Made by a program: the position numbers and the translations under genes
The notes under the pieces: model-generated
What the model was told of the DNA's origin: nothing
The model's input: only the letters and a program-made list of their open reading frames with translations
Database searches by the model: none
Origin: an uncultured archaeon
Lineage (GTDB): Archaea > Aenigmatarchaeota > Aenigmatarchaeia > Aenigmatarchaeales > Aenigmatarchaeaceae
Direction of reading: 5' to 3'
DNA length: 64,000 bases
NCBI GenBank assembly: GCA_964608725.1
Contig: CAZSPB010000002.1
Coordinates: 31,234-95,233, forward strand
In this document: in pieces, positions 1-64,000 of the stretch
How the letters are laid out: the number at the start of each line of letters is the position of its first letter
Position numbering within the stretch: the first letter of the stretch is position 1

Positions 1-150
1 ATAAAATATATCTCAGCACCAAAATATAGAATAAGCCTAACGACAAGGGACGCTAAAACTGGAGAAAAAAAGTTAAAGGAAATTATGGAAGAAATTGTTG
101 AAAAAATAAAAGAGGCAAATGGAGAGGGGTCTTTCAGGATGGTCAAATGA
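1..150 (+). CDS. eif2a: Translation initiation factor 2 subunit alpha, C-terminal end (partial, runs off window start)
   Basis: Manual translation IKYISAPKYRISLTTRDAKTGEKKLKEI...FRMVK*. The YxSAPxYxI motif and the position upstream of nop10-PAC2 match the conserved archaeal cluster. Confidence 0.85.
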   Translation: MKYISAPKYRISLTTRDAKTGEKKLKEIMEEIVEKIKEANGEGSFRMVK

Positions 151-317
151 TCCTAAGGAAATGTTTAAAATGTAGAAGATATACAATGAAAGAAAGATGC
201 CCTCTCTGTAAATCAAAAACGGTAACAGCACACCCACCAAAATTTTCACTAGAATGGGAAAAAAAGTTTGGTAAATACAGGCAAAGATTTAAATTAAAGG
301 AAATCAAAAGTGTTTAA
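147..317 (+). CDS. nop10: H/ACA RNP protein Nop10
   Basis: Not in the ORF track. 56 aa MILRKCLKCRRYTMKERCPLCKSKTVTAHPPKFSLE...FGKYR with CxxC-YT-CPxC and HPPKFS motifs. ATGA overlap with eif2a. Confidence 0.92.
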   Translation: MILRKCLKCRRYTMKERCPLCKSKTVTAHPPKFSLEWEKKFGKYRQRFKLKEIKSV

Positions 318-1092
318 CATGCTAGAAACTAAAATTGTTGTGAAAGAAAAACCGAAATTAAAGAATCCAATTTGTATCGTAGGTTTACCTGGAATAGGTA
401 ATATAGGGAGAATAGCTGTTGGTTACATGGTCCATGAGTTAAAAGCAAAAAAGTTTGCAGAGCTTTATTCCCCATACTTCTTTCCTTTCGTTATGGTTCA
501 TAACAACATGATACACACACTAAGAAATGAATTCTATTATTATAAAAGAAAAGAAGGAGATTTAATATTTTTAATAGGTGATTGTCAAACTTATGACCCA
601 AAAGGCCATTATGAAGTAGTGGGAAAAATATTAGAATTCTTAAAAAGTTTAGGTTGTAAATTCATAATAACAGTTGGAGGGTTTGGTACAGGTTCTATTT
701 CTGAAAAACCAAAAGTTTTTGGTGGTGTTACTGAGCAAAAAATGATAAAAAAGTATAGAAAATATGGCATAGACTTTAGCATTAGTGGGCAAATAGGAAG
801 AATAGTTGGTGCTGCAGGTTTGCTTGTAGGTTTATCAGAGTTGTATGGAATGAAAGGAATGGTTCTTTTAGGAGAAACGACAGGATTTCCAATTATGACT
901 GATCCTACTGCTGCTGAAACTGTACTCCGAGTCTTACAAAGAATATTGAAGTTGAAAATAGATTTGACTAAATTAGAAGAAAAAGTGAAAGCAATGCATG
1001 ATTTTATTAAAAAGCTTGAAGAAATTCAAAGACAAGCCCTTAAGCAAATAGGAAAAGAGGAAAAAACAACAGAGTTGAAGTATATAGGTTAA
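310..1092 (+). CDS. PAC2 family proteasome assembly chaperone-like protein (probable start ATG 319)
   Basis: IVGLPGIGNIG, NEFYY, GDCQ, TVGG and GAAGLLVG motifs; third gene of the eIF2a-nop10-PAC2 cluster. Confidence 0.88.
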   Translation: MFNMLETKIVVKEKPKLKNPICIVGLPGIGNIGRIAVGYMVHELKAKKFAELYSPYFFPFVMVHNNMIHTLRNEFYYYKRKEGDLIFLIGDCQTYDPKGHYEVVGKILEFLKSLGCKFIITVGGFGTGSISEKPKVFGGVTEQKMIKKYRKYGIDFSISGQIGRIVGAAGLLVGLSELYGMKGMVLLGETTGFPIMTDPTAAETVLRVLQRILKLKIDLTKLEEKVKAMHDFIKKLEEIQRQALKQIGKEEKTTELKYIG

Positions 1093-1104
1093 TCGTGATC
1101 TTTT

Positions 1105-1311
1105 ATGATTAAAGAAAAAAAGAAGTACACAAGATTTGAAAGAGCAAGAGTGATAGGTGCTAGAGCGCTACAAATAGCAAAGGGTGCAACTCCTATGGTA
1201 AAAGTGAAAGCTAGTGATCCTATAAGAATTGCTGAAATAGAATTTGAAAAAGGTGTGATTCCTTTAAGTGTGAAAAGGAAATTGCCAAAAAAGAGACCTA
1301 ACGGGTACTAG
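1105..1311 (+). CDS. rpoK: DNA-directed RNA polymerase subunit K (Rpo6)
   Basis: [21 protein letters not shown] signature. Confidence 0.96.
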
Positions 1312-2465
1312 TGATGATAAAGAATCTTTACATCTCTCAAGTTTACAATTCTTTTGGGGAAAAAACGTTGAAAGTTTCTATAAAAACAGAAAAAGGAATA
1401 TATAGTGCTCGTTCTCCATGTGGAACTTCTAGAAGTAAATATGAAGCTAAAACTTTGAAGTTAGAAAAGATAATAAAAAATTTCCCCCAAATAAAAAAGA
1501 AATTTATTGGAAAAAGAGAAGAAGATGTAGATAAAATTATTCACAATTTAGGAATTAATAAAATTGGCGCGAACTTGTCAATAGCTCTCTCAATTGCAAG
1601 TTGGAGAGCAAGATCTGAAAATAAAGTATATGAAATTCTTGAACCTAAAGCTAGAAAGTTTCCATTTCCTGTGGGAAATGTTATGGGAGAATGGCTTAAA
1701 GGTTCTATACAAGAGTTTTTAGTTATACCTACAAAAGCGAAAAATATTAAGGAAGCTATTGAAACGAATTTCTTGATTTGGAAAGATGTAGGAGGGATTT
1801 TAAAATATTTTAAGATATGTAAAGGAAAGAACTATGAAGGTGCATGGATAACTAATTTGGATGATATTAAAAAGCTTGAATTACTCAGTGACGTTGCAAA
1901 AACTTATGGAGCATCTATAGGTTTAGATATGGCTTCAACTCACTTTTATAAAAAGGGTAAATATGTTTATTCAAAACTAAAAAAGAAGCTAAAGCCTGAT
2001 GAACAATTGGAATTTGTTATAGAGCTTATAAAAAATTATAAAATAATTTATGTTGAAGATCCTTTTCAAGAAAATGATTTTAAAAGGTTTTCGGAGTTAA
2101 GAAAAAAAGTAAGATGCTTCATTGTAGGTGATGATTTATTTGCCACACAACCTCAAAGGCTAAAAAAAGGTGTTAAAAAGAAATCTGGAAATTCTATTCT
2201 AATAAAACCTGATCAAGCTGGGACAGTTTCAAAAACTTTAGAAACTATAAAAATTGCTAAAGAATATAATTTTGCAACTATCATTTCTCATAGATCAAAA
2301 GACACTATCGATACTTTTATTTCGGATTTAGCTGTTGGAACAAAGTCACCTATGATAAAGTGTGGGATTTGGGGGAAAGAAAGAAAAGCTAAATTAAAAA
2401 GATTAGTCGAAATTTGGGATAAGGTCAAAAAACCGAGTATGCAAAATTTGAAAGTTTTTATATAA
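1311..2465 (+). CDS. eno: Enolase, strongly diverged
   Basis: QEF, GLD, EDP, VGDD, LIKPDQ and SHRS motifs; follows rpoK as in many archaea. Several loops are degenerate. Confidence 0.8.
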   Translation: MMIKNLYISQVYNSFGEKTLKVSIKTEKGIYSARSPCGTSRSKYEAKTLKLEKIIKNFPQIKKKFIGKREEDVDKIIHNLGINKIGANLSIALSIASWRARSENKVYEILEPKARKFPFPVGNVMGEWLKGSIQEFLVIPTKAKNIKEAIETNFLIWKDVGGILKYFKICKGKNYEGAWITNLDDIKKLELLSDVAKTYGASIGLDMASTHFYKKGKYVYSKLKKKLKPDEQLEFVIELIKNYKIIYVEDPFQENDFKRFSELRKKVRCFIVGDDLFATQPQRLKKGVKKKSGNSILIKPDQAGTVSKTLETIKIAKEYNFATIISHRSKDTIDTFISDLAVGTKSPMIKCGIWGKERKAKLKRLVEIWDKVKKPSMQNLKVFI

Positions 2466-2484
2466 GCTCAAAAATTATAAAAAT

Positions 2485-2751
2485 ATGGTAAAGAAATCAA
2501 AAACTGAAATATATGAAGAGCAACAAGTCCTCCTTTCTAAAGAAAGGACAATTCTTTCTTTCATGAGAACTGGATTAGCTTTCGTGGCCACTGGGACTGC
2601 TATCATAGGTATTTTCAAAGGAACGCCAACTCATATAATAGGATACATTCTCATAGGTATTGGTTTTATTGAAGTTTTCGAATCAATAAGGAGACTATTA
2701 GTGAAGCAAAGAGAAATGGATAAATTGAAGAAAAAATTGAGAACTATTTGA
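2485..2751 (+). CDS. DUF202 (YidH-like) small membrane protein
   Basis: LSKERTILSFMRTGLAF motif followed by two hydrophobic helices. Confidence 0.8.
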   Translation: MVKKSKTEIYEEQQVLLSKERTILSFMRTGLAFVATGTAIIGIFKGTPTHIIGYILIGIGFIEVFESIRRLLVKQREMDKLKKKLRTI

Positions 2752-4177
2752 CTTTTTTCCACTTTGGGCCTTCTGGAGTGTCTTCAATTATTATACCTTT
2801 TCTTCTGAGTTCTTCTCTTATCTTATCAGCCATTTCAAATTCTCCTCTCTTTCTGTAACCTTCTCTTTTAATTATTAGGTCCATTATTTCTTTTGGCAAC
2901 TTTTCTTCTTTTTTTATCTCTTTTTGGAGAATACCAAAAATATATCCTAATTCTCTGAAAGTATTAATTACTTCCTTTCCAAGTTCTTCACTTATCCCTT
3001 TATTCATATCTAAAAACTTATTAACCTCATTAACTAAAGCAAAAAGGGATGATAAAGCTTGAGGAGTGTTAAAATCATCTTCCATAGCACTTATGAACTC
3101 TTTTTTAATTTTTCCTAAAAAAATTCTCAATTCATCTTCACCTTTAACTTTTTCTTTTTTCATAAAATTTGAAACTCTGTTTAACAAATTGTAAAGTGTT
3201 TCCAAGTTTGTTTTTGCTCTCTCTAATCTTTCTTCCGTAAAATCTAAAGGGCTTCTGAAATGTGCTGTCACAAATAAAAGTCTTAAAACTTCGGCATCAT
3301 ACTTCTTAAGAACATCTCTTACTTCAATGTAATTTCTTAAAGATTTTGACATTTTTTCTCCATTTATAGTTAGGAAGCCAGTATGATACCAATATTTGAC
3401 AAAAGGCTTCTTACCAGTTGCTGCTTCACTCTGTGCGATTTCGTTTTCATGGTGTGGGAATATTAAATCTCTTGCGCCCCCATGAAGGTCAAACTGTTCT
3501 CCTAAATATTTTTGGGACATAACGGAACATTCAATGTGCCAACCAGGCCTTCCTTTAAGGATTACTTTTCCTTCTTTTGTTTCAAAAGTTGCATTCCAAA
3601 ATGGCTCTCCTTCTTTCCAAGCTTTCCATAAAGCAAAATCAAAGGGTTCTTCTTTATATTTATCAGTCTCTATCCTTACCCCAACTTTCATTTTTTCTAA
3701 TTTTATATGAGATAATTTTCCATAATCTTTAAATTTAGAAATATCAAAGTAAACAGAACCGCCAGCAATATAAGCGTAACCTTTTTTTAATAAAATGTTT
3801 ATGGTATTAATAATATCGGGTATATGCTCAGTGACTTTTGGATAAAAGTCAGCCTTCTTTATTTTTAATTTTTCCATATCCTCGAAGAAAATTTTAGTAA
3901 ATTTTTTAGAAAGTTCAAAAACAGATGTGTTAAGTCTTTTTGCTTCTTCTATAATATCATCGTGTACATCTGTAATGTTCATCACAAATTTTACATCATA
4001 ACCTAAATATTCTAGAAATCTTCTAATAATGTCAAAAGCAATGTAAGTTCTTGCATGACCTAAATGGGGTGGGCCATAAACAGTAGGGCCACAAACATAC
4101 ATTTTGACTTTTTTCTCTTTCATAGGAATGAATTCTTCTTTTTTCCTTGTTAATGTGTTGTAAATTTTTAATACCAT
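2744..4177 (-). CDS. cysS: Cysteine--tRNA ligase
   Basis: YVCGPTVY, HLGH (HIGH), GRPGWHIECS, HHENEIAQ and KMSKS motifs. Confidence 0.98.
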   Translation of the reverse strand: MVLKIYNTLTRKKEEFIPMKEKKVKMYVCGPTVYGPPHLGHARTYIAFDIIRRFLEYLGYDVKFVMNITDVHDDIIEEAKRLNTSVFELSKKFTKIFFEDMEKLKIKKADFYPKVTEHIPDIINTINILLKKGYAYIAGGSVYFDISKFKDYGKLSHIKLEKMKVGVRIETDKYKEEPFDFALWKAWKEGEPFWNATFETKEGKVILKGRPGWHIECSVMSQKYLGEQFDLHGGARDLIFPHHENEIAQSEAATGKKPFVKYWYHTGFLTINGEKMSKSLRNYIEVRDVLKKYDAEVLRLLFVTAHFRSPLDFTEERLERAKTNLETLYNLLNRVSNFMKKEKVKGEDELRIFLGKIKKEFISAMEDDFNTPQALSSLFALVNEVNKFLDMNKGISEELGKEVINTFRELGYIFGILQKEIKKEEKLPKEIMDLIIKREGYRKRGEFEMADKIREELRRKGIIIEDTPEGPKWKKVK

Positions 4178-4189
4178 AAAATCACCATA

Positions 4190-4276
4190 AGCGGGGGGAG
4201 GGAGTCGAACCCTCCTCTGTCGCTCTGCAGGTTCGGCTTCTTAGAATCGACCGCATAACCGATCTGCCACCCCCGC
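4190..4276 (-). tRNA. tRNA-Cys(GCA) with a 16-nt non-canonical intron at position 30/31 (4232-4247)
   Basis: Acceptor GCGGGGG/CCCCCGC with U73, T arm GAGGG-TTCGACT-CCCTC, loop CTGCAGA. Stem GTCGC/GCGAC forms only after removing ATTCTAAGAAGCCGAA. No encoded CCA. Confidence 0.93.
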
Positions 4277-4279
4277 ATG

Positions 4280-5056
4280 TTACACACTTTTATAATGTTT
4301 GTGAATTCTTATATTTTTTAAATACTTTATAGCATTCAAATAATTCTCTAAAGTAGGAGGAGTTATTTCTAAAGTTACAAATTCATTTCTTACGAATTTT
4401 AAGAAAAAAGGTATATCTAAATTTCCTTTCCCTAAAGGTAAATGAGAATCAACTTCTTGCTTTGCAATTCCATCATATAAATGAAACATTGTTGGTTTTA
4501 ATTTATACATATCTCTAATGAATTTTTTATAATTTATCTTGTATGAAACAGAGGCATGATAAGCATGAGGAAAATCTAAACAAAAACCACAACCAGTTTC
4601 TTCTAATATTCTTTTTATTTCTTTTGAGTTAGAACCTAATTCTACATGGGCTATAGATTTTAAAGGAACATTTTCAACTAATAATTTTACTTTATATTTT
4701 TCTGAAAATTTATTCAATTTTTCTATAACTTTAATTGCATTTTCAATATAGAGATCTTTATCTTTTGTCTGTTCTTTATTTAAAAAACCAATATGAACAA
4801 TTGCATACTTAGCTTTTATTTTTCCAGCGAACTTAATGCTACTTTTCACATGACTAATTCCTTTTTTTAATGCCAAATTAATTTTATCTTCATGATGAGG
4901 ACAATGAACAACCCAATGGTTAAAGAGCTTATTAATTGTAGAACTAAACAAATGATGTTGAGTATAGTAAACTTCTATAAACTCATAAATTTTTACTAAT
5001 TTCTTAATAATTTCTAAATCATCTCTACCTAAATGAATTTTGATTCCAAGTTTCAT
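4280..5056 (-). CDS. Xylose isomerase-like / AP endonuclease 2 family TIM-barrel protein
   Basis: Metal-ligand pattern VHIG, VENVP, LDFPHAYH, HLYDG, DSHLPLG, TLEI. Confidence 0.75.
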   Translation of the reverse strand: MKLGIKIHLGRDDLEIIKKLVKIYEFIEVYYTQHHLFSSTINKLFNHWVVHCPHHEDKINLALKKGISHVKSSIKFAGKIKAKYAIVHIGFLNKEQTKDKDLYIENAIKVIEKLNKFSEKYKVKLLVENVPLKSIAHVELGSNSKEIKRILEETGCGFCLDFPHAYHASVSYKINYKKFIRDMYKLKPTMFHLYDGIAKQEVDSHLPLGKGNLDIPFFLKFVRNEFVTLEITPPTLENYLNAIKYLKNIRIHKHYKSV

Positions 5057-5147
5057 AATTGCTCACAAACTTTATTATCTTTTGCTTTATTTATTTTGCA
5101 AACATTTATCCAAATAAGCTTATATTTTAAAATATTATTTGTAACAA

Positions 5148-5402
5148 TCATTTTTTCACCAAGAAGAAAAGTTTCTTTCTTAAATCACTAAAGTTTGGTA
5201 TTTCTTTTATTAATCCTTTTTTCTTTAGGATCGAAATGTTATATCTCAAAGTTCTTTCGGGTAATTTTGTTATTTTTATCAATTCATCCTTAGATTTTGG
5301 ACTAGAAGAAAGAGCCTTTTTAATCATTGATAAAGCAAACTCGTTCACCGGCCATACCAACCCGATAAGAATTAATAGGAAGAAATATAAAAAGTTTTTC
5401 AT
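5148..5402 (-). CDS. Small winged-helix DNA-binding protein (start uncertain)
   Basis: KSKDELIKITKLPERTLRYNISILKKKGLIKE is a typical wHTH pattern. Confidence 0.65.
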   Translation of the reverse strand: MKNFLYFFLLILIGLVWPVNEFALSMIKKALSSSPKSKDELIKITKLPERTLRYNISILKKKGLIKEIPNFSDLRKKLFFLVKK

Positions 5403-5447
5403 ACTGGCAAAAAATAATATTAAATAAGATTTAAGTGAGGTGATAAT

Positions 5448-5648
5448 ATCACTGTTGCCAAAATAATTGAAATAGTTGGAAGTTCCGAGAAAAGTTGGGA
5501 TGATGCAATAAAAGGAGCATTAGAAAGAGCATCAAAAACTATAAGGAATATAAGAGGGGTTGATGTTATAGGAATGAAAGGGGTTGTTAGAGAAGGGAAA
5601 ATAGTGGAATATAGAGTTGTTCTAAAGTTATCGTTTGGCGTTGAATAA
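5448..5648 (+). CDS. Dodecin family flavin-binding protein, with ATC at the start position
   Basis: Missed by the ORF track. Translation (I)TVAKIIEIVGSSEKSWDDAIKGALERASKTIRNIRGVDVIGMKGVVREGKIVEYRVVLKLSFGVE*. SD GAGGTGA at 5437-5443. Confidence 0.85.
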   Translation: MTVAKIIEIVGSSEKSWDDAIKGALERASKTIRNIRGVDVIGMKGVVREGKIVEYRVVLKLSFGVE

Positions 5649-5652
5649 TTTT

Positions 5653-5910
5653 TCACAGTTTTTGCAAAGCTTCAAATTTACTTTTTTCGTCTAATCCTTC
5701 AAATCTTTTTTCTAGTTCTTCACTTAATTTAAAATCTGGACATCCTGGTATGTAAAGATACATTTTGCCATTCTCCTTTAGTTTGATATCCTTGATTGAG
5801 TAGATGCAAGGAAATATTCTCCCTTCATGTAAGTGAGCAGAACAATCAGTTCCTTCTGGATTTTCTTGTGTTGCAATATGCCAATAACAAAATTGTTTGA
5901 TCTCTTTCAT
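5653..5910 (-). CDS. Hypothetical protein with Cys/His cluster
   Basis: 85 aa ORF with native composition; CYWH..C.AH.H..C..C. No family recognised. Confidence 0.5.
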   Translation of the reverse strand: MKEIKQFCYWHIATQENPEGTDCSAHLHEGRIFPCIYSIKDIKLKENGKMYLYIPGCPDFKLSEELEKRFEGLDEKSKFEALQKL

Positions 5911-6015
5911 TTTTTAATTTAAGTCTGAGAAATTTAACTTGTTTTCTTTGATTTATCATTTATCTTGGGACATATATAAGAAATTTTAAAATAGGGATGA
6001 TACTATAATAGCATT

Positions 6016-8082
6016 ATGGTAATTTCTGAGATAAAGAAAAGGGATGGAAGAATAGTAAAATTTGATCAGAAAAGAATAACTGATGCTATTCATAAGGCCT
6101 TCGTTGCTGTAGGAGAAAAGGACGGAAAAACAGCGAAGAAATTATCTGACTATGTTGTGAAAATTTTGAATAAAAGATTTAAGGAAAGGATACCTACAGT
6201 CGAAAATATTCAAGACATTGTTATAGAAGTCTTAAATAAAAAAGGGTTCAAAAAAGTTGCAAGAGAATACTCTCTTTATAGAAAGAGAAAAGCTGAGATA
6301 AGAGAGCTAAAAAAGCTCTTTAGTATTGAGAAAGAACCGAAACTCACTGTCAACGCTTTGGAAGTTTTAAAGAAAAGATATTTGTTAAAAGATGAAAATG
6401 GGAATATAATAGAAACTCCTGAAGGGATGTTCAGAAGAGTTGCTAGAGCTATTGCAGAAGTTGATAAGATATATGGGGATGACTACAGGAAAAGTGAAAA
6501 GGAATTTTTCGAAGTTATGACAAAATTGGAATTTCTTCCAAATTCACCAACTCTCTTTAATGCTGGAACACCATTGGGCCAACTTTCAGCTTGTTTTGTT
6601 ATTCCAGTGAAAGATTCTTTAGAAAGTATATTTAATGCAGTTAAAATTATGGCTCTTATAGAACAAAGCGGAGGAGGAGTAGGTTTTGATTTTTCAGAAT
6701 TAAGACCAAAAGGTGATATAGTAAAATCAACAAAAGGAGAAGCATCAGGCCCAGTTTCTTTCATGAGAGTTTTTGATGTTGCTACAGATGTTATAAAACA
6801 AGGAGGTAAAAGAAGAGGAGCTATGATGGGTATTCTTAGAGTTGATCATCCTGATATTTTAGATTTTATAGTTGCAAAATCAAAAGAAGGTATCCTTTCT
6901 AATTTTAATATTTCAGTTGCTATAACGGATGAATTTATGGATGCTTTAGAAAAAGATAGGAAGTATGAATTAATAAATCCAAGAACAAAAAAACCTGTTA
7001 AAAAATTGAAAGCAAAGAAAGTTTGGGATTTAATAATTGAAAATGCATGGAGAACAGGAGATCCAGGAGTTATTTTCATAGATGAAATTAACAGACATAA
7101 CCCAACCCCAGAAATAGGAAAGATAACAGCAACTAATCCATGCGGAGAACAACCTTTACTTCCTTATGAAAGCTGTAATTTGGGAAGTATAAATTTATCA
7201 AGAATGGTTGAAAATGGGGAAATAAATTGGAAAAAATTAAAAGAAGTTGTTAGAGTTGCAGTCCATTTCTTAGATAATGTTATAGATGCAAATAAGTATC
7301 CGTTACCAGAAATAGAAAAGATGACAAAAGCAAATAGAAAAATTGGTCTTGGAGTTATGGGGTTTGCTGAGTTATTAATAAAATTAAAAATTCCATATAA
7401 CTCTGAAAAGGCCTTGAAACTTGCTGAAAAAGTGATGAAGTTCATCTCTGAAGAAGCTAGAAAAATGTCAGTTGAGCTAGGTTTAAGAAGAGGCTCTTTC
7501 CCAAATTTCGAAAAAAGTATTTGGAAGAAAAGATATAAAGCTATGAGAAATGCTACTGTAACAACAATAGCACCAACAGGTTCCATAAGTATAATTGCTG
7601 GTTGCTCTTCTGGAATAGAACCCTTGTTTGCTATCTCTTTTATGAGAAATGTTTTAGAAGGTACAAGACTTTTTGAAGTGAACCCGATTTTTGAGAGAGT
7701 TGCAAAAGAAAGGGGTTTTTATAGTGTTAAGCTGCTTGAAAAAATCACTAAAACTGGTTCAATCCAAAAATTGAAAGAAGTTCCAAAAGATGTGAAAAAA
7801 ATATTTGTGACAGCTTTTGATATAAAACCAGAATGGCATGTAAAGATGCAAGCAGCATTTCAAAAGTATGTTGATAATGCAGTAAGTAAAACTATTAATT
7901 TACCATTTCAAGCAACTAAAAGGGATGTGGAAAAAGCATTCAAACTTGCGTATAAATTAAAGTGTAAAGGTATAACTGTTTATAGATATGGTAGTAAATC
8001 AAAACAAGTTCTATACATAGGTAAACACTTAACAGCTAATTTTGATTACTCTGGAGGTTGTCCAAAAGTTTGTCATTTGTGA
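6016..8082 (+). CDS. nrdJ: Class II (adenosylcobalamin-dependent) ribonucleotide reductase with N-terminal ATP cone
   Basis: ATP cone ([12 protein letters not shown]), [37 protein letters not shown] and KGITVYR. No intein seen. Confidence 0.95.
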
Positions 8083-8086
8083 TATT

Positions 8087-8392
8087 ATGAATCTAAATGA
8101 ATTTCAAGAAGAATCAACTAAGTTGATAAAAGAAATTGATAAAAAATATGGAAGAAATCATGATATAAAAGTAACTTTAATACACTTAGTAGAAGAGTTT
8201 GGAGAAATTGCAAGAGAAATTTATAATCAAGAAGTTGGGAGAGGAAAAATGGATAAAGATAACTTGAAAGGAGAAATTTCAGATGTTTTAATGTTATTAG
8301 CTCACTTAGCAAATTGTTTTGATATAAAAATAGAAGAGGCAATAAAAAGAAAATTTTCTGAGTTGAAAGAAAGATTTGGTTTGAAAAAATGA
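8087..8392 (+). CDS. MazG-like nucleotide pyrophosphohydrolase
   Basis: LVEEFGEIA and GEISDVL motifs. Start moved to ATG 8087. Confidence 0.85.
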   Translation: MNLNEFQEESTKLIKEIDKKYGRNHDIKVTLIHLVEEFGEIAREIYNQEVGRGKMDKDNLKGEISDVLMLLAHLANCFDIKIEEAIKRKFSELKERFGLKK

Positions 8393-8697
8393 GTTTTATC
8401 TTCATTTATGTAACTACTAGAAATAAAAGAGAAGCAAAAAAGATAGCTACTCATTTATTAACAAAAAAGTTAGTAGCATGTGCTAACATCTTTCCTATTG
8501 AATCAAATTATTGGTGGAAGGGAAAAATCGAAAATTCGAAAGAATATGCTTTAATATTAAAAACTAGAAAGAAAAATTTCAAAAAAGTTAAAGATACGAT
8601 AAAAAAGATACATTTTTATTCGATTCCATGTATAGCAAAAATTGAAGCAGAATTTAATGAAAGTTTTCAAAAATGGATAAAAGAAAACACTATCTAA
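8389..8697 (+). CDS. cutA: Divalent cation tolerance protein CutA
   Basis: KKLVACAN, SNYWWKGKIE and HFYSIPCI motifs. Confidence 0.93.
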   Translation: MSFIFIYVTTRNKREAKKIATHLLTKKLVACANIFPIESNYWWKGKIENSKEYALILKTRKKNFKKVKDTIKKIHFYSIPCIAKIEAEFNESFQKWIKENTI

Positions 8698-9289
8698 CTT
8701 TCATTCCAAGTTTAAAAATTTCTTCGTTCATTTCAACATATCTTTTAGGAATTACCTTTCTTATTGCTTCCAAGACAAATTCTTTCTTTATAGGTATTAA
8801 TTTTTTTGAAATTGCATAACCTAACATATAAATATTTGTTGCAATTACATCACCCGTTTTTTCTTTAACTTTTTCAGAAGCATTCAAAATTATAACTTTT
8901 TTGGAGAATTGTTTTAAAAGTTTGGTAATTCTATTTATAGAAGGATATTTTTCTCCTAAAACTGAAACGGAAATTGGCATTATTTTATGGGTATCTATAA
9001 GAAATATTGTTCCATACTTTTTTGAGCCGTAATAACAACATCTTAAAGCTTCTAAAGGTTCTAAGCCTATGATTAAGTTGGCTTCACCCTCTAAAACTAA
9101 AGGAGAGTAGATTTTTTTGCCGAATCTTATGTGACAAGGAATTGAGCCTCCTCTTTGAGCTAATCCATGCAACTCAGAAGTTTTAACATCATAACCTTGC
9201 TTTAGGGCAGCTTCAGCTATAACATTAGAGAGAGTTAAAATTCCTTGACCACCTACTCCAGTAGCAACAATATTAAATTCTTTTATCAT
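8690..9289 (-). CDS. iorB: Indolepyruvate:ferredoxin oxidoreductase beta subunit
   Basis: GVGGQGIL, SELHGLAQRGGS and LEPLEALR motifs; downstream of iorA. Confidence 0.95.
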   Translation of the reverse strand: MIKEFNIVATGVGGQGILTLSNVIAEAALKQGYDVKTSELHGLAQRGGSIPCHIRFGKKIYSPLVLEGEANLIIGLEPLEALRCCYYGSKKYGTIFLIDTHKIMPISVSVLGEKYPSINRITKLLKQFSKKVIILNASEKVKEKTGDVIATNIYMLGYAISKKLIPIKKEFVLEAIRKVIPKRYVEMNEEIFKLGMKVR

Positions 9290-11136
9290 TCTACCACCGG
9301 TTTTATTGCTTTAGCAGGACATAATTGAGTACAAACAGCACAGCCTGTACAAATGTTTTTATTAATATAAAACTTACCTTTTTCTTTGTAAATTGCAGGG
9401 CATGCAAATTCATTTAAACAAATCCCACATTTTGTACATTTTTCTTGATCAATCTCAAATTTCACTATTTTTATTCCTTTCTTTTTCTTCTTTCTTGTTG
9501 CAAGAAGTTGACACTCTCTTTTAGCAACTATAACTGAAGTTTCATCTTTTTTCAAAAATTCTTTAATAGTTTTTATCATTTCTTTTAAGTTAAATGGGTC
9601 AACAACTTTAACATTTTTTATACCAAAAGATTTGGCTATATCTTCTATTGGAATAGCTTTTGTTTCTTCACCCATCCCTGTAATTCCAACACCTGGATTA
9701 GGTTGATGGCCTGTCATGGCAGTTATTCTATTATCTAAAACTATGATTAATTGTTTTGATTTATTGAAAACAGCATTGGCCATTCCAGGCATTCCTGCAT
9801 GGAAAAATGTAGAATCACCTAAAAAAGTTATAGTTTTTTGATTTGTAACTTTTCTTATACCATGAATTATACCTTCTGATGCACCCATAGAGAACATAAA
9901 ATCTTGAGTTTCTAGAGGAGGAAATATTCCAAGAATATAGCAGCCCACATCCCCACCAAAAATTGTATCTTTCCCAGAAGCAACTTTGGCTGCATAAAAT
10001 GTTGCTCTATGAGGACAACCTGGACACATCAAAGGAAACCTTTTTGGTATTTTTATTCTTTGATATTTTTTCTTATGAGAAAGTAAGTTTACAGCAAGTT
10101 TTTTACCTGTTATTTTGCTCAAAGCATTAACTATAATCTCTTCATCATATTCACCAGCATGAGGTAAATAACCTTTTCCAAGAACTTTCAACTTTGGATT
10201 TACATCTTTAGCAATAATTTTTACTTCATTTTCAACTATAGGTTCCAATTCTTCAACAACTAAAACTGCCTTTAATTTTTTGATAAAATTCTTAATTTTA
10301 TTTTCCGGTAAAGGGTAGGTAAAACTTAGTTTTAATATAGGAAGTTTTAGCTTGAGATCATCTAAAGCTTCTATAACATAGTTGAAAGAAACACCAGAAA
10401 CTATTATTCCCATTTTACTTTTATTTTCATTAACGAAATAATTCATTCCACTTTTGTCAGATAACCTTTTTAATTTCTCTAATTTGTTATGAAGTTCTTC
10501 GTGAGTTTTCATTATGTAAGGAGGGAAATTCTTAAATTTTATATCTTTTATGAATTTACCCTTTATTTTACCTTTTATAATTTTTCCAAGCTTTACAACA
10601 CCTTTCATATGGCTTACTCTTGTTGTAGTTCTTATGAAAAAAGGTATTCCAAATTTTTCTGAAAGCTTAAATGCATTTTTTGTAAAATCTTTGCATTCTT
10701 GTGCATCAGATGGTTCTAGCATAGGTAAATGAGCAATTCTTGCAAACAATCTTGTGTCTTCTTCACTTTGACCTGAACTATGACAGCTTGGATCATCTGC
10801 AACAACTATAACCATTCCAGCTTTTACACCAGTATACGCTAAAGGAAAAACACTCTCTGAAGCAACATTTAAACCGAAATGTTTGAAAGAAACTATTGAT
10901 CTTACGCCAGAAAGAGCAGCTCCTCCTGCAGCTTCCAAAGCAACTTTTTCATTTGAGCTATACTCAAAATAAATTCCTGCTTTTTTTGCAATTTTGGAAA
11001 ATGTATCTCCAATTTCAGAAGAAGGTGTTCCTGGATAAGTAGATGCAAATCCTACTCCAGCTTCTAAAGCTCCTCTTACTATAGCTTCATTACCTAACAA
11101 AAGTACTTTTTTTCCAGATTTTTCGAGTACTTTCAT
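9286..11136 (-). CDS. iorA: Indolepyruvate:ferredoxin oxidoreductase alpha subunit
   Basis: YPGTPSSE, NEKVALE, KHFGLNVA, CPGCPH, GDVGCY, GDSTFFH, DNRITAMTGHQP and a C-terminal 2x[4Fe-4S] domain. Confidence 0.96.
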   Translation of the reverse strand: MKVLEKSGKKVLLLGNEAIVRGALEAGVGFASTYPGTPSSEIGDTFSKIAKKAGIYFEYSSNEKVALEAAGGAALSGVRSIVSFKHFGLNVASESVFPLAYTGVKAGMVIVVADDPSCHSSGQSEEDTRLFARIAHLPMLEPSDAQECKDFTKNAFKLSEKFGIPFFIRTTTRVSHMKGVVKLGKIIKGKIKGKFIKDIKFKNFPPYIMKTHEELHNKLEKLKRLSDKSGMNYFVNENKSKMGIIVSGVSFNYVIEALDDLKLKLPILKLSFTYPLPENKIKNFIKKLKAVLVVEELEPIVENEVKIIAKDVNPKLKVLGKGYLPHAGEYDEEIIVNALSKITGKKLAVNLLSHKKKYQRIKIPKRFPLMCPGCPHRATFYAAKVASGKDTIFGGDVGCYILGIFPPLETQDFMFSMGASEGIIHGIRKVTNQKTITFLGDSTFFHAGMPGMANAVFNKSKQLIIVLDNRITAMTGHQPNPGVGITGMGEETKAIPIEDIAKSFGIKNVKVVDPFNLKEMIKTIKEFLKKDETSVIVAKRECQLLATRKKKKKGIKIVKFEIDQEKCTKCGICLNEFACPAIYKEKGKFYINKNICTGCAVCTQLCPAKAIKPVVE

Positions 11137-12320
11137 TTCATCCTCCTCTTAATTATTTTAGCTAACCTCTTTATACCAATTTCTATCTTATCATCATCTG
11201 TATTGCTGAAATTTAAACGCATTTCATTATAACCTTTTCCATCAACACAAAATGCTGCACCATGAACATAAGCAACTTTTTCTTTTATAGCTTCTTTAAA
11301 CAATTTTTTTGAATTAATATTTCCTGGTAGTTTTACCCAAAGAAACATACCTCCATTAGGTTTTGTCCATTTTGTACCTTTTGGAAAATATTTTTTCAGA
11401 GCTTTAAGCATAATATCCCTTTTCTTCTTATACATTTTTCTTATTTTTGGTATTTGTTTATCTATTAATCCAGAAATTATGTACTCATAAGCTATATATT
11501 GAACAAAAGTGTTTGTGCACAAATCAACTCCTTGTTTTGCAATCACCATTTTTCTTATTATTTCTTTATTACCAATAGCCCATCCAAGTCTAAAACCTGG
11601 AGAAAGAATTTTCGAAAATGTGCTAGTGTAAATTACAATACCATTTTTATCAAATTTCTTTATGGGAGGAAGAGGTTTTCCTGAATATCTTAATTCAGAG
11701 TAAGGATCGTCTTCGAGAATTATTAGGTCATATCTCTCAGCTATTTCAAGTAAATGTTTTCTCCTTTCTAAAGACATCGTTATACCTGTAGGATTCTGAA
11801 AAGTTGGCACAGTGTAAATGAATTTTATTCTTTCCCTTTTTTTGATTTTTTTCAGCTTTTTCTCTAATTCATCCGTTTTCATTCCATTTTCATCCATAGA
11901 AATTGGAATGTATCTTGGTTGGTAAGCATTAAAAGCAGTTAACGCACCTACGTAAGTTGGAGATTCTATTACTATGAAATCATTAGGATTTATTAAAATT
12001 TTTGGAACTAAATCCAAAACTTGTTGGGAGCCTGTGGTAATTATGATTTCTTCTCTTTTACATTTTATTCCTTTCTTTCTCATCCTTTTTATTAAAGCAT
12101 CTCGTAATAATCCAAAACCTTCTGTAGGGCCATATTGTAAGGCTATTTTTCCATGTTTTAGTTCTACATCATCTGTTAACTTATCTATCATCTTGAGAGG
12201 AAAAGAATGAGGGCTTGGCATCCCACCTCCAAAAGAAATTATTTCAGGTTTTTCTGTAATTTTTAGTAGTTCCCTAATCTCAGAAGCTTTCATCATTTTA
12301 GTTCTCTTTGCATAACGCAT
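11133..12320 (-). CDS. PLP-dependent class I/II aminotransferase (aromatic / 2-aminoadipate type)
   Basis: ISFGGGMP, YGPTEG, PTFQNPTG, EDDPY and FSKILSPGFRLG (PLP lysine). Overlaps the iorA start. Confidence 0.92.
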   Translation of the reverse strand: MRYAKRTKMMKASEIRELLKITEKPEIISFGGGMPSPHSFPLKMIDKLTDDVELKHGKIALQYGPTEGFGLLRDALIKRMRKKGIKCKREEIIITTGSQQVLDLVPKILINPNDFIVIESPTYVGALTAFNAYQPRYIPISMDENGMKTDELEKKLKKIKKRERIKFIYTVPTFQNPTGITMSLERRKHLLEIAERYDLIILEDDPYSELRYSGKPLPPIKKFDKNGIVIYTSTFSKILSPGFRLGWAIGNKEIIRKMVIAKQGVDLCTNTFVQYIAYEYIISGLIDKQIPKIRKMYKKKRDIMLKALKKYFPKGTKWTKPNGGMFLWVKLPGNINSKKLFKEAIKEKVAYVHGAAFCVDGKGYNEMRLNFSNTDDDKIEIGIKRLAKIIKRRMK

Positions 12321-12379
12321 AATATCATATTTAAAGAAGTTAAATAAAAGCTTTTTCCTAAAAAGAAAGAAAGGGGAGG

Positions 12380-12571
12380 CTACTGTGAAAGCAAAGCATT
12401 TTCTACTTCTTCTTCAGTCATGTTCGCAATGGCATTTTCCATCTCTTCTTCTATAGTAGTATAAGCTATTTCTTCTGGACTTTTAAATTGTGGTGCTGGT
12501 CTTGGTAAAAAGTAAATGGCAATAGATAGTATTATGATCACAACAACAAGGGCTATTATTACTCTTTTCAT
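12380..12571 (-). CDS. Small single-pass membrane protein
   Basis: 63 aa with N-terminal TM helix and acidic tail; co-oriented 8 bp after 12580-13380. Confidence 0.65.
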   Translation of the reverse strand: MKRVIIALVVVIIILSIAIYFLPRPAPQFKSPEEIAYTTIEEEMENAIANMTEEEVENALLSQ

Positions 12572-12579
12572 TTAACCAC

Positions 12580-13380
12580 CTAACTCACTGTTACATTAAC
12601 TTCTGTTTCATTTCCTATTCTTTTGACCTTTATTATCCTCTTTATAACTTTGCATTTTTCTGGATATTTCAAGCAGAAGTTTTCCGCTTTTACTTTCACA
12701 TATCTGCAAGCTAATGAAGTTGGATGTTCTTTGCAATAGTTTTTAATAGCTATTCTACATCTTGAATCATTCAAATGAGTTATACAATATTTCTTTAAAA
12801 TCTCTTTACATCTTACATCTTCAGGATTATTCTGACAATATTGTTCTATTTTTGTTCTACAATTTGGATCTCTTGGATGCTCTCTACAATAATCTGAAAC
12901 TTTTTCTCTTAGTTCAATAGGCCTTATTGGTCTACGAGCTTCAAGTATATAAATGTAAAATGTTTCTTTTTCTAATTGCAAAGTTCCGAACCATATTGTT
13001 GTATCATCTTTAGTCACTGAACTAACATCTAAAGAACCAACTTTTGTATCATTAAGGTATAAATCCCCTGTAACACTTTCATTACCAATTTCTAAATTTT
13101 TTAGTCTATATCTTTCGCCATCAAGGAACAAAACACCTACTGTTAACTCCGTTTCTTCTCCTGCCCATGAAACTCTCACTATTCCAACACCAGCTTTCAC
13201 TAATTTGAAATTCAATGGGTCTTCAGGTGTAATTGCAACACCCCTACCTAAAAAGCCTATGAGTTTTATGTAAGGTTTTGGTAATCCTTGTTGCCCTATT
13301 AAAGGTTGGGCCATTGTTGGTACTGCTATAAGTAAGCTTACCAATCCAACTATTATTTTATTTGGTTTCATTTTCATCAC
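12580..13380 (-). CDS. Secreted protein with a tandem Cys-x8-Cys repeat domain
   Basis: Signal peptide, beta-rich N domain, then about five repeats of mostly 17 aa of the form [YF]C-x8-C. Confidence 0.75.
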   Translation of the reverse strand: MMKMKPNKIIVGLVSLLIAVPTMAQPLIGQQGLPKPYIKLIGFLGRGVAITPEDPLNFKLVKAGVGIVRVSWAGEETELTVGVLFLDGERYRLKNLEIGNESVTGDLYLNDTKVGSLDVSSVTKDDTTIWFGTLQLEKETFYIYILEARRPIRPIELREKVSDYCREHPRDPNCRTKIEQYCQNNPEDVRCKEILKKYCITHLNDSRCRIAIKNYCKEHPTSLACRYVKVKAENFCLKYPEKCKVIKRIIKVKRIGNETEVNVTVS

Positions 13381-13393
13381 AAAAAATAATAAT

Positions 13394-13438
13394 TTGTTTC
13401 ATTGATATAAAATTTTCTTGAAACAATTTGAAACAATT
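13394..13438. promoter_or_regulatory. Candidate operator: tandem TTGAAACAATT repeats plus an inverted copy around a TATA-like box
   Basis: TGAAACAA at 13419-13426 and 13429-13436 (10-bp period); inverted TTGTTTCA at 13394-13401; minus-strand TTTTATATCA at 13403-13412. Confidence 0.6.
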
Positions 13439-14285
13439 ACTTTTTCCAGAAAATTTTATTTGTTCTACCAATTTTCTTTCTTTCTATCAATTTTTTTGTT
13501 TCTAGTTTTTTGCATATTCTTGTCATTTTAGCTCTTGAAAATTTAAGTTCCTTTTCAAGTTTGTTTTGATATGCTACTTTCCTTTTCATCAAAATGTTTA
13601 TCAATTTTTTCTCATCTTCTGAAAAACCTTTTAAAAATTCTTTTCTTACTTTGTGCCTATAATAGTTTGTAATGATTAAAATAAGGAAAATTGAAATTGG
13701 AATGAATAAAAAAATCAATTCCATTTTATACGGGTTATAAAATTGAATTGAAATTGGTATTTCATCTTTCCAATTTTCAAAATTCCATTTTAAGTATATT
13801 CTTTTCCCATCACTTTCTATTTTAACATTATCAGGAGATATCATGTTTCTGTAAATTACAAAACCTTCAGGAAGAGCAATACTTATAGAAAATTTTTCTA
13901 ATGTTTGTGGTGGTTTGAAAATTGTGAAGAACTGAAAAACATTTTCATGAGAAAATATTAAATCTTTTGTTGTAAATGATATGAATAACTTTTTTGTTCC
14001 ATTAGGTATCGTAAAACTTATCTTATTTTCTTCACCTATTTTTTTTATTGTATAATCAAGTTCTTTCAAACTGTTATTTATTTTAAGATTACTTATTTCG
14101 CCTGTAGTAATGTAGCTGAGCTCTGTTTGATTCAAACTTTCGGAAAATGTTATTTCTAGTAGTTCATTTACAATTAAATTTTGAGAGATGCTAAACTCTA
14201 AATTATATTCTTGAATTTCATAAGCTTTTGTTAAATGAGAAAATAATAAAAATGAAATAAATAAGAGTAATATCTTAATACCCAT
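13437..14285 (-). CDS. Membrane-anchored transcriptional regulator-like protein (COG2512/DUF7343 type): signal peptide, extracellular domain, TM helix, C-terminal wHTH
   Basis: C-terminal FSEDEKKLINILMKRK..YQNKLEKELKFSRAKMTRICKKLETKKLIERKKIGRTNKI. Confidence 0.8.
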   Translation of the reverse strand: MGIKILLLFISFLLFSHLTKAYEIQEYNLEFSISQNLIVNELLEITFSESLNQTELSYITTGEISNLKINNSLKELDYTIKKIGEENKISFTIPNGTKKLFISFTTKDLIFSHENVFQFFTIFKPPQTLEKFSISIALPEGFVIYRNMISPDNVKIESDGKRIYLKWNFENWKDEIPISIQFYNPYKMELIFLFIPISIFLILIITNYYRHKVRKEFLKGFSEDEKKLINILMKRKVAYQNKLEKELKFSRAKMTRICKKLETKKLIERKKIGRTNKIFWKK

Positions 14286-14324
14286 AATATTTAATATAAC
14301 AATAAAATTAATATTAGTGAAAGA

Positions 14325-14837
14325 ATGGGCCTAATTTATCTTTACACAGGAACAGGAGCAGGAAAGACAACAAATGCTTTAGGTTTAGCTTTAAGAATGG
14401 TTGCTCATAAAAGAAAAGTTATTATAATACAATTTATGAAATGGTGGAAGAAAACAGGAGAATATAAGATAAGAAAAAAACTTGCCCCTTATTATGAAAT
14501 TTATCAATTTGGTAGAAAAGGCTGGATAGGTTTGAAAAATCTTGATGAGAGAGATAAAAAATTAGCTAAAAAAGCTTTGGATTTTGCAAAAAAAATTGTG
14601 AAAGAGAAAAAACCAAACCTTCTTGTTCTTGATGAAATAAATTTAGCTTTGCATTGTAAACTTCTTGATTTAAATGAAGTTTTAGATTTTTTAGATAACA
14701 TTCCAAAAAAGACACACGTTGTCTTAACTGGAAGATACGCTCCTAAAAAGTTGATAAAAAAAGCTGATTTTGTTAATGAAATAATAGATTTAAAACATCC
14801 CAAGAAAATACCTACAACAAAAGGAATACAATATTAA
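14325..14837 (+). CDS. cobO: ATP:cob(I)alamin adenosyltransferase (CobO/BtuR type)
   Basis: YTGTGAGKTT, IQFMK, LVLDEI and VLTGR motifs. Confidence 0.9.
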   Translation: MGLIYLYTGTGAGKTTNALGLALRMVAHKRKVIIIQFMKWWKKTGEYKIRKKLAPYYEIYQFGRKGWIGLKNLDERDKKLAKKALDFAKKIVKEKKPNLLVLDEINLALHCKLLDLNEVLDFLDNIPKKTHVVLTGRYAPKKLIKKADFVNEIIDLKHPKKIPTTKGIQY

Positions 14838-14875
14838 AGATTATATTTAAATATGTTATATTTTAATAAAGTTAT

Positions 14876-15871
14876 ATGTCTGAGAATGAAAAAGAAGAAA
14901 CAAAATCAAAAATACCCAAAATAATTAACATATGGAAAATAACCACAATAATTCTTATTCTCATTCTTTTCATTTTACTTGGCGCTCAACTAACAGGAAT
15001 GTTTTTATCTAAAAGCTATTTAACAAGTCAAGAGGCTGGAGAAAAAGCTTTGAAATATATAAATGATAATTTTGTAAAACCAGGAACTCAAGCTTCTCTT
15101 GTTTCAGTTAAAGAAATGAGTGATATTTACAATGTTACTATTTCTTACATGAATAGAAGTGTACCAGTCTACATAACAAAAGATGGAAATTACCTTTTTG
15201 TTTATCCTCCTTTTAATACGGCTGAAAATTTACAAAGAGAAGAAGAACAACCTCCTCAAAAATTTGATGCACCAGATAGGGAAAAACCTAATGTAAAGTT
15301 TTTTGTGATGAGTTTTTGTCCTTATGGTAATCAAGCTGAGAATGCTTTAGGGCCAGTTTTTAAGTTATTCAAGAATAAAGTTGAGTGGGAACCCCATTAT
15401 GTGATTTATTCAAATTATGGCGGTTATCCAGATTATTGTCTTGACGAAGAAGAAAAATATTGTTCTATGCATGGTATTCAAGAGTTAAATGAAGATGTGA
15501 GAGAGCTTTGTATTTGGAAATACTATGATCACTCAACTTGGTGGGATTTTGTTCTTCAAATAAACGAAAACTGTAATGCAAGAAATGTAGATACTTGTTG
15601 GGTGCCTATTGCTAAAAGGCTTGGAATAGACACAGAAAAGATTAAAAATTGTCAGAAGACTGAAGCTATAAACCTTTTAGATGAAGAAATTAGATTAAAT
15701 CAAAAATATGGTGTTAGAGGTTCTCCTACTGTTTTTATAAATGATGTTTCTTATAATGGTGCTAGAACGCCAGAAGCTTATAAACAAGCAATTTGTTCAG
15801 GTTTTGTAACAGAACCTGAAGAATGTAGCAAAACTTTAAGCACTACTGGTTCAGCTTCTGGGCAATGCTAA
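14876..15871 (+). CDS. Membrane-anchored DsbA/thioredoxin-fold protein with a CPYG site
   Basis: N-terminal TM helix, FFVMSFCPYG, GVRGSPTVFIN (cis-Pro loop) and many additional Cys. Confidence 0.75.
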   Translation: MSENEKEETKSKIPKIINIWKITTIILILILFILLGAQLTGMFLSKSYLTSQEAGEKALKYINDNFVKPGTQASLVSVKEMSDIYNVTISYMNRSVPVYITKDGNYLFVYPPFNTAENLQREEEQPPQKFDAPDREKPNVKFFVMSFCPYGNQAENALGPVFKLFKNKVEWEPHYVIYSNYGGYPDYCLDEEEKYCSMHGIQELNEDVRELCIWKYYDHSTWWDFVLQINENCNARNVDTCWVPIAKRLGIDTEKIKNCQKTEAINLLDEEIRLNQKYGVRGSPTVFINDVSYNGARTPEAYKQAICSGFVTEPEECSKTLSTTGSASGQC

Positions 15872-16188
15872 CCAAGATTCTTTTCTATCCATTCTCTTAC
15901 ATACTCTTCTGGTAATGTACCAATGAACTCATCTACAATCCTACCATCTTTAAACAATTTTACATTAGGTATTCCTCTTATATTATAAATTTCTACTAAC
16001 TTAGGATTTTCATCAATGTTAATTTTAGCTAAAATGAACTTGTACTCTTCAGTAAGTTTTTTTAATATAGGTTCTAACAAGAAACATGGCTCACACCACT
16101 CAGCCCAAAAATCAACAATTACTGGAACATTCTTAGATCGTTCTATTACCTTTTCTCTAAAATTTTTTTCATTAACTTCAATATGCAC
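15868..16188 (-). CDS. trxA: Thioredoxin
   Basis: VDFWAEWCEPC and IRGIP motifs. Confidence 0.9.
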   Translation of the reverse strand: MHIEVNEKNFREKVIERSKNVPVIVDFWAEWCEPCFLLEPILKKLTEEYKFILAKINIDENPKLVEIYNIRGIPNVKLFKDGRIVDEFIGTLPEEYVREWIEKNLG

Positions 16189-16703
16189 TAGTATACCTCC
16201 TTATGAACTATGTCATCAATTTTTCTTCTTGATGTTTTTAAAGGTTTTTCAGCAGGATAACCAATAGGAAGTATGGCAACTGGTTTTAAATCTTTTGATG
16301 CTTCAATTACTTTTCTAACTTCATCTTCATCAAATGAACCAACCCATACACTTCCCAAACCTAGAGCTGTTGCTGCTAATTGAGCATAAGAAGCTGCTAT
16401 AGTCGCATCTTGCTGAGAGTAAAATTTGCCTTTTTCGCCATATCTCCATGCCCTCTTAAAATTTGCACAAAAAACTAGAACTAAAGGAGCTTCTTTTATG
16501 AATTCTTGGCCATAAGCTGCATTCACTAATTTTTCTTTTCTTTTTTGAGTTTCAACCAAAATTATTTCATAAGATTGAAGGTTTCCAGCAGAAGGTGCTC
16601 TGTTTACAGCTTCTAACAATTTTCTAATTTTTTCTTCTTCAATTTTTTTATTTTTAAATTTTCTAATAGACCTTCTTTTCTCAATTACATCAAAGAATTC
16701 CAT
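16188..16703 (-). CDS. Nitroreductase family protein
   Basis: RRSIRKF, APSAGNLQ and LGLGSVWVG motifs. Confidence 0.92.
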   Translation of the reverse strand: MEFFDVIEKRRSIRKFKNKKIEEEKIRKLLEAVNRAPSAGNLQSYEIILVETQKRKEKLVNAAYGQEFIKEAPLVLVFCANFKRAWRYGEKGKFYSQQDATIAASYAQLAATALGLGSVWVGSFDEDEVRKVIEASKDLKPVAILPIGYPAEKPLKTSRRKIDDIVHKEVY

Positions 16704-16712
16704 ACTCTAAAT

Positions 16713-16922
16713 TTATTTCTTTTTATTAATAACTTTATTTAATTCTTTTAAAAGTGATTTTAAATCTATCCCATGAGAAATTGCTCCTTGTTCAAGAGTC
16801 TCATTATATGCAATATGACACATTGCACAAGGTAATCCATATTTTAGAAATACTTCTATAGTTTGAGGATACTTTCTAACTATCTCTGCTAACAACATAT
16901 TTTTTGTTATTTTTCTTTTCAT
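16713..16922 (-). CDS. DUF1858 domain protein (HCP-associated redox/disulfide domain)
   Basis: ITKNMLLAEIV..YP..IEVF..YGLPCAMC...ETLEQGAISHGID. Start set at ATG 16922 (TAATG overlap). Confidence 0.85.
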   Translation of the reverse strand: MKRKITKNMLLAEIVRKYPQTIEVFLKYGLPCAMCHIAYNETLEQGAISHGIDLKSLLKELNKVINKKK

Positions 16923-17140
16923 TATTTCACATGAATGCATTCAACGGGACAAGTGTTAGCTGCATCTTTATTACAACCTGCATCCTTAACTTCCAATTCA
17001 TAAACTTTTCCTTTCTTTTTTGAACCTTTTAAATGAGATTTTCCATCATCTTTCATTTCCCAAAATTTTGGACACACTGCAACACAAGCACCACAGCCTA
17101 TACACTTTTCCCTTTCATGTGTTATCTTAACCATACTCAT
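16922..17140 (-). CDS. Monocluster ferredoxin
   Basis: CIGCGACVAVCP ... AANTCPVECI. Confidence 0.93.
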   Translation of the reverse strand: MSMVKITHEREKCIGCGACVAVCPKFWEMKDDGKSHLKGSKKKGKVYELEVKDAGCNKDAANTCPVECIHVK

Positions 17141-17174
17141 GTTTTAGAACTTTTCTCTATTTAAATTTTAACTA

Positions 17175-17693
17175 TTACTTTTTCTCTCTTAAAATACTTT
17201 TTTCAAGTTTCAAAAATTCTTTATGTTGTTTTTCTAATTTTTTTATAGTTTTTACAATTCTCTCATGCTTTCTTTTCAGTTTTTCAGGTATTGACAAATT
17301 GTTTTTGAGAAAGTAATCATATATTGCCTCATGTAAGGCATCAACAGCCAAGACAGAACAATGAATTTTTATAGGTGGTAATGGCCCAGATTTTTTCAAG
17401 ATATCATCTTTTGTTATTTTTATAGCTTCTTCTATTGTTTTGCCTTTCACGATCTCTGTTAACATACTGCTTACTCCTATCGCTACTATACAACCAAAAG
17501 TTTGGAATTTTATATCTGAAATTTTTTTCTTTCCTTTCTTATCCTCCTTAACTTTAATATAAAGTTTCATCACGTCTCCGCAAATTAAATTCCCTGCCTC
17601 ACCAATTCCATCAGCATTTTTTATAATTCCAACATTCTTGGGATTCTTGAAGTGTCTTATTACTTCTTTAGGATAAGGTAATTTGAATTTCAA
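17175..17693 (-). CDS. iscU: Fe-S scaffold protein IscU/NifU
   Basis: HFKNPKN, GNLICGD, FGC and KIHCSVLA motifs. TTG start with GGAGT SD. Confidence 0.93.
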   Translation of the reverse strand: MKFKLPYPKEVIRHFKNPKNVGIIKNADGIGEAGNLICGDVMKLYIKVKEDKKGKKKISDIKFQTFGCIVAIGVSSMLTEIVKGKTIEEAIKITKDDILKKSGPLPPIKIHCSVLAVDALHEAIYDYFLKNNLSIPEKLKRKHERIVKTIKKLEKQHKEFLKLEKSILREKK

Positions 17694-17697
17694 AATC

Positions 17698-18861
17698 TCA
17701 CTCCCATTTTCCTTTAAATGGAGAAATTTCCCTTAATTTATTAACGACTTTAGGAAGAATATCTAACACATAATTAACATCAGATTCTTTTGTCCACTTT
17801 CCTAAAGTTAATCTTAAACTTCCATGAGCTTCATGAGGTTTTAAACCTATAGCAAGAAGAACATGACTAGGTTCAAGTGTCTCAGAAGAACAAGCTGAAC
17901 CCGTAGAAGCAGCTATTCCATACTCATCTAAATATATTATCAAAGACTCCCCTTCTATGAATGCAAACCAAAAGTTAGCATTATTAGGCAACCTTTTCTT
18001 TGGATGGCCATTCAAATGAGAATTTTCTATTTTTAAAGTACCTTTAATTAACTTATCTCTAAGTTTAGTTAGTCTTCTCGCTTCCCTTTTCATTTCCTTT
18101 TTTCTAAGTTTTACAGCTTCTGCCATTCCTACTATTCCAGCAATATTAACAGTTGAAGATCTTAAACCAAATTCATGACCACCTCCATGCAATATAGGTT
18201 CTATTTTCACCCCTTTTCTTACAAACAAAGCACCAACACCTTTAGGGCCATAAAACTTGTGAGCTGAAATAGAAAGTAAATCAACATTCATTTCATTAAC
18301 ATCAACGGGAATTTTACCAAAACTTTGAACAGCATCTGTATGAAAGTAAACTCCTTTCTCTTTACATATTTCTCCTATTTCTTTTATTGGTTCTATTGTT
18401 CCTATTTCATTGTTTGCATGCATTACAGAAACTAGTATTGTATCCTTTTTTATAGCATTTTCAACATCTTCTGGTCTAACAAAACCATACTTATCAACTG
18501 GAAGTATAGTTATTTTAAATCCATGCTTTTTTAACCAATTAGCAGATTCAAGAACACAATGATGTTCTATGGCACTAGTTATTATATGTCTACCTTTTTT
18601 TCTGTTTGCAAAAGCAACACCTTTTAAGGCCAAATTATTTGCTTCCGTTGCACTGCTAGTAAAAATAATCTCTTCTGGTAAAGCATTCATAAAATTTGCA
18701 ACTATTTCTCTAGAATTTTCTAAAGCTTCTCTAGCTTCTCTTCCAAAAGAATGTAAACTCATACTATTTCCAAATTTTTTTGAAAAATAGGGTTTCATAA
18801 CTCTCAATATTCTTGGGTCTAAAGGAGTAGTTGCTGCATAATCCATATAAATTCTTTTCAT
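17698..18861 (-). CDS. iscS: Cysteine desulfurase IscS/NifS
   Basis: YMDYAATTP, HANNEIG, HTDAVQ, SAHKFYGPKG and STGSACSS motifs. Confidence 0.96.
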   Translation of the reverse strand: MKRIYMDYAATTPLDPRILRVMKPYFSKKFGNSMSLHSFGREAREALENSREIVANFMNALPEEIIFTSSATEANNLALKGVAFANRKKGRHIITSAIEHHCVLESANWLKKHGFKITILPVDKYGFVRPEDVENAIKKDTILVSVMHANNEIGTIEPIKEIGEICKEKGVYFHTDAVQSFGKIPVDVNEMNVDLLSISAHKFYGPKGVGALFVRKGVKIEPILHGGGHEFGLRSSTVNIAGIVGMAEAVKLRKKEMKREARRLTKLRDKLIKGTLKIENSHLNGHPKKRLPNNANFWFAFIEGESLIIYLDEYGIAASTGSACSSETLEPSHVLLAIGLKPHEAHGSLRLTLGKWTKESDVNYVLDILPKVVNKLREISPFKGKWE

Positions 18862-18940
18862 AATAGAATATAACAGTGTTATTTTATTTAAAATTTACTT
18901 TTCATAAGATTTAAATAGAAAAAATTGATAAAAGATTGCT

Positions 18941-19528
18941 ATGCCTTATGAACAATATTTATCAGCAGGGATGCATATTGGAATGAAACAGCAAACGAAA
19001 CACATGAAGAGTTTTATTTACAAAGTTAGAGAAGATGGGCTTGCTATATTAGATCTACAATCTATAGAAAAAAGGATAAAAATAGCAGCTAAGTTTTTAT
19101 CAAGATTTGAAAGAATAATGGTTGTTTGTAGGAAAGTTGTAGGTTGGAAGGCTGTTAAAAAGTTTGCTGAAATTGTAGGAGGTAAAGCTGTAACAGGGCG
19201 TTTCTTACCAGGAACTATAACTAACCCCTCTTTTCCTGGATATTATGAGCCTGAAGTTCTTCTTGTTACAGATCCTTTATATGATTCTCAAGCAATGAAA
19301 GAAGCTGTAAAAATGCATATTCCTATAGTTGCTTTATGTGATACTTCTAATGAGACAGAACTTGTAGATCTTATAATACCTGTGAATAATAAAGGGAGAA
19401 AATCTATTGCTATGGTTTATTGGCTTCTTGCAAAAGAAATATTAAAGGAAAGGAAAGTCATAAAAGAAGATGCTGAATTTAAGTATAAACTAGAAGAATT
19501 TGAAGCTAAAGAAAGGAAAAAAGGATAA
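18941..19528 (+). CDS. rps2: 30S ribosomal protein S2 (uS2)
   Basis: YLSAGMHIG, GRFLPGTITNP, DSQAMKEA and PVNNKG motifs. Confidence 0.97.
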   Translation: MPYEQYLSAGMHIGMKQQTKHMKSFIYKVREDGLAILDLQSIEKRIKIAAKFLSRFERIMVVCRKVVGWKAVKKFAEIVGGKAVTGRFLPGTITNPSFPGYYEPEVLLVTDPLYDSQAMKEAVKMHIPIVALCDTSNETELVDLIIPVNNKGRKSIAMVYWLLAKEILKERKVIKEDAEFKYKLEEFEAKERKKG

Positions 19529-19553
19529 AAATTTTAAATTTCTAATTGAATCC

Positions 19554-20048
19554 ATGAAAAAACCATATTCATATTTTGCTAGGGCCATTAGAGGTGGAAG
19601 AGAAAATCTTGAAAATTCTAAAATAATAGTGTCTGAAATGGAAAAGTATTCAATAGTTCTTAGTAAGCACACTGTTAGCAATAATGTTGAAAAATTTGAA
19701 AAAGAATGGAGAAAAAAACATCCTGAAATGAATGTTTTTCAAAGAGATATGAAATGGTTAAGAATGTCAAAATATTTTGTTGCTGATATAACTGTAGAGA
19801 GTAGTGGCCTCGGTTATGAAATATGTGTAGCTTATGAAAGGAAAATACCAATGGTTTTATTTTCTCATGAAAATACAAGGAATAGGCCAACAATTAGATT
19901 ACATATTGAAGGTAAAACAATGGAATTAACTCTAGAAAAGTTATTAGATTTTCATAACATTCAGATTCCAACAATTTTTTATAATGATGAAAATATAAAA
20001 GAAATTGCAGAAATAGAAATTAGAAATCTTTTCACAAAGAGGATATAA
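19554..20048 (+). CDS. Nucleoside 2-deoxyribosyltransferase / Rcl-like N-glycosidase
   Basis: YFARAIRGG, FQRDMKWL and SSGLGYEI motifs. Start moved to ATG 19554. Confidence 0.7.
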   Translation: MKKPYSYFARAIRGGRENLENSKIIVSEMEKYSIVLSKHTVSNNVEKFEKEWRKKHPEMNVFQRDMKWLRMSKYFVADITVESSGLGYEICVAYERKIPMVLFSHENTRNRPTIRLHIEGKTMELTLEKLLDFHNIQIPTIFYNDENIKEIAEIEIRNLFTKRI

Positions 20049-20076
20049 TTTAAATCTAAAAACCTTAATTCTTTTT

Positions 20077-20931
20077 ATGAAAATAAGAAATCCTGTAGTA
20101 GCTGGAACTTTTTATCCTTTAAGTAGTGAAGAATTAAGGAGAATGATAAAAGATTTCTTAGATAAAGCTGAAGGAAGCGAAAGAAATGTTATGGGAATAG
20201 TTTCACCTCATGCTGGTTATATTTATTGTGGGAAAGTTGCTGCTTCTGTTTACAAATTAATTAAGAAAAATTTTGATACCGTTGTTTTATTAGGCCCTAA
20301 TCATAGTGGTTCTGGTTCAGGAGTTGCAACTCTAGGGGGCATATGGAAAACTCCTTTAGGTTCTGTTGAAACAGATGAAGATTTCATTAGAGAAATAACA
20401 GAAGATTCTCTCATAATAGAAGACTTTAGATCTCATGTTATAGAACATTCTATAGAAGTTCAAATACCATGGCTTCAATTCAAATTTCAAAAGTTTAAGA
20501 TAGTTCCTATAACAATAAATCCTATTTACTTTGATGAAGAAAGTTGTAAAGAAATAGGAGAAAAAATAGCAAATGCTTCAATAAAACTTAAAAGAAAGAT
20601 TTTGTTGGTTGCAAGTAGCGATTTCACTCATTATGGCTCTATGTATGGCTATGTTCCTTTCCGAGGAACATCTTCTTTCATATTAAAAAAAATAAAGGAG
20701 AATGATATGGAAGTTATAAAGTTAATAGAAAAAATAATGCCTGAAGAAGTCATAAAAGTTTGTAAAGAGAAGAACTTAAGTATTTGTGGTTATGGTTGTA
20801 TTGCTTCAATGCTATTTTCTTTAAAAAAACTGAAAGCAGAAAAGGGAAAACTCATAAAGTATTCTACTAGTTTTGAAGTTTCAAGAAATGTTGATGCCAT
20901 AGTTGGATATGCTGGAATAGTAATTTATTAA
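20077..20931 (+). CDS. MEMO1 family protein (AmmeMemoRadiSam protein B)
   Basis: VAGTFYP, SPHAGYIY, GPNH, EHSIEVQ, SSDFTHYG, SICGYG and VGYA motifs. Confidence 0.93.
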   Translation: MKIRNPVVAGTFYPLSSEELRRMIKDFLDKAEGSERNVMGIVSPHAGYIYCGKVAASVYKLIKKNFDTVVLLGPNHSGSGSGVATLGGIWKTPLGSVETDEDFIREITEDSLIIEDFRSHVIEHSIEVQIPWLQFKFQKFKIVPITINPIYFDEESCKEIGEKIANASIKLKRKILLVASSDFTHYGSMYGYVPFRGTSSFILKKIKENDMEVIKLIEKIMPEEVIKVCKEKNLSICGYGCIASMLFSLKKLKAEKGKLIKYSTSFEVSRNVDAIVGYAGIVIY

Positions 20932-20967
20932 GCAAAAATAAAAAGTTTTTTATTCATTTAATTTTAT

Positions 20968-21429
20968 ATGTCCGTTTTCAGAGAGGTCCTGGAAAATTAC
21001 GCAGACAAAGTAGCTATCCTGACAGCAGATTTTATAGAAGAAATAGATTCATATGCAGAATTTGATGAGTGTGTAAGAGAAAAGGCAGAAAAATTCCAAG
21101 AAAATATAATGGGAATAACAAAATATTTTATTAAAGGCCTGAAAGTTACAAGGCCCATTACAAGACTCTCTGAAAATATACATGAAACAGTTGTTGATTA
21201 CCTGTTGGGAAATAAAGAAATTAAAGAATCTCATAATTTAGTTAGCGTAAAAGAAATTTTAACCGAAATAGAAGAGTATTTTATAAGTAAGTTTGAGAAC
21301 TTTCCAACTCTTAAACGTACACACAGAATTTACTTTCCTTTAATTAAGAAAATCCTTGAAGAAAACATTAGAAAATATAGACCTGATATATTTCGAATGA
21401 TGAACCCCGGGCAAAAAACATTAGAATAA
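20968..21429 (+). CDS. Hypothetical protein
   Basis: 153 aa open frame filling the MEMO1-gltX gap. No motif recognised. Confidence 0.6.
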   Translation: MSVFREVLENYADKVAILTADFIEEIDSYAEFDECVREKAEKFQENIMGITKYFIKGLKVTRPITRLSENIHETVVDYLLGNKEIKESHNLVSVKEILTEIEEYFISKFENFPTLKRTHRIYFPLIKKILEENIRKYRPDIFRMMNPGQKTLE

Positions 21430-21473
21430 TAACTAAATTAGTTTTATTAAATTCGATTTCTAAAATATAAGCT

Positions 21474-23102
21474 ATGAAAAAAATCATAAAAAAGCATGCT
21501 CTTTTAAATGCTGTTGAATATAAAGGGAGAGCTCAGGTTCAGGCCGTATTAGGTAAAATACTTGCAGAAAAACCAGAATTAAAAAAAGATATTAAAAAGT
21601 TGAAGAAGGAAGTTGAAAAGATAGTTAAAGAAGTAAATAAGTTATCCTTAGAAAAACAAAAAGAAGAACTCAAAAAATTTGGGAAAATAAAAAAGAAAAA
21701 ACCAAAAGAAAGAGTTGGTTTACCAGAACTTCCAAATGCGAAAAAAGGAAAAGTTATTACAAGGTTTGCACCAGAGCCAAATGGTTATTTGCACTTTGGC
21801 CATTTAAAAGCTGCTTTTTTGAGTTATTTGTACGCAAAAAAATACAAAGGGAAATGTTATTTAAGATTTGAAGATACTAACCCTCAAAAAGAAAAGAAAG
21901 AGTATTATAAAGCTATAAGAGAAGATTTGAAAGCTTTTGGAATAAAATTTGACAAAGAATTCTTAGAGTCGGATTATATGGAAACTTTTTATAAGTATGC
22001 AGAAAAACTAATTAAAAAAGGTTACTTTTATGTTTGTAATTGTCCTCAAGAAAAAATTAAGAAAATGAGAGCTGAAGGAAAAGCATGTTCTTGTAGAGAA
22101 AGAAGTATTAAAGAAAACTTAGAGTTATGGAAAAAAATGTTGAAAAATGCAAAAGAAGGTTCAATGATAGTTAGGTTTAAAACTGATCCTTCTCATGAAA
22201 ATCCAGCTTTAAGAGATCCTAGCATGTTTAGGATAATAGAAGCACCTCATCCTTTGAAAGGTAAAAAGTATAGAGTTTACCCTTTATACAATTTTGCTTG
22301 TGTTGTAATGGACCATATTTTAAAAATCACTCATGTTTTAAGAGATAAAGGTTTCGAAAATGATGCAAAGATACAAGAAATGCTTTATAAAGCATTAGGG
22401 TGGAAGATTCCTGTTATAATCCAATTTGGTAGAATAAAAACTGTTGCTGGAATTCCAATGAAAAAGAGAAAAATAAAAAAGCTTATAGAAGAAGGAAAGT
22501 TAAAGAGTTTTGAAGATATAAGGATACCTACTCCAAGGAACTTGTTAAAGAGAGGTTTTAAACCAGAAGCTATAAAAAGACTTATAGAAGAGATAGGCCC
22601 TAGTAAAGCTGATATAAACATAAGTTTTGAAACTTTAGCAAGTTACAACAGACAAATAATAGACCCTATAGCTAATCGTTACTTTTTCATTTCAGAACCA
22701 TTTCAAATAGAGTTGGATAAATTAGTTGCAAAAATTATAAAGGCCCCTTTACACCCTAATAAAAAAGTTTATAGAAGAATTCCTGCTACTAAAAAAATTT
22801 TTATTGAAAAATTAGATTTTGTTCAATACAAAAATAAAGAAGTAAGGCTAATGCACTTTTGTAACATTTTGTTAGGAAAAAAGTCGAAAGTTACTGGAAA
22901 AAAGTTGAAAAATATTCCTAAGATTCATTGGGTTAGTACTAAGAATTTTAAAGTAAAGTTAATAATGCCAGATGGTAGAGAGGTAAATGGCCTTGCTGAG
23001 CCAGAAGTTAAAAAAGTGAAAAAAGATGATATAGTTCAACTCGAAAGAGTTGGCTTCGCGAGATGTGAGAAGAAAGGATTATTTTATTTTGCTCACAAAT
23101 GA
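21474..23102 (+). CDS. gltX: Glutamate--tRNA ligase (archaeal type)
   Basis: NAVEYKGRA N-terminus, TRFAPEPNGYLHFGH, LRFEDTNP, YVCNC and YPLYNFA motifs. Confidence 0.96.
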   Translation: MKKIIKKHALLNAVEYKGRAQVQAVLGKILAEKPELKKDIKKLKKEVEKIVKEVNKLSLEKQKEELKKFGKIKKKKPKERVGLPELPNAKKGKVITRFAPEPNGYLHFGHLKAAFLSYLYAKKYKGKCYLRFEDTNPQKEKKEYYKAIREDLKAFGIKFDKEFLESDYMETFYKYAEKLIKKGYFYVCNCPQEKIKKMRAEGKACSCRERSIKENLELWKKMLKNAKEGSMIVRFKTDPSHENPALRDPSMFRIIEAPHPLKGKKYRVYPLYNFACVVMDHILKITHVLRDKGFENDAKIQEMLYKALGWKIPVIIQFGRIKTVAGIPMKKRKIKKLIEEGKLKSFEDIRIPTPRNLLKRGFKPEAIKRLIEEIGPSKADINISFETLASYNRQIIDPIANRYFFISEPFQIELDKLVAKIIKAPLHPNKKVYRRIPATKKIFIEKLDFVQYKNKEVRLMHFCNILLGKKSKVTGKKLKNIPKIHWVSTKNFKVKLIMPDGREVNGLAEPEVKKVKKDDIVQLERVGFARCEKKGLFYFAHK

Positions 23103-23106
23103 TATT

Positions 23107-23643
23107 ATGAAGAAAAATATTTTAATAGCAATTTGGTTACTCATCATAGGTTTAATCACATTCATCCTTGGGATAAATTCGAGTGAAATGTTACTTGAGA
23201 TAATAGGTGCTATCCTCATAATATTGTCTACATTCTTCATTTACGTTGAGCTAACTAAAGAGAAAGAAGAAACTGTTATAATATTTCCTGAAGAAGGTTA
23301 TAAACCAATCCTTTCAACTAAAAGAAAAGCCAAGAAAAAAATTAGAATCCTTTTTTTCATGTCTTTGTTAGTAGGAACTATAATCGTAATTATTTTAGGA
23401 AATTTAATAAACACTTATGGTTTTTCCCATCCTTATCTTTCTTTACAAGATGCTGTGAATAGAGGGTGTGTTGAATTATCGAAAAGGGGTTGTAAAGATC
23501 CTTCATCAATAATTGTTTTATATGATGTTAACAACGATGGAATAATTGGAGGGAAAGAAGATACTCTTACTAACTTGCTTGCAAAGTATAATTGTACTGG
23601 AGATTGTGTTTTATTAAGATGTGGTTGTCCTATTAACGTTTAA
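23107..23643 (+). CDS. Three-TM membrane protein with a Cys-rich C-terminal domain and a DxNxDG Ca-binding-like loop
   Basis: Hydrophobic segments, then GCVELSKRGC...YDVNNDGII...CTGDCVLLRCGC. Start moved to ATG 23107. Confidence 0.7.
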   Translation: MKKNILIAIWLLIIGLITFILGINSSEMLLEIIGAILIILSTFFIYVELTKEKEETVIIFPEEGYKPILSTKRKAKKKIRILFFMSLLVGTIIVIILGNLINTYGFSHPYLSLQDAVNRGCVELSKRGCKDPSSIIVLYDVNNDGIIGGKEDTLTNLLAKYNCTGDCVLLRCGCPINV

Positions 23644-23697
23644 ATACTTTACAAATAGAATAAAAATAAAATGAACCAATGAAAAGAGGTGAGTTTT

Positions 23698-24018
23698 ATG
23701 GATGAAGAAAAAATTTTGCATGCTGTTGAAGTAGCTAGAGATACTGGGAAAGTAAAAGTTGGAACAAATGAAACTACAAAAGCTGTTGAAAGAGGTATAG
23801 CTAAACTTGTTATTATTGCTGAAGATGTTGATCCAAAAGAAATAGTTATGCATTTACCTCCATTGTGCGATGAAAAGAAAATACCTTACGTTAAAGTTAA
23901 GAGTAAATTGGAACTTGGAAGAGCAGCTGGTATAGATGTTGCTGCTGCTTCTGTTGCTATAGTTGAAGAAGGAGATGCTAAAAAAGATATAGAAGAGATA
24001 GTTAAATCTAAAGAGTGA
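23698..24018 (+). CDS. rpl7ae: 50S ribosomal protein L7Ae (eL8)
   Basis: [19 protein letters not shown] and LGRAAG motifs. SD GAGGTGA before ATG 23698. Confidence 0.97.
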
Positions 24019-24022
24019 TTGA

Positions 24023-24229
24023 ATGGAAGAAGCTATCCCTGCTGAAGTTGTGCAAGTGTTAGGGAGAACTGGAATAAAAGGTGTAGTTCAAGTTAGATGT
24101 AAAGTTCTTGAAGGAAAAGATGCTGGGAAAGTTTTAGTTAGGAATGTTGTTGGCCCAGTCAGAATAGGAGATATTCTAATGTTAAGAGAGACTGAAATGG
24201 AAACTGCTGGAAAATTGGATGTGAGATGA
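24023..24229 (+). CDS. rps28e: 30S ribosomal protein S28e
   Basis: [12 protein letters not shown] and [15 protein letters not shown] motifs. Confidence 0.96.
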
Positions 24230-24396
24230 TGAAGTGCAGTTTTTGCAAAAAGGAAATAGAGCAAGGAAGAGGATTGATGTTCGTTAAAAACGATGGGAGT
24301 ATTTTTTATTTTTGTAGTTCAAAATGTTGGAAAAATTTCAAGCTTGGGAGAGATCCTTCAAGAGTTAAATGGGCAAAGACTCAAGAGAGAAGATGA
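24226..24396 (+). CDS. rpl24e: 50S ribosomal protein L24e
   Basis: Not in the ORF track. 56 aa [51 protein letters not shown]; completes the L7Ae-S28e-L24e cluster. Confidence 0.96.
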
Positions 24397-25406
24397 ACAT
24401 TTCCTATCCTAACTTTTTCCAAATATTCTTTCGCTATTTTAAAACATTTTTCTGCAAATTTTCTGGTTGTAGTTGGTAAATCGCTCATTTCATAAGCTCC
24501 ATAAAAAGCTAAAAGGGAATATGGTATTGAAGGATCTAAATTCGATATGAATTTAACTATTTTTTCAATTTCTTCTAAATCAACATAGTAAGGGATAAGT
24601 AAAGTTGAAGCTGATAAAAAGGGCTCCTCTCTTTTCTTATGAAGTTTTGAAAGCAAAGAGAAGTTTTTGTAAACTTGCTTGTTTGAAGTACCACTTAAGG
24701 CTATAGAAAGCTTCTCTGACCAAAATTTTAAATCAAATTTTATTGTTCCTCCACTTTCAAAACAAAGCTTTGCAATCTTTTTGAGTAAGTATGGATTTTC
24801 TAATCCATTCGTTTCTAAACAAATTCTAACTTTTTTCTTTACTATTTTTGCAGTTTCTATAGCATGTAAAATTTGGGGTGAAGGATCACCACCAAAAAAG
24901 CAAATGCATTTTGTTTCCTCATCTACTTTTTTTGCTAACTCTTTTGCTGAAATTAGAGGTTTTAATTCTTTAGTTAAATATTTGAAATGCCAGTTTTGGC
25001 AAAACAAACAAGAAAATGAACAAGCACCATAAAAAATTGCTAAGTTTTTTCCATTTTCTTTTGAGCTCTGACAAAACCAAGAATTTACACAGTTCGTGGG
25101 TAAAGGATCATAATACCATTGTAACAAACCTTTTTCAGGAGTTCCAGCTAATCTAACTATTTTGTTGTTAACGTTTTTAACTAAACCACAATACCCTTTT
25201 CCGCCTTTTGGAATTCTACATTTGTTAGCGCAAATTCCACACAACAAGCCATTTCTTGGTGGAAAGGTTGGTAAACCAAATTTTCTTCTTGCAATTTCAT
25301 GAGCTCTTTTGATGAAAGGTTTTGCTTCTTTCCATTTCTTTTTTATACAATTTCCACAAACTTTTAAAAATGAAGATGCTTCTCCTGAGCACAAAGAACA
25401 TTTCAT
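24381..25406 (-). CDS. Radical SAM protein (AmmeMemoRadiSam / PflA-like)
   Basis: N-terminal CxxC pairs, CxxCxxx[23 protein letters not shown] and ETNG motifs. Confidence 0.88.
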
Positions 25407-25517
25407 GTTAATTAATTTAAAAAACTAATTAAAATTTTTATCGTTTTTTGTCGAAGTTAAATTTAAGTTATGACGTAAATTTAAATAGATTTTATTATAA
25501 ATAAAATTGGTGAAAAA

Positions 25518-25715
25518 ATGGGCAATTTAGCTCCAAGATGCAGATTAGAAGTTCTTTATAATATAGCTAAAGAACATGGAATGTTTGAAGGAAAAAGTGA
25601 AAAGGAAGCATATGAAATTTTTGAGAAAGAAGTCCTCACTCCTGAAATAATAAGAGAATATTGTAAGGCATGTGGGGATATAGAATGCTCAAGGAAAGAC
25701 TCATTAAAGATTTAA
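25518..25715 (+). CDS. Hypothetical small protein
   Basis: 65 aa with native codon style; CKACGDIEC motif. Confidence 0.55.
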   Translation: MGNLAPRCRLEVLYNIAKEHGMFEGKSEKEAYEIFEKEVLTPEIIREYCKACGDIECSRKDSLKI

Positions 25716-26449
25716 GAGAGTTTGGACTTACAGAATATGAAGCAAAAGCATATTTGGCTCTCACTCTCTATGGCCCTTCAACTGCTTCTTTGATTTCAGA
25801 AAAAAGTAAAATACCTCAATCAAAGATTTATAATGTCTTGAAATCTTTAGTTTCAAAATCTTTGGCAGAATATTGGGATGGAAAACCATTAAGGTATAGG
25901 GCTGTAGAGCCTCTCATTGCTTTAAGAAAAATGATAGAAGAAAAAAAGATGGCCATTGAAAAACTAAAAGAAAAATCTAATTTCATTGCAAATCAGTTAA
26001 AGCCTTTAAAAAATGAAGAATTCGATTTATGGTCTTCAAAAGGTAAAAAAGCTTTTCTTGAAAAAGCTGCTGAAATGGTGAATAGAGCTAAAAAATTCGG
26101 AATTGCAACAACTTCAAGATTCTCAAGGTATCCTATATTAGATAGAGCTTACTTAAAGGCTTTAAAAAGAGGAGTGAAAATAAGGATGCTTGGAACTTCT
26201 TCATTAGACGAGGCAAAAAAAGCTAGGGCCTTATGGTATTATAAAAAAGGAGCAGAAATAAGGATTTTACCAATGAGTGTACATCCTATTCTTGGAATAG
26301 TTGATGACAAAGAAGTTTGTGTAAGAATTGATAATTCTCAAGAACCGGATTTCATCTGGAGTAACAATCCTGCTTTGATCAATGTTTTTAAAACTTACTT
26401 TGAAGAGTTGTGGGAAAGAGGGAAAGAATTTGATATTTATTTAAGTTAA
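25685..26449 (+). CDS. TrmB family transcriptional regulator
   Basis: FGLTEYEAKAYLAL, SKIPQSKIYNVLKSL, YRAVEP and a C-terminal PLD-like effector domain. Confidence 0.9.
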   Translation: MLKERLIKDLREFGLTEYEAKAYLALTLYGPSTASLISEKSKIPQSKIYNVLKSLVSKSLAEYWDGKPLRYRAVEPLIALRKMIEEKKMAIEKLKEKSNFIANQLKPLKNEEFDLWSSKGKKAFLEKAAEMVNRAKKFGIATTSRFSRYPILDRAYLKALKRGVKIRMLGTSSLDEAKKARALWYYKKGAEIRILPMSVHPILGIVDDKEVCVRIDNSQEPDFIWSNNPALINVFKTYFEELWERGKEFDIYLS

Positions 26450-26463
26450 AACAAAAATATTCA

Positions 26464-26859
26464 ATGCCTTTTATACTTTTAGTCACTGCTTTGATAAAAA
26501 GAAGAAACAAATTGCTTATTTTGCAAAGGAGCAAGAGAAGTAAAGTTAACAAAGAAAAATGGCAATTTCCAGAAGGGAAGGTAAAATATTCAGAAAACCT
26601 CATTGAAGCTTTAAGAAGAGAAATAAAAGAAGAGACAAATTTTGAATTAATAAAGGCTAGACTTTATGGAGTTCATTTAGGCTTTTTGAAAATTGGATAT
26701 GGAAAAATAAGAATATTAAGAATTTTGTTTGAATGTAAAGTTAAAGGGAAATTAAAACTATCAAAAGAACATCAAAATTTTTTATGGGTTTCTCCAAATG
26801 ATCTGGAAAAATTTGATTTTGTAAAGAGTTTTTCTTTCAAAGATGTAATAACAATTTAA
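26464..26859 (+). CDS. NUDIX hydrolase
   Basis: Nudix box GKVKYSENLIEALRREIKEETNF. Confidence 0.9.
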   Translation: MPFILLVTALIKRRNKLLILQRSKRSKVNKEKWQFPEGKVKYSENLIEALRREIKEETNFELIKARLYGVHLGFLKIGYGKIRILRILFECKVKGKLKLSKEHQNFLWVSPNDLEKFDFVKSFSFKDVITI

Positions 26860-26882
26860 GTGAGAAAAAACAACTAAAAATA

Positions 26883-27920
26883 ATGAAAAGGTTAACACAA
26901 AAAAGGAAGGATGAACAAATTAAGATCATTTTAGAGAAAGATGTTGAAGAAGGTAGAAATGGTTTGGATGATGTTATTCTTATTCATAATGCATTGCCTG
27001 AATTAAATTTTGAAGAAATAGATACTAAAGTTAAATTTTTAGGAAAAGAGTTAGAGATGCCTTTGTTAATTTCTGGAATGACTGGTGGGACTGAAGAAGG
27101 ATATAAAGTAAATAAAGCTCTTGCAGAAATAGCAGAAGAAAAAGGAATTGGAATGGGCCTAGGCTCTCAAAGAGTTGCTTTAGAAAATCCTGAAACTTTG
27201 TCAACTTTTTATGTTAGAGATGTTGCCCCAAACATATTACTTCTTGGAAATATTAGTGCTCCAAGATTAAAAGAATATGAATTTAGGTTAATTGAAAAGT
27301 TAATAGAAGAAGTAAAAGCTGATGGAATAGCTATTCACCTTAATCCTGCCCATGATTTCTTTCAAAAAGACGTTGAAGTTGATTTCAATTGGAAAGGTTG
27401 TTTTGAAAAAATAAAAGAGTTTTGTGAATTTACAAAATATCCTGTTATAGTGAAAGAAGTTGGGTGTGGAATTAGTAAAGAAGTTGCATTAAAGTTGAAA
27501 AGTGCTGGAATTAAAGCTATAGATATTGCTGGATGGGGTGGTACTAATTGGGTTTTAGCAGAAAGTTATAGAAGTGGGAAAGAAGTAGGAAAATTTAGAT
27601 TTTGGGGAATTCCAACTTCTTGTGCAATAATAGAAGCTAAGAAAATTGGAATTGATATCATTGCTAGTGGTGGTATAAGAAGTGGTTTAGATATAGCAAA
27701 ATCAATTGCTTTAGGAGCAAAAGTTTGTGCTATAGCAGCTCCATTTTTAAGAATTTTAAAGAAAGAAGGAAGGGAAGGTGTTAGAAGATATATTGACAAA
27801 TTATTACTTGAGCTAAAAGCTACTATGCTTTTTACTGGTTCTAAAAATATAGAAGAGCTGAGAAAAGTTCCATTTGTCCTTACTGGTTTGACAAAAGAAT
27901 GGGCACAACAAAGAACTTAA
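26883..27920 (+). CDS. fni: Type 2 isopentenyl-diphosphate delta-isomerase
   Basis: RKDEQI, HNALPE, SGMTGG, GLGSQR, HLNP, VKEVGCG, GGTNW and SGGIRSG motifs. Confidence 0.96.
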   Translation: MKRLTQKRKDEQIKIILEKDVEEGRNGLDDVILIHNALPELNFEEIDTKVKFLGKELEMPLLISGMTGGTEEGYKVNKALAEIAEEKGIGMGLGSQRVALENPETLSTFYVRDVAPNILLLGNISAPRLKEYEFRLIEKLIEEVKADGIAIHLNPAHDFFQKDVEVDFNWKGCFEKIKEFCEFTKYPVIVKEVGCGISKEVALKLKSAGIKAIDIAGWGGTNWVLAESYRSGKEVGKFRFWGIPTSCAIIEAKKIGIDIIASGGIRSGLDIAKSIALGAKVCAIAAPFLRILKKEGREGVRRYIDKLLLELKATMLFTGSKNIEELRKVPFVLTGLTKEWAQQRT

Positions 27921-28306
27921 ATTTCATTAATGTAAACTTTTTCCCTTTCTATTTTTAAAATATCTCCGCTCTTTATTTTTTCAATATCAATTTTGTCAAC
28001 ACAAGGAATATTTGAAATTATAGAACCTACTGCAACAATAGTTTCACACTCTTGGTTTATTATAGCTAAAGGGGCTACTCCATTCTTTTTTAACCTATAA
28101 ATTACATAAGAACCTACAGTAGAACCTTTGCCTGTAGGAAAAACTAAAATTTTTCCTTTAATACTTTTTCCTTCTAATTCATGTTTTTTCTCTATTATTG
28201 TACCAGTTTTTGGATCAACCCCACCAAAAAATGAAATAGGTTGTGTTGTTACTAAAGCTTCACCTTTAACTTTTCCTTCACAAATTACCCTGCCTTTTAA
28301 AATCAT
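27917..28306 (-). CDS. Phosphomevalonate dehydratase small subunit (DUF126, AcnX type II small subunit)
   Basis: ISFFGGVDP.TG and GKGSTVGSYV motifs. ATGA overlap with the large subunit. Confidence 0.9.
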   Translation of the reverse strand: MILKGRVICEGKVKGEALVTTQPISFFGGVDPKTGTIIEKKHELEGKSIKGKILVFPTGKGSTVGSYVIYRLKKNGVAPLAIINQECETIVAVGSIISNIPCVDKIDIEKIKSGDILKIEREKVYINEI

Positions 28307-29481
28307 TTTGTCACCATTTTTACACATTCTCTTAAACTAGCAATTTTAGTTTTCATTTTACTTCTACAATAGTAACAAGCCTTTGCTGAATTAGTTAGCA
28401 GAGTCTTAAATTTATCTTTTAGAGGAGAAACTACCATACAAGTATCACAAATTATTTTTCCTCCAGCCTTTTCTATAATTTTAGTGTAGCCTAAATTATC
28501 GGAAATCTTTTTTATTTTCCTAGCAGTAGCAATCCAGAATTCAGCATCCTTTATTTTCTTACCTTTTAATAAAGAGGCAACTTCTTTTATCTCGTTTATA
28601 GAAGCATGAGGACAACCTATACAAACAAAGTCAAATTCTTCACAAACATCACTCATTTTCTCTTTTGCTTCTTTTAAATCCTTTTCATCCACTTCAACCT
28701 TTTCTTTTGGTAATTCAAATTTATTCCATTCTGGAGTTAATTTTTCTATGTGAAATAAAGGTTTTGAACCATAAGTAACAGTAGAAGCAGATAAAGATTT
28801 CAACTCTTCTAAAGAAGCATTTTTTATCCCTTTTATAAAAGCAACTTCATTTCTCGCTTTTTCACCAATTATATAGCCTAACGCTCCAAAATCTGAAATT
28901 TCTTTTAAATGAGTTTTAACTTTAACTAAGATAGTTGGTATTCTTTCTTCGTCTAAATGAAAACCATAAAGGGGTGTTCTTCCTGTTAAAGCTGCTGCTA
29001 AAGCTGAAGGCCCTCCTTCTCTGTTAGTTCTAGCACCTATTATTGAGTTAGCATATGTGACAGCAGAAGATTCTGACCATGCGATATGTTCTTTGTATTT
29101 TGGTAAGTTTCCTATCAAATATGGTACACAAGTACAAGTAACTTCTATCCCCATTTTTTCATAAGCTTCTATTATCCTTTTTTGTTTATCAACAAAATTT
29201 TTTGGGAAATTAAATTCTTTCCAATTTTTAAGGTCAACACCAGCTGGATTTAAAGTTGTCTTTACTTTAACCTTTCCATCTATAGCCATTTCTTTAAGAA
29301 ATTCTAGGCCTACATCTCCAATAGTTAAATAAGAAACTCCAGCAACTTGGACTGAACTTACTTTTATCAACTTTTCAGCATTGTATACTTTTGCTAGTGC
29401 TACTAAAATTTTCATTGCCTTTTGTGTTGCAAGGCCATATTCTCCATTAAGCATTTTTTCTTCTTCTTTTGTCAAATACAT
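28303..29481 (-). CDS. Phosphomevalonate dehydratase large subunit (DUF521, aconitase X)
   Basis: TTLNPAG, TCTCVPY, WSESSA, RTNREGGPSALAA, GCPHAS and DTCMVVSP motifs. Confidence 0.92.
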   Translation of the reverse strand: MYLTKEEEKMLNGEYGLATQKAMKILVALAKVYNAEKLIKVSSVQVAGVSYLTIGDVGLEFLKEMAIDGKVKVKTTLNPAGVDLKNWKEFNFPKNFVDKQKRIIEAYEKMGIEVTCTCVPYLIGNLPKYKEHIAWSESSAVTYANSIIGARTNREGGPSALAAALTGRTPLYGFHLDEERIPTILVKVKTHLKEISDFGALGYIIGEKARNEVAFIKGIKNASLEELKSLSASTVTYGSKPLFHIEKLTPEWNKFELPKEKVEVDEKDLKEAKEKMSDVCEEFDFVCIGCPHASINEIKEVASLLKGKKIKDAEFWIATARKIKKISDNLGYTKIIEKAGGKIICDTCMVVSPLKDKFKTLLTNSAKACYYCRSKMKTKIASLRECVKMVTK

Positions 29482-30781
29482 TTTTCACCCTTTCGTATTT
29501 CACTCTTTTAAAACTTTTATCTTTCTTTTCCCATGGAATAGTTGCATCAATTCCCATTTTACATGTTCTTGCTTTTTTACCTTCAGTTAAATCTGCTGAA
29601 GGATCTAAAGATGAACCCTTTTGATTTGGAAGAATAATCAGATCTTTATCAGCTTGGAATCTTGTAGCTATGGCCCACTCTACTTCCATAGGATCATAAA
29701 TGTTAACATCTTCATCCACAACAATGCAATGTTTCAATGAACTATGGCCTTTGAATGCAGCTCTTATTGCTCTTTTCCCATCATCTTCTCTTTTTTTATT
29801 TATTTGAACAATAGCATGTAGCCAACTACAACCTCCAAGAGTTAAGTAAACATCTTTACAATCACAAACTTTATTTACTTCATTAAAGATTGTTGGCTCT
29901 CTAGGCATTCCCATCAAAAGCTTATGTTCTCTACCGCCTGCTAACAAAGTTTGAAAAATTGGGTTTTTTCTATGAGTTATACATTTTATTTCTATCACTG
30001 GTTGTTCTCTAATTTTATCATAAGTTCCAGTTAAGTCTAAAAATGGGCCTTCTTGTGCTTTTTCTTTTATTATTCTTCCTTCAAGAACAAATTCACAATC
30101 CCTTGGAACTTCTATGTCAATTGTTTTACATTTAACTAACTCAACTTTATCAAGGGCGTTAGCTAAACTAAATTCATCAACACCTTTTGGTAAAGATGTT
30201 GCTGCAGCTAGGAGAACAGCAGTAGAGTTGCCTATGCATATAGCAATATCTAACTCACCTCCAGCTTTTTTCAAAGCAGTATCAGTTCCTCTCTCTTCAA
30301 CTATCCTAGCTACAAACCTTTTTTTATCTAATAACATCAGCCTATGAAAACATACATTCCTTCCCAACTCAGGATCTTTAACGACAGCAATACCAGATGT
30401 GATATATCTTCCTCCATCTTTTTTCATAAACTTCATAATAGGTAGTTTAGTCAGATCAACATTCTTTTCAACAACTTCTTGACATTCTCCTTTTTCAACT
30501 ATAGTTGGAGTTTTCAAATTGTTTATTGCAAAAACCATTTTCCTTAACAATTCCTCTTTTTTTATACCAAGGGCTTTTGCTACAAGCTCTCTTCTAGAAA
30601 CCAAACCACCTACTACAGGAATATTATAACCTTTAACATTTTCGAAAATTGTAGGTTTTTCATCAAGGGTGTATAAAATATTAGCTATTTCGTAAATTGG
30701 TGAAATTTCTTTTTTTATTCTTATCAATTCACCTTCTCTTTCTAGTTTTTCTAAAAAATCCCTAAAGTTCATTTTTTCCAC
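29447..30781 (-). CDS. UbiD family decarboxylase, probable trans-anhydromevalonate 5-phosphate decarboxylase
   Basis: DGGRYITSG, HRLM, EGPFLD, EHKLLMG, VDEDVNI and KMGIDAT motifs; operonic with the PMDh subunits. Confidence 0.88.
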   Translation of the reverse strand: MEKMNFRDFLEKLEREGELIRIKKEISPIYEIANILYTLDEKPTIFENVKGYNIPVVGGLVSRRELVAKALGIKKEELLRKMVFAINNLKTPTIVEKGECQEVVEKNVDLTKLPIMKFMKKDGGRYITSGIAVVKDPELGRNVCFHRLMLLDKKRFVARIVEERGTDTALKKAGGELDIAICIGNSTAVLLAAATSLPKGVDEFSLANALDKVELVKCKTIDIEVPRDCEFVLEGRIIKEKAQEGPFLDLTGTYDKIREQPVIEIKCITHRKNPIFQTLLAGGREHKLLMGMPREPTIFNEVNKVCDCKDVYLTLGGCSWLHAIVQINKKREDDGKRAIRAAFKGHSSLKHCIVVDEDVNIYDPMEVEWAIATRFQADKDLIILPNQKGSSLDPSADLTEGKKARTCKMGIDATIPWEKKDKSFKRVKYERVKNVFDKRRRKNA

Positions 30782-30888
30782 TTATACAATTTGTTTTTAA
30801 TGTTTAATAAATCAAGGATTTTTCAGCAAGTAGGCAAGGAGAGAGCAAAGTGTCATAACCCCCTGAAAACATTAAAAGACATTTTTTA

Positions 30889-31074
30889 TCATTTATCATA
30901 TTCGGATTTAATAAATTTTTCTATTCTTTTTATCAATTTTTCATCGTGAATTATGTTTACGCACTCTTTATCCTTAATTCCTAAATTTTCTATTGTTTCT
31001 CTTATTTTGGGAAGTATGTAATCAACTTCATCTTTAAATATTTTAACAATTATCATTGCTTTTTTAATTTTCAT
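30889..31074 (-). CDS. Hypothetical small protein
   Basis: 61 aa ORF only. Confidence 0.4.
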   Translation of the reverse strand: MKIKKAMIIVKIFKDEVDYILPKIRETIENLGIKDKECVNIIHDEKLIKRIEKFIKSEYDK

Positions 31075-31194
31075 CTTTTTTAATTTGTATTCAAGCTTTT
31101 TTGCTATCTTTTTACTCCTAAGAGGGGTGAAAAATCTTTATAAAATTTACCAAGGTAATACTAAGTCAAAAAGATTAAATTTAAATCACATCTT

Positions 31195-32097
31195 TTGTTT
31201 GTATTAAATATGGAAAGGTTCTTCTCTCGAATACTAAGAAAAAATAAAATGACTGCTTTGATTGAGTTAGGAAGACCATGGAATGCTATACTTGTAGTAT
31301 TGCTTTCTATACTAGGAGCGTCTTTAACCTTAGGCAATTTACCTAATTTATCTACAATTTTAATCTTGCTCTCGGTCATAACTCTTATTTATATTGGTAG
31401 CTCAGCAATTAATGATCTTTTTGACATGAGAGTTGACTCTATAAATATGCCTTTTAGACCTCTCGAAAGAGGTTCCTTAAGAGTGAAAGATGTTATATAC
31501 TTTTCACTATTTTCTTATAGCTTAGCTATTTTCGTTTCATATTTAATATCCTTTCATTATTTTCTTTCAATAATTCTAATGGCAATTTCAAGCATAATAT
31601 ATTCTCTGCCTCCATTCTCTCTGAAAGATAGAGGAATACTAGGCAATATAGATTTGGGATTTACTACAACTTTTACCACTCTTTATTCGGGTTCAGTCTT
31701 GATAACAAAAACTTTTTCTATTCCAGAAATAGTTATTATTTCTTCTATCTCTCTTACTGCATTTTTTACATTCTTTTCCATATTGAAAGATTTTAAAGAT
31801 ATGAAAGGTGATAAGATTCATCATAAGGAGACTGTGGTAATAAGATTCGGTTTGAAAAATGCCCTAGCTATGAACATCCTAGGTACATCAATTTTCTTAC
31901 CTCTCACAATTTATCTATTTTACCAATTTGTAACTCAAAGTTTATTATTCCTAATTTTTTCAGTTTTGTTGTTTATTTTCTTATTGTTAGAAGAAATCAA
32001 GTTATTTAAAAACCCAGTTGAAGAAGCAGGTGAAAAAATTTGGGGAGAAAGTAGGTTAATTTTTCTAATTTTTGTAGCAATTTTATTAATATTCTAA
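31195..32097 (+). CDS. UbiA family prenyltransferase (DGGGP synthase-like)
   Basis: GRPWN, NDLFDMRVDSINMPFRPLERG and KDFKDMKGD Asp-rich motifs; multiple TM helices. Confidence 0.85.
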   Translation: MFVLNMERFFSRILRKNKMTALIELGRPWNAILVVLLSILGASLTLGNLPNLSTILILLSVITLIYIGSSAINDLFDMRVDSINMPFRPLERGSLRVKDVIYFSLFSYSLAIFVSYLISFHYFLSIILMAISSIIYSLPPFSLKDRGILGNIDLGFTTTFTTLYSGSVLITKTFSIPEIVIISSISLTAFFTFFSILKDFKDMKGDKIHHKETVVIRFGLKNALAMNILGTSIFLPLTIYLFYQFVTQSLLFLIFSVLLFIFLLLEEIKLFKNPVEEAGEKIWGESRLIFLIFVAILLIF

Positions 32098-32160
32098 TTA
32101 TGGTTTTATTTCTTTAAAACCCATTTCTTTGATAAATCTCTTTTTAAGAAATTTTTAAAG

Positions 32161-32748
32161 TTAAGTTAAAAGTTTAAATCTATATTTTCCTTCTTTAACT
32201 TTCCAACTCCATTCTTCTACGAGAGTATAAGTTATATCAAAAGATAAAAATGCAAAAAAGTAATAAAGTTCAAAAAAGCCTGAAATAACCATCAAAAACA
32301 TTACAACTTTTACTACACATCTGTAAAGGAAAAACTTCTCTAAAAAACCTTTAAACATACCCTTATCAGCCATATCATTACCTATTTCATCTAAGATAGC
32401 TCCTGAGACAAGAAATATAACAGGTATTATTTGTGTATCTATTGAAATAGTTACAGGTGAAAATATTACCCTCATTATGATTAAAAAAATACAAATTAAA
32501 GTTGCTGTAATAAATGCATTATTATCTATTTTTCTTGTAATTACAAGACCTAATAGGATTGACAAAAAAATGATAGAAGTAGGACCATCAGCTGCTATCA
32601 TCATCCCTCCTATCACTCCGCAAATTAAACCTATTACCAAGGCTTTTTTCTTTGGAAAAATAAATTCATCAAAAGCTTGATCAACATACTTTATCCCACC
32701 ACCCACAAAAATATACCCTAAAAAGAGTAAAATCTTATCTAATATCAT
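32161..32748 (-). CDS. Uncharacterised polytopic membrane protein with Asp-rich motifs
   Basis: GGGIKYVDQAFDE, RKIDN, LDEIGNDMAD and FDITY set among about five TM helices. Confidence 0.75.
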   Translation of the reverse strand: MILDKILLFLGYIFVGGGIKYVDQAFDEFIFPKKKALVIGLICGVIGGMMIAADGPTSIIFLSILLGLVITRKIDNNAFITATLICIFLIIMRVIFSPVTISIDTQIIPVIFLVSGAILDEIGNDMADKGMFKGFLEKFFLYRCVVKVVMFLMVISGFFELYYFFAFLSFDITYTLVEEWSWKVKEGKYRFKLLT

Positions 32749-32806
32749 ATTTTACTTTAGCCTACTTGGATATAAAAACTTATATTTACCCTGTGAATTT
32801 ATTAAT

Positions 32807-33169
32807 ATGAAGAGTGAAATAATTAAAATTCTAGATGATCTTCAAAGATTGGAAGATGTTCAGGCTTGTGAATATGCAGAAAGAGGTTTGGAATCAATAA
32901 GACCAAGTGTAAAAATTAAAATAAAAGATATAAATTTATGGGACCTAATAAGCAAAACAACTGATAAATTTTTTGAACTCGCTTCACTTTTTTACGAATA
33001 TGGTTTAAGAAAAATTTATTTTGAAATGGGAAAAATAGAAGTGATTTTAACTTTAATTGAACCCACTGTTGGCTTACTTGTGATTATTTCTAGTTTAGCA
33101 AACAAAGGTTTGATAGAAGTTGAGATAGAGAATGCAAGAAGAAGAATAGAAGAGTTGAGGAAAGGTTAA
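32807..33169 (+). CDS. Roadblock/LC7 (MglB-like) domain protein
   Basis: 120 aa with alpha-beta-beta-alpha-beta-beta-beta-alpha pattern: IIKILDDLQRLEDVQAC ... LLVIISSLANKGLIEVEIENARRRIEEL. Confidence 0.6.
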   Translation: MKSEIIKILDDLQRLEDVQACEYAERGLESIRPSVKIKIKDINLWDLISKTTDKFFELASLFYEYGLRKIYFEMGKIEVILTLIEPTVGLLVIISSLANKGLIEVEIENARRRIEELRKG

Positions 33170-33173
33170 TTTT

Positions 33174-34427
33174 ATGGAAAAAACTGAATTCAAGGCCGCA
33201 GTTGAAATTAGCAGAGAATGGGATGGAGGAAAAGTTGCTGAAGAAATAGTTAAAAAACTAAAGAAAAAAACTCCAAACCCAAAGTTTATATTATTATTTA
33301 CTACAATTCATTATGAAAAAGAATTCAAAAAAATTCTTTCTGGAATTAAAAATTCTTTTCCAAACTCTCCTTTAGTTGGTGGCACTGTAGCAGGATTTAT
33401 TACACCAGAAGGTTGTTTCACAAGAGGAGTTACTGCTTTAGCCGTTGAATATCCAAATATGGAAGTAGCAATAGGAATTGGACATAATACTAAAAGAGAT
33501 CCAAGAAAAGCTGTTGAAGAAGCTTCTAAAGCTATTAAAAGATGGATAAAAAAGAATAAATGGAAGAATAAATTGATTATTACTATTATTTCTGGAGGAA
33601 TAGTGCCAAGATTTCCGGGAATAGGACAAGCAAATTTAATACAATCAGAAAGACTTGGAAACCTTGCTACAAAGATGTTAGAAATGGGTTTATTAAAGAA
33701 TACGGGAGTGGGAAGAGAAGATGAAATAAATTTTTATTTAAGTAAAATATTTAAAGATTTCTATCGAATATCATTGTCCTCTATTGATGACAATAAATTA
33801 CTGAAAAATTTTCAATTCAATAACACCAACATTCTAACTAATTCAATGATTATTGTGGCTATATTAACAGATAAAAAAATAAGTGGTACTTCTCTTATAC
33901 CTGCAAAAAAAATTGGAATAAAGTTTATTATAACTGACATTTCTAACGATAAAAAAATCATAAAAAAATTAGATAATCAGCCAGCAACAGAAGTTTTATT
34001 AAGCTCTTTGAAAACAAAAATAGATAATATATTACCGTTAGATAAGTTTTATAGATATTCATTTTATTTTCCTTTAGGATATGAAAAAAATAATACGTAC
34101 ATTCCTGTTGTAATAGGGGGCTTTCTAGGCAAACATATAGCTGTTGGTCATAAAATAAATAAGAAAGATATTTACATACTTTCCCTATCTTGTGATTTAT
34201 TAAAAAGGGAGATAAATAAAGTCAATCCAGGGGATGTTGACATATCTATAGGAGTGTCTTGCTCCGTTATTCTAGAGACTATAGGAGATAACATTTTTGA
34301 AATAAAGAAAGTAATTGATAAAAAAATAAAAAAATATCTCATAGTTTTTTCAGGAGGAGAAGGCTATTATGATAAACGCGTAGATCGATATATGAACGAA
34401 TCTTTAAATTTTATATTTATAAAGTGA
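33174..34427 (+). CDS. FIST domain sensory protein
   Basis: ILLFTT.HY, PLVGGTVAG, LDNQPA, FPLG, VSCS and FSGGE motifs typical of FIST N/C domains. Confidence 0.8.
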   Translation: MEKTEFKAAVEISREWDGGKVAEEIVKKLKKKTPNPKFILLFTTIHYEKEFKKILSGIKNSFPNSPLVGGTVAGFITPEGCFTRGVTALAVEYPNMEVAIGIGHNTKRDPRKAVEEASKAIKRWIKKNKWKNKLIITIISGGIVPRFPGIGQANLIQSERLGNLATKMLEMGLLKNTGVGREDEINFYLSKIFKDFYRISLSSIDDNKLLKNFQFNNTNILTNSMIIVAILTDKKISGTSLIPAKKIGIKFIITDISNDKKIIKKLDNQPATEVLLSSLKTKIDNILPLDKFYRYSFYFPLGYEKNNTYIPVVIGGFLGKHIAVGHKINKKDIYILSLSCDLLKREINKVNPGDVDISIGVSCSVILETIGDNIFEIKKVIDKKIKKYLIVFSGGEGYYDKRVDRYMNESLNFIFIK

Positions 34428-34431
34428 TTTA

Positions 34432-35658
34432 ATGGGAAAAAGGATTTTTGATGTTATAATCATAGGGGGTGGTATTTCTGGATTGTATTGTGCCTATCTT
34501 TTAAAGGTATCAAAAGTCTCAAAAAGCCTGATGATACTTGAAAAAGAAAATTACGTAGGAGGTAGAATAAAAACGTTAAAATATAAAAATAAACTTCTCG
34601 ATGTAGGAGCACAATATATTTCTGAGAATGTAATTAAACTACTCCAAAGAAAAAGATTCCCGATTAAATTTAAAATTATACGTGAGCCTTCAACAGTATT
34701 ATTTTTCGGAGATAAGAAAATTATTTGGAAAAATAATCTTAAAGTCTTATTAGATTTGCCTTTGTCTATAAAAGCTAAGATATTTTTATTACGTGATATT
34801 CAAAGATTAATGTTGCTTGGAAATAAATATGATATAGAAATAGAGAAATTTGTTAGTAGATCTACTATAAACTTATTAAGGCCCTTTGTGACTGGCATTA
34901 CTTCAGAAAAGATAGAAAATTTTTCGACAAGTTATATATCTTTTTTATTAAAAAATGTATATCAACGTGCTTATTATAGCCCAAGCAAATTCATCTTACA
35001 TCTTTGTAATTTTTTAAAAAAAGAAATAATAAAAAATGCCGAAGTAGTTAAAATAAAGGATGCTGGAGAATATTTTAACGTATTTTATAAAAATAGAAAA
35101 ATTCTTAAAAAAGTTAAGGCAAAAAAAATTATTTTTTCAGTTCCCCCTGATGAATTAATAAATAAATTTTCCGAACTATTAACAAAAAGAAAGATAAAAA
35201 GTTTAAAGGAAGTGAAATATTCATCAGGTATAGTAGTTTCTATTAAAATAAACAGAAAATTACCCTATTTTGCATATTTCTTCGATGAAAAGCCAGTATA
35301 TGTAATGACAAACTTTTCCGACAAAAAAATTGTTAATTTATTCATACCTGGATTTTTTTATAAGGATATGATAAATAAAGGAGATGAAAAAATAAAAAAA
35401 TGTATTATAACTATTTTGAAATCTCATAAATATTTGAGGTGTATTATGCCTGAAAATAGTATAAAGAAAATAGTTGGAATAACAAAATGGAAGAAGTATT
35501 TACCAATCTGGAAAGAGGGGTATGGAAAAATTATCAACAGTTTAAAGGAGAATATCAATGGTAGAATATTTTTTTGTGGAGATTATACTGATATGCCATC
35601 CATTGATGGTGCAATTAAAAGTTCCATGTGTGTATTTGACCAAATGATTAATGCTTAA
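34432..35658 (+). CDS. FAD-dependent oxidoreductase (amine oxidase / protoporphyrinogen oxidase / phytoene desaturase superfamily)
   Basis: IIGGGISGL, LEKENYVGGRIKT, DVGAQY and C-terminal FCGDY...IDGAIKS motifs. Confidence 0.8.
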   Translation: MGKRIFDVIIIGGGISGLYCAYLLKVSKVSKSLMILEKENYVGGRIKTLKYKNKLLDVGAQYISENVIKLLQRKRFPIKFKIIREPSTVLFFGDKKIIWKNNLKVLLDLPLSIKAKIFLLRDIQRLMLLGNKYDIEIEKFVSRSTINLLRPFVTGITSEKIENFSTSYISFLLKNVYQRAYYSPSKFILHLCNFLKKEIIKNAEVVKIKDAGEYFNVFYKNRKILKKVKAKKIIFSVPPDELINKFSELLTKRKIKSLKEVKYSSGIVVSIKINRKLPYFAYFFDEKPVYVMTNFSDKKIVNLFIPGFFYKDMINKGDEKIKKCIITILKSHKYLRCIMPENSIKKIVGITKWKKYLPIWKEGYGKIINSLKENINGRIFFCGDYTDMPSIDGAIKSSMCVFDQMINA

Positions 35659-35690
35659 TCAGAATAGCTTTTCTTCAAAAATTTTTTACT

Positions 35691-36884
35691 TTACCTAAAA
35701 ATTTGTGAAAAAAGAAACAAAATTTTTAGAGCGTTAAAAGAAGGAAAGATTGTTCTTAATGCCTTTAAAAAATCTTTTAAATTCGTTTCATTCGCTATTA
35801 AACTTAGGCTTTTAATAATAAAGTCAAAATCTTTATTATTCAGTTTTCTAAAGACTTTCCTATTCTTAATTGCACTCTTAAGATAGGGTATAACTTGTTG
35901 TATATAAAATTTTTCGAAAAGAGAAAGGTCTTCATCATTTTCTAATGCTTCATTAATTATACGAGCCCCTTTAAATGCTGAGAATATAGCATAGTTTAAT
36001 CCATAACCAAACAAAGGATCAATAAATAATCCTGCCTCCCCTACCAGAATTAAATTCCCTTTCGTAACATTATTGAGAATACCGTATTTCACCTTTCCAC
36101 CAAAATAATTTAAAATCTTTTTATCTTGAAGGAGCTTTTTGAACATAGGATTATCCCTTTTATTCTTAAAAAATAGTTCTTGAGAATTTTTATCTGTAAT
36201 TTCTTTATCAATAATTATTGTCAAAATACTTTGATTTTTAACTGAACCACAATAAATATAACCTCCTGGAGCAAATAAAGAATTGAAAAGTATTGTTGTT
36301 TTATCAAGTATTTTACCCTTAATTAATGCGCCAAATCCTTCAAATAAATGACTTTCTACCTCCTTTATTTTAGCTAGTTTTCTACATTGTGAAAAGGAAC
36401 CATCAGCACCCACAACAATAGATGGACTCAATTTTAATTTTCTACCTTCTTTCTTTATTGTTACTTCTCTTATTTTTTTATTTTTAAAAGTGAATTTTAT
36501 TAGTTTGGAGCCCTTAATAAAATTACATCCCTCATCCTTTGCCTTTTTCATAATTTGGCAATCTAATGAGTCTTTAGAAGGTCCTCTTTTAAAATAATAA
36601 TCATATACGTTAGATTTAAAAGTAAAGCTCTCGTTAAGAGAATTCCAATTTGAAATTTTGACCCTCTTAAAAGGCTTAACACAAAGCTTTCTTAAAATTC
36701 CGTCAATTTTTCCAAATGGTAATTGAGACTCAGTTATATCTATCCGTGGGTTAGTAAATCCTCCTATTTTTGAAACCTTATCAATTGTTATAATATCGTA
36801 TCCCATCTTAGAGAGTAATAGAGAGATAGTAGAACCTGAAGCACCAGCCCCCACAATTAAAACATCACATTTTAATTTTGGCAT
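35691..36884 (-). CDS. Geranylgeranyl reductase family FAD-dependent oxidoreductase
   Basis: DVLIVGAGASG, VVGADG, FAPGGYIY and VGEAG.FIDPLFGYGL motifs. Confidence 0.85.
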   Translation of the reverse strand: MPKLKCDVLIVGAGASGSTISLLLSKMGYDIITIDKVSKIGGFTNPRIDITESQLPFGKIDGILRKLCVKPFKRVKISNWNSLNESFTFKSNVYDYYFKRGPSKDSLDCQIMKKAKDEGCNFIKGSKLIKFTFKNKKIREVTIKKEGRKLKLSPSIVVGADGSFSQCRKLAKIKEVESHLFEGFGALIKGKILDKTTILFNSLFAPGGYIYCGSVKNQSILTIIIDKEITDKNSQELFFKNKRDNPMFKKLLQDKKILNYFGGKVKYGILNNVTKGNLILVGEAGLFIDPLFGYGLNYAIFSAFKGARIINEALENDEDLSLFEKFYIQQVIPYLKSAIKNRKVFRKLNNKDFDFIIKSLSLIANETNLKDFLKALRTIFPSFNALKILFLFSQIFR

Positions 36885-36918
36885 ATTAATTTTTAAAAAG
36901 CCTAAAATTTAATATATT

Positions 36919-37290
36919 ATGAAAGTTTTAAGATGCGATGTCTTAGTAGTTGGTGCAGGGCCTGCAGGCTCATCAGCTGCTAGAGTAGCCACTAATTTTA
37001 CTAAGAATATTTTATTAGTTGAGAAGAAAGGATATCCATACAAAGCAGGTTGTGGAGAAGCCTTAGTGCATTTTTATTAAAAAATTCCCAATCGAAATTT
37101 CCAATTCTCAACTAAAATGGGTAGTAAAGGGTTTTGTAAAATTGCTGTTATGAGTATTAAAAAGAACATTTCTTTAAACAAATATAATACATTTATCATG
37201 AAAAAGTTCAACTTTTTATCCATTTCCCAAAAAGTAGCAAATGCACAATTAAGATATTTAAACATAAGGGAAATAAAGCTTATCTTGTAG
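36919..37290 (+). pseudogene. Decayed geranylgeranyl reductase paralog, N-terminal part
   Basis: 36919-37080 reads MKVLRCDVLVVGAGPAGSSAARVA...GCGEAL. Homology to 38896-40047 continues in a shifted frame (FIKKFPIEISNSQLKWVVKGF vs LLPYLPIRIPRRQLLWKTRGI), then degrades. End approximate. Confidence 0.75.
36933..36985 (+). repeat. 53-bp segment identical to the reverse complement of 39987-40039
   Basis: ATGCGATGTCTTAGTAGTTGGTGCAGGGCCTGCAGGCTCATCAGCTGCTAGAG, compared base by base. Confidence 0.9.
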
Positions 37291-37402
37291 CACTTGGACT
37301 TTTTACTGAAATTTTTAAAGCCGTGAAAATTGATATGTTACTTCGACTTGATAAATACGAATTAATAAAAAGATTACTTTAATGAACATTACTATCAGAA
37401 TT

Positions 37403-37531
37403 TTAAATCCTTAAAGACGATCTTTTATTCAATTTAAGCATATTTTTTATTTCAGAGTAACTACGCTTTTTAATTTTTTTAACTTCCTCATAAGAAAATA
37501 AATTTGAGACCCTGATTATTCTTTGCTTCAT
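37403..37531 (-). pseudogene. Probable remnant of a GGR C-terminus
   Basis: VSNLFSYEEVKKIKKRSYSEIKNML aligns with VSNLFSSKKIKIMKKDDYKEVKKCL at the end of 38896-40047. Confidence 0.55.
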
Positions 37532-37715
37532 TTTTCTCTCACTGATGATATAAGACAGATAAGTAATTATCAATTTTATCAATCTAACGTTTTAAAAAAT
37601 GCATTTTTTACTAGTGAGATTATCGACCACTTTAAATTTCGGTATAATTACTACATATGAAGTTTATATTACTGGAAAAAATTTCAAATCACTAACATAT
37701 TGGCTGAAAGAATAG

Positions 37716-38917
37716 TTAGTAGTATAAATGAAAGGGCACTCTTTTACCAAGCAGTTTTTTGGAAGGACTAACTATTTTAACTAATTCATCTCTGGTAACT
37801 TCGTTCCTTAAGAGTCTAAATAGTATTCTCATCTTATTTTTCTTTTTTAGAAAATTAAGTAAGACAATAAATTTATCCCAAAACTCATCACTTTCCACTT
37901 CTTCTGTAGTTATCATTTTGAATTGTTGTTTGACCATTTCTTCACATTTTTTTTGATAAATTGAAAGGTAACTTTCAGAAATATTATTTGCTTTAATAGC
38001 TTGGTAAGCAATGTTTCCTGCTAATTTTCCAAAATGAAGTGCGTATCTGATACCTTCCCCAAATAAAGGTGATGCTTGAGATGCTGCGTCGCCAACTACG
38101 AGTAAATTTTTAGAAAATATTTTTTTAATTAATCCACAAAGTGGAGTAAGTCCCATATGCTCTTCAATAGGTTGAGCTTTTTCTAAATAAGGAGAAATGC
38201 ATTCGCTGTTTAAAAATGCTTCTAAATAGTCAGAAATATTTAAAATATCTTTTGTTTTTTTCCAACTTTAATAGAAGTAGCAATACCTATTCTCGCTGCC
38301 TCTTTTCCTAAAGGGAAAAACCAACCGTAACCTTCGGGAATTATTTCTTTCTCTCCTACAAAGATTTTAAAGGTGGTTGGAGATTTGACTTTAACATTGT
38401 AATATTCTCTTTCAATACCAATTCCCAATTCATATTTTTTAGGAAATAAATTTTCTTTCCGAGCTAAAACAGCAGAGGGGCCAGATGCATCTATAAAAAT
38501 TTTAGCTGTGATCATTTTTTTATCTTTTAGATATACTTTATTTTTTTCTAACTTACTATCTACTACTTTTGCATTCAGTATGATTTTAGAACCAAATCGA
38601 ATACTTTGAAGAGCTAACTGCTTTAAAAATTTATGGAAATTGACTGTACATGCTATTCTCCTCTTGAAATTAATGCTAGCTTTCATTTTAGAGTGAAGAG
38701 AGGCAATTTCAAAATTTGTATACCACTGGACAACGCTTCTTTTTAATTTCCATTCTTTTATCACATCACTCCAGGTGAGTGCAGAAGTTTTAACGGGATA
38801 TCCTATTTCTTTATTTTTTTCTACAATAATAGTATTTAATCCGTGTTTAGCCGTAATAATACTACAAGCTAAGCCTGCAGGCCCTGCACCAACTACTAAG
38901 ACATCGCATTTAAGCAT
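37716..38917 (-). pseudogene. Geranylgeranyl reductase family gene split by a -1 frameshift at an A7 run (about 400 aa if fused)
   Basis: N-half 38240-38917 (GAGPAG, DASG, GYGWFFP) and C-half (VGDAASQASPLFGEGI) are joined by an open -1 frame from the T run at 38255-38261: GKK|TKDILNISDYLEAFL...PIEEHMGLTPLCG. Confidence 0.85.
38872..38917 (-). repeat. 46-bp direct repeat, identical to 40002-40047
   Basis: AGCCTGCAGGCCCTGCACCAACTACTAAGACATCGCATTTAAGCAT in both copies; encodes MLKCDVLVVGAGPAG. Confidence 0.92.
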
Positions 38918-40047
38918 TTCTTTACCTCTTTATAATCATCTTTTTTCATTATTTTAATTTTTTTAGAAGAAAATAAATTTGAAACAAGAGCAAGAAGTAG
39001 TAGATATTTCTTTTTACTTCTCAAAGAAAATAGGTCATATATCACTTTTGTAATTTTTTTTGATTCCTTAAAAAACTTTCCAAATTTTTTATTAATTTCA
39101 TTTTCATATGAATTTAAACTTATACCTTTTTTTAAATGCAAGGCTGCTATCCTTCCGCAAATATCTCCACATATCATTGCTGGTAAAATTCCCTCATCAT
39201 AAGGTTTGAGATTCTGAGCTGCAGCATCCCCCACAACTAGTATGTTACCATACACTATTTTTGTGAGGAATGAATTTATTAAAGATTTTCCACTTCTTTC
39301 AATAATTTTTTTTCCATTCTTCAGTTGTTTCTTAACGAGATCTAGTTCCAAAAATTTCTCAAAACAAACCTTTAAATTTTTTCTTTTTACACTTCCTACC
39401 CCCACATTGGCAACATTCTTTGATTTAGGAAAGATATAAGCATAACCTCCATCAGAGTAATCACCAATATAAATCTGTTCCATGTAAGGATTTTCTAATT
39501 TCAGATTATGCATTTCCCAACTGTAAATTCTGGCAATATCATATTTTTTTGGTTTATATAAGTTTAATAATTTTAGAGTTGTTGATTCAGCTCCATCTGC
39601 AGCAATTAGAACTCTCGGCCTAATTTCAATAATTTTTTTTCTTCTTTTAATAAAAGCTTTTTTCACATGAAAACTTTCATGTTTTAGCTTTATTAGTTCT
39701 GCATTCGTGATTAGTTTTACACCCTTTTTAATTGCTTCCTTAGCAAGCCAGAAATCAAATTTTTTTCTATCTATGCTAAAAGTTTCCCAACCTTTTCCAA
39801 TTTTTTCTATTTTTATTCCTTCAGAATAAAATCTTATTCCTCTTGTTTTCCAAAGCAACTGTCTTCGAGGTATTCTTATAGGTAAGTAAGGTAATAAATA
39901 AGAACTTATAGCTTCTCCACACGCAACTTTCCCTGGTCTCCTTTTCTTTTCTATTAAAATTACATTAGCTCCATTTAAAGCAGCCGCTCTAGCAGCTGAT
40001 GAGCCTGCAGGCCCTGCACCAACTACTAAGACATCGCATTTAAGCAT
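38896..40047 (-). CDS. Geranylgeranyl reductase family FAD-dependent oxidoreductase
   Basis: DVLVVGAGPAG, ACGEAI, IDRKKFD, IAADGAES, GGYAYIFPK and VGDAAA...EGILPAMICG motifs. Confidence 0.9.
   Translation of the reverse strand: MLKCDVLVVGAGPAGSSAARAAALNGANVILIEKKRRPGKVACGEAISSYLLPYLPIRIPRRQLLWKTRGIRFYSEGIKIEKIGKGWETFSIDRKKFDFWLAKEAIKKGVKLITNAELIKLKHESFHVKKAFIKRRKKIIEIRPRVLIAADGAESTTLKLLNLYKPKKYDIARIYSWEMHNLKLENPYMEQIYIGDYSDGGYAYIFPKSKNVANVGVGSVKRKNLKVCFEKFLELDLVKKQLKNGKKIIERSGKSLINSFLTKIVYGNILVVGDAAAQNLKPYDEGILPAMICGDICGRIAALHLKKGISLNSYENEINKKFGKFFKESKKITKVIYDLFSLRSKKKYLLLLALVSNLFSSKKIKIMKKDDYKEVKKCLNAMS
39987..40047 (-). repeat. Shared identical 5' block of three GGR paralogs
   Basis: 40002-40047 matches 38872-38917 directly; 39987-40039 matches 36933-36985 in inverted orientation. 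Confidence 0.9.
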
Positions 40048-40077
40048 ATAAAGAATTGGATATTTTGATATTAATTT

Positions 40078-40767
40078 TTACTTTTTCGGGCTCTTTAAAC
40101 TTATTCCATTCTCTGTTATTTCTAGCACAACACTTCTTCTAAAGTGTTCAGTCCTCCTCATTTTTCTCACAACTAAAGTTAAGGGATTTGGAGAAAGATA
40201 ATCATAACGTAGTAAAATTACTCCATCAACAACAAACTCTTCAACACCAAATTTTGCTAAAGTTTCATATTTTTCGGGTAATTCAGAAGTTATCACACTT
40301 GTTGCTCCCGATTCTTTTAAACCAGATAATAATTTAAATAACTGTTTCCTTAATTCAAAAGATTTTTCATAATATAAACCAAGAAGTGTAGTTGAATCAA
40401 CAGCAACTCTTTGAATTCCATTTTCTTTTATTTTATCTATTAAAGGAGAAGTGATATCAACTACTTGAAAAGGGTCATAATATTCCAAAAACAACTTTTT
40501 CTCATCAATATACTTTTTCAAATCCCAGCCAAATCTTTTAACATCATTTACAATATCTTCTGTTTTCTGTTCGAGAGTAATAAACATACATTTTTCTCCT
40601 CTTTTCAATCCTTCCATTAAAAATTGAACACAAAATATAGTTTTTCCTGTTCCAGTAGCACCCGAAACTAAAACAGTAGAACCTTTTACAAAACCACCTT
40701 CTATTAATTCATCTAAACCTGGGATTCCAGTAGGAACTCTTTCGAAATCGAACCTTTCTTCTGGCAT
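40078..40767 (-). CDS. Single-domain KaiC-like / RAD55 family ATPase
   Basis: RVPTGIPGLDELIEGG, GATGTGKT, VDS, VDGVILL and VRKMR motifs. Confidence 0.92.
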   Translation of the reverse strand: MPEERFDFERVPTGIPGLDELIEGGFVKGSTVLVSGATGTGKTIFCVQFLMEGLKRGEKCMFITLEQKTEDIVNDVKRFGWDLKKYIDEKKLFLEYYDPFQVVDITSPLIDKIKENGIQRVAVDSTTLLGLYYEKSFELRKQLFKLLSGLKESGATSVITSELPEKYETLAKFGVEEFVVDGVILLRYDYLSPNPLTLVVRKMRRTEHFRRSVVLEITENGISLKSPKK

Positions 40768-40798
40768 ATTTTAAAATTATAGAAATTAATATATAAAT

Positions 40799-41077
40799 TT
40801 AATCTAAAATTTCAATAGGTTTTGCTAAAGCTTTTGGGGGTAAAGGCCTTTTAAACTTAACTTTTATAGTTCCTTTTCTTCCATGTAAACCAGAAACATA
40901 ACCAACATACTTATTTCCTTTTTCATCTATCCATATAGCTTTTTTTCCTATCAATTTTCCAGCCTCTCTTTTGCTCTTAAATCCAGGTACCTCTACCAAA
41001 ACTTCTTTTGTGTAAGCTATATGGTAATTTACTATAATACCTCTAGGATCCATTAAAAACACCAAGTTACCAAACAT
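40799..41077 (-). CDS. rpl35ae: 50S ribosomal protein L35Ae (eL33); true start probably the downstream MDPRG
   Basis: GIIVNY, KLIGKK.IW, G.V...HG..G and KFKRPLP motifs. Confidence 0.88.
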   Translation of the reverse strand: MFGNLVFLMDPRGIIVNYHIAYTKEVLVEVPGFKSKREAGKLIGKKAIWIDEKGNKYVGYVSGLHGRKGTIKVKFKRPLPPKALAKPIEILD

Positions 41078-41137
41078 GATACCTTTTACTAAATTGTAGT
41101 TCTAAAATATATCTTTTACTTTAAGAAAAGAGTAAAA

Positions 41138-42286
41138 TTATTTTTTCTTTTTCCTAGCTTTCTTAACCTTTTTTTCTGGTTTTTCTATGAATCTCCTAAT
41201 ATCTAACAAAAATCTCCTTACGTACTCTTTACTCATGTAAACGTCTCTATCAGTTATTTTATTTATTTTCTTTTCTTCAAGTAATTTTCTCATTTCTATA
41301 ACTTTTTCAAAAACTTCTGAGTATATTGGGTTAACTAAGCCAGAATCTACTAAATATTTCTTAAAAGCTTCTGCCAACTTTTCAGGCTTTTTTGGAAGTT
41401 TATTTATGCTCTTTAAAGCAGCAACGCTAGCCTTTATCATTACTTCATAACTTTTCTTTATGTCATAAGCTTTTTTCTCTAACTCTAATTTGCTTAAAAG
41501 CTTTTCAAATCTTTTCACATATTTTTCAGCCTTTTTTATCCATTCATCAACTTCCTTTCCAGAAATTTTCTTTATCTCTTTATGTTCAACTTTTTTCCTA
41601 AAATTTATAACATCTTCTAGCATCTTTGCATACTCTTCTTCAAGCAGGCCAGCATCAACTAAATGCTTCCTAACTTCTTTCACTATAACTTTTGGAGCTG
41701 GAGGCCCTATTCCCAAATACATTAAAACAGCTTGAGCTGCATCTATCATTGCATAATAAAGATCTTCTGCTATCATGTAAAGTTTAACATTTTTAGCTCT
41801 CCTTATTCTTGCAGGGACATTTTCCATCCTTAAGTGAGCAGCTTCAGTAGTAGCAGGAAACTTGCCCCATTCTAGCAATTTTCTCATTGGAATGAAAAAT
41901 CCGGTATCATAAATAGCATAACCTTCTCTAACTATATTGTAAAATAAAGGATTAGTATGCCTTATTCCATCCCAAAATTCTGTTAAAGCTAAGATTGGTT
42001 GAGGATGCAACCTAGGATCTATAGAAGATGCTATTTTGAATATATCTTTATCCAATTTATCTCTTAATTGATTAAATTTTTTTAAACTCATTTTAGTATC
42101 ATCAAATATTATGTAAATATCAATATCACTTTTCCCTGTAAAATCTCCTCTAGTTATAGAGCCCCATATGACTATAGCTTTAATATAATCTTTGAAAGTC
42201 TCTAATATTCTTTTTTTAAATTCTTCTGCTGACCTTAACCTTGTTTCTAAAGAGAATTTTTTTAACTTTTTCCCTATTCTAGCCAT
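41138..42286 (-). CDS. Nucleotidyltransferase (MNT) fused to two HEPN-like domains
   Basis: WGSITRG...SDIDI; DLYYAMIDAAQA; Rx4H as RKKVEH; the second helical repeat is degenerate. Confidence 0.8.
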   Translation of the reverse strand: MARIGKKLKKFSLETRLRSAEEFKKRILETFKDYIKAIVIWGSITRGDFTGKSDIDIYIIFDDTKMSLKKFNQLRDKLDKDIFKIASSIDPRLHPQPILALTEFWDGIRHTNPLFYNIVREGYAIYDTGFFIPMRKLLEWGKFPATTEAAHLRMENVPARIRRAKNVKLYMIAEDLYYAMIDAAQAVLMYLGIGPPAPKVIVKEVRKHLVDAGLLEEEYAKMLEDVINFRKKVEHKEIKKISGKEVDEWIKKAEKYVKRFEKLLSKLELEKKAYDIKKSYEVMIKASVAALKSINKLPKKPEKLAEAFKKYLVDSGLVNPIYSEVFEKVIEMRKLLEEKKINKITDRDVYMSKEYVRRFLLDIRRFIEKPEKKVKKARKKKK

Positions 42287-42326
42287 ATTACCACTAATTA
42301 GTAAATATTTTAATCTTTATTTAAAT

Positions 42327-43874
42327 TTATCTATACTTTTCTTTTTCCCATTCTGTTCCTTTACCTTTTTTAACAGCAGCTTGGCTTAAAAATGTGTACT
42401 CTTCTTCAGGGATGGCAAGCATTCTTTTTAATGGTTCCAAAGCATGCTCTCTTATAGCAACTTCTTGCCTTTTTATTTCTGCTCCTTTTTCTTTAACACC
42501 AAAAAATTCTAATGGAAGCTCTTTTGGAGGAATATCTTTTTCTAAGAATTTTATCACTAACCTTAAAGCAATTATGCTTTGTTTTATAGGATCAGCTCCT
42601 CCTCCCCTTTCAAATATTATCACACCATTTTTGAAACCTTTTTTCCTTAATTCATACAACCTTTCATAAATGTAAAGTTGGGCTTCTGAACCAACAGGAA
42701 TTGGCCTGTGAGCAGGGTTCAAAGGTGTTGGAACTCCTACATGAATAACTTTAACTATATCACCACTTTTGTAAGGTAAAAGCTCTATCTCCTTTTTTGG
42801 ATCTAAATTACAACCAAGCATGTGTTCAAAATCAAGTGCTATACCAACATGTTTTGATTTTATTGCTTTTGCTAAGTAAAACATGTGTAAAGGCCTTGGT
42901 AACCTCATTAAAGTTTCGTAGCCTGGAGAAGCCATTGGAGTTTCAAAAACAAAATCCAAGTTATATTTATCTAAAAGATCCTTAGGGTTAGAATAAATTT
43001 CTGGAACTTTTGGATTAAAATGTCCCCAGATGTACTTTGCAGAAACAGCAGGAACCCATTTTTCGTATTTTTCTCTGAAACTTTTATCATCTATACTTTT
43101 TCCTCCTGCTATGTTTTTCCATAATGGATCATTTTCTTCTTCCATCCATTTTGCAATTATGTAATAAGCTATCCTTTCTGAACCATAATGGAGGTCTGTT
43201 GAATTTAAGTAGTTTCTAAAAACTTCTTTAAATCTTTCAACTGCTTTCTTTTCAATTTCTTTTCTTTCTTGAGGAGAAGGTTCCCTTTTATTTATTTCTC
43301 TAAATTCTCTTTCTTCTATTTTTCTATAATATTCTATATCACCTATGTATCTGCTTACTATTCCTACTATGAAATCTTTTTTTATTGCCCAATCAAGAAG
43401 TTTTGGATTCTCTTTTAGAAAGTCAGATAAATTTCTTCCCCAAACATCAACTAAATCCATTGGTTGTAAATGCTCTCCTAACCTTATGAAAGGTTCTGAT
43501 TCTGAAGAATGGATTAAAAGGTATTCGGCACCAATTTCACCACAACCTTTTATATGATCTATTAACCTTTGATGTGCCCTTTTGTAAGCATCTTTTATAG
43601 CAGAATCTAAAGGTAAAGTGTTCATTCCTATGGCAGCACACTCTCCATGAACTCCAAATTTCAAACCTAAACTCTTTATTCTTTTTATCTTTTCTAATAA
43701 CTTAGGTTCTTTAAATTCTGTTATAGATTCTAAATCTACTTGAACAAATCTGACTCCTTTAGTTGCACCCCAAAATATTTTTAGAGGAATTCCAAGTAAC
43801 TCTTCTCCTTTTTCAGGAGAAACACCATGGGCAATTTTCCAGTATCCAGTTGAAACTCCTAGAGTATAAGCCAT
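42327..43874 (-). CDS. Large TIM-barrel protein (xylose isomerase / EndoIV-like) with insertion
   Basis: Spaced ligand motifs VHGE, IHSS, FETP, LDFEH, IHVG and FERG. Confidence 0.65.
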   Translation of the reverse strand: MAYTLGVSTGYWKIAHGVSPEKGEELLGIPLKIFWGATKGVRFVQVDLESITEFKEPKLLEKIKRIKSLGLKFGVHGECAAIGMNTLPLDSAIKDAYKRAHQRLIDHIKGCGEIGAEYLLIHSSESEPFIRLGEHLQPMDLVDVWGRNLSDFLKENPKLLDWAIKKDFIVGIVSRYIGDIEYYRKIEEREFREINKREPSPQERKEIEKKAVERFKEVFRNYLNSTDLHYGSERIAYYIIAKWMEEENDPLWKNIAGGKSIDDKSFREKYEKWVPAVSAKYIWGHFNPKVPEIYSNPKDLLDKYNLDFVFETPMASPGYETLMRLPRPLHMFYLAKAIKSKHVGIALDFEHMLGCNLDPKKEIELLPYKSGDIVKVIHVGVPTPLNPAHRPIPVGSEAQLYIYERLYELRKKGFKNGVIIFERGGGADPIKQSIIALRLVIKFLEKDIPPKELPLEFFGVKEKGAEIKRQEVAIREHALEPLKRMLAIPEEEYTFLSQAAVKKGKGTEWEKEKYR

Positions 43875-45568
43875 TATCCAACACCCATTTTACTTTTCAA
43901 AAAATCCATAATAGAAAAAAATTCTTCAGCAGCAGGGGCAAGATAAACTTTTGGTATTCTATCTTTAAAATCTCTTTCATAAGGCCCTGGTTTAATGAAC
44001 ATTAAACTTTTCAATTTTGGTAACTTTAAACTTTTAAAGAAATCAGAATAGCTTTTGCGAATTTCTCTCAAACCTTTTAAGAACTTTTTTCTCTCACTTA
44101 ATTCTTTTTCTTTTCCAAAAAGCTCTGGGAACTCTTCCCTTAAGATTTCACTTATATCTTTTTCTTCGGATCTTATACCAAGCATTTCATCTATATATCT
44201 TTCAAGTTCTTTATCTCTACACTTCAACTCTAATAACTTAACTAATAAAACATTCTGAGAAATAACAAAGTTTCTACAAGTGAAAGTTATGTCTTCTATT
44301 TCACCAACTGGTATTCTAAAACCTATTCTAAGAACATCGATATCAAGGAAAATATAGTATAATTCAAAAGGGTCTAAATTCATTTCTCTCCTTTTCCATG
44401 CAGGCAATATCTCTTTTTCAACTATTTCATCTGCTACAGTTTTACTCAACAAATTTATTGAACCACATTTCTCACATTCTATAGTTCCAGAAGGATAGTA
44501 CTCTTTGCATTTAGGGCAATACTTTCTTTCATTTCTTAACCAAGGGTAAAGAGAAGCTAAACCTTTGAAAGGATCTAAAATGAAATTTTCTCTAACAAAA
44601 TCGTCATAAGGGTTGAATATGAACTCTCCTCTCATTTCTGCAGCAGGTTTTCTAAATTCAACCCTTTTCAAAGGTTTCCAAGCAAATAACCTTATCCCAT
44701 TAGCAAAAGCTGCAACTCCAGTTGGCTCATAAGGTAACCTAAGAATTTTTGCTCTTATCTTTGATTCTTCTGTTCCAAGTTTTGTCATTTTGAATCTTGC
44801 TATGTAAGGTTTTAACCACTTTCTATACTCATCAATAGACTTTTTTCTGCTTTTAACTAAGCCTAAAAGCAATTTGTATCTTTCTCTAACAGCATTTCCA
44901 AAAAATTCTTTCCATTTTAAGTAAAGCCTGTTTTTAGTGGCAAGTATCACAGCTTCTGCCTTAGAAACATCAAGTTTCTTTGCTATATCTTCAGGCTTTA
45001 AATCCTTTTCAGTTAACTTCATAAAGTCTGCTATTATAGTTGGCCATCTTGTTGCTATAGAGCGCAAACTCATAGGTTGACCTGGTAAATCAGTATGAAC
45101 ATCAACTTGATCAACAAACATGGCCCTTAGAGAATGCTCATCCTTTTCTTCAAAGTATTTCATTATTTCTTTATACCTTCTTATATCATGGTTCATTAAC
45201 TCAAAATCTGCAACAGCTTGAGCAGCAGAAGTTAAACCAGTTTTTATAGTTGATTCAAGCATTTGTTTAGTTGCAACTGTTCTTTCATAATACTCTTTAT
45301 GAGTTGGAGAAACTTCAATCCATTCATCAGCTTTTTCAAGCCACCATCCCCATTTTGGTAATTGAAAAACTAAGGATTGATAAATATTAGAAGCTGTTCC
45401 AGGCCTTCCAGTAAAATTTAACTCAAGTATTTGATTACTTTCTTCTTCTCTTCCAACGGGTTGAGTTGGTCCTGCACATAAAAAAATACCAAGAGTAGGT
45501 AAATTAACGTTAACAGGAATTCCAGGTTCCCTACCCAATTCAAAAATAGGTTTATCTACCATTTTCAT
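43874..45568 (-). CDS. Uncharacterised 564-aa protein with a zinc ribbon
   Basis: Long ORF containing YCPKCKEYYPSGTIECEKCG. No family recognised. Confidence 0.8.
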   Translation of the reverse strand: MKMVDKPIFELGREPGIPVNVNLPTLGIFLCAGPTQPVGREEESNQILELNFTGRPGTASNIYQSLVFQLPKWGWWLEKADEWIEVSPTHKEYYERTVATKQMLESTIKTGLTSAAQAVADFELMNHDIRRYKEIMKYFEEKDEHSLRAMFVDQVDVHTDLPGQPMSLRSIATRWPTIIADFMKLTEKDLKPEDIAKKLDVSKAEAVILATKNRLYLKWKEFFGNAVRERYKLLLGLVKSRKKSIDEYRKWLKPYIARFKMTKLGTEESKIRAKILRLPYEPTGVAAFANGIRLFAWKPLKRVEFRKPAAEMRGEFIFNPYDDFVRENFILDPFKGLASLYPWLRNERKYCPKCKEYYPSGTIECEKCGSINLLSKTVADEIVEKEILPAWKRREMNLDPFELYYIFLDIDVLRIGFRIPVGEIEDITFTCRNFVISQNVLLVKLLELKCRDKELERYIDEMLGIRSEEKDISEILREEFPELFGKEKELSERKKFLKGLREIRKSYSDFFKSLKLPKLKSLMFIKPGPYERDFKDRIPKVYLAPAAEEFFSIMDFLKSKMGVG

Positions 45569-45735
45569 CCAAATACTAAGAGACCTATTCCTATTAAAAG
45601 GAGTATGATCCCTATTAATATTCCTGTCATAGTCATTTCCCTTTTTTGATATCCAGAGATATCAGGAAAATACTTAAGGAACCAAAAACCAACCAAGATA
45701 GCAAATACTCCAATCAGCTTGTTAAAGATTAACAT
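45565..45735 (-). CDS. Small two-TM membrane protein
   Basis: Not in the ORF track. 56 aa MLIFNKLIGVFAILVGFWFLKYFPDISGYQKREMTMTGILIGIILLLIGIGLLVFG*. ATGA overlap with the next gene. Confidence 0.8.
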   Translation of the reverse strand: MLIFNKLIGVFAILVGFWFLKYFPDISGYQKREMTMTGILIGIILLLIGIGLLVFG

Positions 45736-45782
45736 AATTATAATTAATGTAAAGTTTATAAAAACATTTTCACAATATTAGT

Positions 45783-46286
45783 TTGATTATAATGGTATGG
45801 GCAAGGACAAAATTGATGATTCATGATGATTTATTGAAACCTGTACCAAAGATAAAAATAAATTACAAAGGGCCTAATCCAGAAAAATTTTACAAAGAAA
45901 TTTATAAACTTCTTCAAGTAACTTTTAGAGTTTCAGAACATTCTATTCAAGAAAAAGAATTTCATTGGATAGAAGGTGAACCAAAAAAATTTAAAGTGAG
46001 ATGGGAGGTTAATAAAGATTTGGATAAATTTTCTTATTATTGGATACAAGTGACCCTTTCTGGAGAATCGTCAAAAGGCTATGGAAAAGCTGAAATAGAA
46101 GTAGAAGGTGCTTTAAGAACAGAATATCCTCAAGACACATTTTGGCAAAGAAGTTTGTTATATGAAGTATTGAGAATGTTTTGGCATACTACTTTCTATG
46201 CACCTGCAAGAGATAAATATTTAAGGGAAGGGAGAATGATGCTTTCTTCTCTTGTAGACCATCTCAAAAGTCTGACAAGGGTTTAA
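45783..46286 (+). CDS. Uncharacterised protein, paralog of 46288-46773 (start probably ATG 45793-45798 region)
   Basis: Aligns by eye with its neighbour along the full length. Confidence 0.75.
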   Translation: MIIMVWARTKLMIHDDLLKPVPKIKINYKGPNPEKFYKEIYKLLQVTFRVSEHSIQEKEFHWIEGEPKKFKVRWEVNKDLDKFSYYWIQVTLSGESSKGYGKAEIEVEGALRTEYPQDTFWQRSLLYEVLRMFWHTTFYAPARDKYLREGRMMLSSLVDHLKSLTRV

Positions 46287-46287
46287 A

Positions 46288-46773
46288 ATGGAGTTAAGAC
46301 TAAAGTCTGATATTCTTGCCCCTCAACATGTTAAGGTAATAAAAATTTCAGGACATAATCCTTCAAAAGCTTTGAAAATAATTCCTTCTTCGGTGAAAAG
46401 AATATTTAGGTTAGGGCCGGCAGATTTTTTTGAAGATAGAATAAAATGGGATACTTCTGGAGAAAAAATAACTTTTTTTGCTCAATGGAGGGGAAGAGTT
46501 AAGAAGGATGTTAGAACAAACATATGGGTAAAAGTTAGAGTACAAGGGAAAGAATCTTTGAAAGATAAAAAAGGAGATTTAACTGTATGGATAACAGGAG
46601 AACTTTTAACAAAATTTCCTTATACTAATTTTTTGGAAAAATTTATAGCTAAATCTTATTCTTTCTTTTTCTATTCTGAACATGCTAGGAAGTATGTTAC
46701 AGAAGCAAAAAGGTTGTTTGATATGCTTGAAAATGAAATAAAAAGAATGCTAAAAATTGAAATAGGTGGTTAA
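46288..46773 (+). CDS. Uncharacterised protein, paralog of 45783-46286
   Basis: SDILAP..GHNP..FRL..W..W..G..G...ITGEL.T.FP mirrors DDLLKP..GPNP..FRV..W..W..G..G...VEGAL.T.YP. Confidence 0.75.
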   Translation: MELRLKSDILAPQHVKVIKISGHNPSKALKIIPSSVKRIFRLGPADFFEDRIKWDTSGEKITFFAQWRGRVKKDVRTNIWVKVRVQGKESLKDKKGDLTVWITGELLTKFPYTNFLEKFIAKSYSFFFYSEHARKYVTEAKRLFDMLENEIKRMLKIEIGG

Positions 46774-47013
46774 ATGTTTTTTGATAGGTTTAGAAAAAAG
46801 AAAAAGGAGAAAGAAGTTAGCTTGCCTGTTCCAACTAAATTGCCAGAAGATTTAGAAAGATTTAGAGTTAGAGAAAGGTATGAACCAAGTTTACCTCCAG
46901 TTGAAACTCCAAAAGTTATTCCAAAATCAATGGATGACAAAATTGAATTAATTTTGCAAAAACTAGAAACTATAGATGCAAGACTTAGACTTCTAGAAGA
47001 AAGGTTAAGTTGA
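46774..47013 (+). CDS. Small protein with Pro-rich linker and C-terminal coiled coil
   Basis: 79 aa ending in DDKIELILQKLETIDARLRLLEERLS. Confidence 0.7.
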   Translation: MFFDRFRKKKKEKEVSLPVPTKLPEDLERFRVRERYEPSLPPVETPKVIPKSMDDKIELILQKLETIDARLRLLEERLS

Positions 47014-48015
47014 TTACCTTTTTCTTTTACTTTTTATTCCTTCACTATAATTTTCCTTTACTCTCTTTTCTATTTCTTCTTCTAAACCTAATTTTTCACA
47101 CAATTCTTTAAACCTATTCCTTATAGTTACCTCAGTTACACCAATAGCATCAGCAATTTCTCTCTGTGTTCTTTTTTCTCCTTCTAAAACAGCTGCTATA
47201 TATAAAGCAGCTGCAGCAACACCAGTTGGGCCTTTTCCAGAAGTTGCTTCATTTTTCTTTGCTTCTTCCAAGAGTCTTATTGCTCTTGCTTGAACTCTAT
47301 CACTCAAACCCAACATGCTTGCAAATCTTGGGATATAGTCTTGAGGTAAAGCAGGCAATATTCTCATTCCAAGCTCTCTTGCTATATACCTATAAGTTCT
47401 CCCTATTTCTCTTTTTTCTACACCTGAAGCTTCAGCTATTTCTTCTAAAGTCCTAGGAGTTCTCATTTCTCTACAAATAGTGTAGAGCAAAGCTGCTATC
47501 ACAGACTCCATTGATCTTCCTCTAACCAAACCTCTATCAACTGCTTGCTCATACTTTTTTGCTACTTCTTCATGAACAGATTTTGGTAATCCTAAGAAAG
47601 AAACTAATCTTTGTAATTCTGAAAGAGCAAAAGACAAATTCCTATCTTTTGATTCTACTAATCTTTTTTGCCATTTTGTGAGTCTATAATATTGGGCTCT
47701 TTTAGAAGGTGTAACTTTAAATAATTCTCCTCTCCCTCTCCCTATTTCAGTTGTTAAACCTTTATCATGTTTTGTAAAAGTTAGAGGAGCTCCTGTTCTA
47801 GTCCTTCTTGAAATTTGTTCTTCGTCAAATGCTCTCCATTCTGGAGAAGTATCTATCATTTCTTCTTCTAAAACTAGACCACATTTTGCACAAATTATTT
47901 CTCCTCTAGTAGGATCTTCTATGAAATGAGTAGAACCACATTCAGGACATCTAAAACCTTTTTTCTTCTCAGGTTTTTTCAATTTTTTCTTTGCTTTTCT
48001 TTTTTTCTTTGCCAT
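47014..48015 (-). CDS. tfb: Transcription initiation factor IIB
   Basis: CPECG..GEIIC..CG Zn ribbon, PEWRAF, RGRSMES and GKGPTGVAAAALY motifs. Confidence 0.97.
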   Translation of the reverse strand: MAKKKRKAKKKLKKPEKKKGFRCPECGSTHFIEDPTRGEIICAKCGLVLEEEMIDTSPEWRAFDEEQISRRTRTGAPLTFTKHDKGLTTEIGRGRGELFKVTPSKRAQYYRLTKWQKRLVESKDRNLSFALSELQRLVSFLGLPKSVHEEVAKKYEQAVDRGLVRGRSMESVIAALLYTICREMRTPRTLEEIAEASGVEKREIGRTYRYIARELGMRILPALPQDYIPRFASMLGLSDRVQARAIRLLEEAKKNEATSGKGPTGVAAAALYIAAVLEGEKRTQREIADAIGVTEVTIRNRFKELCEKLGLEEEIEKRVKENYSEGIKSKRKR

Positions 48016-48019
48016 TTTA

Positions 48020-48292
48020 TTACCTTCTTAACAAGTAAGCATCAAAATCTTTTTCAACTTCTTTCAAAAATGAATAGACTTTAGTAGGTGGTATTGATGC
48101 AATTAAAGAGGAATAATCCCCATAATCTTTTGCTGAAATCACATAACCTGAATTTCCATGAATTATATCTAAAGCTCTTTTAAATTCAGCATAACTACTA
48201 GGAGCTTTTACTTTAGCAACTGGAACTATTCCAGGGTTTTCATTTAGCTCTGCTAAAAATCTTAACCTCCATTTTGGATTTTCTCTAATCAT
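48020..48292 (-). CDS. Hypothetical protein
   Basis: 90 aa, co-oriented 4 bp upstream of tfb; GGTGA SD present. Confidence 0.65.
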   Translation of the reverse strand: MIRENPKWRLRFLAELNENPGIVPVAKVKAPSSYAEFKRALDIIHGNSGYVISAKDYGDYSSLIASIPPTKVYSFLKEVEKDFDAYLLRR

Positions 48293-48498
48293 TTATATTC
48301 ACCATTAGGTAGTAAACAAAACACATAAATATTTATACTTTTTGGCCTATTTAAAGATTTCGGTTTGGCCAATAGGCCTTGAACCATCAGTAAATCTCTT
48401 TTCAAAATAAATAATAGAATTTCATACCTCAATAATCAAAACATGAAAAAAGGAAATAATCCGGGCTATCATTTTCTGAGGTTATTTAACTTTGCTCA

Positions 48499-49482
48499 TT
48501 ACATCAAAGTTTCTGAATTCAAGAGAAAGATTGTAGATGCTCTTATATCGCTCACAGCAAGCACAAACTGAGTTACTCTGTTTAAACCAATTCCACAACC
48601 TGAATGAAGGTTCATCTTAGTATTCTTAACACACTCAAGATACCATTCAAAATCTTTTATGCTACCACCCTTTTTAATCAGATTCTTTAACATTTCTGAA
48701 TTCTTTAATCTCTCTAAAAGTTTTTCATACCTGTACTCTCTTTCTGCTGCACCAACTGCTTCCCCACTTATTGGCAGTATTAAATCTGTGCTATTCACTA
48801 TTTCTGGTCTCTCATCATTTTCTCTCATGTTAAAGAACTTTATAGCCTTTGGAAAATGGGTTATGAATAAGGGCCTGTTACCAAGCATTTTCACTAATAA
48901 CTTCTCGTGTTCACTTTTCAAATCATCTCCCCATTTTACTCCATGCTCTGATAACATTTCTACTGCCTTGTCATATGTTATCTTTTTAAATGGTTTTTTC
49001 ACATCCCTAAGTCTTTCTATCTCTAAACCATATAATTCCTTTTGCCTAAGAACTTCTTTTATCATTTTGCAAATGATGTTTTCTATATGTATTAGAAGCT
49101 CTTTGAAATTCCCTTCAAACTCCATTTCAATTAAAGGGAATTCAGTTAGATGCCTGTTATCGGATTCTGGCTCTGCTCTGAAACTAGGGCCAATACACCA
49201 TACTTTTTTGAGTGTAGGGATCATTGCCTCTAGGTACAATTGCTGTGTTTGACTTAGATAAGCTTTCTGACCAAAATAGTTAAGAGCAAACAGAGTGTCT
49301 ATATTTTCACATGCTCCAGTGGCTTTTGTTATATGTGGTGCATTAATTTCTATGAAGCCATTTTCCACGAAATAATCTCTTGCACCTTTTAATAAAGCTG
49401 CTTCAACTCTTGCAATAGTTTCCAACTCTTTTGTTTCAATAAACTTATGCCTATTTTTAGTTTCCTTCAATTTTTCCCACAT
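48499..49482 (-). CDS. AsnRS-like protein lacking the anticodon-binding domain, probable archaeal asparagine synthetase (AS-AR type)
   Basis: 327 aa catalytic core only: YLSQTQQLYLE, FRAEP..DNRHLTEF, GEAVGAAERE and HSGCGIGLNR. No OB fold. Confidence 0.8.
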   Translation of the reverse strand: MWEKLKETKNRHKFIETKELETIARVEAALLKGARDYFVENGFIEINAPHITKATGACENIDTLFALNYFGQKAYLSQTQQLYLEAMIPTLKKVWCIGPSFRAEPESDNRHLTEFPLIEMEFEGNFKELLIHIENIICKMIKEVLRQKELYGLEIERLRDVKKPFKKITYDKAVEMLSEHGVKWGDDLKSEHEKLLVKMLGNRPLFITHFPKAIKFFNMRENDERPEIVNSTDLILPISGEAVGAAEREYRYEKLLERLKNSEMLKNLIKKGGSIKDFEWYLECVKNTKMNLHSGCGIGLNRVTQFVLAVSDIRASTIFLLNSETLM

Positions 49483-49486
49483 AAAA

Positions 49487-49503
49487 CCCTCCTCCAGGGA
49501 GGG
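49487..49503 (-). promoter_or_regulatory. Hairpin containing the Shine-Dalgarno sequence of the asparagine synthetase gene
   Basis: Minus strand CCCTCC-CTGGA-GGAGGG-TTTT-ATG. Confidence 0.5.
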
Positions 49504-49574
49504 AGAAAAAGCCTTCCATAATTAAGCTAAAATAATTTTTATCTTTTTCTATTTAATGAAAAATATTTTCTATC

Positions 49575-50210
49575 CTAAACTTTTATGAGAATAACTGAAA
49601 TGTTGTCGGGAGATCTTCTTGATTTTAAAGCATTGTTTATTAATTTAGAAACTGCTAATTCTAATTTTTCATTTAATAAAATTTTTCTTATTTTTTCTTT
49701 TTCAAGGTTATCAATCAAACCATCAGAGCAAAGGAGTACTTTATCGTTTTCTTTAATTTCAAATTCGTTTTCATGAATTTTTTCTATATTAAAACCGACG
49801 GCTTGAGTGAGTAAAAAACTGAAATGGCCCCTATCTAAAGGAGTGAGCATTTTCAACTTCTTCTCTCTTAAAAGAAAAGCAGGACTATCACCAACATTAA
49901 CTACATAACCTTTATTATTTTCAAATTTCACAGCAACTACAGTAGAGCTCATCCCTTCAAGAGAAGGTTCATTTTCTATCATTTTTCTTATCCTTTCGTG
50001 AGCAAGTTTAACTAACCTCAACAATTCTTCTTTCGGATTTTCATTTTTATATTCTTTGAAAGTTTCTATTACTATCTCACTTGCTTTTTCTCCAGCAACT
50101 TCACCACCTAGACCATCAGCAACAACATAAAGTTTCTTCTTATCATCAATGAGAATTTTATCTTCATTATTTATTCTTAAACCCTTTACACTTTTTCCAA
50201 AACTTTTCAT
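49575..50210 (-). CDS. PP2C/PPM family Ser/Thr protein phosphatase
   Basis: RINNED, VADGLGG..AGEKAS, VGDS, LTQAVG, CSDGL and DNIS motifs. Confidence 0.92.
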   Translation of the reverse strand: MKSFGKSVKGLRINNEDKILIDDKKKLYVVADGLGGEVAGEKASEIVIETFKEYKNENPKEELLRLVKLAHERIRKMIENEPSLEGMSSTVVAVKFENNKGYVVNVGDSPAFLLREKKLKMLTPLDRGHFSFLLTQAVGFNIEKIHENEFEIKENDKVLLCSDGLIDNLEKEKIRKILLNEKLELAVSKLINNALKSRRSPDNISVILIKV

Positions 50211-51052
50211 AGTATCATCAAAGATAAAAGAAAGCCAGAAAGAGTTCCCAAAGTTATGAAAGGTAAAGCAGGCAAAACTTGAGGTTTTTTGATAGTAAAA
50301 GTTATTAGAAAGAAAAGGGCTATTAAAGAACCTATCATAGTTATTATTGAATTTAAAATGCTAAATTTGCTTAATAATGAAACTGAAAACATTAAAGGGA
50401 TTACCATATCTCCAACACCTAATTGAAATACATGAACTTTTTTCTTAGTTTTTTTGAATGGAATGTAAACTGGTTTTTTAAATTTATGAGGAGCTGCTAT
50501 AGTAAAAGCAGTTGGTTTTTCTGTAACTATTTTTGCTAAACGTACCATATGCTTTGTTATAAAAACTGAAATAAAATCGTAAATAGAAAGAATTATAATA
50601 AATATTAAAGATGGAAGTAAGCCTAGAGAACCTCCTAACAAACTTCCAACACCTGCTCCTGAAATTACAGCTGCTACATTCTGACTTAAAATACTAGGTT
50701 TTAAAACTTTCCATATAGTTAAAAGTAAAGCAAGAAAAAGGCCTATTGAAAACATTCCTATTCCAAAAGGAAACAAAAAATCAAAAACGAACCAAGAAGA
50801 AAAGAAGACAACAAAAGCTTCTAAACCTCTCACAACACCTTTCCATATTCTTACAGTAAATAAAATTATAATTGTAACAATTATTATGTAAAGGAAAAGG
50901 ATAAAAGAATTCTCAACTTTCTCAGGTTGAGGCAAAGCAGGAGCTAATTCACCCCTCTTTATACTTCTCATGTATTCGTTACCAACATATAAACCAAGGA
51001 ATTGTGTTGCTAAGAACATCAAAATGATCAAAAAAGCTCCACTTACTCTCAT
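50207..51052 (-). CDS. Presenilin / signal peptide peptidase-like GxGD intramembrane aspartyl protease
   Basis: YD, LGVGD and PALP motifs in a polytopic protein. Confidence 0.9.
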   Translation of the reverse strand: MRVSGAFLIILMFLATQFLGLYVGNEYMRSIKRGELAPALPQPEKVENSFILFLYIIIVTIIILFTVRIWKGVVRGLEAFVVFFSSWFVFDFLFPFGIGMFSIGLFLALLLTIWKVLKPSILSQNVAAVISGAGVGSLLGGSLGLLPSLIFIIILSIYDFISVFITKHMVRLAKIVTEKPTAFTIAAPHKFKKPVYIPFKKTKKKVHVFQLGVGDMVIPLMFSVSLLSKFSILNSIITMIGSLIALFFLITFTIKKPQVLPALPFITLGTLSGFLLSLMIL

Positions 51053-51164
51053 TTATCTTAGTTTATCCTTTTAATTTATAAGTTTTCTCTTTTCAAAAAT
51101 TTGTTTTCAAAAAAAGATTTTCTATAACAAAAATACTTTTAAATAAAGTTTCAAAAATAAAATT

Positions 51165-51218
51165 ACCTCGAAAGAGGTCTATTTTTGACCCAACGGCTCA
51201 AGAGTGGCGAGTTGGGTC
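51165..51218 (+). ncRNA. Candidate structured RNA or 5' leader with two hairpins
   Basis: ACCTC-GAAA-GAGGT (51165-51178) and GACCCAAC...GTTGGGTC (51187-51218); GC-rich patch downstream of a TATA-like TTTAAATA at about 51138. Confidence 0.4.
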
Positions 51219-51252
51219 TTCATTCTTAAATTCTAAAGATAAAAATAGAAAT

Positions 51253-51579
51253 ATGGGAAGTAGAAAAGGTAGTAGAAGAGAAAGAGAACTTCTTGAAATG
51301 CTAACAAAAAAAGGTTATGTAGTTCATAGAGTAGCTGGTTCTGGCCTTGGAGAAAAAGCTATTTGTGACCTTGTTGCTGTTAAAAAAGGAAAAGTATTTT
51401 TTATAGAATGTAAGTCAAGAAAAAGAGTTTATTATCCAAAAGAACATTTAAAACAGTTAAATGAACTAAGGAAAAAAGCAAAGAGTTGTAAAGCAAAACC
51501 TATCCTTGCTGTTAAGTTAAACTATAGAGATTGGAAGTTAATAGATATTACTAAAAAAATACCAAAAAAAGTTCTTTAA
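51253..51579 (+). CDS. hjc: Holliday junction resolvase Hjc
   Basis: KGSRRERELL, RVAGSG, DLVA and IECKS motifs. Confidence 0.92.
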   Translation: MGSRKGSRRERELLEMLTKKGYVVHRVAGSGLGEKAICDLVAVKKGKVFFIECKSRKRVYYPKEHLKQLNELRKKAKSCKAKPILAVKLNYRDWKLIDITKKIPKKVL

Positions 51580-51824
51580 CTTTTTACATATTTCATAATT
51601 TTCTTATCAACTATTATTCTTTTTTCTTCTATTTTTATTAGCCCAAGTTCTTCTAAATCTTCTAAATCTTTTTCCAATTTTCTTATTCTTTTTTTATCAA
51701 AAGGAGAATATACTATTCCTGAAACAACACTTAAAAAACCTGCTTTGTTTATAGGAGAGGATGCATTAAAAGAACATTCTGCTAACTTATCTATAATACT
51801 TTTATACTTCCTTAATTCTTTCAT
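51576..51824 (-). CDS. Hypothetical protein, possibly wHTH-like
   Basis: 82 aa ORF; LEDLEELGLIKIEE resembles a wing. Confidence 0.5.
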   Translation of the reverse strand: MKELRKYKSIIDKLAECSFNASSPINKAGFLSVVSGIVYSPFDKKRIRKLEKDLEDLEELGLIKIEEKRIIVDKKIMKYVKS

Positions 51825-51853
51825 CTTTTAATTTAGAAAATAAAAGCTTAAAA

Positions 51854-53557
51854 TTATTTTGTTTTTCTCCCTCTTTGTATCTCATAAATCCTTTTTATCC
51901 TTTCTATGGTATCAGCTTCATCAGGCCCTTTGTCCCATCTTATCCTTAAGAATCTTGGAAACCTCAAAGCGAAACCAGAAGAATAAGTTGGACTTTTTTG
52001 TATTTCTTCGTAAGCAACTTCAATCACAACTTTCGGTTTAATTTTTACCTCATTTCCTTTTTCAGATTCAATGTTAGGCTTTAATAATTTTGTCAAATCT
52101 TCAAAAGTTACATCATTTGGATTAGTCTTCTTCTCTTTTACTCCTGTCCCTAGCATTCCACACTCTAAAAATTTCCCAGTAGAAGGATCTCTACATCCTA
52201 ATATGTAAGAACCTAACCAGCCAGTTCTTTTCCCAGTCCCCCATGTTGCACCTATTATGACTAAATCTAAACTCTCGAGAGTTGGTTTCACTTTTAACCA
52301 TCCACCAGCAACCCTCCTTCCTGGCTGATATATTGCATCTAGATTTTTAACCATCAAACCTTCTTGTCCTTCTTTTAAAGCCTTTTCATAAAATCTTTTA
52401 GCTTTTCTCATATCTTTTGTAACAATTTGTTCACTTAACTGAAACCTTCCAGGTATAACCTTCACTATTTTTTCTAGTTTTTTCCTCCTTTCTTTCAAAG
52501 GAAGAGAAAAGAGAGTTTTTCCATTTAAGTAAACTATGTCAAAAAGGTTTATTTGAATTGGTATTTTCTCTATCATTTTTTCAATATCATATTTCCTTTT
52601 AATCCTTTGAGATAACATTTGAAATGGTAAAGGTTTCTTTGTTTTAGGGTCAATAGCTAAAGTTTCACCTTCAACTATACATTCCCTTGCTTTTAAGCCT
52701 TTTTTACACAATTCAACTAAATCTGGAAAAGCTTTCGTAACATTTTCTTGTCTCCTTGTAAAAATCCATATTTTTTCTCCTTTTTTGTGAATTTGAGATC
52801 TCATACCATCATACTTAATTTCTAAACCAACATTCTCAAAAGATTCGATAGCATCTTTCAAAGAAGGTGCTTTTTCTGCAAGAAGAACAGCAATAGGTCT
52901 CCCTACTTCTATTTTCACTTTTTTTAACCCTTTTTCACCTTTTTCTTTCGCTATTTTTGCAACTTCTCCATAATCTTGGTTCAAGAACCATGCATTTTCA
53001 ACTAAAGTTGAAGAAACTTTGAATGCTTTTGCTATAGCATCTCTAACTATACCTTCAGCAACACCTACTCTCAATTCTCCTAAAATAGTTCTAACTATAT
53101 ACCTAGCTTCCTTAGGGCTTGATTGAGATAAAAGTTCTGCTATCAAATTTAGCTTTCTTTCTTGAGAACCTTTCCCAGTTTGTTTTGCTATCTTTCTTAA
53201 TATTTCAAAAACATCTTTAACTAGCAAAGTCTTCTTTATTAAAGGTTTTTGCTTTCTATTCTTCACAAAATATTCTGCTGTTAAGCCTAAGTCTCCTGTT
53301 TCCTTAAATTTTTTGCTTATTTCTTCACTTTTCACTCCACAAGCTTTAGAAATTGCTTTTATCATTAGTTGATTAGCAACTCCTAACTCTTCTTCACTCC
53401 AACTTGGGAAAACAACTCCTTTAAGTAAGAGAACTATTTTAGGTAAGATATCAGAAGGTGTTTTTTTTAGTAATTCTGCTACAATACTTATTTTTTCCAA
53501 TTTTGAAGAAATCTTTTCTAGCCTTTCATAATAATCTGCTAAGGTAGAATACTTCAT
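51854..53557 (-). CDS. lig: ATP-dependent DNA ligase
   Basis: EIKYDGMR (motif I), EGE, FDIVY, EGLMVK, WLKVK and LRFPRF motifs. Confidence 0.97.
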   Translation of the reverse strand: MKYSTLADYYERLEKISSKLEKISIVAELLKKTPSDILPKIVLLLKGVVFPSWSEEELGVANQLMIKAISKACGVKSEEISKKFKETGDLGLTAEYFVKNRKQKPLIKKTLLVKDVFEILRKIAKQTGKGSQERKLNLIAELLSQSSPKEARYIVRTILGELRVGVAEGIVRDAIAKAFKVSSTLVENAWFLNQDYGEVAKIAKEKGEKGLKKVKIEVGRPIAVLLAEKAPSLKDAIESFENVGLEIKYDGMRSQIHKKGEKIWIFTRRQENVTKAFPDLVELCKKGLKARECIVEGETLAIDPKTKKPLPFQMLSQRIKRKYDIEKMIEKIPIQINLFDIVYLNGKTLFSLPLKERRKKLEKIVKVIPGRFQLSEQIVTKDMRKAKRFYEKALKEGQEGLMVKNLDAIYQPGRRVAGGWLKVKPTLESLDLVIIGATWGTGKRTGWLGSYILGCRDPSTGKFLECGMLGTGVKEKKTNPNDVTFEDLTKLLKPNIESEKGNEVKIKPKVVIEVAYEEIQKSPTYSSGFALRFPRFLRIRWDKGPDEADTIERIKRIYEIQRGRKTK

Positions 53558-53617
53558 ATAAAGGAATTATCACTTTAAATATAAAATCTTTTTAATTCTG
53601 ACTACCAATTTATCTTT

Positions 53618-54283
53618 ATGCCATTCAAAGTTTTAAAGGAATTTGGAAAAAAGAGAAAAATAGAAGAATTTGAAGAGCCAGTAGAAGTTGAAATATTTGA
53701 TATAATTTATGATATCATAAAAAGTAGGAGAACAATAAGAAAGTATCTTGATAAAAAAGTTGATGATGAAACTATATTAAAAATATTAGATGCAGCAAGA
53801 TATGCCCCTTCAGCAGGAAATCACCAACCATGGGAGTTTATAGTTGTAAGAGACCCTAGAACAAAAGCAGATTTAGTTGAAGCTTCTTATGGACAAGATT
53901 GGATGCTTTCAGCCCCTGTTTTCATAGTAGCTTGCATAAATACGAGGTTAGCTGGTGCTGTTTATGGAGAGAGAGGATTAAAGTTATTTGGAATACAAGA
54001 TGTTGCTGCCGCTATTCAAAATATTCTTTTGGCTGCAGAAGCTCTAGGGTTAGGAACAGCTTGGGTTGGTATGTTTTCTGAACCAATGGTTTCTGTTATT
54101 TTACATTGTCCAGAATACGTTAGACCATGTGCTATAATAACTCTTGGCTATCCTGCTGAAGAACCCAAACCCCCTGTCTTGCAAAACCTTGATGAATTTG
54201 TTCATTTTGAAAGATTTGGTCAAACTATTTTAGAAAAGAGAGTAGAAAAAGAGAAGAAACCATATTATATGAAATTCAAATAA
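53618..54283 (+). CDS. Nitroreductase family protein
   Basis: SRRTIRKY, APSAGNHQPW and LGLGTAWVG motifs. Confidence 0.9.
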   Translation: MPFKVLKEFGKKRKIEEFEEPVEVEIFDIIYDIIKSRRTIRKYLDKKVDDETILKILDAARYAPSAGNHQPWEFIVVRDPRTKADLVEASYGQDWMLSAPVFIVACINTRLAGAVYGERGLKLFGIQDVAAAIQNILLAAEALGLGTAWVGMFSEPMVSVILHCPEYVRPCAIITLGYPAEEPKPPVLQNLDEFVHFERFGQTILEKRVEKEKKPYYMKFK

Positions 54284-54390
54284 TGTAAAAAGTTTAGAAC
54301 CTATTTCTTCTTTTATACTCGCTTATGAATTTCGAGAAAAATTCTATCTAAGTAACCAAGAATTTATAATAGAAAACTCAAAATAAAGGT

Positions 54391-55332
54391 ATGATATTTT
54401 TTGATATTTTACTGTTTTTGGTTGGTTGTATTCTTCTAGGAACCAGTGGCCATTTAATGGTCAAAACCTTGAAGAAACTTACAGGTTACTACAAGTTAAA
54501 AGAATTTGTCGTGAGTTTTATACTAGTCTCAATTCTTACCTCGTTTCCAGAACTCTTTGTCGGTATCTTTTCTGCTTTGAGCCATGTACCAAAATTATCC
54601 GTTGGAGATGTAATTGGTGCTAATATAGTTGATTTAACTCTTGTCGTTGGTATTGCTGCATTACTTGGAAAAAGAATAAAAATTAAAAGTGAAATAGAGA
54701 GAAAGGATATCTTTTATACCTCAGGAATAGCAATCCTTCCTCTCATCCTTACCCTAGACCACTTTCTTTCAGAAACCGATGCAATAATTCTTCTTTTCAT
54801 ATTTCTTTTAAATCTTATGATCCTCTATGGTGAGAGAAAACAATTTAAAAAAGAGGTTACAGACAAGATTAGGAAAAGAGAAGTTTTGAAAGATTCTCTC
54901 ATATTCATCATAGGCCTTTTTATACTTCTAGTAAGTTCTGAAATTATAGTTCAAACTGCGACCAAGTTAGTTGTAGATCTTAACCTAGCACCTCTTCTTA
55001 TTGGTTTGACTCTTGTTTCAATAGGAACAACACTTCCAGAACTCTCTTTTGAAGTTAATTCTGTTCTCCGAGGGCACAGTGGTATGGCCTTAGGAGATCT
55101 GCTTGGAAGTGTTGTGACGAACTCGACTCTTGTTCTTGGTGTTACAGCTTTGTTAAGCAATGGAATAGAATTCTACTCACACTCATTTTTTGAAGGTATT
55201 GTGACTATGATATTAGTTTTGGGAATGTTCAATATATTTTCTAAAACTGAGTATGAAATAACTTGGAAAGAAGGATTGATACTTCTAGGCATATATATAG
55301 TTTTCATAATTACAAGTCTTTTGATAAGATAA
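54391..55332 (+). CDS. Na+/Ca2+ antiporter (CaCA, YrbG-like)
   Basis: Two alpha repeats, LTSFPEL..GANI and GTTLPEL..GSVVTN. Confidence 0.9.
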   Translation: MIFFDILLFLVGCILLGTSGHLMVKTLKKLTGYYKLKEFVVSFILVSILTSFPELFVGIFSALSHVPKLSVGDVIGANIVDLTLVVGIAALLGKRIKIKSEIERKDIFYTSGIAILPLILTLDHFLSETDAIILLFIFLLNLMILYGERKQFKKEVTDKIRKREVLKDSLIFIIGLFILLVSSEIIVQTATKLVVDLNLAPLLIGLTLVSIGTTLPELSFEVNSVLRGHSGMALGDLLGSVVTNSTLVLGVTALLSNGIEFYSHSFFEGIVTMILVLGMFNIFSKTEYEITWKEGLILLGIYIVFIITSLLIR

Positions 55333-55436
55333 GAAAAAAGAAAGAGAAAGTTAGTTATTCTTGCTGAAGAATATTAAGAAGAAAGGAGCTTCTTCCAACT
55401 CTTTTTCGCTCCTTTCCTTCTTTTCTTCCATTTGGA

Positions 55437-56579
55437 CTACCTCAAAATAACTGGAATACCAAGCTCACTCTCTGCTGCTTTTGCCATTTCTTCCTTTTGA
55501 ACAGGACCCAAAATGTAGGGTGATTTTACTCCTGTTATTATAGCAATAACTTGAACTTTTCCTGCATAATCTTGCAAAACTCTTGCACCCCATATTACTT
55601 GAGCATCTGGGCTCAATCTTTTTGAAATTAGCTCTCCTGCTTCATTTATTTCTGCTAATGTGCAATCTGGCCCACAAATTACATGAATCAAAGCACCTGC
55701 TGCTCCTGTATAATCAACCTCAAGCAATGGGTGATTCAAAGCTTTTAACACAGCGTCTTTAATTCTTTGTTGAGAATCGCTTTCTCCAATACAAATAGCT
55801 GAAACTCCTCCACACTTCATTATTGTTTTAACATCTGCAAAGTCTAAGTTAACTAAACTAGGTATTGTGATAGTTTCTGTTATTCCCTTAATCATCATTG
55901 ATATTAGTTCATCAGCTAAGGCGAAAGCTTGAGCTAATGGCATTGAACCTGCATATTCTAATAACTTCTGGTTTTCAATAACCACAACAGTATCTGTAAC
56001 TTGCCTAAGTTTTGATAAACCATCTTCTGCCTTTTGAATTCTGGTACCTTCCATCTTGAAAGGCATTGTTACTGCACCAACAACTATTGCTCCCAAACTT
56101 TTTGCTATTTCTGCAACTACAGGAGCTCCTCCTGTTCCTGTTCCACCACCCATTCCTGCTGTTATGAAAACTAAATCTGCCCCTTCTAAAAGTTGTTTAA
56201 TTTGAGTTCTTTGTTCTATTGCTGCCTTCTCTCCAATTTGAGGATAACCTCCAGCTCCAAGACCTTTAGTAGTATCTTTTCCAATTAACAATTTTTTATG
56301 AGCTTTAGTTATTGCAAGATGCTTTGCATCAGTATTCATTGCTATTATATCAGCGCCACTAACACCCATTTCAGTTAATCTTGTTACAGTATTACAACCT
56401 GCTCCACCAATACCGACAACCATTATTTTTGCTTTTCTCATTTGGATATCAAATTCTTCAGCAACTCTTGCCTCCCAATCAATATTTTCCATTTCTTCCA
56501 ACCTTCCTTGAACGCCGGGAGACAAGGCTTTTTCTGTTCCAAAACTTCTATTAAAAGCAGACCTAACTATACTTTCCAT
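55437..56579 (-). CDS. ftsZ: Cell division protein FtsZ, FtsZ2-like
   Basis: [36 protein letters not shown] and VIWGAR resemble archaeal FtsZ2. Confidence 0.95.
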
Positions 56580-56628
56580 CCTTTCACCTCATTTAACGCT
56601 ACATGTTTTTTCGAAAATATATTTTTTG

Positions 56629-56745
56629 AACGCGAAATGCATTTATAACATCTCGCGTTATCTATTTTTAGAAGTAGATTATTTACACTATCACAAGAAA
56701 TTTCAAATTGTTACCTCCCCCAAGGTAACGTGAAGTTAACGTTAA
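56629..56745. promoter_or_regulatory. ftsZ upstream region with three dyads
   Basis: AACGCGAAATG/CATCTCGCGTT (56629-56659) around TTTATAA; GTTACCT/AGGTAAC (56710-56729); TTAACGTTAA (56736-56745). Confidence 0.55.
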
Positions 56746-56826
56746 AATTTTGTGCAATTAATTTTTTCTAAAGTTTTATTTATAAATTTATGTATAGTTA
56801 AAAGAATATTTTAAAGAACAATTTGA

Positions 56827-56982
56827 TCATTTGAAAATTGATTCCAATTTTTCTTCAATTTTCTTAAGTTCCCTTATTTCTCTATTTAAACAACCATCTT
56901 CAGATTTTGGTTCATAATGAGGACAGCTTCTCCCACAGTTTTTACACTTCTTCATTGGTTCATAAAGTAAATTATTTTCCAT
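56827..56982 (-). CDS. Small Cys-rich protein
   Basis: Not in the ORF track. 51 aa MENNLLYEPMKKCKNCGRSCPHYEPKSEDGCLNREIRELKKIEEKLESIFK*. GTGA SD 4 nt before the ATG. Confidence 0.6.
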   Translation of the reverse strand: MENNLLYEPMKKCKNCGRSCPHYEPKSEDGCLNREIRELKKIEEKLESIFK

Positions 56983-57082
56983 AAAATCACTTTAACTCTA
57001 ATATTAGAGTAAATTTACTATAAAAAGATTATGCTTAGAGAAAAAGAAAACTTTATATGTTATGAAAAATTACTTTTGTGTA

Positions 57083-57180
57083 GCCCAGGTAGCTCAATGG
57101 AAGAGCGGCTGATTAGTGTCGAAGCTGTTAACCATTGAGTAGAAACCAGCAGGTTGCAGGTTCGAATCCTGCCCTGGGCG
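57083..57180 (+). tRNA. tRNA-Asn(GTT) with two introns: 30/31 (57112-57123) and 37/38 (57131-57144)
   Basis: Acceptor GCCCAGG/CCTGGGC with G73; D arm GCTC/GAGC; T arm GCAGG-TTCGAAT-CCTGC. Removing both inserts gives GCTGG-CTGTTAA-CCAGC. Confidence 0.9.
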
Positions 57181-58362
57181 CTATTCTGCAATAGTATGTT
57201 GATAACTTAACAATTCTGGAGGTAATTCCATTCCTCTTTCTGTTAACCTTTCACAAATAGAAGCAGCTATAGGGCTTTGAGCAAAGGCCGAATAAACATA
57301 AAACCATCTAGGTGTTCCATCTCTCTTTTTCTCTTTGAAAAGAATAGAATAATCAGATGCTCTTTCTAGGGGTGAATTTTCAGTTCCAATCATAGAATAA
57401 ACTCTCACACCAAGATTCCTATAATCTTCTGCCCATTTAACTATTGAAGATCTTTCTTCTTTTGTCTCTCCAGGATATACTATTTTTCCTCCTGAAAATG
57501 AAGTGAATATTGCAACATCTTTTGCCCTTGGCCTTGGTGTGTTTGCTCCTCCTATCATATACACTTCATCACCAAGGAAATGCTTGATATGAGCTAACCT
57601 TATAGCAAGCATTTTAGAAACTTCACCTGCTACTATTCTTCCTGCACAAAATACATCAGCCCTACTTTCTATATCATTTATTAATGAAGAATACATATCT
57701 GAAGTAACAAATTCATCAACTACACTTCCTATTTTTGGAAGTTCTTCCTCCATTATATCAAAAAATCTTTGAGGTTCTGAATTTTCACAGAGCATTTGAC
57801 TAATACCTTGTAAGGTAACAAGACTTCCAAGCTCATAAATATCTTGCATTATTCCAACATCCCTATATTTTTCTAACTTTTCATTTTCACCTCTTCCCTT
57901 TAACTCAAGAACAACCCCATGTCTTTTTCCAATTTTTCCAATAGGAGAATCAGGCTTAGATGTTATAACATCTATAGTAAACTTATCTGTTTTTCTTTTC
58001 TCAATATAATTTTCTATTTGCCTAGTTATGCTTTTAGGCCCTTCTGTTTTGCCACTACCACTGTTAACTATCACACTTATTTTCTTATACTTTCTTTCTA
58101 ATTTTGGAGCTGCTTCATAAACAGTAGCACCTGGGAATCCTATATCTTCTTGAGTTATAATAGTCATATCGTTCCTATTCTTTGCAAGTTCACTTAAAGC
58201 TATTTTTAAAGCACATAATGACCTTCCAGCACCAACTGCAACCCAACAATCAGAAGAAGCTACGTCATAATAAAATTCTTCTAATTGTAAAGGATCAATA
58301 TCAAATATGTTATCTTTTATCTTATTAATATAACCTACTTCATTGCTTATTTTTTCTCTCAT
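57181..58362 (-). CDS. Tandem SIS-domain protein, 6-phospho-3-hexuloisomerase (HxlB/PHI)-like
   Basis: Two repeats: AVGAGRS..NSGSGKT..TSKPDSP and CAGR..KMLAIRLAH..VYMIG..TP..TSFSGG..ENSPL. Confidence 0.7.
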   Translation of the reverse strand: MREKISNEVGYINKIKDNIFDIDPLQLEEFYYDVASSDCWVAVGAGRSLCALKIALSELAKNRNDMTIITQEDIGFPGATVYEAAPKLERKYKKISVIVNSGSGKTEGPKSITRQIENYIEKRKTDKFTIDVITSKPDSPIGKIGKRHGVVLELKGRGENEKLEKYRDVGIMQDIYELGSLVTLQGISQMLCENSEPQRFFDIMEEELPKIGSVVDEFVTSDMYSSLINDIESRADVFCAGRIVAGEVSKMLAIRLAHIKHFLGDEVYMIGGANTPRPRAKDVAIFTSFSGGKIVYPGETKEERSSIVKWAEDYRNLGVRVYSMIGTENSPLERASDYSILFKEKKRDGTPRWFYVYSAFAQSPIAASICERLTERGMELPPELLSYQHTIAE

Positions 58363-58600
58363 TTAAAAGAGAATTGATACCAAAAGATAAATAGTTTTCC
58401 CATAATTTTAAATACTTTTTCAAAAAAGCTATTTATAGTGATAAAATGGGTGTTCGACAAAATAAGGTCTAAAGATGCTTTAGATTCTTTTAGTTTTATT
58501 GCTCTTTCTGATGAAAGAGAAAGAATTTTTATACCAGCTTTTAGGAAAAAATTAAAAATAAGGCCTAGCTCACCTTTTCTAGTAGAAAAAAGAATTAAAT

Positions 58601-59905
58601 ATGAAAAAGAAAAATAAGGATAGTGGTTTTATGGATTTTTTACATGTTAAAGATGTGCTTTCAAAAGAAAAAGAAGGAAAAGAAGTTAAGTTAAGAGGGT
58701 GGGTTTACAGGAAAAGAGAACAGAAAGATATAGTGTTTATAATTTTAAGAGATTCTACAGGGATAATTCAATTAACATGCAAAGATGAAGTGTTTAAGAT
58801 AGCTCAAAAAGCTACTATAGAATCTTCTATTCAAGTAAAAGGAATAGTTAAAGAAGATAAGAGAGCTCCAGGAGGTTTTGAAGTAGAAGTAAAAGAGCTT
58901 GAAATAGTTGGGTTAGCTGAAAGATTTCCAATAACTAGAGACAAAAGCGAAGAGTTTTTAAGAGATGTCAGGCACTTATGGATAAGATCTCAAAAAATGA
59001 CAAAAATTTTTAAGATAAGAAGCGAAGTTTTTTATGCTATTCATGAATTCTTTAGAAAAAGAGGATTCATAGAAGTTCAATCACCAAGTATAATAACAGC
59101 TGCTTGTGAAGGAGGAGCAACTTTATTCGAGATAAAATATTTTGATAAGAAAGCTTATTTAACACAAAGTTGGCAATTGTATGCTGAAGCTATGATTTAC
59201 TCTTTAGAAAAGATTTATACTATAGCTCCAAGTTTTAGGGCAGAAAAAAGTAAAACTTTTAGACATTTGGCCGAATACTGGCATGCTGAAGCAGAAGCAG
59301 CTTGGATGGATATGAAAAGTTGTATGAAACTTGCTGAAGATTTAGTATGTTTCATATGTGAAAAAATAGTTGAAAAGTGTAAAGAAGAATTGGAATTTTT
59401 TGGAAGAAAACCAAAAGATTTGTTAATAAAGCCTCCTTTTGAGAGAAAAAGCTATAGTGAAGCTATAGATATCCTGAAGAAAAAAGGTTTTAAAATAAAG
59501 TGGGGAGAAGACCTTGGAGCTGATGAAGAAAAAGCTTTAACTAAAGGTTATAAAAAACCTTTTTTTATTTACGGCTACCCTGTTAAATGTAAAGCTTTTT
59601 ATCATATGCCAGACCCAAAAGATCCAAAAATTACAAAATCTTTTGACTTACTAGCTCCAAGAGTTGGGGAAATAATAGGTGGTGGACAAAGAATTCATGA
59701 TAAAGCTCAATTAATCAAAAAAATAAAAGATTTTGGTTTAGATCCTAAAGATTATGAATGGTATATTGATTTAAGAAAGTATGGTAGTGTTCCTCATTCT
59801 GGGTTTGGTTTGGGTATAGAAAGACTAATAATGTGGATTATTGGCCTTCAGCATATAATGGATGCTATACCCTTTCCTAGAACAATAAGAAGGTATTATC
59901 CTTAA
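58601..59905 (+). CDS. asnS: Asparagine--tRNA ligase (probable start ATG 58631)
   Basis: OB fold LRDSTG, LTQSWQLY.E, FRAEKS.T.RHL.EYW, GEIIGGGQR and GSVPHSGFGLGIER motifs. Confidence 0.9.
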   Translation: MKKKNKDSGFMDFLHVKDVLSKEKEGKEVKLRGWVYRKREQKDIVFIILRDSTGIIQLTCKDEVFKIAQKATIESSIQVKGIVKEDKRAPGGFEVEVKELEIVGLAERFPITRDKSEEFLRDVRHLWIRSQKMTKIFKIRSEVFYAIHEFFRKRGFIEVQSPSIITAACEGGATLFEIKYFDKKAYLTQSWQLYAEAMIYSLEKIYTIAPSFRAEKSKTFRHLAEYWHAEAEAAWMDMKSCMKLAEDLVCFICEKIVEKCKEELEFFGRKPKDLLIKPPFERKSYSEAIDILKKKGFKIKWGEDLGADEEKALTKGYKKPFFIYGYPVKCKAFYHMPDPKDPKITKSFDLLAPRVGEIIGGGQRIHDKAQLIKKIKDFGLDPKDYEWYIDLRKYGSVPHSGFGLGIERLIMWIIGLQHIMDAIPFPRTIRRYYP

Positions 59906-59937
59906 TTTTAATTACTTTGGAAAAAAACTACTATTTG

Positions 59938-60009
59938 GGGCCTATAGCTTAATGGATAGAGCGACAGGCTTCGGACCTGTTGGTGAGGGTTCGAATCCCT
60001 CTAGGCCCA
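59938..60009 (+). tRNA. tRNA-Arg(TCG), intronless
   Basis: GGGCCTA/TAGGCCC acceptor, ACAGG-CTTCGGA-CCTGT anticodon arm, GAGGG-TTCGAAT-CCCTC T arm, A20 present. Confidence 0.95.
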
Positions 60010-60019
60010 TTGTGATAAA

Positions 60020-60361
60020 ATGGAAATAGAATCTTATTCATTTGGAAGAGTAGTGATAAATGGAAAGGTCTATGAAAAGGACTTAATAATTTTTCCCAGA
60101 AGAATTAAAGAGAATTGGTGGAGAAAAGAAGGTCATGAACTAAATCCTGAAGATATAAAAGAAGTATTAAAAGAGAAACCTAAGATGTTGATAGTAGGGA
60201 CAGGTGCTTACGGCCTTTTAAAAGTTAAAGAAGAAACAAAGAAAATTCTTGAAAGGAATAATATTAAACTCTTAGAATTAGAAACAAAAAAGGCTTGTGA
60301 GTTTTATAATAAATTGAAAGACAAAAATGGCGTTATCCTCGCGCTCCACCTGACTTGCTAG
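60020..60361 (+). CDS. Mth938-like domain protein (DUF498)
   Basis: IESYSFG...W...EGH...LIVGTGAYG...AC..YN...ALHLTC. Confidence 0.9.
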   Translation: MEIESYSFGRVVINGKVYEKDLIIFPRRIKENWWRKEGHELNPEDIKEVLKEKPKMLIVGTGAYGLLKVKEETKKILERNNIKLLELETKKACEFYNKLKDKNGVILALHLTC

Positions 60362-61184
60362 TTTTTTCTTTATATCTCAAGTTGGAAATTACAAACATAG
60401 TTGCTAAGAAAAAACTCCATAACATTACTGTAAATCCTAGGTTTTCCCACACTCTGAATAGTAAGAAAATAACAAAGTAAATGGTGAGAAAGGGTAATGA
60501 AGAGCCTAAAACTATTCCAAGCGGTAGTTTTTTGCCCTTGTTTTCACGCTTTTTCTCTTTTACTAATTCCTCCAAAGGTTTTGTGGATTCTATGTTAAAT
60601 ATTTTAAGCAATATAACGATTGGTTTCATAAAACCATAAACAACAGCTAAAGGATCTGCAACATTTGCAATAATATAGAAAAGAAAAGATGAAAGGAATC
60701 CCTTGTAAAAAGATTGTGGGGCTGGAAATATTATGAACCTTTCGAATGCTATAAAGAGCATTATGAATGCTGCAAAAATTATGATTATGAAGAAAGATAT
60801 TGACACTGCTCTTATAACTTCTCTCACATTAGGTTTCTTCAAAAACCAAGGCTGTTCTTGAAGTAAAAGGGCTTGAAACAGTGAGAATAACCCAACCATT
60901 GGCAAATAAAAGAAGAATAGAATGCCAAAGTTTGAAGAGTTTATATCTCCACTTAAATAAAGATAAGTTAATAGAGTTAGAAGCGATAAAATAAAAATGG
61001 TAGCTTTCATCTTATTCATCTTATAGTAAATTTTTAAAGTAAAAAAGATACTGAGAAGAAAAAATGACAAAAGCAACAAGGCTAATACTATTTCAGTTAG
61101 GATTAGAAGGGGTGTAATTATTATACTAACTATGATAAAAAAGATGAATAACAACGTGAATGAAATCTTTCTTCTCTTTCTCAT
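60333..61184 (-). CDS. Uncharacterised polytopic membrane protein
   Basis: 283 aa with about eight hydrophobic segments. Confidence 0.7.
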   Translation of the reverse strand: MRKRRKISFTLLFIFFIIVSIIITPLLILTEIVLALLLLSFFLLSIFFTLKIYYKMNKMKATIFILSLLTLLTYLYLSGDINSSNFGILFFFYLPMVGLFSLFQALLLQEQPWFLKKPNVREVIRAVSISFFIIIIFAAFIMLFIAFERFIIFPAPQSFYKGFLSSFLFYIIANVADPLAVVYGFMKPIVILLKIFNIESTKPLEELVKEKKRENKGKKLPLGIVLGSSLPFLTIYFVIFLLFRVWENLGFTVMLWSFFLATMFVISNLRYKEKTSKSGGARG

Positions 61185-61236
61185 ATTAGAATTTTATTTC
61201 TGTTATTTTTATCTTTAAGAATGACAAATAATCTTT

Positions 61237-62082
61237 ATGAGGTATGTCAGAAAAGATATTTTAAACCAAATATACAAAAAGAGAAATAAATGGATTCACA
61301 AGGGTCAATTTGGAAAGCTTGTTGTTATCTCTGGAAGCAAAAGACATACGGGTTCTCCTTGTTTTGTTGGTATGGCTGCTTATAGAGCTGGTTGCGACTT
61401 AGTTTACATAATAGCTCCTGAAAGAGCCGCAAACGTTGCTGCAAACTTTTCACCATGTTTGATAACTGAGCCTTTAAAAGGAGATAAGTTAACTAAAAAA
61501 CATGTGAAAAAAATAATTTCTTTAATTAAAGAAGTGAGAGCAACTTCAATAGCAATAGGCCCTGGATTATGGAGAGAAAAAGAAACGTTTAAAGCTATCT
61601 TGGATATAATAAAAAAAGTAAATTTACCTATGGTTATAGATGCTGATGCCATAAGAGCAATCTCAAAAAATAAAAATATTTTAAAAGGAAAAAGATGTGT
61701 CTTAACTCCTCATAAAAATGAATTTGAAGAATTTCTAGGTTTTAAAATAAAAACATTTAGAGAGAGGATAAAATTTGTGAAACAAGAAGCTAAAAAATGG
61801 GATTGTACAATTTTACTTAAAGGTCACATAGATATCATTTCTAATGGAAAAAAACTAGTTTTAAACAAAAGTGGAACACCTTTTATGACAAAAGGTGGTT
61901 GTGGAGATACTTTAACAGGAATATGCGGAGCTTTTTTAGCAAGGAATGTTGATAAATTCACTTCAGCTTGTGCAGCAGCTTACATAAATGGAAAAGCAGG
62001 AGAGTTAGCTTCAAAAAAGTACGGAGAGGGAATTTTACCTACTGATTTAATAGAATTCATACCGAAAATTATTAAAAATTAA
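61237..62082 (+). CDS. nnrD: ADP-dependent NAD(P)H-hydrate dehydratase
   Basis: HKGQFG, AYRAGCDLV, IGPGL, VIDADA, LTPH..EF and GGCGDTLTG motifs. Confidence 0.93.
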   Translation: MRYVRKDILNQIYKKRNKWIHKGQFGKLVVISGSKRHTGSPCFVGMAAYRAGCDLVYIIAPERAANVAANFSPCLITEPLKGDKLTKKHVKKIISLIKEVRATSIAIGPGLWREKETFKAILDIIKKVNLPMVIDADAIRAISKNKNILKGKRCVLTPHKNEFEEFLGFKIKTFRERIKFVKQEAKKWDCTILLKGHIDIISNGKKLVLNKSGTPFMTKGGCGDTLTGICGAFLARNVDKFTSACAAAYINGKAGELASKKYGEGILPTDLIEFIPKIIKN

Positions 62083-62098
62083 TATTCTTACTTCTTTT

Positions 62099-62335
62099 AT
62101 GAAAGAAGAATTAAGAAAGCATTTATTCAAAATGGTTCTCATTGCATCATCAAACGATATGGACTTATTACCAAATGAATATCAATTCAAAAAAAGTAAA
62201 ATGAATAATTGCAAGAATAAAGATTTTTGTGTTAATTACCTCTTGGAAGAATGGAAATTTAGATTCGTTAATTTTGCTGAAGGTTTTCTTGTAAGTCATG
62301 TTTGTGAAACTTGTAGATATTATGAGAAAGAATGA
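62099..62335 (+). CDS. Hypothetical small Cys-containing protein
   Basis: 78 aa with C-x5-C and C-terminal CETCRYY. Confidence 0.5.
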   Translation: MKEELRKHLFKMVLIASSNDMDLLPNEYQFKKSKMNNCKNKDFCVNYLLEEWKFRFVNFAEGFLVSHVCETCRYYEKE

Positions 62336-62808
62336 GCAAGTTTATCGCAATAAACCTTCACATTCATTTTAAAAGTTAAATCTTTTGATTCTTTATGTTC
62401 ATAAATATTATCTTTATCCAAAATGTGAATTATTTTATGGCCAAGTTTATACAATTCATTAGCAATATATTTTCTATGACAACGCCAAAAATATTTCTCA
62501 GCACACAAAATGACTGAAGTGTAATTATTAATTATGTTCAAAAGCTCTCCCAAAGCTTTTTTAAATTCTTCTGTTTGAGAGAATGTTTTATAACCTTCTT
62601 TTCTAAAACCTCCTAATTCAGGAAAATGAACATACTTAATACCATTCTTTTCTAATTCTTTCTCCAAGCTTTCTTTATTAAAGTGGGGAAATTTTTTACT
62701 GGAAGGAAACCTTCTTACATCAATAATTAATTCAATTTTATAATATTTCACTAAATCAATGAATTCTTCTAGACTTCTTGTGCTATGACCTAGAGTGTAA
62801 ATTAACAT
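62320..62808 (-). CDS. DUF488 family protein
   Basis: IYTLGHS, DVRRFP.S, ELGG.R and LCAE..WRCHR motifs. Confidence 0.92.
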   Translation of the reverse strand: MLIYTLGHSTRSLEEFIDLVKYYKIELIIDVRRFPSSKKFPHFNKESLEKELEKNGIKYVHFPELGGFRKEGYKTFSQTEEFKKALGELLNIINNYTSVILCAEKYFWRCHRKYIANELYKLGHKIIHILDKDNIYEHKESKDLTFKMNVKVYCDKLAHSFS

Positions 62809-62859
62809 AATTATTCTTTATATAACATAGTTAAAAACATTAATTCCAAAAATTTTAAT

Positions 62860-63117
62860 ATGAGAAAAGATGATCTTTTCTTCAATTTTCTAAGATCCCA
62901 GGATGCTGAGGCGCTAAAAAAATTGTTAGCAAACAAGTATGCGATAGCTCAAAAATTTTTGAAAAAAATGAATTATAATAATGCGAAAATAATACACTTC
63001 TTAGCAGAAGAGTATTGTGAAAACAATTGTAGCAATTCTTTGAATCCATTAGTAACTTGCTACGATTGTAAAATATGGAAAGTTAAAAATGAGGCTTTAA
63101 ATCTAATTGAGAAATAA
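62860..63117 (+). CDS. Hypothetical small Cys-containing protein
   Basis: 85 aa with CENNC ... CYDC. Confidence 0.5.
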   Translation: MRKDDLFFNFLRSQDAEALKKLLANKYAIAQKFLKKMNYNNAKIIHFLAEEYCENNCSNSLNPLVTCYDCKIWKVKNEALNLIEK

Positions 63118-63128
63118 ATTAGTATTAT

Positions 63129-63203
63129 GCCCCCATCGTCTAGCCCGGTTAAGGACACGAGCCTCTCGAGCTCGAAACGAGGGTTCAAATCCCTCTGGGG
63201 GCA
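63129..63203 (+). tRNA. tRNA-Glu(CTC), intronless
   Basis: GCCCCCA/TGGGGGC acceptor, CGAGC-CTCTCGA-GCTCG anticodon arm, GAGGG-TTCAAAT-CCCTC T arm. Confidence 0.95.
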
Positions 63204-63249
63204 TCTTTCTTAAAGTTAAGAACAAAAGTTTTAGAAATAAGTTTTAGTT

Positions 63250-64000
63250 ATGCTAAAAGTTGGTTTGATAGGTTGTGGAACTATAGGAAAAATTTTATCA
63301 AAAGCTGTTGATGAAAATCCTAAAATAAAAATGGAAACAATTTTTGATAAAGAAATGAAAAAAGCAGAAGAACTTTTTAAACAATTAAAAGAAAAACCAA
63401 AAATAGCAAAGAGTTTTGAAGATTTTTTAGAATATGAATGGGAATTAGCTATAGAAGCAGCGTCTCAAGAAGCTGTGAGAGATTACAGCGAAAAAATTCT
63501 TGAAAAAGGAGATTTAATGGTAATGAGTGTTGGAGCATTTAAAGATGAAAAATTTTTTGAAAAAGTTTACTCTAAGGCCGAAAAATACAATAGAAAAGTT
63601 TACATTCCAAGTGGAGCTATTGCAGGAATTGATGGCATTAAAGCCTCAAGTTCAGGAAAAATTTATGAAGTTAGTTTAAAAACTACTAAAAACCCCATTT
63701 CTCTTGGAAGAACTGACAAAAAAGCAAAATTGATATATGATGGTTATGCTGAGGAAGCTGCTCAGCTCTTCCCAAAAAATGTAAACGTGTGTGTTACTTT
63801 AAGTTTAGCTTCTCTTGGTCCAAAGAAAACAAAAGTAAAAATAATCTCAGATCCAAAAGTCAAGAAAAATATTCATGAAGTTTATGTGAGAGGTGAATTT
63901 GGAAATATTTATGTGAAAACAGAAAATTTGCCTTCACCTTCAAACCCAAAAACTTCTTATTTAGCGCCCTTTCAGCTATAAAAACTTTAGAAAAAATAGT
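63250..64000 (+). CDS. nadX: L-aspartate dehydrogenase with an apparent frameshift near the 3' end; the true end lies beyond the window
   Basis: GCGTIG, EAASQEAV, SGAIAGID, FPKNVNV and NPKTSYLA motifs. The conserved ALSAIKTLEKI continues in the -1 frame from about 63966. Confidence 0.9.

Follow-up and report, generated by a model that had tools for sequence, protein, structure and literature searches.

A conserved hexamer array around a predicted archaeal promoter, linked to a subfamily of membrane-tethered wHTH regulators in Aenigmatarchaeota

One-component regulators that combine a DNA-binding domain with a transmembrane (TM) segment (TTRs) are presumed to act from the membrane, and a survey predicted 1,384 of them in archaea, among which it lists only ArnR as characterised (Demey et al. 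2023, PMC10269533). ArnR and ArnR1 of Sulfolobus acidocaldarius are membrane-bound one-component regulators that begin with an HTH, continue with HAMP-like and cytoplasmic sensor domains and end in two TM helices; they activate through paired boxes upstream of the promoter of a cell-surface structure (TCGAC-N5-GTCGA, at -43 to -84 and wholly upstream of the BRE) (PMC6396743). The bacterial regulators ToxR, CadC and TcpP have an N-terminal wHTH of the OmpR/PhoB type, a single TM helix and a C-terminal extracytoplasmic sensor, and work with sigma-70. To our knowledge, almost nothing is known of how DPANN archaea, whose genomes are tiny and encode few regulators, perceive their environment or their hosts. 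Here, we describe a locus from a small symbiont-type archaeon of the Aenigmatarchaeota (genome 848 kb, 31% GC, 42 contigs), located in a 64,000-nucleotide stretch of DNA (C2:31234-95233) that we refer to as the window, with positions counted from its first letter. An earlier note, made from the sequence of the window, had pointed to a membrane-tethered wHTH protein and to repeats beside its gene as a candidate signalling system with an operator. We will describe the regulator and its genes, then the repeats and their distribution in related genomes, and finally discuss how the system may act and how it compares with the regulators named above.

The regulator, its neighbours and the predicted target

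Three consecutive genes on the minus strand make up the locus, coding for a 282-aa wHTH-TM regulator (13437-14285), a 266-aa Cys-repeat protein (12580-13380 when the ORF is read from GTG 13380) and a 63-aa membrane protein. The regulator gene is thus located directly upstream of the Cys-repeat gene, with the coordinates and sequence that the earlier note described. The true start of the Cys-repeat gene is likely ATG 13371 (giving 12580-13371), which stands behind an SD-like GTGAT (13376-13380, 9 nt ahead of the ATG) that agrees with a peak of GGTGA at -9 in this genome and with GGTGAT in orthologous loci. Its product, the predicted target of regulation, is a secreted protein that combines a beta domain of 8 strands with a disulfide (Cys) repeat of helical structure, as seen in the alignment A3 and in an AF2 model (pLDDT 80.9); neither a Pfam family nor a significant PDB match to its fold was found, and a search for likeness between the sensor ectodomain of the regulator and the target protein gave none. 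The gene of the small, single-pass membrane protein (12380-12571) starts 8 nt past the target gene, is probably co-transcribed with it and is also present at the related loci L078, L080 and L081, with a conserved C-terminus (...N.T.EEIENALL.Q).

For the regulator, the earlier note had proposed an extracellular domain, a TM helix and a cytoplasmic HTH. This architecture, with a single TM helix and the wHTH at the C-terminus, is borne out by Pfam, by hydropathy and by an AF2 model built on 16 subfamily sequences (pLDDT 89.3). An N-terminal signal peptide or anchor (aa 1-21, 14223-14285, MGIKILLLFISFLLFSHLTKA; hydrophobic AF2 helix at aa 2-16) is followed by a predicted extracellular all-beta sensor domain (aa 22-188, 13722-14222; AF2 strands within aa 24-183), by a TM helix (aa 189-209, 13659-13721) and, after the basic stretch RHKVRK, by the wHTH (aa 219-282, 13440-13631), which has SRAKMTRICKKLE as its recognition helix and GRTN at its wing tip. 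The Kyte-Doolittle maximum of 2.65 falls at aa 188-206, positive-inside residues follow it and the AF2 helix runs on continuously over aa 186-218. As RHKVRK comes after the TM core and all three N-x-S/T sequons (N52, N70 and N95) are located in the beta domain, the ectodomain is placed outside and the wHTH inside the cell, as in a type-I single-pass protein. Within the wHTH, the model has helices at aa 223-235, 240-247 and 251-263 and a beta hairpin at aa 267-280, with pLDDT above 90 at aa 223-280. The domain is only about 10 residues away from the membrane, a placement that would require the DNA to be brought there.

The wHTH belongs to Pfam DUF7343, itself a wHTH family (31.2 bits versus a cutoff of 27.6), and PF24034 is precomputed for most homologues, which in public annotations appear as 'uncharacterized membrane protein' or 'MarR family transcriptional regulator'. 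Matches to MarR (19.0 versus 24.6), MarR_2 (19.1 versus 27) and TrmB (20.6 versus 25.6) fall below the Pfam gathering threshold (PF01047, PF12802, PF01978). A paralogue encoded in the same genome passes the cutoffs of TrmB (28.8) and MarR_2 (27.3), and the wider family therefore borders on TrmB/MarR. The nearest NCBIfam families are Sta1 (2.7e-5) and Lrs14 (2e-4), both far below their family cutoffs, and in the PDB the wHTH matches 6cmv (Lrs14-like) and 4mnu (MarR/SlyA), both at about 0.01. When the whole model is compared with the PDB by Foldseek, the best matches are structures of ribophorin I/Ost1, a subunit of the eukaryotic oligosaccharyltransferase (6s7o_E, 1.5e-7; 6c26_1; 7oci_A; TMq about 0.45). 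The model resembles the N-domain of M1 aminopeptidases about as closely. The profile finds 196 clusters (50% identity) at E <= 1e-30, 1,132 at 1e-10 and 3,657 at 1e-3. On COG2512/DUF7343 proteins, which the earlier note called largely uncharacterised, we found nothing relevant in the literature, and the same holds for ribophorin-like domains joined to an HTH and for regulators of Aenigmarchaeota. Nor did we find a published account of this regulator family, with its type-I topology, beta-sandwich ectodomain and minimal wHTH at the C-terminus, or of the operator that goes with it.

A hexamer array conserved with a regulator subfamily

The regulator and Cys-repeat genes are separated by a gap of 56 bp (13381-13436, minus strand), which on the coding strand reads TAA-tt-GTTTCA-aatt-GTTTCA-AGAAAA-TTTTATAT-caa-TGAAAC-aaattattatttttt-GTGATGAAA-ATG. 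Two copies of an 8-mer with a 10-bp period and an inverted copy on the far side of a TATA box had been noticed here, and they are found exactly at those places: on the plus strand, TGAAACAA stands at 13419-13426 and 13429-13436, and the inverted copy at 13394-13401. The core layout on the coding strand is GTTTCA-N4-GTTTCA-N17-TGAAAC, with N17 containing a purine-rich, BRE-like AGAAAA (13413-13418, as read from the sequence) and the TATA box TTTTATAT (13405-13412, about -30 to -23). Hexamer 1 of the candidate operator (13429-13434, about -52 to -47) starts 2 nt past the regulator stop codon, hexamer 2 (13419-13424, about -42 to -37) touches the BRE, and the inverted hexamer 3 (13396-13401, about -19 to -14) follows exactly 17 nt after hexamer 2. 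Hexamers 2 and 3 thus form an inverted pair, 23 bp apart from centre to centre, at both edges of the expected TBP/TFB site.

These promoter positions, all of them estimates, and a transcription start site (TSS) near 13382, in the A/T-rich promoter-proximal stretch 13381-13395, are derived from the TATA distance and from the placement of GGTGAT, which in many orthologous loci lies 14-17 nt past hexamer 3. Counted over the genome, TATA-like 8-mers show a sharp peak 24-28 nt ahead of start codons, so that most mRNAs are leaderless; a minority of genes has GGTGA at -9. Judged by this peak, AGAAAA-TTTTATAT, which is close to the archaeal BRE/TATA consensus, is located at the expected distance from the SD and the ATG, and the TSS is a prediction.

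The window as a whole shows no enrichment of the 8-mer (11 copies versus 7.7 expected), and 3 of these 11 copies stand together in a stretch of 43 bp. The 8-mer occurs 110 times in the 848-kb genome and only here as a tandem pair, and the expected number of exact three-hexamer sites in a genome is 4e-4. Since slippage could still produce a tandem duplication, the real test is a comparative one. The absence of the motif at orthologous loci had been named in the earlier note as a result that would speak against an operator, and the motif is present there: the three-hexamer layout was found in 43 distinct instances from other Aenigmatarchaeota, the related loci all coming from Candidatus Aenigmatarchaeota MAGs, with a second spacer of always 17 nt and a first spacer of 4 or 5 nt. 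A scan of the class for the exact pattern gave 26 matches in 24 of 371 genomes (16 genera), and the reversed pattern, used as a control, gave none. In genomes of other families that have the regulator-target pair (regulator identity 48% and 38%), the gap contains TGTTTCA-N3/4-(T/C)GTTTCA-N17-TGAAAC. The layout is retained at syntenic loci where the proteins are just 38-62% identical, the hexamers and the TATA box being kept while the flanks drift, and at the closest related locus (L078, 62% identity), which shares the gene order cobA, regulator, target and small TM protein, the hexamers and the TATA box are unchanged and the bases between and around them differ. Chance or a slippage duplication is ruled out by this conservation over 43 instances with diverged flanks.

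Among these 43 instances, hexamer 1 is conserved, with occasional single changes (GTTGCA, GTTCCA), and CGAAAC is a common variant of hexamer 3. The list admitted only GTTTCA or GTTGCA at hexamer 2; in a scan that allowed up to two mismatches over the three hexamers and constrained none of them singly, hexamer 2 deviated from GTTTCA once (GTTGCA, at locus L094). Positions 7-14 of N17 are T/A-rich and positions 3-5 A/purine-rich in all 43 instances.

Inverted hexamers could also act in RNA: GTTTCA and TGAAAC would pair in a read-through transcript, and the resulting hairpin would cause termination or attenuation between the two genes. A T6 run does follow in the window. The gap, however, folds at -5.7 kcal/mol, no better than its shuffles (z = -0.14), the T-run is not conserved, and the bases flanking the hexamers do not covary, variants remaining uncompensated (e.g. 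GTTGCA with CGAAAC). Such a hairpin also has no Rfam match and would leave the first direct repeat without a role. We regard this explanation as extremely improbable, and the fold z-score, the missing covariation and the unconserved T-run rule out a terminator of this kind.

The distribution of the motif follows that of the regulator subfamily. A subfamily gene is present in 51 of the 371 genomes of the class, always as a single copy, and the exact motif occurs in 24 of these 51 genomes versus none of the 320 that have no subfamily gene (Fisher p = 6.6e-24). Besides the source genome, each of the other 23 motif-bearing genomes encodes exactly one high-scoring subfamily member (236-385 bits against the A1 profile) together with a lower-scoring paralogue. 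Most sites adjoin the gene: 23 of the 26 are located within 650 bp of it, mostly 1-6 nt past its stop codon, two of these 23 (in G209 and G222) being in divergent orientation. One site, in G214, is parted from the regulator gene by a convergent target gene, and orphan sites were found at G205:C9 and G222:C25, in genomes that both have a linked site as well. When loci were fetched by protein similarity alone, the motif (up to two mismatches) was found beside the gene at 27 of 29 loci. A motif-blind count pointed to the same hexamer: when 26 distinct subfamily genes were selected on the protein alone, GTTTCA was the top-ranked 6-mer in the 250 nt that follow them, present after 24 of 26 genes versus 4 of 24 in a control stretch. 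The scans, the linkage and the 6-mer count support the earlier proposal that the repeats act as an operator, here one that is conserved, is tied to this regulator subfamily and flanks the BRE/TATA element.

The downstream genes vary from locus to locus and include genes for secreted proteins with a GxGxAIS..DP.DF beta domain, with or without Cys repeats, for secreted DUF5667 proteins (Pfam, about 1e-19) and for small zinc-ribbon proteins (CxxC...CPLCE). The pairing of regulator and operator outlasts these changes of target, which is an argument for assigning the operator to the regulator. In the source genome, a search for further regulon members gave no convincing candidate; the only full site is the one in this gap, and GTTTCA-N17-TGAAAC occurs just once more, at C20:958, where it is part of an ORF. 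On C5, a small HTH gene is preceded by TGAAAC-N4-TGAAAC, perhaps by chance. Autoregulation via the same operator was considered as well and rejected, as a set of 16 regulator genes, which have TATA boxes of their own, is not preceded by GTTTCA arrays; an array stands upstream of a regulator gene only if the target is divergent (G209, G222).

Adjacency means co-inheritance, and the linkage therefore shows selection on the motif and is not in itself proof that the regulator binds it. Any sequence within a co-inherited cassette would be linked in this way, and the array could be a real cis element that is bound by another factor, such as a soluble regulator, or by TFB/TBP as an extended core promoter. 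The wHTH itself provides evidence on both sides. In A1, an alignment of 16 operator-sharing proteins, S250, R251, K253 and R256 of the recognition helix and G273-N276 of the wing tip are invariant; at L078, the closest relative, the recognition helix and wing are changed (FSKAKISR, GKKKK) and the operator is the same, which would speak against the regulator as the binder. Binding by another factor is nevertheless quite unlikely in our view, because the motif is missing from all genomes that lack the subfamily gene, because the orphan and rearranged sites mentioned above occur only in genomes that have it, because three homologues of the Cys-repeat gene with no adjacent regulator lack the motif, and because targets change while regulator and operator stay together. 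With promoter-bracketing repeats kept beside the regulator gene in dozens of distant relatives, the three conserved hexamers and the regulator, as judged from sequence comparison, very probably form an outside-to-gene switch that has not been described before.

A sister system and the direction of regulation

Of 61 related genomes, 60 encode the lower-scoring paralogue, and the copy in the source genome (C1:237933-238778) is located upstream of the gene of an 882-aa protein with a Pfam S-layer outer domain (2.1e-19). About 110-135 nt past the stop codon of the paralogue, AAAC(T/A)GTTTCT is followed after 5-7 nt by a TATA box; this pattern has 14 matches in the 61 genomes, one per genome, all adjoining the paralogue gene. 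The site in the S-layer promoter is a palindrome, GAAACnGTTTC, located wholly upstream of the BRE and with no downstream hexamer. Its BRE-proximal GTTTC has the same register as hexamer 2 relative to the BRE and TATA box (GTTTCt-AGAAAt-TTTTATAA versus GTTTCA-AGAAAA-TTTTATAT), and the family as a whole thus appears to read GTTTC half-sites that are set against the BRE of the following gene. S-layer genes are normally very highly expressed.

The reading that we prefer, with modest confidence and with dual modes included, is that the type-I TM regulator acts as an activator through the hexamer array. In the proposed model, a beta-sandwich outside the cell is connected by one TM helix to a wHTH of about 60 residues at the inner face of the membrane, and the wHTH domains would bind the three GTTTCA hexamers directly past the stop codon of their own gene. 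The direct repeats, one helical turn apart, would end at the BRE, with the inverted third 17 bp further on and past the TATA box, so that the operator would bracket the TBP/TFB site of the next gene's promoter, which serves the secreted Cys-repeat protein and then the small membrane-protein gene. Oligomerisation through the ectodomain and the TM helix, depending on a ligand or on the state of the envelope, would raise the occupancy of the array, upon which the BRE-proximal hexamers would help TFB/TBP onto the promoter and the third hexamer would either clamp the TBP-bent DNA or limit the output at high occupancy.

Activation is favoured because the S-layer promoter, presumably a strong one, likewise has a site that touches the BRE, because phased direct repeats that end at the BRE resemble archaeal upstream activating sites, of which those of GvpE and Ptr2 are known examples, and because the N17 TATA cores of GC-richer genomes are poor (TTCTCAT, AATTAGG). 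Hexamer 3 would fit the opposite direction, as this inverted copy (about -19 to -14) has the TATA box on one side and the predicted TSS on the other, a placement typical of archaeal repressors: most characterised archaeal regulators with sites downstream of the TATA box (MDR1, Phr, NrpR and LrpA) repress. The same regulator and operator might accordingly form a repressor system, in which the recruitment of RNA polymerase or the bending induced by TBP is blocked until an extracellular signal releases the block. Two further features fit repression, namely the strictly fixed N17, which implies that both flanks of the TBP/TFB site are occupied, and the BRE/TATA of the window, which is already strong and has no obvious need of an activator. 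A factor on hexamers 2 and 3 could indeed clamp TBP-bent DNA or, equally, hold the DNA straight against TBP. Repression is, on the other hand, at odds with the weak TATA cores and with the likeness of the phased repeats to the sites of GvpE and Ptr2, and with the site of the paralogue at the S-layer promoter, all of which precedes the BRE. We consider the repressor reading less likely but a serious rival. The activator that the earlier note had proposed, one that recruits TBP/TFB, is plausible, and we retain activation as the working model.

Comparison with known systems

The prediction names one protein, an operator of 18 specified nt in a fixed BRE/TATA geometry and a defined set of secreted or surface targets, and for a test a 60-residue domain and 60 bp of DNA would suffice, with no need for a culture of the organism. 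With hexamers on both sides of the TBP/TFB site, such an operator lends itself well to studies of how archaeal transcription is activated or repressed from the membrane. The sister system ahead of the S-layer gene suggests a family that adjusts the expression of envelope genes to the condition of the envelope. In a much broader and unlikely extension of this idea, Aenigmatarchaeota and perhaps many archaea would run their cell-envelope genes via a single family of type-I membrane-tethered wHTH proteins whose ectodomain shares ancestry with ribophorin I/Ost1, with the paralogue acting on the S-layer gene and the subfamily of the window on Cys-repeat and DUF5667 genes, with GTTTC hexamers in a fixed BRE register and with the N17 inverted pair clamping the TBP-bent TATA box. 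Such a clamp from both sides would, if true, be a mechanism of activation from the membrane without described precedent.

With ribophorin I/Ost1, the window regulator shares a fold made up of a luminal (here predicted extracellular) beta-sandwich, a single TM helix and a cytosolic part, which in the window protein is a wHTH instead of a tail. The window protein has no match to the Pfam family Ribophorin_I, and the resemblance of the modelled ectodomain is one of fold only, with homology unproven. Lrs14, Sta1, TrmB and MarR proteins are the best sequence matches of the wHTH, all below family cutoffs; they are soluble dimers with flanking dimerisation helices, whereas the window regulator has a bare wHTH of about 60 residues on a TM helix.

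The earlier note had called the system ToxR-like, which holds only as an analogy. Like ToxR, CadC and TcpP, the window regulator has a single TM helix, an extracytoplasmic sensor and a wHTH near the membrane, and its candidate operator, like theirs, has direct repeats about one helical turn apart beside the core promoter. The likeness does not extend to the topology, which is inverted: the window ectodomain is N-terminal (aa 22-188), ahead of the TM helix, and the wHTH is C-terminal, of the DUF7343/TrmB/MarR/Lrs14 kind and not of the OmpR type, with no match to Trans_reg_C at E <= 0.1. In addition, the window regulator would work with archaeal TBP/TFB and not with bacterial sigma-70, and the likeness to ToxR, CadC and TcpP is one of analogy, not homology.

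Among archaeal regulators, ArnR differs in its domain order, as seen in the AF2 model of the window protein, in its cytoplasmic sensor and in its boxes upstream of the BRE, compared with an extracellular sensor and an operator that brackets the BRE/TATA element in the window. In common with TTRs in general, the window regulator is a one-component protein with a predicted DNA-binding domain (DUF7343, AF2) and a predicted TM region, and it falls under their operational definition; the survey is a census that defines no operators, whereas the window regulator has a candidate one (Demey et al. 2023, PMC10269533). We infer from the conserved operator adjoining its gene that the protein regulates transcription from within the membrane, and describe it as a TTR of a new architecture with a new operator layout.

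The three-gene cassette and the distribution of the regulator gene

In the structural model (pLDDT 80.9) of the secreted Cys-repeat target of the membrane-tethered wHTH regulator (window 12580-13371, minus strand), an 8-strand beta domain occupies aa 34-144 and precedes a helical disulfide-repeat domain. Pfam holds no family for this protein, and comparison of its fold with the PDB returned no significant match, only weak matches to lipocalin- or fHbp-like barrels (E ~0.03). A few bases downstream of the Cys-repeat gene, there is always a gene for a small single-pass membrane protein, located at window 12380-12571 (minus strand) and, in three further loci, at L078 2293-2493, L080 2630-2848 and L081 4281-4505; the acidic C-terminus of its product (...A..N.T.EEIENALL.Q) is conserved in all four. 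Regulator, target and small membrane protein form a three-gene cassette. The regulator's subfamily gene is patchy across the class (51 of 371 genomes), and the genome studied here, G000, is its only carrier within its family. Its best relatives sit in other families. This pattern points to either cassette transfer or repeated loss.

Operator variants and further candidate sites

In the closest relative (L078/L079, 62% identity), the recognition helix reads FSKAKISR vs FSRAKMTR and the wing GKKKK vs GRTNK, and all three operator hexamers are unchanged despite these alterations. In several other genomes, all from GC-richer Aenigmatarchaeota (L039, L041, L042, L053 and L003), the same operator precedes genes for small cytoplasmic zinc-ribbon-like proteins (WDC..C....CPLCE) rather than secreted ones; these zinc-ribbon-like proteins could represent a downstream signalling or regulatory step. 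One of these loci, L042 (G209:C1, ~186100), carries an extra abutting palindrome, TGAAACGTTTCA, just upstream of the hexamer array, and the regulator gene is divergent there; the variant at L072 consists of three direct GTTTCA repeats without a clear inverted copy. Elsewhere in G000, the minus strand at C5:18921-18936 carries a direct repeat, TGAAAC-N4-TGAAAC, which closely precedes a TATA-like TTATATAAAAT and is followed by a gene for a 93-aa HTH-like protein (C5:18614-18895, minus strand). This repeat could be due to chance or be another site for a member of the regulator family.

The paralogue, the S-layer promoter and start signals

Outside the window, at C1:237646-238778 of G000 (L021), a regulator paralogue (32% identity) is directly followed by a putative S-layer gene, whose 882-aa product matches Pfam S_layer_C (2.1e-19). 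In the S-layer promoter, a palindrome, GAAACtGTTTC, abuts BRE/TATA (C1:237798-237821). A pattern scan for AAACWGTTTCT-N5-7-TTWTATA gave a single match per genome in 14 of 61 related genomes, all 14 located 110-135 nt past the paralogue gene. Genome-wide, TATA-like 8-mers peak sharply 24-28 nt upstream of start codons (374 upstream regions of G000), from which the majority of its mRNAs appear to be leaderless; GGTGA is found at -9 in a minority of genes. The S-layer promoter is separated from its start codon by a long 5' leader of ~140-200 nt (L021, L020, L018, L013, L011 and L009). Within this leader, all six loci share a conserved element, TTTTGGCGCG..GCGCATTTTTGGCGCCA..CACCGCGCA, which is GC-rich within an AT-rich genome, has no match in Rfam and could give the S-layer mRNA a structured leader RNA.

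Follow-up and report, generated by a model that had tools for sequence, protein, structure and literature searches.

Identical motif-sized patches at the starts of geranylgeranyl reductase paralogs in an Aenigmatarchaeota genome: probable footprints of gene conversion

The window, by which we mean the whole 64-kb stretch of DNA that was analysed, belongs to the core chromosome of a Candidatus Aenigmatarchaeota (DPANN) archaeon whose genome comes from a hydrothermal vent metagenome. It holds a cluster of paralogs of geranylgeranyl reductase (GGR), an enzyme that saturates lipids, among which gene C is intact, gene B is frameshifted and P is a pseudogene, with a further paralog (A) and a 3' relic (D3') alongside. 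The paralogs share identical blocks at some of their starts and are otherwise unalignable, at 22-39% protein identity. The features of the cluster, in window coordinates, are as follows.

35691-36884, minus strand: gene A, 397 aa, FAD-dependent and GGR-like, a more distant fourth paralog
36919-37385, plus strand: pseudogene P, with codons 1-53 open, then TAA, an internal deletion, a frameshift and more stops
36933-36985, plus strand: block copy 1, 53 nt, at the 5' end of pseudogene P, encoding (R)CDVLVVGAGPAGSSAAR
37403-37600, minus strand: D3', the 3'-end relic of another C-type GGR (...VSNLFSYEEVKKIKKRSYSEIKNMLKLNKRSSLRI*), downstream of B
37432-37441, minus strand: ATGCTTAAAT in D3' (codons N-MLK-L), at a position homologous to the C/B junction, through which the alignment runs
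37716-38917, minus strand: gene B, a GGR paralog split by one frameshift into ORFs of 225 aa and 146 aa
38255-38261, minus strand: A7 homopolymer, the site at which B lost its frame by loss of one base; A8 would restore the frame
38872-38917, minus strand: block copy 2, 46 nt opening gene B, ATG CTT AAA plus a 38-nt core
38896-40047, minus strand: gene C, a GGR of 383 aa with its reading frame intact, directly downstream of the KaiC-like gene
39987-40047, minus strand: block copy 3, the first 61 nt of gene C, with 46 nt in common with B and 53 nt with P
40078-40767, minus strand: KaiC-like RecA-superfamily ATPase gene (PF06745, 206 bits), 30 nt upstream of C

Archaeal genomes carry several GGR-family paralogs (arCOG00570), mostly without a known substrate, and the GxGxxG start of these proteins is highly conserved while the catalytic motifs are less so (Rao and Driessen 2024, PMC10821996). 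The window shows the same several-paralog pattern, here as a decaying cluster of four to five copies in a DPANN genome; a term search of that review (PMC10821996) found no mention of gene conversion, tandem, adjacent, duplication or DPANN. From its sequence, gene C is predicted to belong to the geranylgeranyl reductase family TIGR02032 / arCOG00570: it scores 174.1 bits against TIGR02032, above the curated cut-off of 158.8, and 44.3 bits against PF22578 (GGR_cat, cut-off 27). The alignment was also inspected by eye for the catalytic-cavity and FAD motifs of the family (a conserved Cys after the Rossmann fold, RxxFD, YxWxFP and LxGD), and C has ACGEA, IDRKKFD, GGYAYIFP and VVGDAA. Its nearest relative has only 66% protein identity, and its 3' end falls about 28 codons short of orthologs of about 408 aa (52-66% identity). 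With one A restored, gene B gives a read-through product of 400 aa that aligns end to end with its orthologs at 39-49% identity and scores 147.2 bits against TIGR02032 (below the cut-off of 158.8) and 32.4 bits against PF22578 (cut-off 27). Judged by eye, this product has YGWFFP and VVGDAA, with KTSA where the Cys motif is expected; YPVKTSA(L/F)TW replaces the Cys motif throughout the distinct conserved subfamily to which B belongs. Gene A, divergent from P across a 34-nt spacer, scores 81.6 bits against TIGR02032, below the cut-off of 158.8; it is without the Cys motif and has an ortholog of 47% identity in the related genome L006.

The two relics were placed by comparison with these genes. 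In P, residues ~65-298 are missing and the remainder matches residues ~299-380 of C-type GGRs (tblastn to C and to the C-type protein P0003), while the fragment matches TIGR02032 over residues 2-45 only (40.5 bits). An alternative placement of the remnant as GGR residues 1-121 was dropped, as residues 1 to ~60 joined to ~299-380 align better. D3' is 40% identical to P0003 over residues 331-380 and 73% identical to the C 3' end at the nucleotide level; where it overlaps C (residues 332-379) the identity is only 38%, and the idea that it is the missing 3' end of C was therefore ruled out. A first-pass annotation of this DNA had noted that one of the copies is a pseudogene, which holds for P, but the count does not, since two of the three block-bearing genes (B and P) are disrupted. 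Its description was also incomplete in that C is truncated at its 3' end and the cluster has paralog A as a fourth member as well as a 3' relic.

The repeats themselves are simple to describe. A repeat search found a direct pair of 46 nt (38872-38917 and 40002-40047) and an inverted pair of 53 nt (36933-36985 and the reverse complement of 39987-40039), both at 100% identity and exactly where the first-pass annotation had placed them. The third pair (36933-36970 and 38872-38909) defines a 38-nt core common to all three copies. As the tracts that C shares with B and with P each exceed the B/P tract (38 nt), the copy in gene C is the hub of the three. These pairs are the only exact repeats of at least 30 nt in the entire 64-kb window, and a 36-nt core pattern allowing up to 3 mismatches matched the three block sites only, with no match in 100 shuffles. 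The 38-nt core was also without an exact match among 2.9 million viral contigs, and a mobile-element origin was set aside. In the clustered paralogs the blocks code for the FAD-binding start, (M)LKCDVLVVGAGPAG(SSAAR), with its GxGxxG dinucleotide-binding motif, which reads GAGPAG in C, B and P and GAGASG in A. Gene C also ends within block copy 2: its final 22 nt and its stop lie there in a different frame. The identity was said to end abruptly, and it does: C and B are 100% identical over +1 to +46, falling to 33-44% downstream and 40% upstream, and C and P are 100% identical across 53 nt and 54% and 32% thereafter.

The contig that carries this locus is a short-read metagenome assembly (MEGAHIT k141), and linkage across the blocks rests on that contig. 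We therefore considered that it might be a chimera joined at a conserved GGR k-mer from different loci or strains, or that the repeats reflect consensus collapse; the Logan k=31 graph is ambiguous at the blocks. Read-level support comes from the Logan k=31 assembly of the source run (X1), which is independent of the deposited contig, while in a second run (X2, Logan k=31 contigs) the locus is not covered. The X1 assembly breaks exactly at the block edges and agrees with the window at every base, lesions included; a contig spanning 36956-38901, for instance, has zero differences, the A7 run included. Two unitigs within the blocks, of 38 nt (40010-40047) and 45 nt (39987-40031), have depths of 24.8x and 23.1x, and the four unique flanks are equally deep at 11.6-13.6x. 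The sub-blocks thus have about twice the depth of their flanks, as expected of two copies, so the repeats are real in the reads, and the depths speak against the collapse that was raised as a possible objection. Moreover, the outer flanks (the KaiC side and the A/FIST side) are syntenic neighbours in relatives, and the blocks, at 46-53 nt, are shorter than the intermediate k values of 59-99 that belong to the default MEGAHIT k-list, at which coverage was adequate. An assembly artefact is accordingly very unlikely.

Identity of the blocks extends to all wobble positions, as had been pointed out, and exceeds what codon usage would give. With the window's own codon usage as background and identical peptides assumed, the probability that two copies use the same codons throughout is 3.5e-7 for C/P, over 17 codons, and 1e-5 for C/B. 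The block includes codons that are rare here (GTC 5%, GGG 9%, GGC 9%), and its GC content is 50-55% in a genome of 30% GC. Together with the position of the block at the very start of three ORFs, these properties could be read as selection at the nucleotide level, with the 5' 40-50 nt kept as an RNA or DNA signal such as a leaderless-mRNA initiation structure or the target of a regulator or sRNA. We regard this as extremely improbable. Two of the three carriers are pseudogenes, which leaves nothing to regulate, an Rfam search of the region gave no family match, and in C orthologs 21-31% of the block positions are different. It already largely holds, then, that other species have functional genes without keeping the nucleotide sequence of the block. 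Paralog A serves as an internal control: it has the same motif, yet the motif region at its 5' end has escaped homogenisation and is 67-71% identical to the block (a difference of about 30%), showing that constraint on the motif alone does not give block identity. The high GC is accounted for by the motif's Gly, Ala and Pro codons; GC at third positions is low (4/17 codons), which also led us to reject GC-biased conversion. A palindrome in the block (GCAGG-G-CCTGC) was likewise set aside as a hairpin, as it follows from the Ala-Gly-Pro-Ala codons and is not kept in relatives. A scan for bacterial-type promoters and terminators gave counts at shuffle level, a type of scan that is uninformative for an archaeon.

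Comparison with relatives gives the blocks a mosaic character. Within block nt 1-52, C matches P at 100% and B at 81% of positions (rising to 100% across the 37-nt core that begins with the Cys codon), against 69-79% for its own orthologs (77-79% in a summary over the block); over the next 80 nt, identity is 55% to P and 44% to B, against 69-81% to orthologs. Paralogs are therefore closer than orthologs inside the tract and more distant outside it, which is the pattern by which gene conversion is recognised. In the closest relative (L002), the 5' ends of its two paralogs share 13 of 15 identical codons where 6.7 are expected (P ~9e-4), which suggests, on the evidence of this one relative, that homogenisation of paralog 5' ends recurs in the lineage; in L003 the codon sharing is not significant (P = 0.11). 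Other archaeal paralog pairs have just 5-8 of 12 codons identical, and for pairs taken from different loci with the same peptide the mean fraction of identical codons is 0.34-0.42. As sharing within loci, except in L002, exceeds this between-locus level only modestly, we dropped the general proposition that GGR 5' ends evolve in concert throughout Archaea. A scan of genome collections for close relatives recovered only distant GGRs (39-52% identity) in which the syntenic pair is absent, and these were used as the codon baseline; a metagenome scan gave few further loci with both paralogs.

We consider it likely that the blocks are footprints of short-patch ectopic gene conversion between the paralogs, with C taking part in two events or more. 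The first-pass annotation had already proposed that the paralog 5' ends recently underwent gene conversion or recombination, and the wobble identity, the mosaic discordance with orthologs and the sharp tract ends support it. Non-reciprocal homologous recombination would have acted on the sole stretch still shared by the paralogs, which is the 5' part of the coding sequence, for the Rossmann FAD-binding motif (MLK-CDVLVVGAGPAG-SSAAR). Reciprocal crossover alone yields only reciprocal hybrids and not identical copies, so the identity needs copying or mismatch correction. The event with P would have left a 53-nt tract whose limit falls at the end of the shared peptide ...SSAAR (C-type orthologs read ...GSSAAR-AAALNG in the alignment). 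The event with B would have left a 46-nt tract from the ATG to ...GAGPAG, after which B-type proteins natively continue with L; their orthologs read KCDVLVVGAGPAG-L. The tract ends coincide with the limits of peptide-level homology, and the upstream edge of the B copy lies exactly at the ATG. For the ATGCTTAA part we infer a transfer from C to B, and the non-reciprocal mechanism and the number of events are likewise our reading of these patterns.

The C/B junction can be approached through D3'. The 10-mer ATGCTTAAAT has three sites in the window (37432-37441, 38908-38917 and 40038-40047) against a mean of 1.0 expected, and its occurrence at the homologous position of D3' shows that the 3' ends of C-type genes natively carry the 10-mer with which C and B start. 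C-type genes hold ATGCTTAAAT (codons MLK) about 30 codons before the stop, and templated repair or a deletion anchored on these 10 nt would have led to the loss of the last ~28 codons of C and of the C-B spacer. The same step would set the block directly against the truncated C. Gene C lacks about 28 aa, with zero spacer between it and B, and the 10-nt microhomology would explain the junction, although the manner in which it formed is our reconstruction.

A spacerless joint with a truncated C and a microhomology also invites the view that the blocks are junction scars, left when pieces of the cluster recently underwent duplication, inversion or insertion. Template switching or microhomology-mediated repair would each time have copied the C start into the new joint. 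The cluster includes an internally deleted copy and a 3' relic, and the locus is rearranged relative to its relatives, where the gene order is KaiC, A-like, FIST, a 121-aa gene, a 185-aa gene and C-like; in this genome C adjoins KaiC, the homolog of the 185-aa gene has the opposite orientation, and there are the two relics P and D3'. We attempted to derive this arrangement stepwise from the order KaiC, A, FIST, 121, 185, C, but no path of one or two inversions fits, and the relatives have at most 66% identity. We nevertheless think junction scars unlikely as the source of the blocks. Every copy loses identity at both of its edges, so contiguous flanking DNA was not co-duplicated, and B and P each have a complete 5' context of their own (the native start of B-type proteins is KCDVLVVGAGPAGL), which makes replacement of an existing homologous patch the simpler account. 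As regards the B copy, the two explanations overlap.

Conversion confined to a domain has been documented between archaeal paralogs (PMC4632066, PMC6053082). A point against short-patch conversion is that patches of ~50 nt at roughly 70-80% identity, as they would have been before conversion, would serve homologous recombination poorly. For the model to hold, homogenisation would have to be recurrent and self-sustaining, or the recombination machinery would have to accept short homology.

The geometry of the blocks could in principle serve a programmed switch, as the first-pass annotation proposed in suggesting a shufflon-like swap of catalytic bodies. The inverted arms are perfect, 53 nt long and 3,001 nt apart at two gene starts; recombination between them would invert a 3-kb segment, and the 46-nt pair would excise, such that GGR bodies could be moved between the KaiC-side start and the start divergent from A in the manner of phase variation. 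In three related species (L002, L003 and L006), too, a KaiC-like gene is conserved to the left of a GGR-type gene whose product starts MLKCDVLVVG, and the bodies behind this start are A2-type in L002 and L003, A-type in L006 and C-type here. Three bodies at one site in four genomes suggest that bodies have been exchanged on an evolutionary time scale. An invertible or deletable cassette is, however, most improbable, and the proposal of a shufflon-like swap found no support. The absence of a recombinase from the window had been noted and was borne out: Pfam scans of window ORFs of at least 120 aa, except four out-of-frame ORFs nested in annotated genes, found housekeeping families and no recombinase, integrase or transposase domains, and tblastn of a relative's tyrosine integrase against the window found nothing. 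Inversion would join the KaiC-side start to the body of P, with its stop, internal deletion and frameshift, and B is frameshifted. All public assemblies that carry C and B have the same neighbours in a single arrangement, the 90% cluster of C has no alternative N-terminal form among about 15 billion proteins, and the four protein clusters searched there had zero variant members. The k=31 contigs of X1 cannot show inversion or deletion, as recombination across perfect repeats longer than k yields no new k-mers. Finally, the repeats are coding sequence for a universally conserved motif and not a site for a recombinase. Of the features of shufflons and invertons, the locus thus has the flanking inverted repeats, but no nearby recombinase among the ORFs scanned and no functional product from each orientation.

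Perfect repeats could still permit rare inversion or deletion by homologous recombination. It is conceivable, if rather improbable, that the FAD-motif start acts as a recombination handle by which GGR bodies are exchanged behind a fixed, KaiC-linked expression site, perhaps within populations too, where homologous inversion or deletion may occur at the perfect 46-53-nt repeats. If this were true, it would provide recombinase-independent variation of an expressed isoprenoid reductase in a small-genome archaeon.

Known systems help to place these observations. Shufflons and invertons, such as Rci/sfx of IncI plasmids, bacterial invertible promoters and intragenic invertons, work by site-specific inversion, and they resemble this locus in having inverted repeats at the 5' parts of genes, where inversion would swap bodies behind fixed starts. 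Here, in contrast, no recombinase was found in the window, the arms are 53 nt of coding homology of an enzyme motif, one product would be a pseudogene and the assemblies have a single orientation. In antigenic variation of the pilE/pilS type, conserved blocks flank variable segments, which pass into the expressed gene. Disrupted or promoterless copies beside an expressed copy, short conserved blocks and non-reciprocal transfer are likenesses to our case, but here the conserved block alone is copied and variable segments are not exchanged. A further parallel is the domain-limited concerted evolution of archaeal paralogs seen in mtrA-1/mtrA-2 of methanogens (Wang et al.), where neighbouring paralogs are likewise homogenised over part of their length while the remainder diverges, and where paralogs within a genome are closer in the converted part than orthologs between genomes. 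The mtrA-type cases involve a whole domain, two functional genes and very long times, whereas here the tract is motif-sized (38-53 nt), there are three copies of which two are disrupted, and the evidence for persistence comes from one relative.

The patches are best explained as by-products of recombination in a rearranging, partly decaying paralog cluster rather than as parts of a dedicated switch, and on present evidence the locus does not reveal a new kind of genetic switch. It is a clean, small example of a universal cofactor-binding motif serving as the sole patch of homology between otherwise unalignable paralogs. Identical patches of this size can mislead paralog phylogenies and the design of primers and probes; they also break k-mer assemblies in a predictable way and mark loci that are prone to rearrangement in metagenome-assembled genomes. 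To our knowledge, the recombination biology and lipid metabolism of DPANN archaea are poorly known, and the cluster brings together active recombination and gene decay, in the form of a poly-A frameshift, an internal deletion and a 3' relic, in a lipid-related gene cluster of this group.

The closest homologs of the genes considered here come from Candidatus Aenigmatarchaeota MAGs, and the gene content of the window (ribosomal proteins, tRNA synthetases, FtsZ, TFB, DNA ligase and similar; GC ~30%) is of a housekeeping kind that identifies it as core chromosome. Within it lies a cluster of paralogs of geranylgeranyl reductase (GGR), three of which, C, B and P, share identical blocks at their 5' ends that code for the start of the FAD-binding region.

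Genes and relics of the GGR cluster
35691-36884, minus strand: A, 397 aa, a distant GGR-like flavoprotein (TIGR02032 at 81.6 bits, under the cut-off)
36919 to ~37385, plus strand: P, open over codons 1-53, then a TAA stop
37600-37403, minus strand: D3', the remnant 3' end of a further C-type gene
37716-38917, minus strand: B, split into ORFs of 225 aa and 146 aa
38896-40047, minus strand: C, 383 aa, with a GGR_cat domain (TIGR02032 at 174.1 bits; cut-off 158.8)

Disruptions affect two of the three genes that carry a block, P and B. Beyond its TAA stop, the match of P is to residues ~299-380 in C-type GGRs and is broken by a frameshift and more stops, so that P is an internally deleted pseudogene. 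The only interruption of B is a one-base deficit in an A7 run at 38255-38261; adding one A gives a 400-aa read-through that scores 147.2 bits against TIGR02032 and can be aligned over its full length with the members of a conserved GGR paralog subfamily (~395-401 aa, 39-49% identity), in all of which YPVK(T/S)(S/A)(A/G)xT(W/F) replaces the Cys motif. Possible readings of this deficit are that B was inactivated recently, that the run is a phase site prone to slippage, or that transcriptional slippage rescues the frame. Overall protein identity is ~30% for C/B, ~22% for C/A, and ~39% for C/P including the identical start.

The first-pass annotation had reported two pairs of identical blocks in these genes, and our repeat search recovered both at exactly its coordinates, together with a third.

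Identical block pairs
38872-38917 = 40002-40047, direct: 46 nt, 100% identity
36933-36985 = reverse complement of 39987-40039, inverted: 53 nt, 100% identity
36933-36970 and 38872-38909, inverted: 38 nt, 100% identity

Because the three pairs overlap in 38 nt, there is a 38-nt core in three copies, and the copy in C (39987-40047) shares 8 nt more upstream with B and 15 nt more downstream with P. These pairs are the only exact repeats of at least 30 nt in the whole 64-kb window, and a 36-nt core pattern allowing up to 3 mismatches occurs at these three sites only, with no occurrence in 100 shuffles. As the peptide encoded by the blocks is conserved, we computed the odds of matching codon choice given identical amino acids: based on codon usage in 38 ORFs of the window, identical choice has a chance probability of 3.5e-7 for C/P (17 codons) and 1e-5 for C/B. 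Codons that are rare locally, such as GTC (5%), GGG (9%), GGC (9%), and TGC (16%), are among those in the block. Paralog A, the fourth one to carry the motif, is just 67-71% identical to the block, indicating that constraint on the motif does not by itself produce identity. The edges are also abrupt, as C/B identity is 100% at positions +1 to +46 but 33-44% beyond and 40% upstream, while C/P identity is 100% across 53 nt and then falls to 54% and 32%.

When sequences were aligned from the Cys codon, C was 100% identical to P over block nucleotides 1-52 and to B over the core, compared to 69-79% for three orthologs, while in the 80 nt after the block the identity of C was 69-81% with the orthologs but 55% with P and 44% with B. 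Such a reversal of similarity within a few nucleotides is the classical mark of a converted patch. The tract ends coincide with the limits of peptide-level homology: native B-type proteins read KCDVLVVGAGPAG-L... in their alignment with orthologs (A2) and the C/B tract finishes at ...GGC T, while C-type proteins read ...GSSAAR-AAALNG (alignment A1) and the C/P tract finishes at ...AGA G. Because the tracts that C shares with B and with P are both longer than the B-P tract, the simplest history would consist of two events with C taking part in both. By established recombination logic, a reciprocal crossover would yield reciprocal hybrids rather than identical copies, so gene conversion, by copying or mismatch correction, would be needed. 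The proposal of the first-pass annotation that the paralog 5' ends had undergone conversion or recombination thus gains support from the mosaic reversal, the identity at wobble sites, and the abrupt tract ends, and we consider it likely that the blocks originated in short-patch ectopic gene conversion.

At the junction between C and B, the stop of C lies 22 nt within the block of B, and C, which is 52-66% identical to orthologs of ~408 aa, is missing their last ~28 residues. The D3' relic is 73% identical to the 3' end of C in an alignment that continues through the junction, where D3' reads ...GAA ATA AAA AAT ATG CTT AAA TTG... (EIKNMLKL) and C reads ...GAG GTA AAG AA-ATG CTT AAA TGC.... The 10-mer ATGCTTAAAT occurs three times in the window (~1 expected by chance), at the start of C, at the C/B junction, and at the homologous D3' site, and the homology of this last site implies that C-type genes have a native copy of this 10-mer, the one with which C and B begin, ~30 codons ahead of their own stop. 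We infer that the junction was formed by a deletion or a templated repair anchored at this microhomology on one side and at motif homology on the other. Such an event would have cost C its ~28 codons and left no C-B spacer, and it would also produce the exact 46-nt identity with a sharp upstream edge at the ATG of B.

The window belongs to a MEGAHIT contig of 242.6 kb from a hydrothermal-vent metagenome, and the Logan assembly of the source run, made independently with k=31, contained 99% of the k-mers of the region with zero base differences. Its contigs end exactly at the block edges (35600-36962, 36956-38901, 38888-40016, and 40018 onward). Sub-block unitigs of 38 nt (40010-40047) and 45 nt (39987-40031) have depths of 24.8x and 23.1x, while four unique segments lie at 11.6-13.6x; the former match the prediction for two genomic copies each in a single genome at ~12x, and the even depth of the latter argues against a chimera of different populations. 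These data speak to the copies of the repeats and not to linkage over the blocks or to rare recombinants, as the perfect repeats are longer than k and recombination through them makes no new k-mers.

It had also been suggested that the blocks could act as a shufflon-like switch. Their geometry suits inversion (53-nt arms, 3,001 nt apart) as well as deletion (46-nt direct repeats), but, speaking against a programmed system, we found no recombinase, integrase, or transposase domain in the ORFs of at least 120 aa, all of which were scanned bar four out-of-frame ORFs nested in annotated genes, and a tblastn search of the window with the tyrosine integrase of a relative gave zero matches. Inversion would moreover join the start on the KaiC side to the dead body of P. 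C and B have the same neighbours in all three public contigs that carry them, and clustering of ~15 billion proteins at 90% identity leaves C, B1, P, and A each as the sole member of its cluster, meaning that an alternative N-terminal form of C has never been assembled. The core also has no match in viral contigs, and Rfam finds three tRNAs in the window and no other family. The recombination part of the earlier interpretation is supported; the switch is not, given that the scanned ORFs showed no recombinase, that the P product would be dead, and that a single arrangement was seen. Rare homologous inversion or deletion at the repeats may occur; we judge it very improbable that GGR bodies are exchanged within populations behind a fixed start with no recombinase involved.

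Loci of three related species were compared (L002, L003, and L006; L004 and L005 are additional contigs of the L003 type). Genes in these relatives run in the order of a KaiC-like ATPase, an A-like flavoprotein, FIST(-), a 121-aa gene(-), a 185-aa gene(-), and a C-type GGR, versus KaiC, C, B, inverted P, A, an amine-oxidase-like gene, FIST, and a 120-aa gene here. This difference, together with an inverted homolog of the 185-aa gene, shows that the locus has been rearranged, but the relatives are too distant for stepwise reconstruction. That homolog (32161-32748) lies on the strand opposite to the adjoining 120-aa and FIST genes, while the 185-aa, 121-aa, and FIST genes are all co-oriented and overlapping in the three relatives, which places an inversion breakpoint at ~32750-32806. 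Immediately upstream of the start of C is a KaiC-like RecA-superfamily ATPase (40078-40767, 229 aa), an adjacency kept in all relatives examined, with two tandem KaiC-like copies in L003. The gene behind KaiC begins MLKCDVLVVG here and in the three relatives, yet it has an A2-type body in L002 and L003, one of A-type in L006, and one of C-type in the window; two residues and the position thus hint faintly that GGR bodies may have been swapped behind this start over evolution. In L002, the closest relative, two paralog 5' ends have 13 of 15 codons in common (6.7 expected, P ~9e-4), while codon sharing in L003 was not significant (P = 0.11); in other archaeal paralog pairs 5-8 of 12 codons agree, with a between-genome mean of 0.34-0.42. 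Recurrent homogenisation in the lineage is plausible. Downstream of the C-type GGR, L003 (9251-11632) carries a radical-SAM protein with an intein (Intein_splicing and LAGLIDADG matches), after which come a tyrosine integrase and small ORFs, one of them a MazE-like gene, and this region next to the GGR locus is likely an integrated element.

The presence of several GGR paralogs with a highly conserved GxGxxG start in an archaeal genome is well documented (PMC10821996), conversion confined to part of neighbouring archaeal paralogs has been described for mtrA-1/mtrA-2 (PMC4632066), and a prokaryote-wide survey reported long-lasting concerted evolution (PMC6053082). The mechanism proposed is a known process and not a new one; compared to conversion of the mtrA type, the tract here is motif-sized (38-53 nt), pseudogenes are involved, and the genome is that of a DPANN archaeon.

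Several other features were observed. On an Altiarchaeales contig, a short 5' GGR fragment (L016 163-260, also L047; MIECDVLVVGAGPAGSGAARACARVGFNLFI, then a stop) lies 1.4 kb upstream of an intact GGR (1597 onward); its first ~24 residues are the same, with only 5 of 12 core codons identical, and it adds one more case of a GGR with a duplicated N-terminal piece nearby. A homopolymer indel in the early part of a GGR paralog distinguishes two nearly identical metagenome contigs (L060 1143, …LSAALTLVKKENL…, versus L061 354, …LSAALTFGEKRKF… and a stop), representing intact and frameshifted forms of one gene in different samples. In the window, a 99-nt tRNA-Phe(GAA) (57083-57181, anticodon at position 39) probably has an intron or extra insertion. 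Two class-II Asp/Asn/Lys-type tRNA-synthetase homologs (48499-49482 and 58601-59905) are also present, one of 434 aa and full length with an OB anticodon-binding domain, the other of 327 aa with the catalytic core only and possibly AsnA-like or another paralog.

Adjoining the GGR cluster is an isoprenoid and lipid gene neighbourhood.

Isoprenoid and lipid genes
26883-32097: FMN-dependent dehydrogenase (possibly a type-2 IPP isomerase), aconitase-X small and large subunits, UbiD-family protein, UbiA prenyltransferase

The pairing of AcnX and UbiD resembles the archaeal modified mevalonate pathway. Lipid synthesis is absent in many DPANN, so the presence of this pathway in a DPANN genome would, if true, be notable.

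What the first reader, a model, noticed from the sequence alone, without database searches (positions are those of the whole stretch)
57083..57180. tRNA-Asn with two very short introns that probably must be spliced in order
Intron 1 (12 nt, 30/31, ATTAGTGTCGAA) has central helix CGGC/GTCG. Intron 2 (14 nt, 37/38, ACCATTGAGTAGAA) has central helix CTGT/GTAG. C32-U33 are needed both for the outer helix of motif 1 (pairing with G24-A23) and for the central helix of motif 2, and the anticodon stem that closes motif 2 is broken by intron 1. The two motifs are therefore mutually exclusive. A 12-nt intron is near the lower size limit known in archaea.
Basis: partly seen in the sequence, partly recalled or inferred. 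Interest (0 to 1): 0.65.

Follow-up and report, generated by a model that had tools for sequence, protein, structure and literature searches.

The report
Two-intron asparagine tRNA gene
This is a real asparagine tRNA gene of a tiny vent archaeon, interrupted by two very short introns whose cutting signals overlap, so they are probably removed one after the other; this layout is already known from other archaea, so the finding is sound but ordinary.

Summary
Window 57083-57180 (+) is a tRNA gene (Rfam 56.5 bits). Removing 57112-57123 (12 nt, position 30/31) and 57131-57144 (14 nt, position 37/38) gives a canonical tRNA-Asn(GUU) with G73.

- **Uniqueness:** of 80 formally possible two-intron readings, only this one has a full 4-bp central helix at both introns.
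- **Organism:** an Aenigmatarchaeota-like (DPANN) MAG from a hydrothermal vent.
- **Relatives:** one close relative keeps both introns (13 + 14 nt). Two distant relatives have the same 30/31 + 37/38 layout with longer 30/31 introns. Many syntenic relatives are intron-less.
- **Motifs:** both are relaxed bulge-helix-bulge motifs (hBH type). As idealised, they share C32-U33, and intron 1 interrupts the stem that closes motif 2.
- **Energetics:** folding favours intron 1 first (motif 2 is +5.2 kcal/mol with intron 1 present, -3.2 after its removal).
- **Limits on "must":** a tRNA-Cys in the same window has a 30/31 intron with only a 1-bp outer helix. In one relative, motif 2 forms with intron 1 still in place.

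Order-dependent splicing of closely spaced archaeal tRNA introns is already described. I rate it a new member of a known kind, of modest interest.

The parts
57040..57058 (+). Putative archaeal promoter: purine-rich BRE-like stretch and TATA box TTTATAT (57052-57058), centred about 28 nt upstream of the tRNA 5' end
   Evidence: Read directly. The block AAAGAAAACTTTATATG is identical in relative L001, while nearby intergenic bases differ. Promoter function is inferred, not shown.
57083..57111 (+). Exon 1: tRNA positions 1-30 (acceptor 5' strand, D arm, anticodon-stem 5' strand up to G30)
   Evidence: Rfam alignment, ARAGORN on the spliced sequence, alignment with intron-less relatives.
57112..57123 (+). 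Intron 1, 12 nt (AUUAGUGUCGAA), position 30/31. It forms a relaxed hBH motif. GUCG (57118-57121) pairs with C25-C28 (57106-57109). The 3' bulge is A-A-G31. The 5' cut site lies in an 8-nt loop and there is no inner hairpin.
   Evidence: L001 has the same intron with one extra A in the loop. L037, L006 and the L140 tRNA-Arg have longer versions with an inner hairpin and the same ...G-N-C-G-A-R end.
57124..57130 (+). Exon 2: 7-nt mini-exon G31-A37 (GCUGUUA) that carries the whole anticodon GUU
   Evidence: The loop CUGUUAA is identical in intron-less tRNA-Asn of relatives.
57131..57144 (+). Intron 2, 14 nt (ACCAUUGAGUAGAA), canonical position 37/38. It forms a relaxed hBH motif. GUAG (57139-57142) pairs with C32-U35 (57125-57128). 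The 3' bulge is A-A-A38. It is closed by the anticodon stem only once intron 1 is gone.
   Evidence: Across relatives the tetranucleotide at intron -6..-3 pairs with CUGU (GUAG, GCAG, ACAG, GCGG, ACGG), except L037's GCUG, which leaves one U.U mismatch.
57145..57180 (+). Exon 3: tRNA positions 38-73 (anticodon-stem 3' strand, variable loop, T arm, acceptor 3' strand, discriminator G73)
57092..57100 (+). D-arm 5' half GCUCAAUGG, complementary over 9 bp to intron 2 nt 2-10 (57132-57140). This pairing dominates the predicted folds of every form that still holds intron 2.
   Evidence: Duplex -14.0 kcal/mol, reached by 9 of 3000 shuffles and 51 of 3000 random AT-rich 8-mers. Identical in L001, not conserved in L006. 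Its role is unproven.
58601..59905 (+). Asparagine--tRNA ligase gene (the cognate synthetase), 1.4 kb downstream
   Evidence: NCBIfam NF003037, 518 bits against a cut-off of 414. Pfam tRNA-synt_2 plus anticodon-binding OB fold.

Best explanation
The element is a functional tRNA-Asn(GUU) gene of an Aenigmatarchaeota-like DPANN archaeon, probably transcribed from a BRE/TATA promoter about 28 nt upstream.

The primary transcript carries two protein-spliced introns, 12 nt at 30/31 and 14 nt at 37/38. They flank a 7-nt mini-exon that holds the anticodon. Each intron presents a relaxed bulge-helix-bulge motif (hBH): an outer helix, a 3-nt bulge with the 3' cut site, a 4-bp exon-intron helix, and the 5' cut site in a hairpin loop. 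The archaeal splicing endonuclease (EndA) would cut these motifs and RtcB-type ligase would join the exons (inferred from established knowledge of the pathway).

The two motifs compete for C32-U33, and intron 1 interrupts the stem that closes motif 2. So the two introns are most likely removed one at a time, with the 30/31 intron first and the canonical 37/38 intron last. Stepwise cutting and ligation also keeps the 7-nt mini-exon attached at one end until the first junction has been ligated.

Shown: gene identity, intron boundaries, the pairings and their conservation.
Inferred: the enzymes, expression and the order.
For: - Rfam tRNA hit; the spliced form is canonical tRNA-Asn(GUU) with G73.
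- The body is about 85% identical to intron-less tRNA-Asn genes near ftsZ in relatives L002, L003, L133, L139 and L140.
- AsnRS lies next door.
- The promoter block is conserved.
- L001 (FtsZ 97%, neighbouring protein 87% identical) has identical exons and both introns. The only change is one A inserted in the loop part of intron 1.
- This is the unique decomposition with 4/4 + 4/4 central-helix pairs.
- Position 27 of helix 1 varies while mostly keeping a pair: G.U (window), U.G (L037), A-U (L140 tRNA-Arg), G-C (tRNA-Cys).
- Helix 2 partners vary as GUAG, GCAG, ACAG, GCGG, ACGG.
- Order: local motif 2 is +5.2 kcal/mol with intron 1 present and -3.2 after its removal, while motif 1 is -1.4 in either case. 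For the whole precursor, the motif-1 fold is -41.9 and cloverleaf plus motif 2 is -24.7; the gap persists from 37 to 80 C. In all five two-intron genes, motif 2 gains 2.5-8.4 kcal/mol when intron 1 is removed.
- Literature: close or nested archaeal introns need sequential removal (PMC8450103, PMC3728597). In C. merolae the 37/38 motif is processed last (PMC3728597). A 13-nt hBH intron is a proven EndA substrate (PMC3239211).
Against: - There is no RNA evidence at all.
- Neither BHB motif appears in the predicted MFE or has appreciable ensemble probability (at most 0.05) in the precursor or either intermediate.
- After intron 1 removal, the predicted fold still prefers the D-arm:intron-2 helix by about 9 kcal/mol over cloverleaf plus motif 2.
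- The outer helix of motif 1 is only 2 bp, and in the tRNA-Cys of the same window it is only 1 bp. C32-U33 may therefore not be needed, which weakens the strict mutual exclusion.
- In L006 the MFE forms motif 2 with intron 1 still present.
- L006 has an A.C mismatch in helix 1 and L037 a U.U mismatch in helix 2.
Confidence: 0.6

Rival explanations
1. The gene and the two introns are the same, but there is no obligatory order. A broad-specificity EndA cuts whichever relaxed motif forms at a given moment. Both single-intron intermediates therefore occur, or intron 2 goes first.
For: - The tRNA-Cys 30/31 intron in the same window has only a 1-bp outer helix, so motif 1 probably does not need C32-U33.
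- The two central helices alone can coexist in one fold (-30.6 kcal/mol).
- The L006 MFE contains motif 2 with intron 1 in place.
- Motif 1 is just as available after intron 2 removal.
- DPANN EndAs with extra loops are reported to accept relaxed motifs (PMC5829648, PMC3239211).
Against: - With intron 1 present, the closing helix of motif 2 is one base pair followed by a 12-nt bulge, giving +5.2 kcal/mol locally.
- The whole-precursor fold with motif 2 is 17 kcal/mol worse than the fold with motif 1.
- Cutting both introns at once would free a 7-nt mini-exon.
- In the one system examined experimentally (C. merolae), the 37/38 motif is processed last (PMC3728597).
Confidence: 0.3
2. The gene is a decaying or non-functional copy (pseudogene). 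The working tRNA-Asn lies elsewhere in the genome, and the BHB-like pairings are remnants.
For: - The genome could not be searched for a second tRNA-Asn.
- Both motifs are thermodynamically weak.
- Close ftsZ-linked relatives have intron-less genes.
Against: - The exons give a perfect cloverleaf with all expected features.
- The exons are identical in L001 despite 79-85% DNA identity in the surrounding region.
- The promoter block is conserved, and the gene sits next to AsnRS.
- The same two-intron layout is kept in distant lineages L006 and L037 and in a tRNA-Arg.
Confidence: 0.04
3. There is a single 26-nt intron, or another register, giving a different tRNA. ARAGORN calls Phe(GAA) without intron mode and Ser(AGA) with it.
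For: ARAGORN outputs.
Against: - The Ser(AGA) reading has an A31/C39 mismatch, A34, and no long variable arm.
- No BHB fits those boundaries.
- Syntenic relatives are tRNA-Asn(GUU) with the same body.
- G73 fits Asn.
Confidence: 0.01

Closest known systems
Multiple-intron tRNA genes of Thermoproteales and other archaea (Sugahara et al. 2007/2008, as cited in PMC8450103 and PMC3728597)
   Same: [quoted passage not shown] Some lie so close that one must be removed before the next BHB can form. Similar introns recur in different tRNAs.
   Different: Here the host is a DPANN (Aenigmatarchaeota-like) archaeon that has FtsZ. Both introns are very short (12 and 14 nt) and lack the inner hairpin. The order dependence is only inferred.
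ARMAN-2 (Ca. Micrarchaeum) pre-tRNA-Cys 13-nt hBH intron, cleaved by the epsilon2 EndA (PMC3239211)
   Same: DPANN host, a very short intron (13 nt), a relaxed hBH motif at a non-canonical position, and experimental cleavage by a broad-specificity EndA.
   Different: That intron is at 59/60 in the T loop and is the only one described for that gene. The EndA type of the present organism is unknown.
Ordered BHB processing in Cyanidioschyzon merolae nuclear tRNAs, including tRNA-Asn(GUU) with an 11-nt hBH intron at 37/38 (PMC3728597)
   Same: Introns are short and of hBH type, some tRNAs have several, and RT-PCR shows an order with the 37/38 motif processed last. The order correlates with BHB free energy.
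   Different: The host is a eukaryote, and its motifs fold independently rather than overlapping. Here the order would follow from shared nucleotides and an interrupted stem.

Membership tests
Archaeal EndA-spliced (bulge-helix-bulge) tRNA introns | Removing the intervening sequences restores a canonical cloverleaf tRNA | tested here: met
   ARAGORN calls the spliced sequence tRNA-Asn(GUU), 72 nt, with all stems perfect. It aligns with intron-less relatives.
Archaeal EndA-spliced (bulge-helix-bulge) tRNA introns | A 4-bp central helix between exon nt -5..-2 and intron nt -6..-3, placing both cuts after the second nucleotide of a 3-nt bulge | tested here: met
   4/4 pairs at both introns in the exact register. 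This is the only one of 80 decompositions to do so. The register is kept in relatives, with pair changes.
Archaeal EndA-spliced (bulge-helix-bulge) tRNA introns | Strict hBHBh' form: an inner helix h' closes the 5' bulge, so both cut sites lie in 3-nt bulges | tested here: not met
   A 12-nt and a 14-nt intron leave 5 and 7 nt for h'. The 5' sites lie in 8- and 10-nt loops. These are therefore relaxed hBH motifs, which need a broad-specificity EndA (PMC3239211, PMC5829648).
Archaeal EndA-spliced (bulge-helix-bulge) tRNA introns | A splicing endonuclease (and RtcB) encoded in the genome, of a type that accepts relaxed motifs | not testable with these tools
Archaeal EndA-spliced (bulge-helix-bulge) tRNA introns | A spliced RNA or excised intron observed | not testable with these tools
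   Only two DNA metagenome runs hold the stretch, and no RNA run does.
Order-dependent (nested or overlapping) multi-intron archaeal tRNAs | One splice motif can form only after another intron has been removed | tested here: inconclusive
   For: the motifs share C32-U33, the stem is interrupted, and motif 2 goes from +5.2 to -3.2 kcal/mol. Against: the tRNA-Cys outer helix is only 1 bp, the L006 MFE shows motif 2 with intron 1 present, and the two central helices alone can coexist.
Intron-encoded box C/D guide RNAs (pre-tRNA-Trp type) | Box C (RUGAUGA) and box D (CUGA) within the intron | tested here: not met
   Neither AUUAGUGUCGAA nor ACCAUUGAGUAGAA contains either box (read directly). The introns are also too short.

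The most novel reading that the evidence does not exclude
Intron 2 may act as a built-in folding guide. Its nt 2-10 pair with the 5' half of the D arm over 9 bp. That would release the D-stem 3' strand to build the central and outer helices of the 30/31 motif and extend that outer helix into a long rod. It would also hold the two RNA halves together for ligation. The result would be an enforced order of intron 1 then intron 2, with the 7-nt anticodon mini-exon protected. A later refolding step into the cloverleaf would then license removal of intron 2.
Probability: 0.12. Interest if true: 0.5.

Novelty: new member of a known kind. Interest (0 to 1): 0.27.

Why it matters
The finding adds a clean, well-bounded example of a multi-intron tRNA in Aenigmatarchaeota. 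tRNA gene finders often miss or mis-call such genes in DPANN lineages; here ARAGORN called Phe or Ser, and missed the gene entirely in the relative L001.

It shows the 30/31 + 37/38 layout with a 7-nt anticodon mini-exon recurring in several lineages and in at least two isoacceptor families (Asn and Arg). It also shows a 30/31 intron that ranges from 27 down to 12 nt, the short forms lacking the inner hairpin.

For annotation, it means this genome does have a tRNA-Asn next to its AsnRS.

It does not change what is known about archaeal tRNA splicing. The one less ordinary point is the strong intron-2/D-arm complementarity, which would be a cheap in vitro test of how splicing order is set.

Tried and rejected
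1. Single-intron readings, Ser(AGA) or Phe(GAA) from ARAGORN. Rejected: stem mismatch, A34, no long arm, no BHB.

2. All 80 two-segment decompositions. Only 30/31 (12 nt) + 37/38 (14 nt) fits. A one-base shift of intron 2 would give Tyr(GUA) but scores only 2/4 in the central helix, and G1-C72/G73 do not fit archaeal tRNA-Tyr, which by my recollection has C1-G72/A73.

3. RNA evidence. No RNA run was found. Laying the two DNA runs only confirmed the assembly.

5. First genome contigs pattern gave 0 hits.

6. Contigs around SIS-protein and FtsZ homologues P0003, P0067, P0069, P0070 and P0072 carried no tRNA-Asn. L138 (P0079) also showed none within the flank fetched, although its contig holds an intron-less copy (L005). 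The P0005 contig (L133) did carry an intron-less one.

7. Claim that the introns are under selection because window and L001 show no substitutions in them. Dropped: the local intergenic identity is 94%, so zero changes in 26 nt has p of about 0.2.

8. Idea that the D-arm:intron-2 helix and central helix 2 could coexist as a pseudoknot. Rejected by inference: the connecting loop would be 0 nt across a 7-bp stem.

9. Growing-transcript MFEs. BHB motif 1 never appears as the MFE at any length; a competing hairpin (raw 22-47, -7.4 kcal/mol) wins.

10. BHB motifs for the extra D-loop inserts of L006 and L037 were not resolved.

Full report
**What is there.** Window 57083-57180 (+) matches the Rfam tRNA model at 56.5 bits, with a 31-nt insertion in the anticodon arm. 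ARAGORN without intron mode calls it Phe(GAA). In single-intron mode it calls Ser(AGA), with an A31/C39 mismatch and no long variable arm. Removing ATTAGTGTCGAA (57112-57123) and ACCATTGAGTAGAA (57131-57144) gives a 72-nt RNA that ARAGORN calls tRNA-Asn(GUU). It has a perfect GCUGG/CCAGC anticodon stem, loop CUGUUAA and discriminator G73.

I listed every way of removing 26 nt as two segments of at least 8 nt that leaves a 5-bp stem and U33. There are 80.

One detail was missed. Intron 2 is flanked by the direct repeat AACCA (57130-57134 and 57144-57148), so six cut registers give the same mature RNA. Only 37/38 forms a BHB.

**Organism and context.**
- The window has 30% G+C.
- It encodes FtsZ, and an asparagine--tRNA ligase 1.4 kb from the tRNA (NF003037, 518 bits).
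- The only runs that hold the stretch are hydrothermal-vent metagenomes.
- The closest named homologues of the neighbouring proteins are from Candidatus Aenigmatarchaeota.
- A TATA box (TTTATAT, 57052-57058) with a purine-rich upstream block lies about 28 nt before the gene. It is identical in the nearest relative.
- An independent Logan assembly of the source run matches the region without a difference.

**Relatives.**
- L001 (neighbouring SIS protein 87% identical, FtsZ 97%) has identical exons and both introns. Its one difference is an extra A in the loop part of intron 1, making it 13 nt.
- The central-helix and bulge nucleotides are untouched. However, local intergenic identity is 94%, so this conservation is not significant on its own.
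- Intron-less tRNA-Asn(GUU) genes with about 85% identical bodies sit near ftsZ in L002, L003, L133, L139 and L140-142.
- Pattern scans found two more lineages with the same 30/31 + 37/38 layout: L037 (Aenigmatarchaeota, groundwater; 21 + 13 nt) and L006 (27 + 14 nt). Both also carry an extra D-loop insert.
- Three DPANN or unclassified archaeal tRNA-Asn genes have only a 37/38 intron: L061, L067 and L102.
- A tRNA-Arg(UCG) in L140 has the same two-intron layout (19 + 20 nt). Its 30/31 intron also ends in GUCGAA.
- The window's own tRNA-Cys (4190-4276, minus strand) has a 16-nt 30/31 intron ending in GCCGAA.
- In these related genes the 30/31 intron ranges from 27 down to 12 nt, and the 12- and 13-nt forms lack the inner hairpin.

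**Pairings.**
- Helix 1 (positions 25-28 against intron -3..-6) reads:
  - window: C-G, G-C, G.U, C-G
  - L037: C-G, G-C, U.G, C-G
  - L140 tRNA-Arg: C-G, G-C, A-U, C-G
  - tRNA-Cys: C-G, G-C, G-C, U.G
  - L006: C-G, G-C, A/C (a mismatch), C-G
- Helix 2 (C32-U35) is matched by GUAG, GCAG, ACAG, GCGG and ACGG. In L037 it is matched by GCUG, with one U.U mismatch.
- These changes support both helices.
- Both window introns lack an inner helix. The 5' cut sites therefore lie in 8- and 10-nt loops, which makes these relaxed hBH motifs rather than strict hBHBh'.

**Order of splicing.** C32-U33 are needed both for the outer helix of motif 1 (with G24 and A23) and for the central helix of motif 2. 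Intron 1 also splits the stem that closes motif 2.

Energies at 37 C point the same way:
- Local motif 1 is -1.4 kcal/mol.
- Local motif 2 is +5.2 with intron 1 present and -3.2 after its removal.
- The best whole-precursor fold with motif 1 is -41.9, against -24.7 for cloverleaf plus motif 2. The gap persists up to 80 C.
- In all five two-intron genes, motif 2 gains 2.5-8.4 kcal/mol when intron 1 is removed.
- Stepwise cut-and-join would also keep the 7-nt anticodon mini-exon attached at one end until the first junction has been ligated (inference).

Several results argue against a strict 'must':
- The tRNA-Cys in this window has only one outer-helix pair.
- The two central helices alone can coexist (-30.6).
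- The L006 MFE shows motif 2 with intron 1 still in place.
- Neither motif appears in the MFE, or reaches more than 0.05 ensemble probability, in the window precursor or its intermediates.

**An unexplained feature.** Intron 2 nt 2-10 (CCAUUGAGU) are complementary over 9 bp to the 5' half of the D arm (GCUCAAUGG).
- The duplex is -14.0 kcal/mol. It is matched by 9 of 3000 shuffles and 51 of 3000 random 8-mers.
- It dominates every predicted fold that still holds intron 2. The precursor MFE is a rod at -46.8 (z = -6.6).
- It is compatible with motif 1 and extends its outer helix. It is incompatible with motif 2. After intron 1 removal the rod is still about 9 kcal/mol better than cloverleaf plus motif 2.
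- It is identical in L001 and absent in L006. L037 has a weak 7-bp analogue.
- It may be chance, or a folding guide that sets the order. I rate the second reading at about 12%.

**Known biology.**
- The tRNAscan-SE 2.0 paper states that some archaeal tRNA genes have introns so close that one must be removed before the next BHB can form (PMC8450103).
- Soma et al. state that in some archaea the last intron forms its BHB only after the others are processed. They show by RT-PCR that C. merolae removes the 37/38 motif last. Their shortest introns are 11 bp, including one in tRNA-Asn(GUU), whose single intron is an hBH intron at 37/38 (PMC3728597).
- A 13-nt hBH intron of ARMAN-2 tRNA-Cys is cut in vitro by its epsilon2 EndA (PMC3239211).
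- DPANN EndAs with extra loops are linked to disrupted tRNA genes (PMC5829648).
- Other notes from this scan describe the same overlapping 30/31 + 37/38 logic in other genomes. Those are leads only, not evidence.
- The finding is therefore a new member of a known kind.

**Limits.** I could not list the genome's full tRNA set, confirm that this is the only tRNA-Asn gene, or type its EndA. No RNA run holds the stretch. Expression, exact junctions and order are therefore all inferred.

**Verdict.** A two-intron tRNA-Asn is very likely (about 0.93). A preferred order of intron 1 then intron 2 is plausible (about 0.55-0.6) but not shown to be obligatory. Interest is modest.

Noticed in passing
window 4190-4276 (-): tRNA-Cys(GCA) with a 16-nt intron at 30/31 (AUUCUAAGAAGCCGAA). 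ARAGORN reports it as 'tRNA-???', and Rfam misses it even at E<=1. The spliced form is a canonical tRNA-Cys with U73. The outer helix of its BHB is only 1 bp.
   Followed up: partly
window 57092-57100 with 57132-57140: There is 9-bp complementarity between the D-arm 5' half and intron 2. It dominates the predicted precursor folds (rod-like MFE, -46.8 kcal/mol) and is reached by only 9 of 3000 shuffles. It is identical in L001 and not conserved in L006.
   Followed up: partly
window 57130-57134 and 57144-57148: The 5-nt direct repeat AACCA flanks intron 2. The intron position is therefore ambiguous from the sequence alone (36/37 to 41/42) and is fixed only by the BHB register.
   Followed up: yes
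L140:224-338 (-): tRNA-Arg(UCG) of an Aenigmatarchaeota relative has the same 30/31 (19 nt, ending GUCGAA) + 37/38 (20 nt) two-intron layout. The window's own tRNA-Arg(UCG) at 59938-60009 is intron-less.
   Followed up: partly
L006:5040-5195 (-) and L037:7440-7610 (-): The tRNA-Asn genes of these relatives carry a third insert in the D loop (about 44 and 32 nt). I could not resolve its splice motif.
   Followed up: no
L136:5793-5919 (+); L037:6918-7044 (-): These are 127-nt tRNA hits with large inserts, probably further multi-intron tRNA genes in Aenigmatarchaeota contigs.
   Followed up: no
window 57083-57180 compared with L002, L003, L133, L139, L140: All intron-bearing tRNA-Asn genes have G31:C39 (CUGG/CCAG). 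All intron-less syntenic ones have C31:G39 (CUGC/GCAG). The FtsZ relatives at 85-88% identity whose contigs were fetched are intron-less, so the intron-bearing allele is patchily distributed.
   Followed up: partly
window 57181-58362 (-): This 393-aa protein has a weak 6-phospho-3-hexuloisomerase (SIS) match in its C-terminal half only. Its stop codon abuts the tRNA's 3' end on the opposite strand, so the two convergent transcripts probably overlap.
   Followed up: partly
window 58601-59905 (+); L136 and L139: AsnRS lies 1.4 kb from tRNA-Asn and is followed directly by tRNA-Arg. Related contigs carry GatCAB (L139) or GatA/GatB (L136) near ftsZ, so the routes to Asn-tRNA may differ among relatives.
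   Followed up: no
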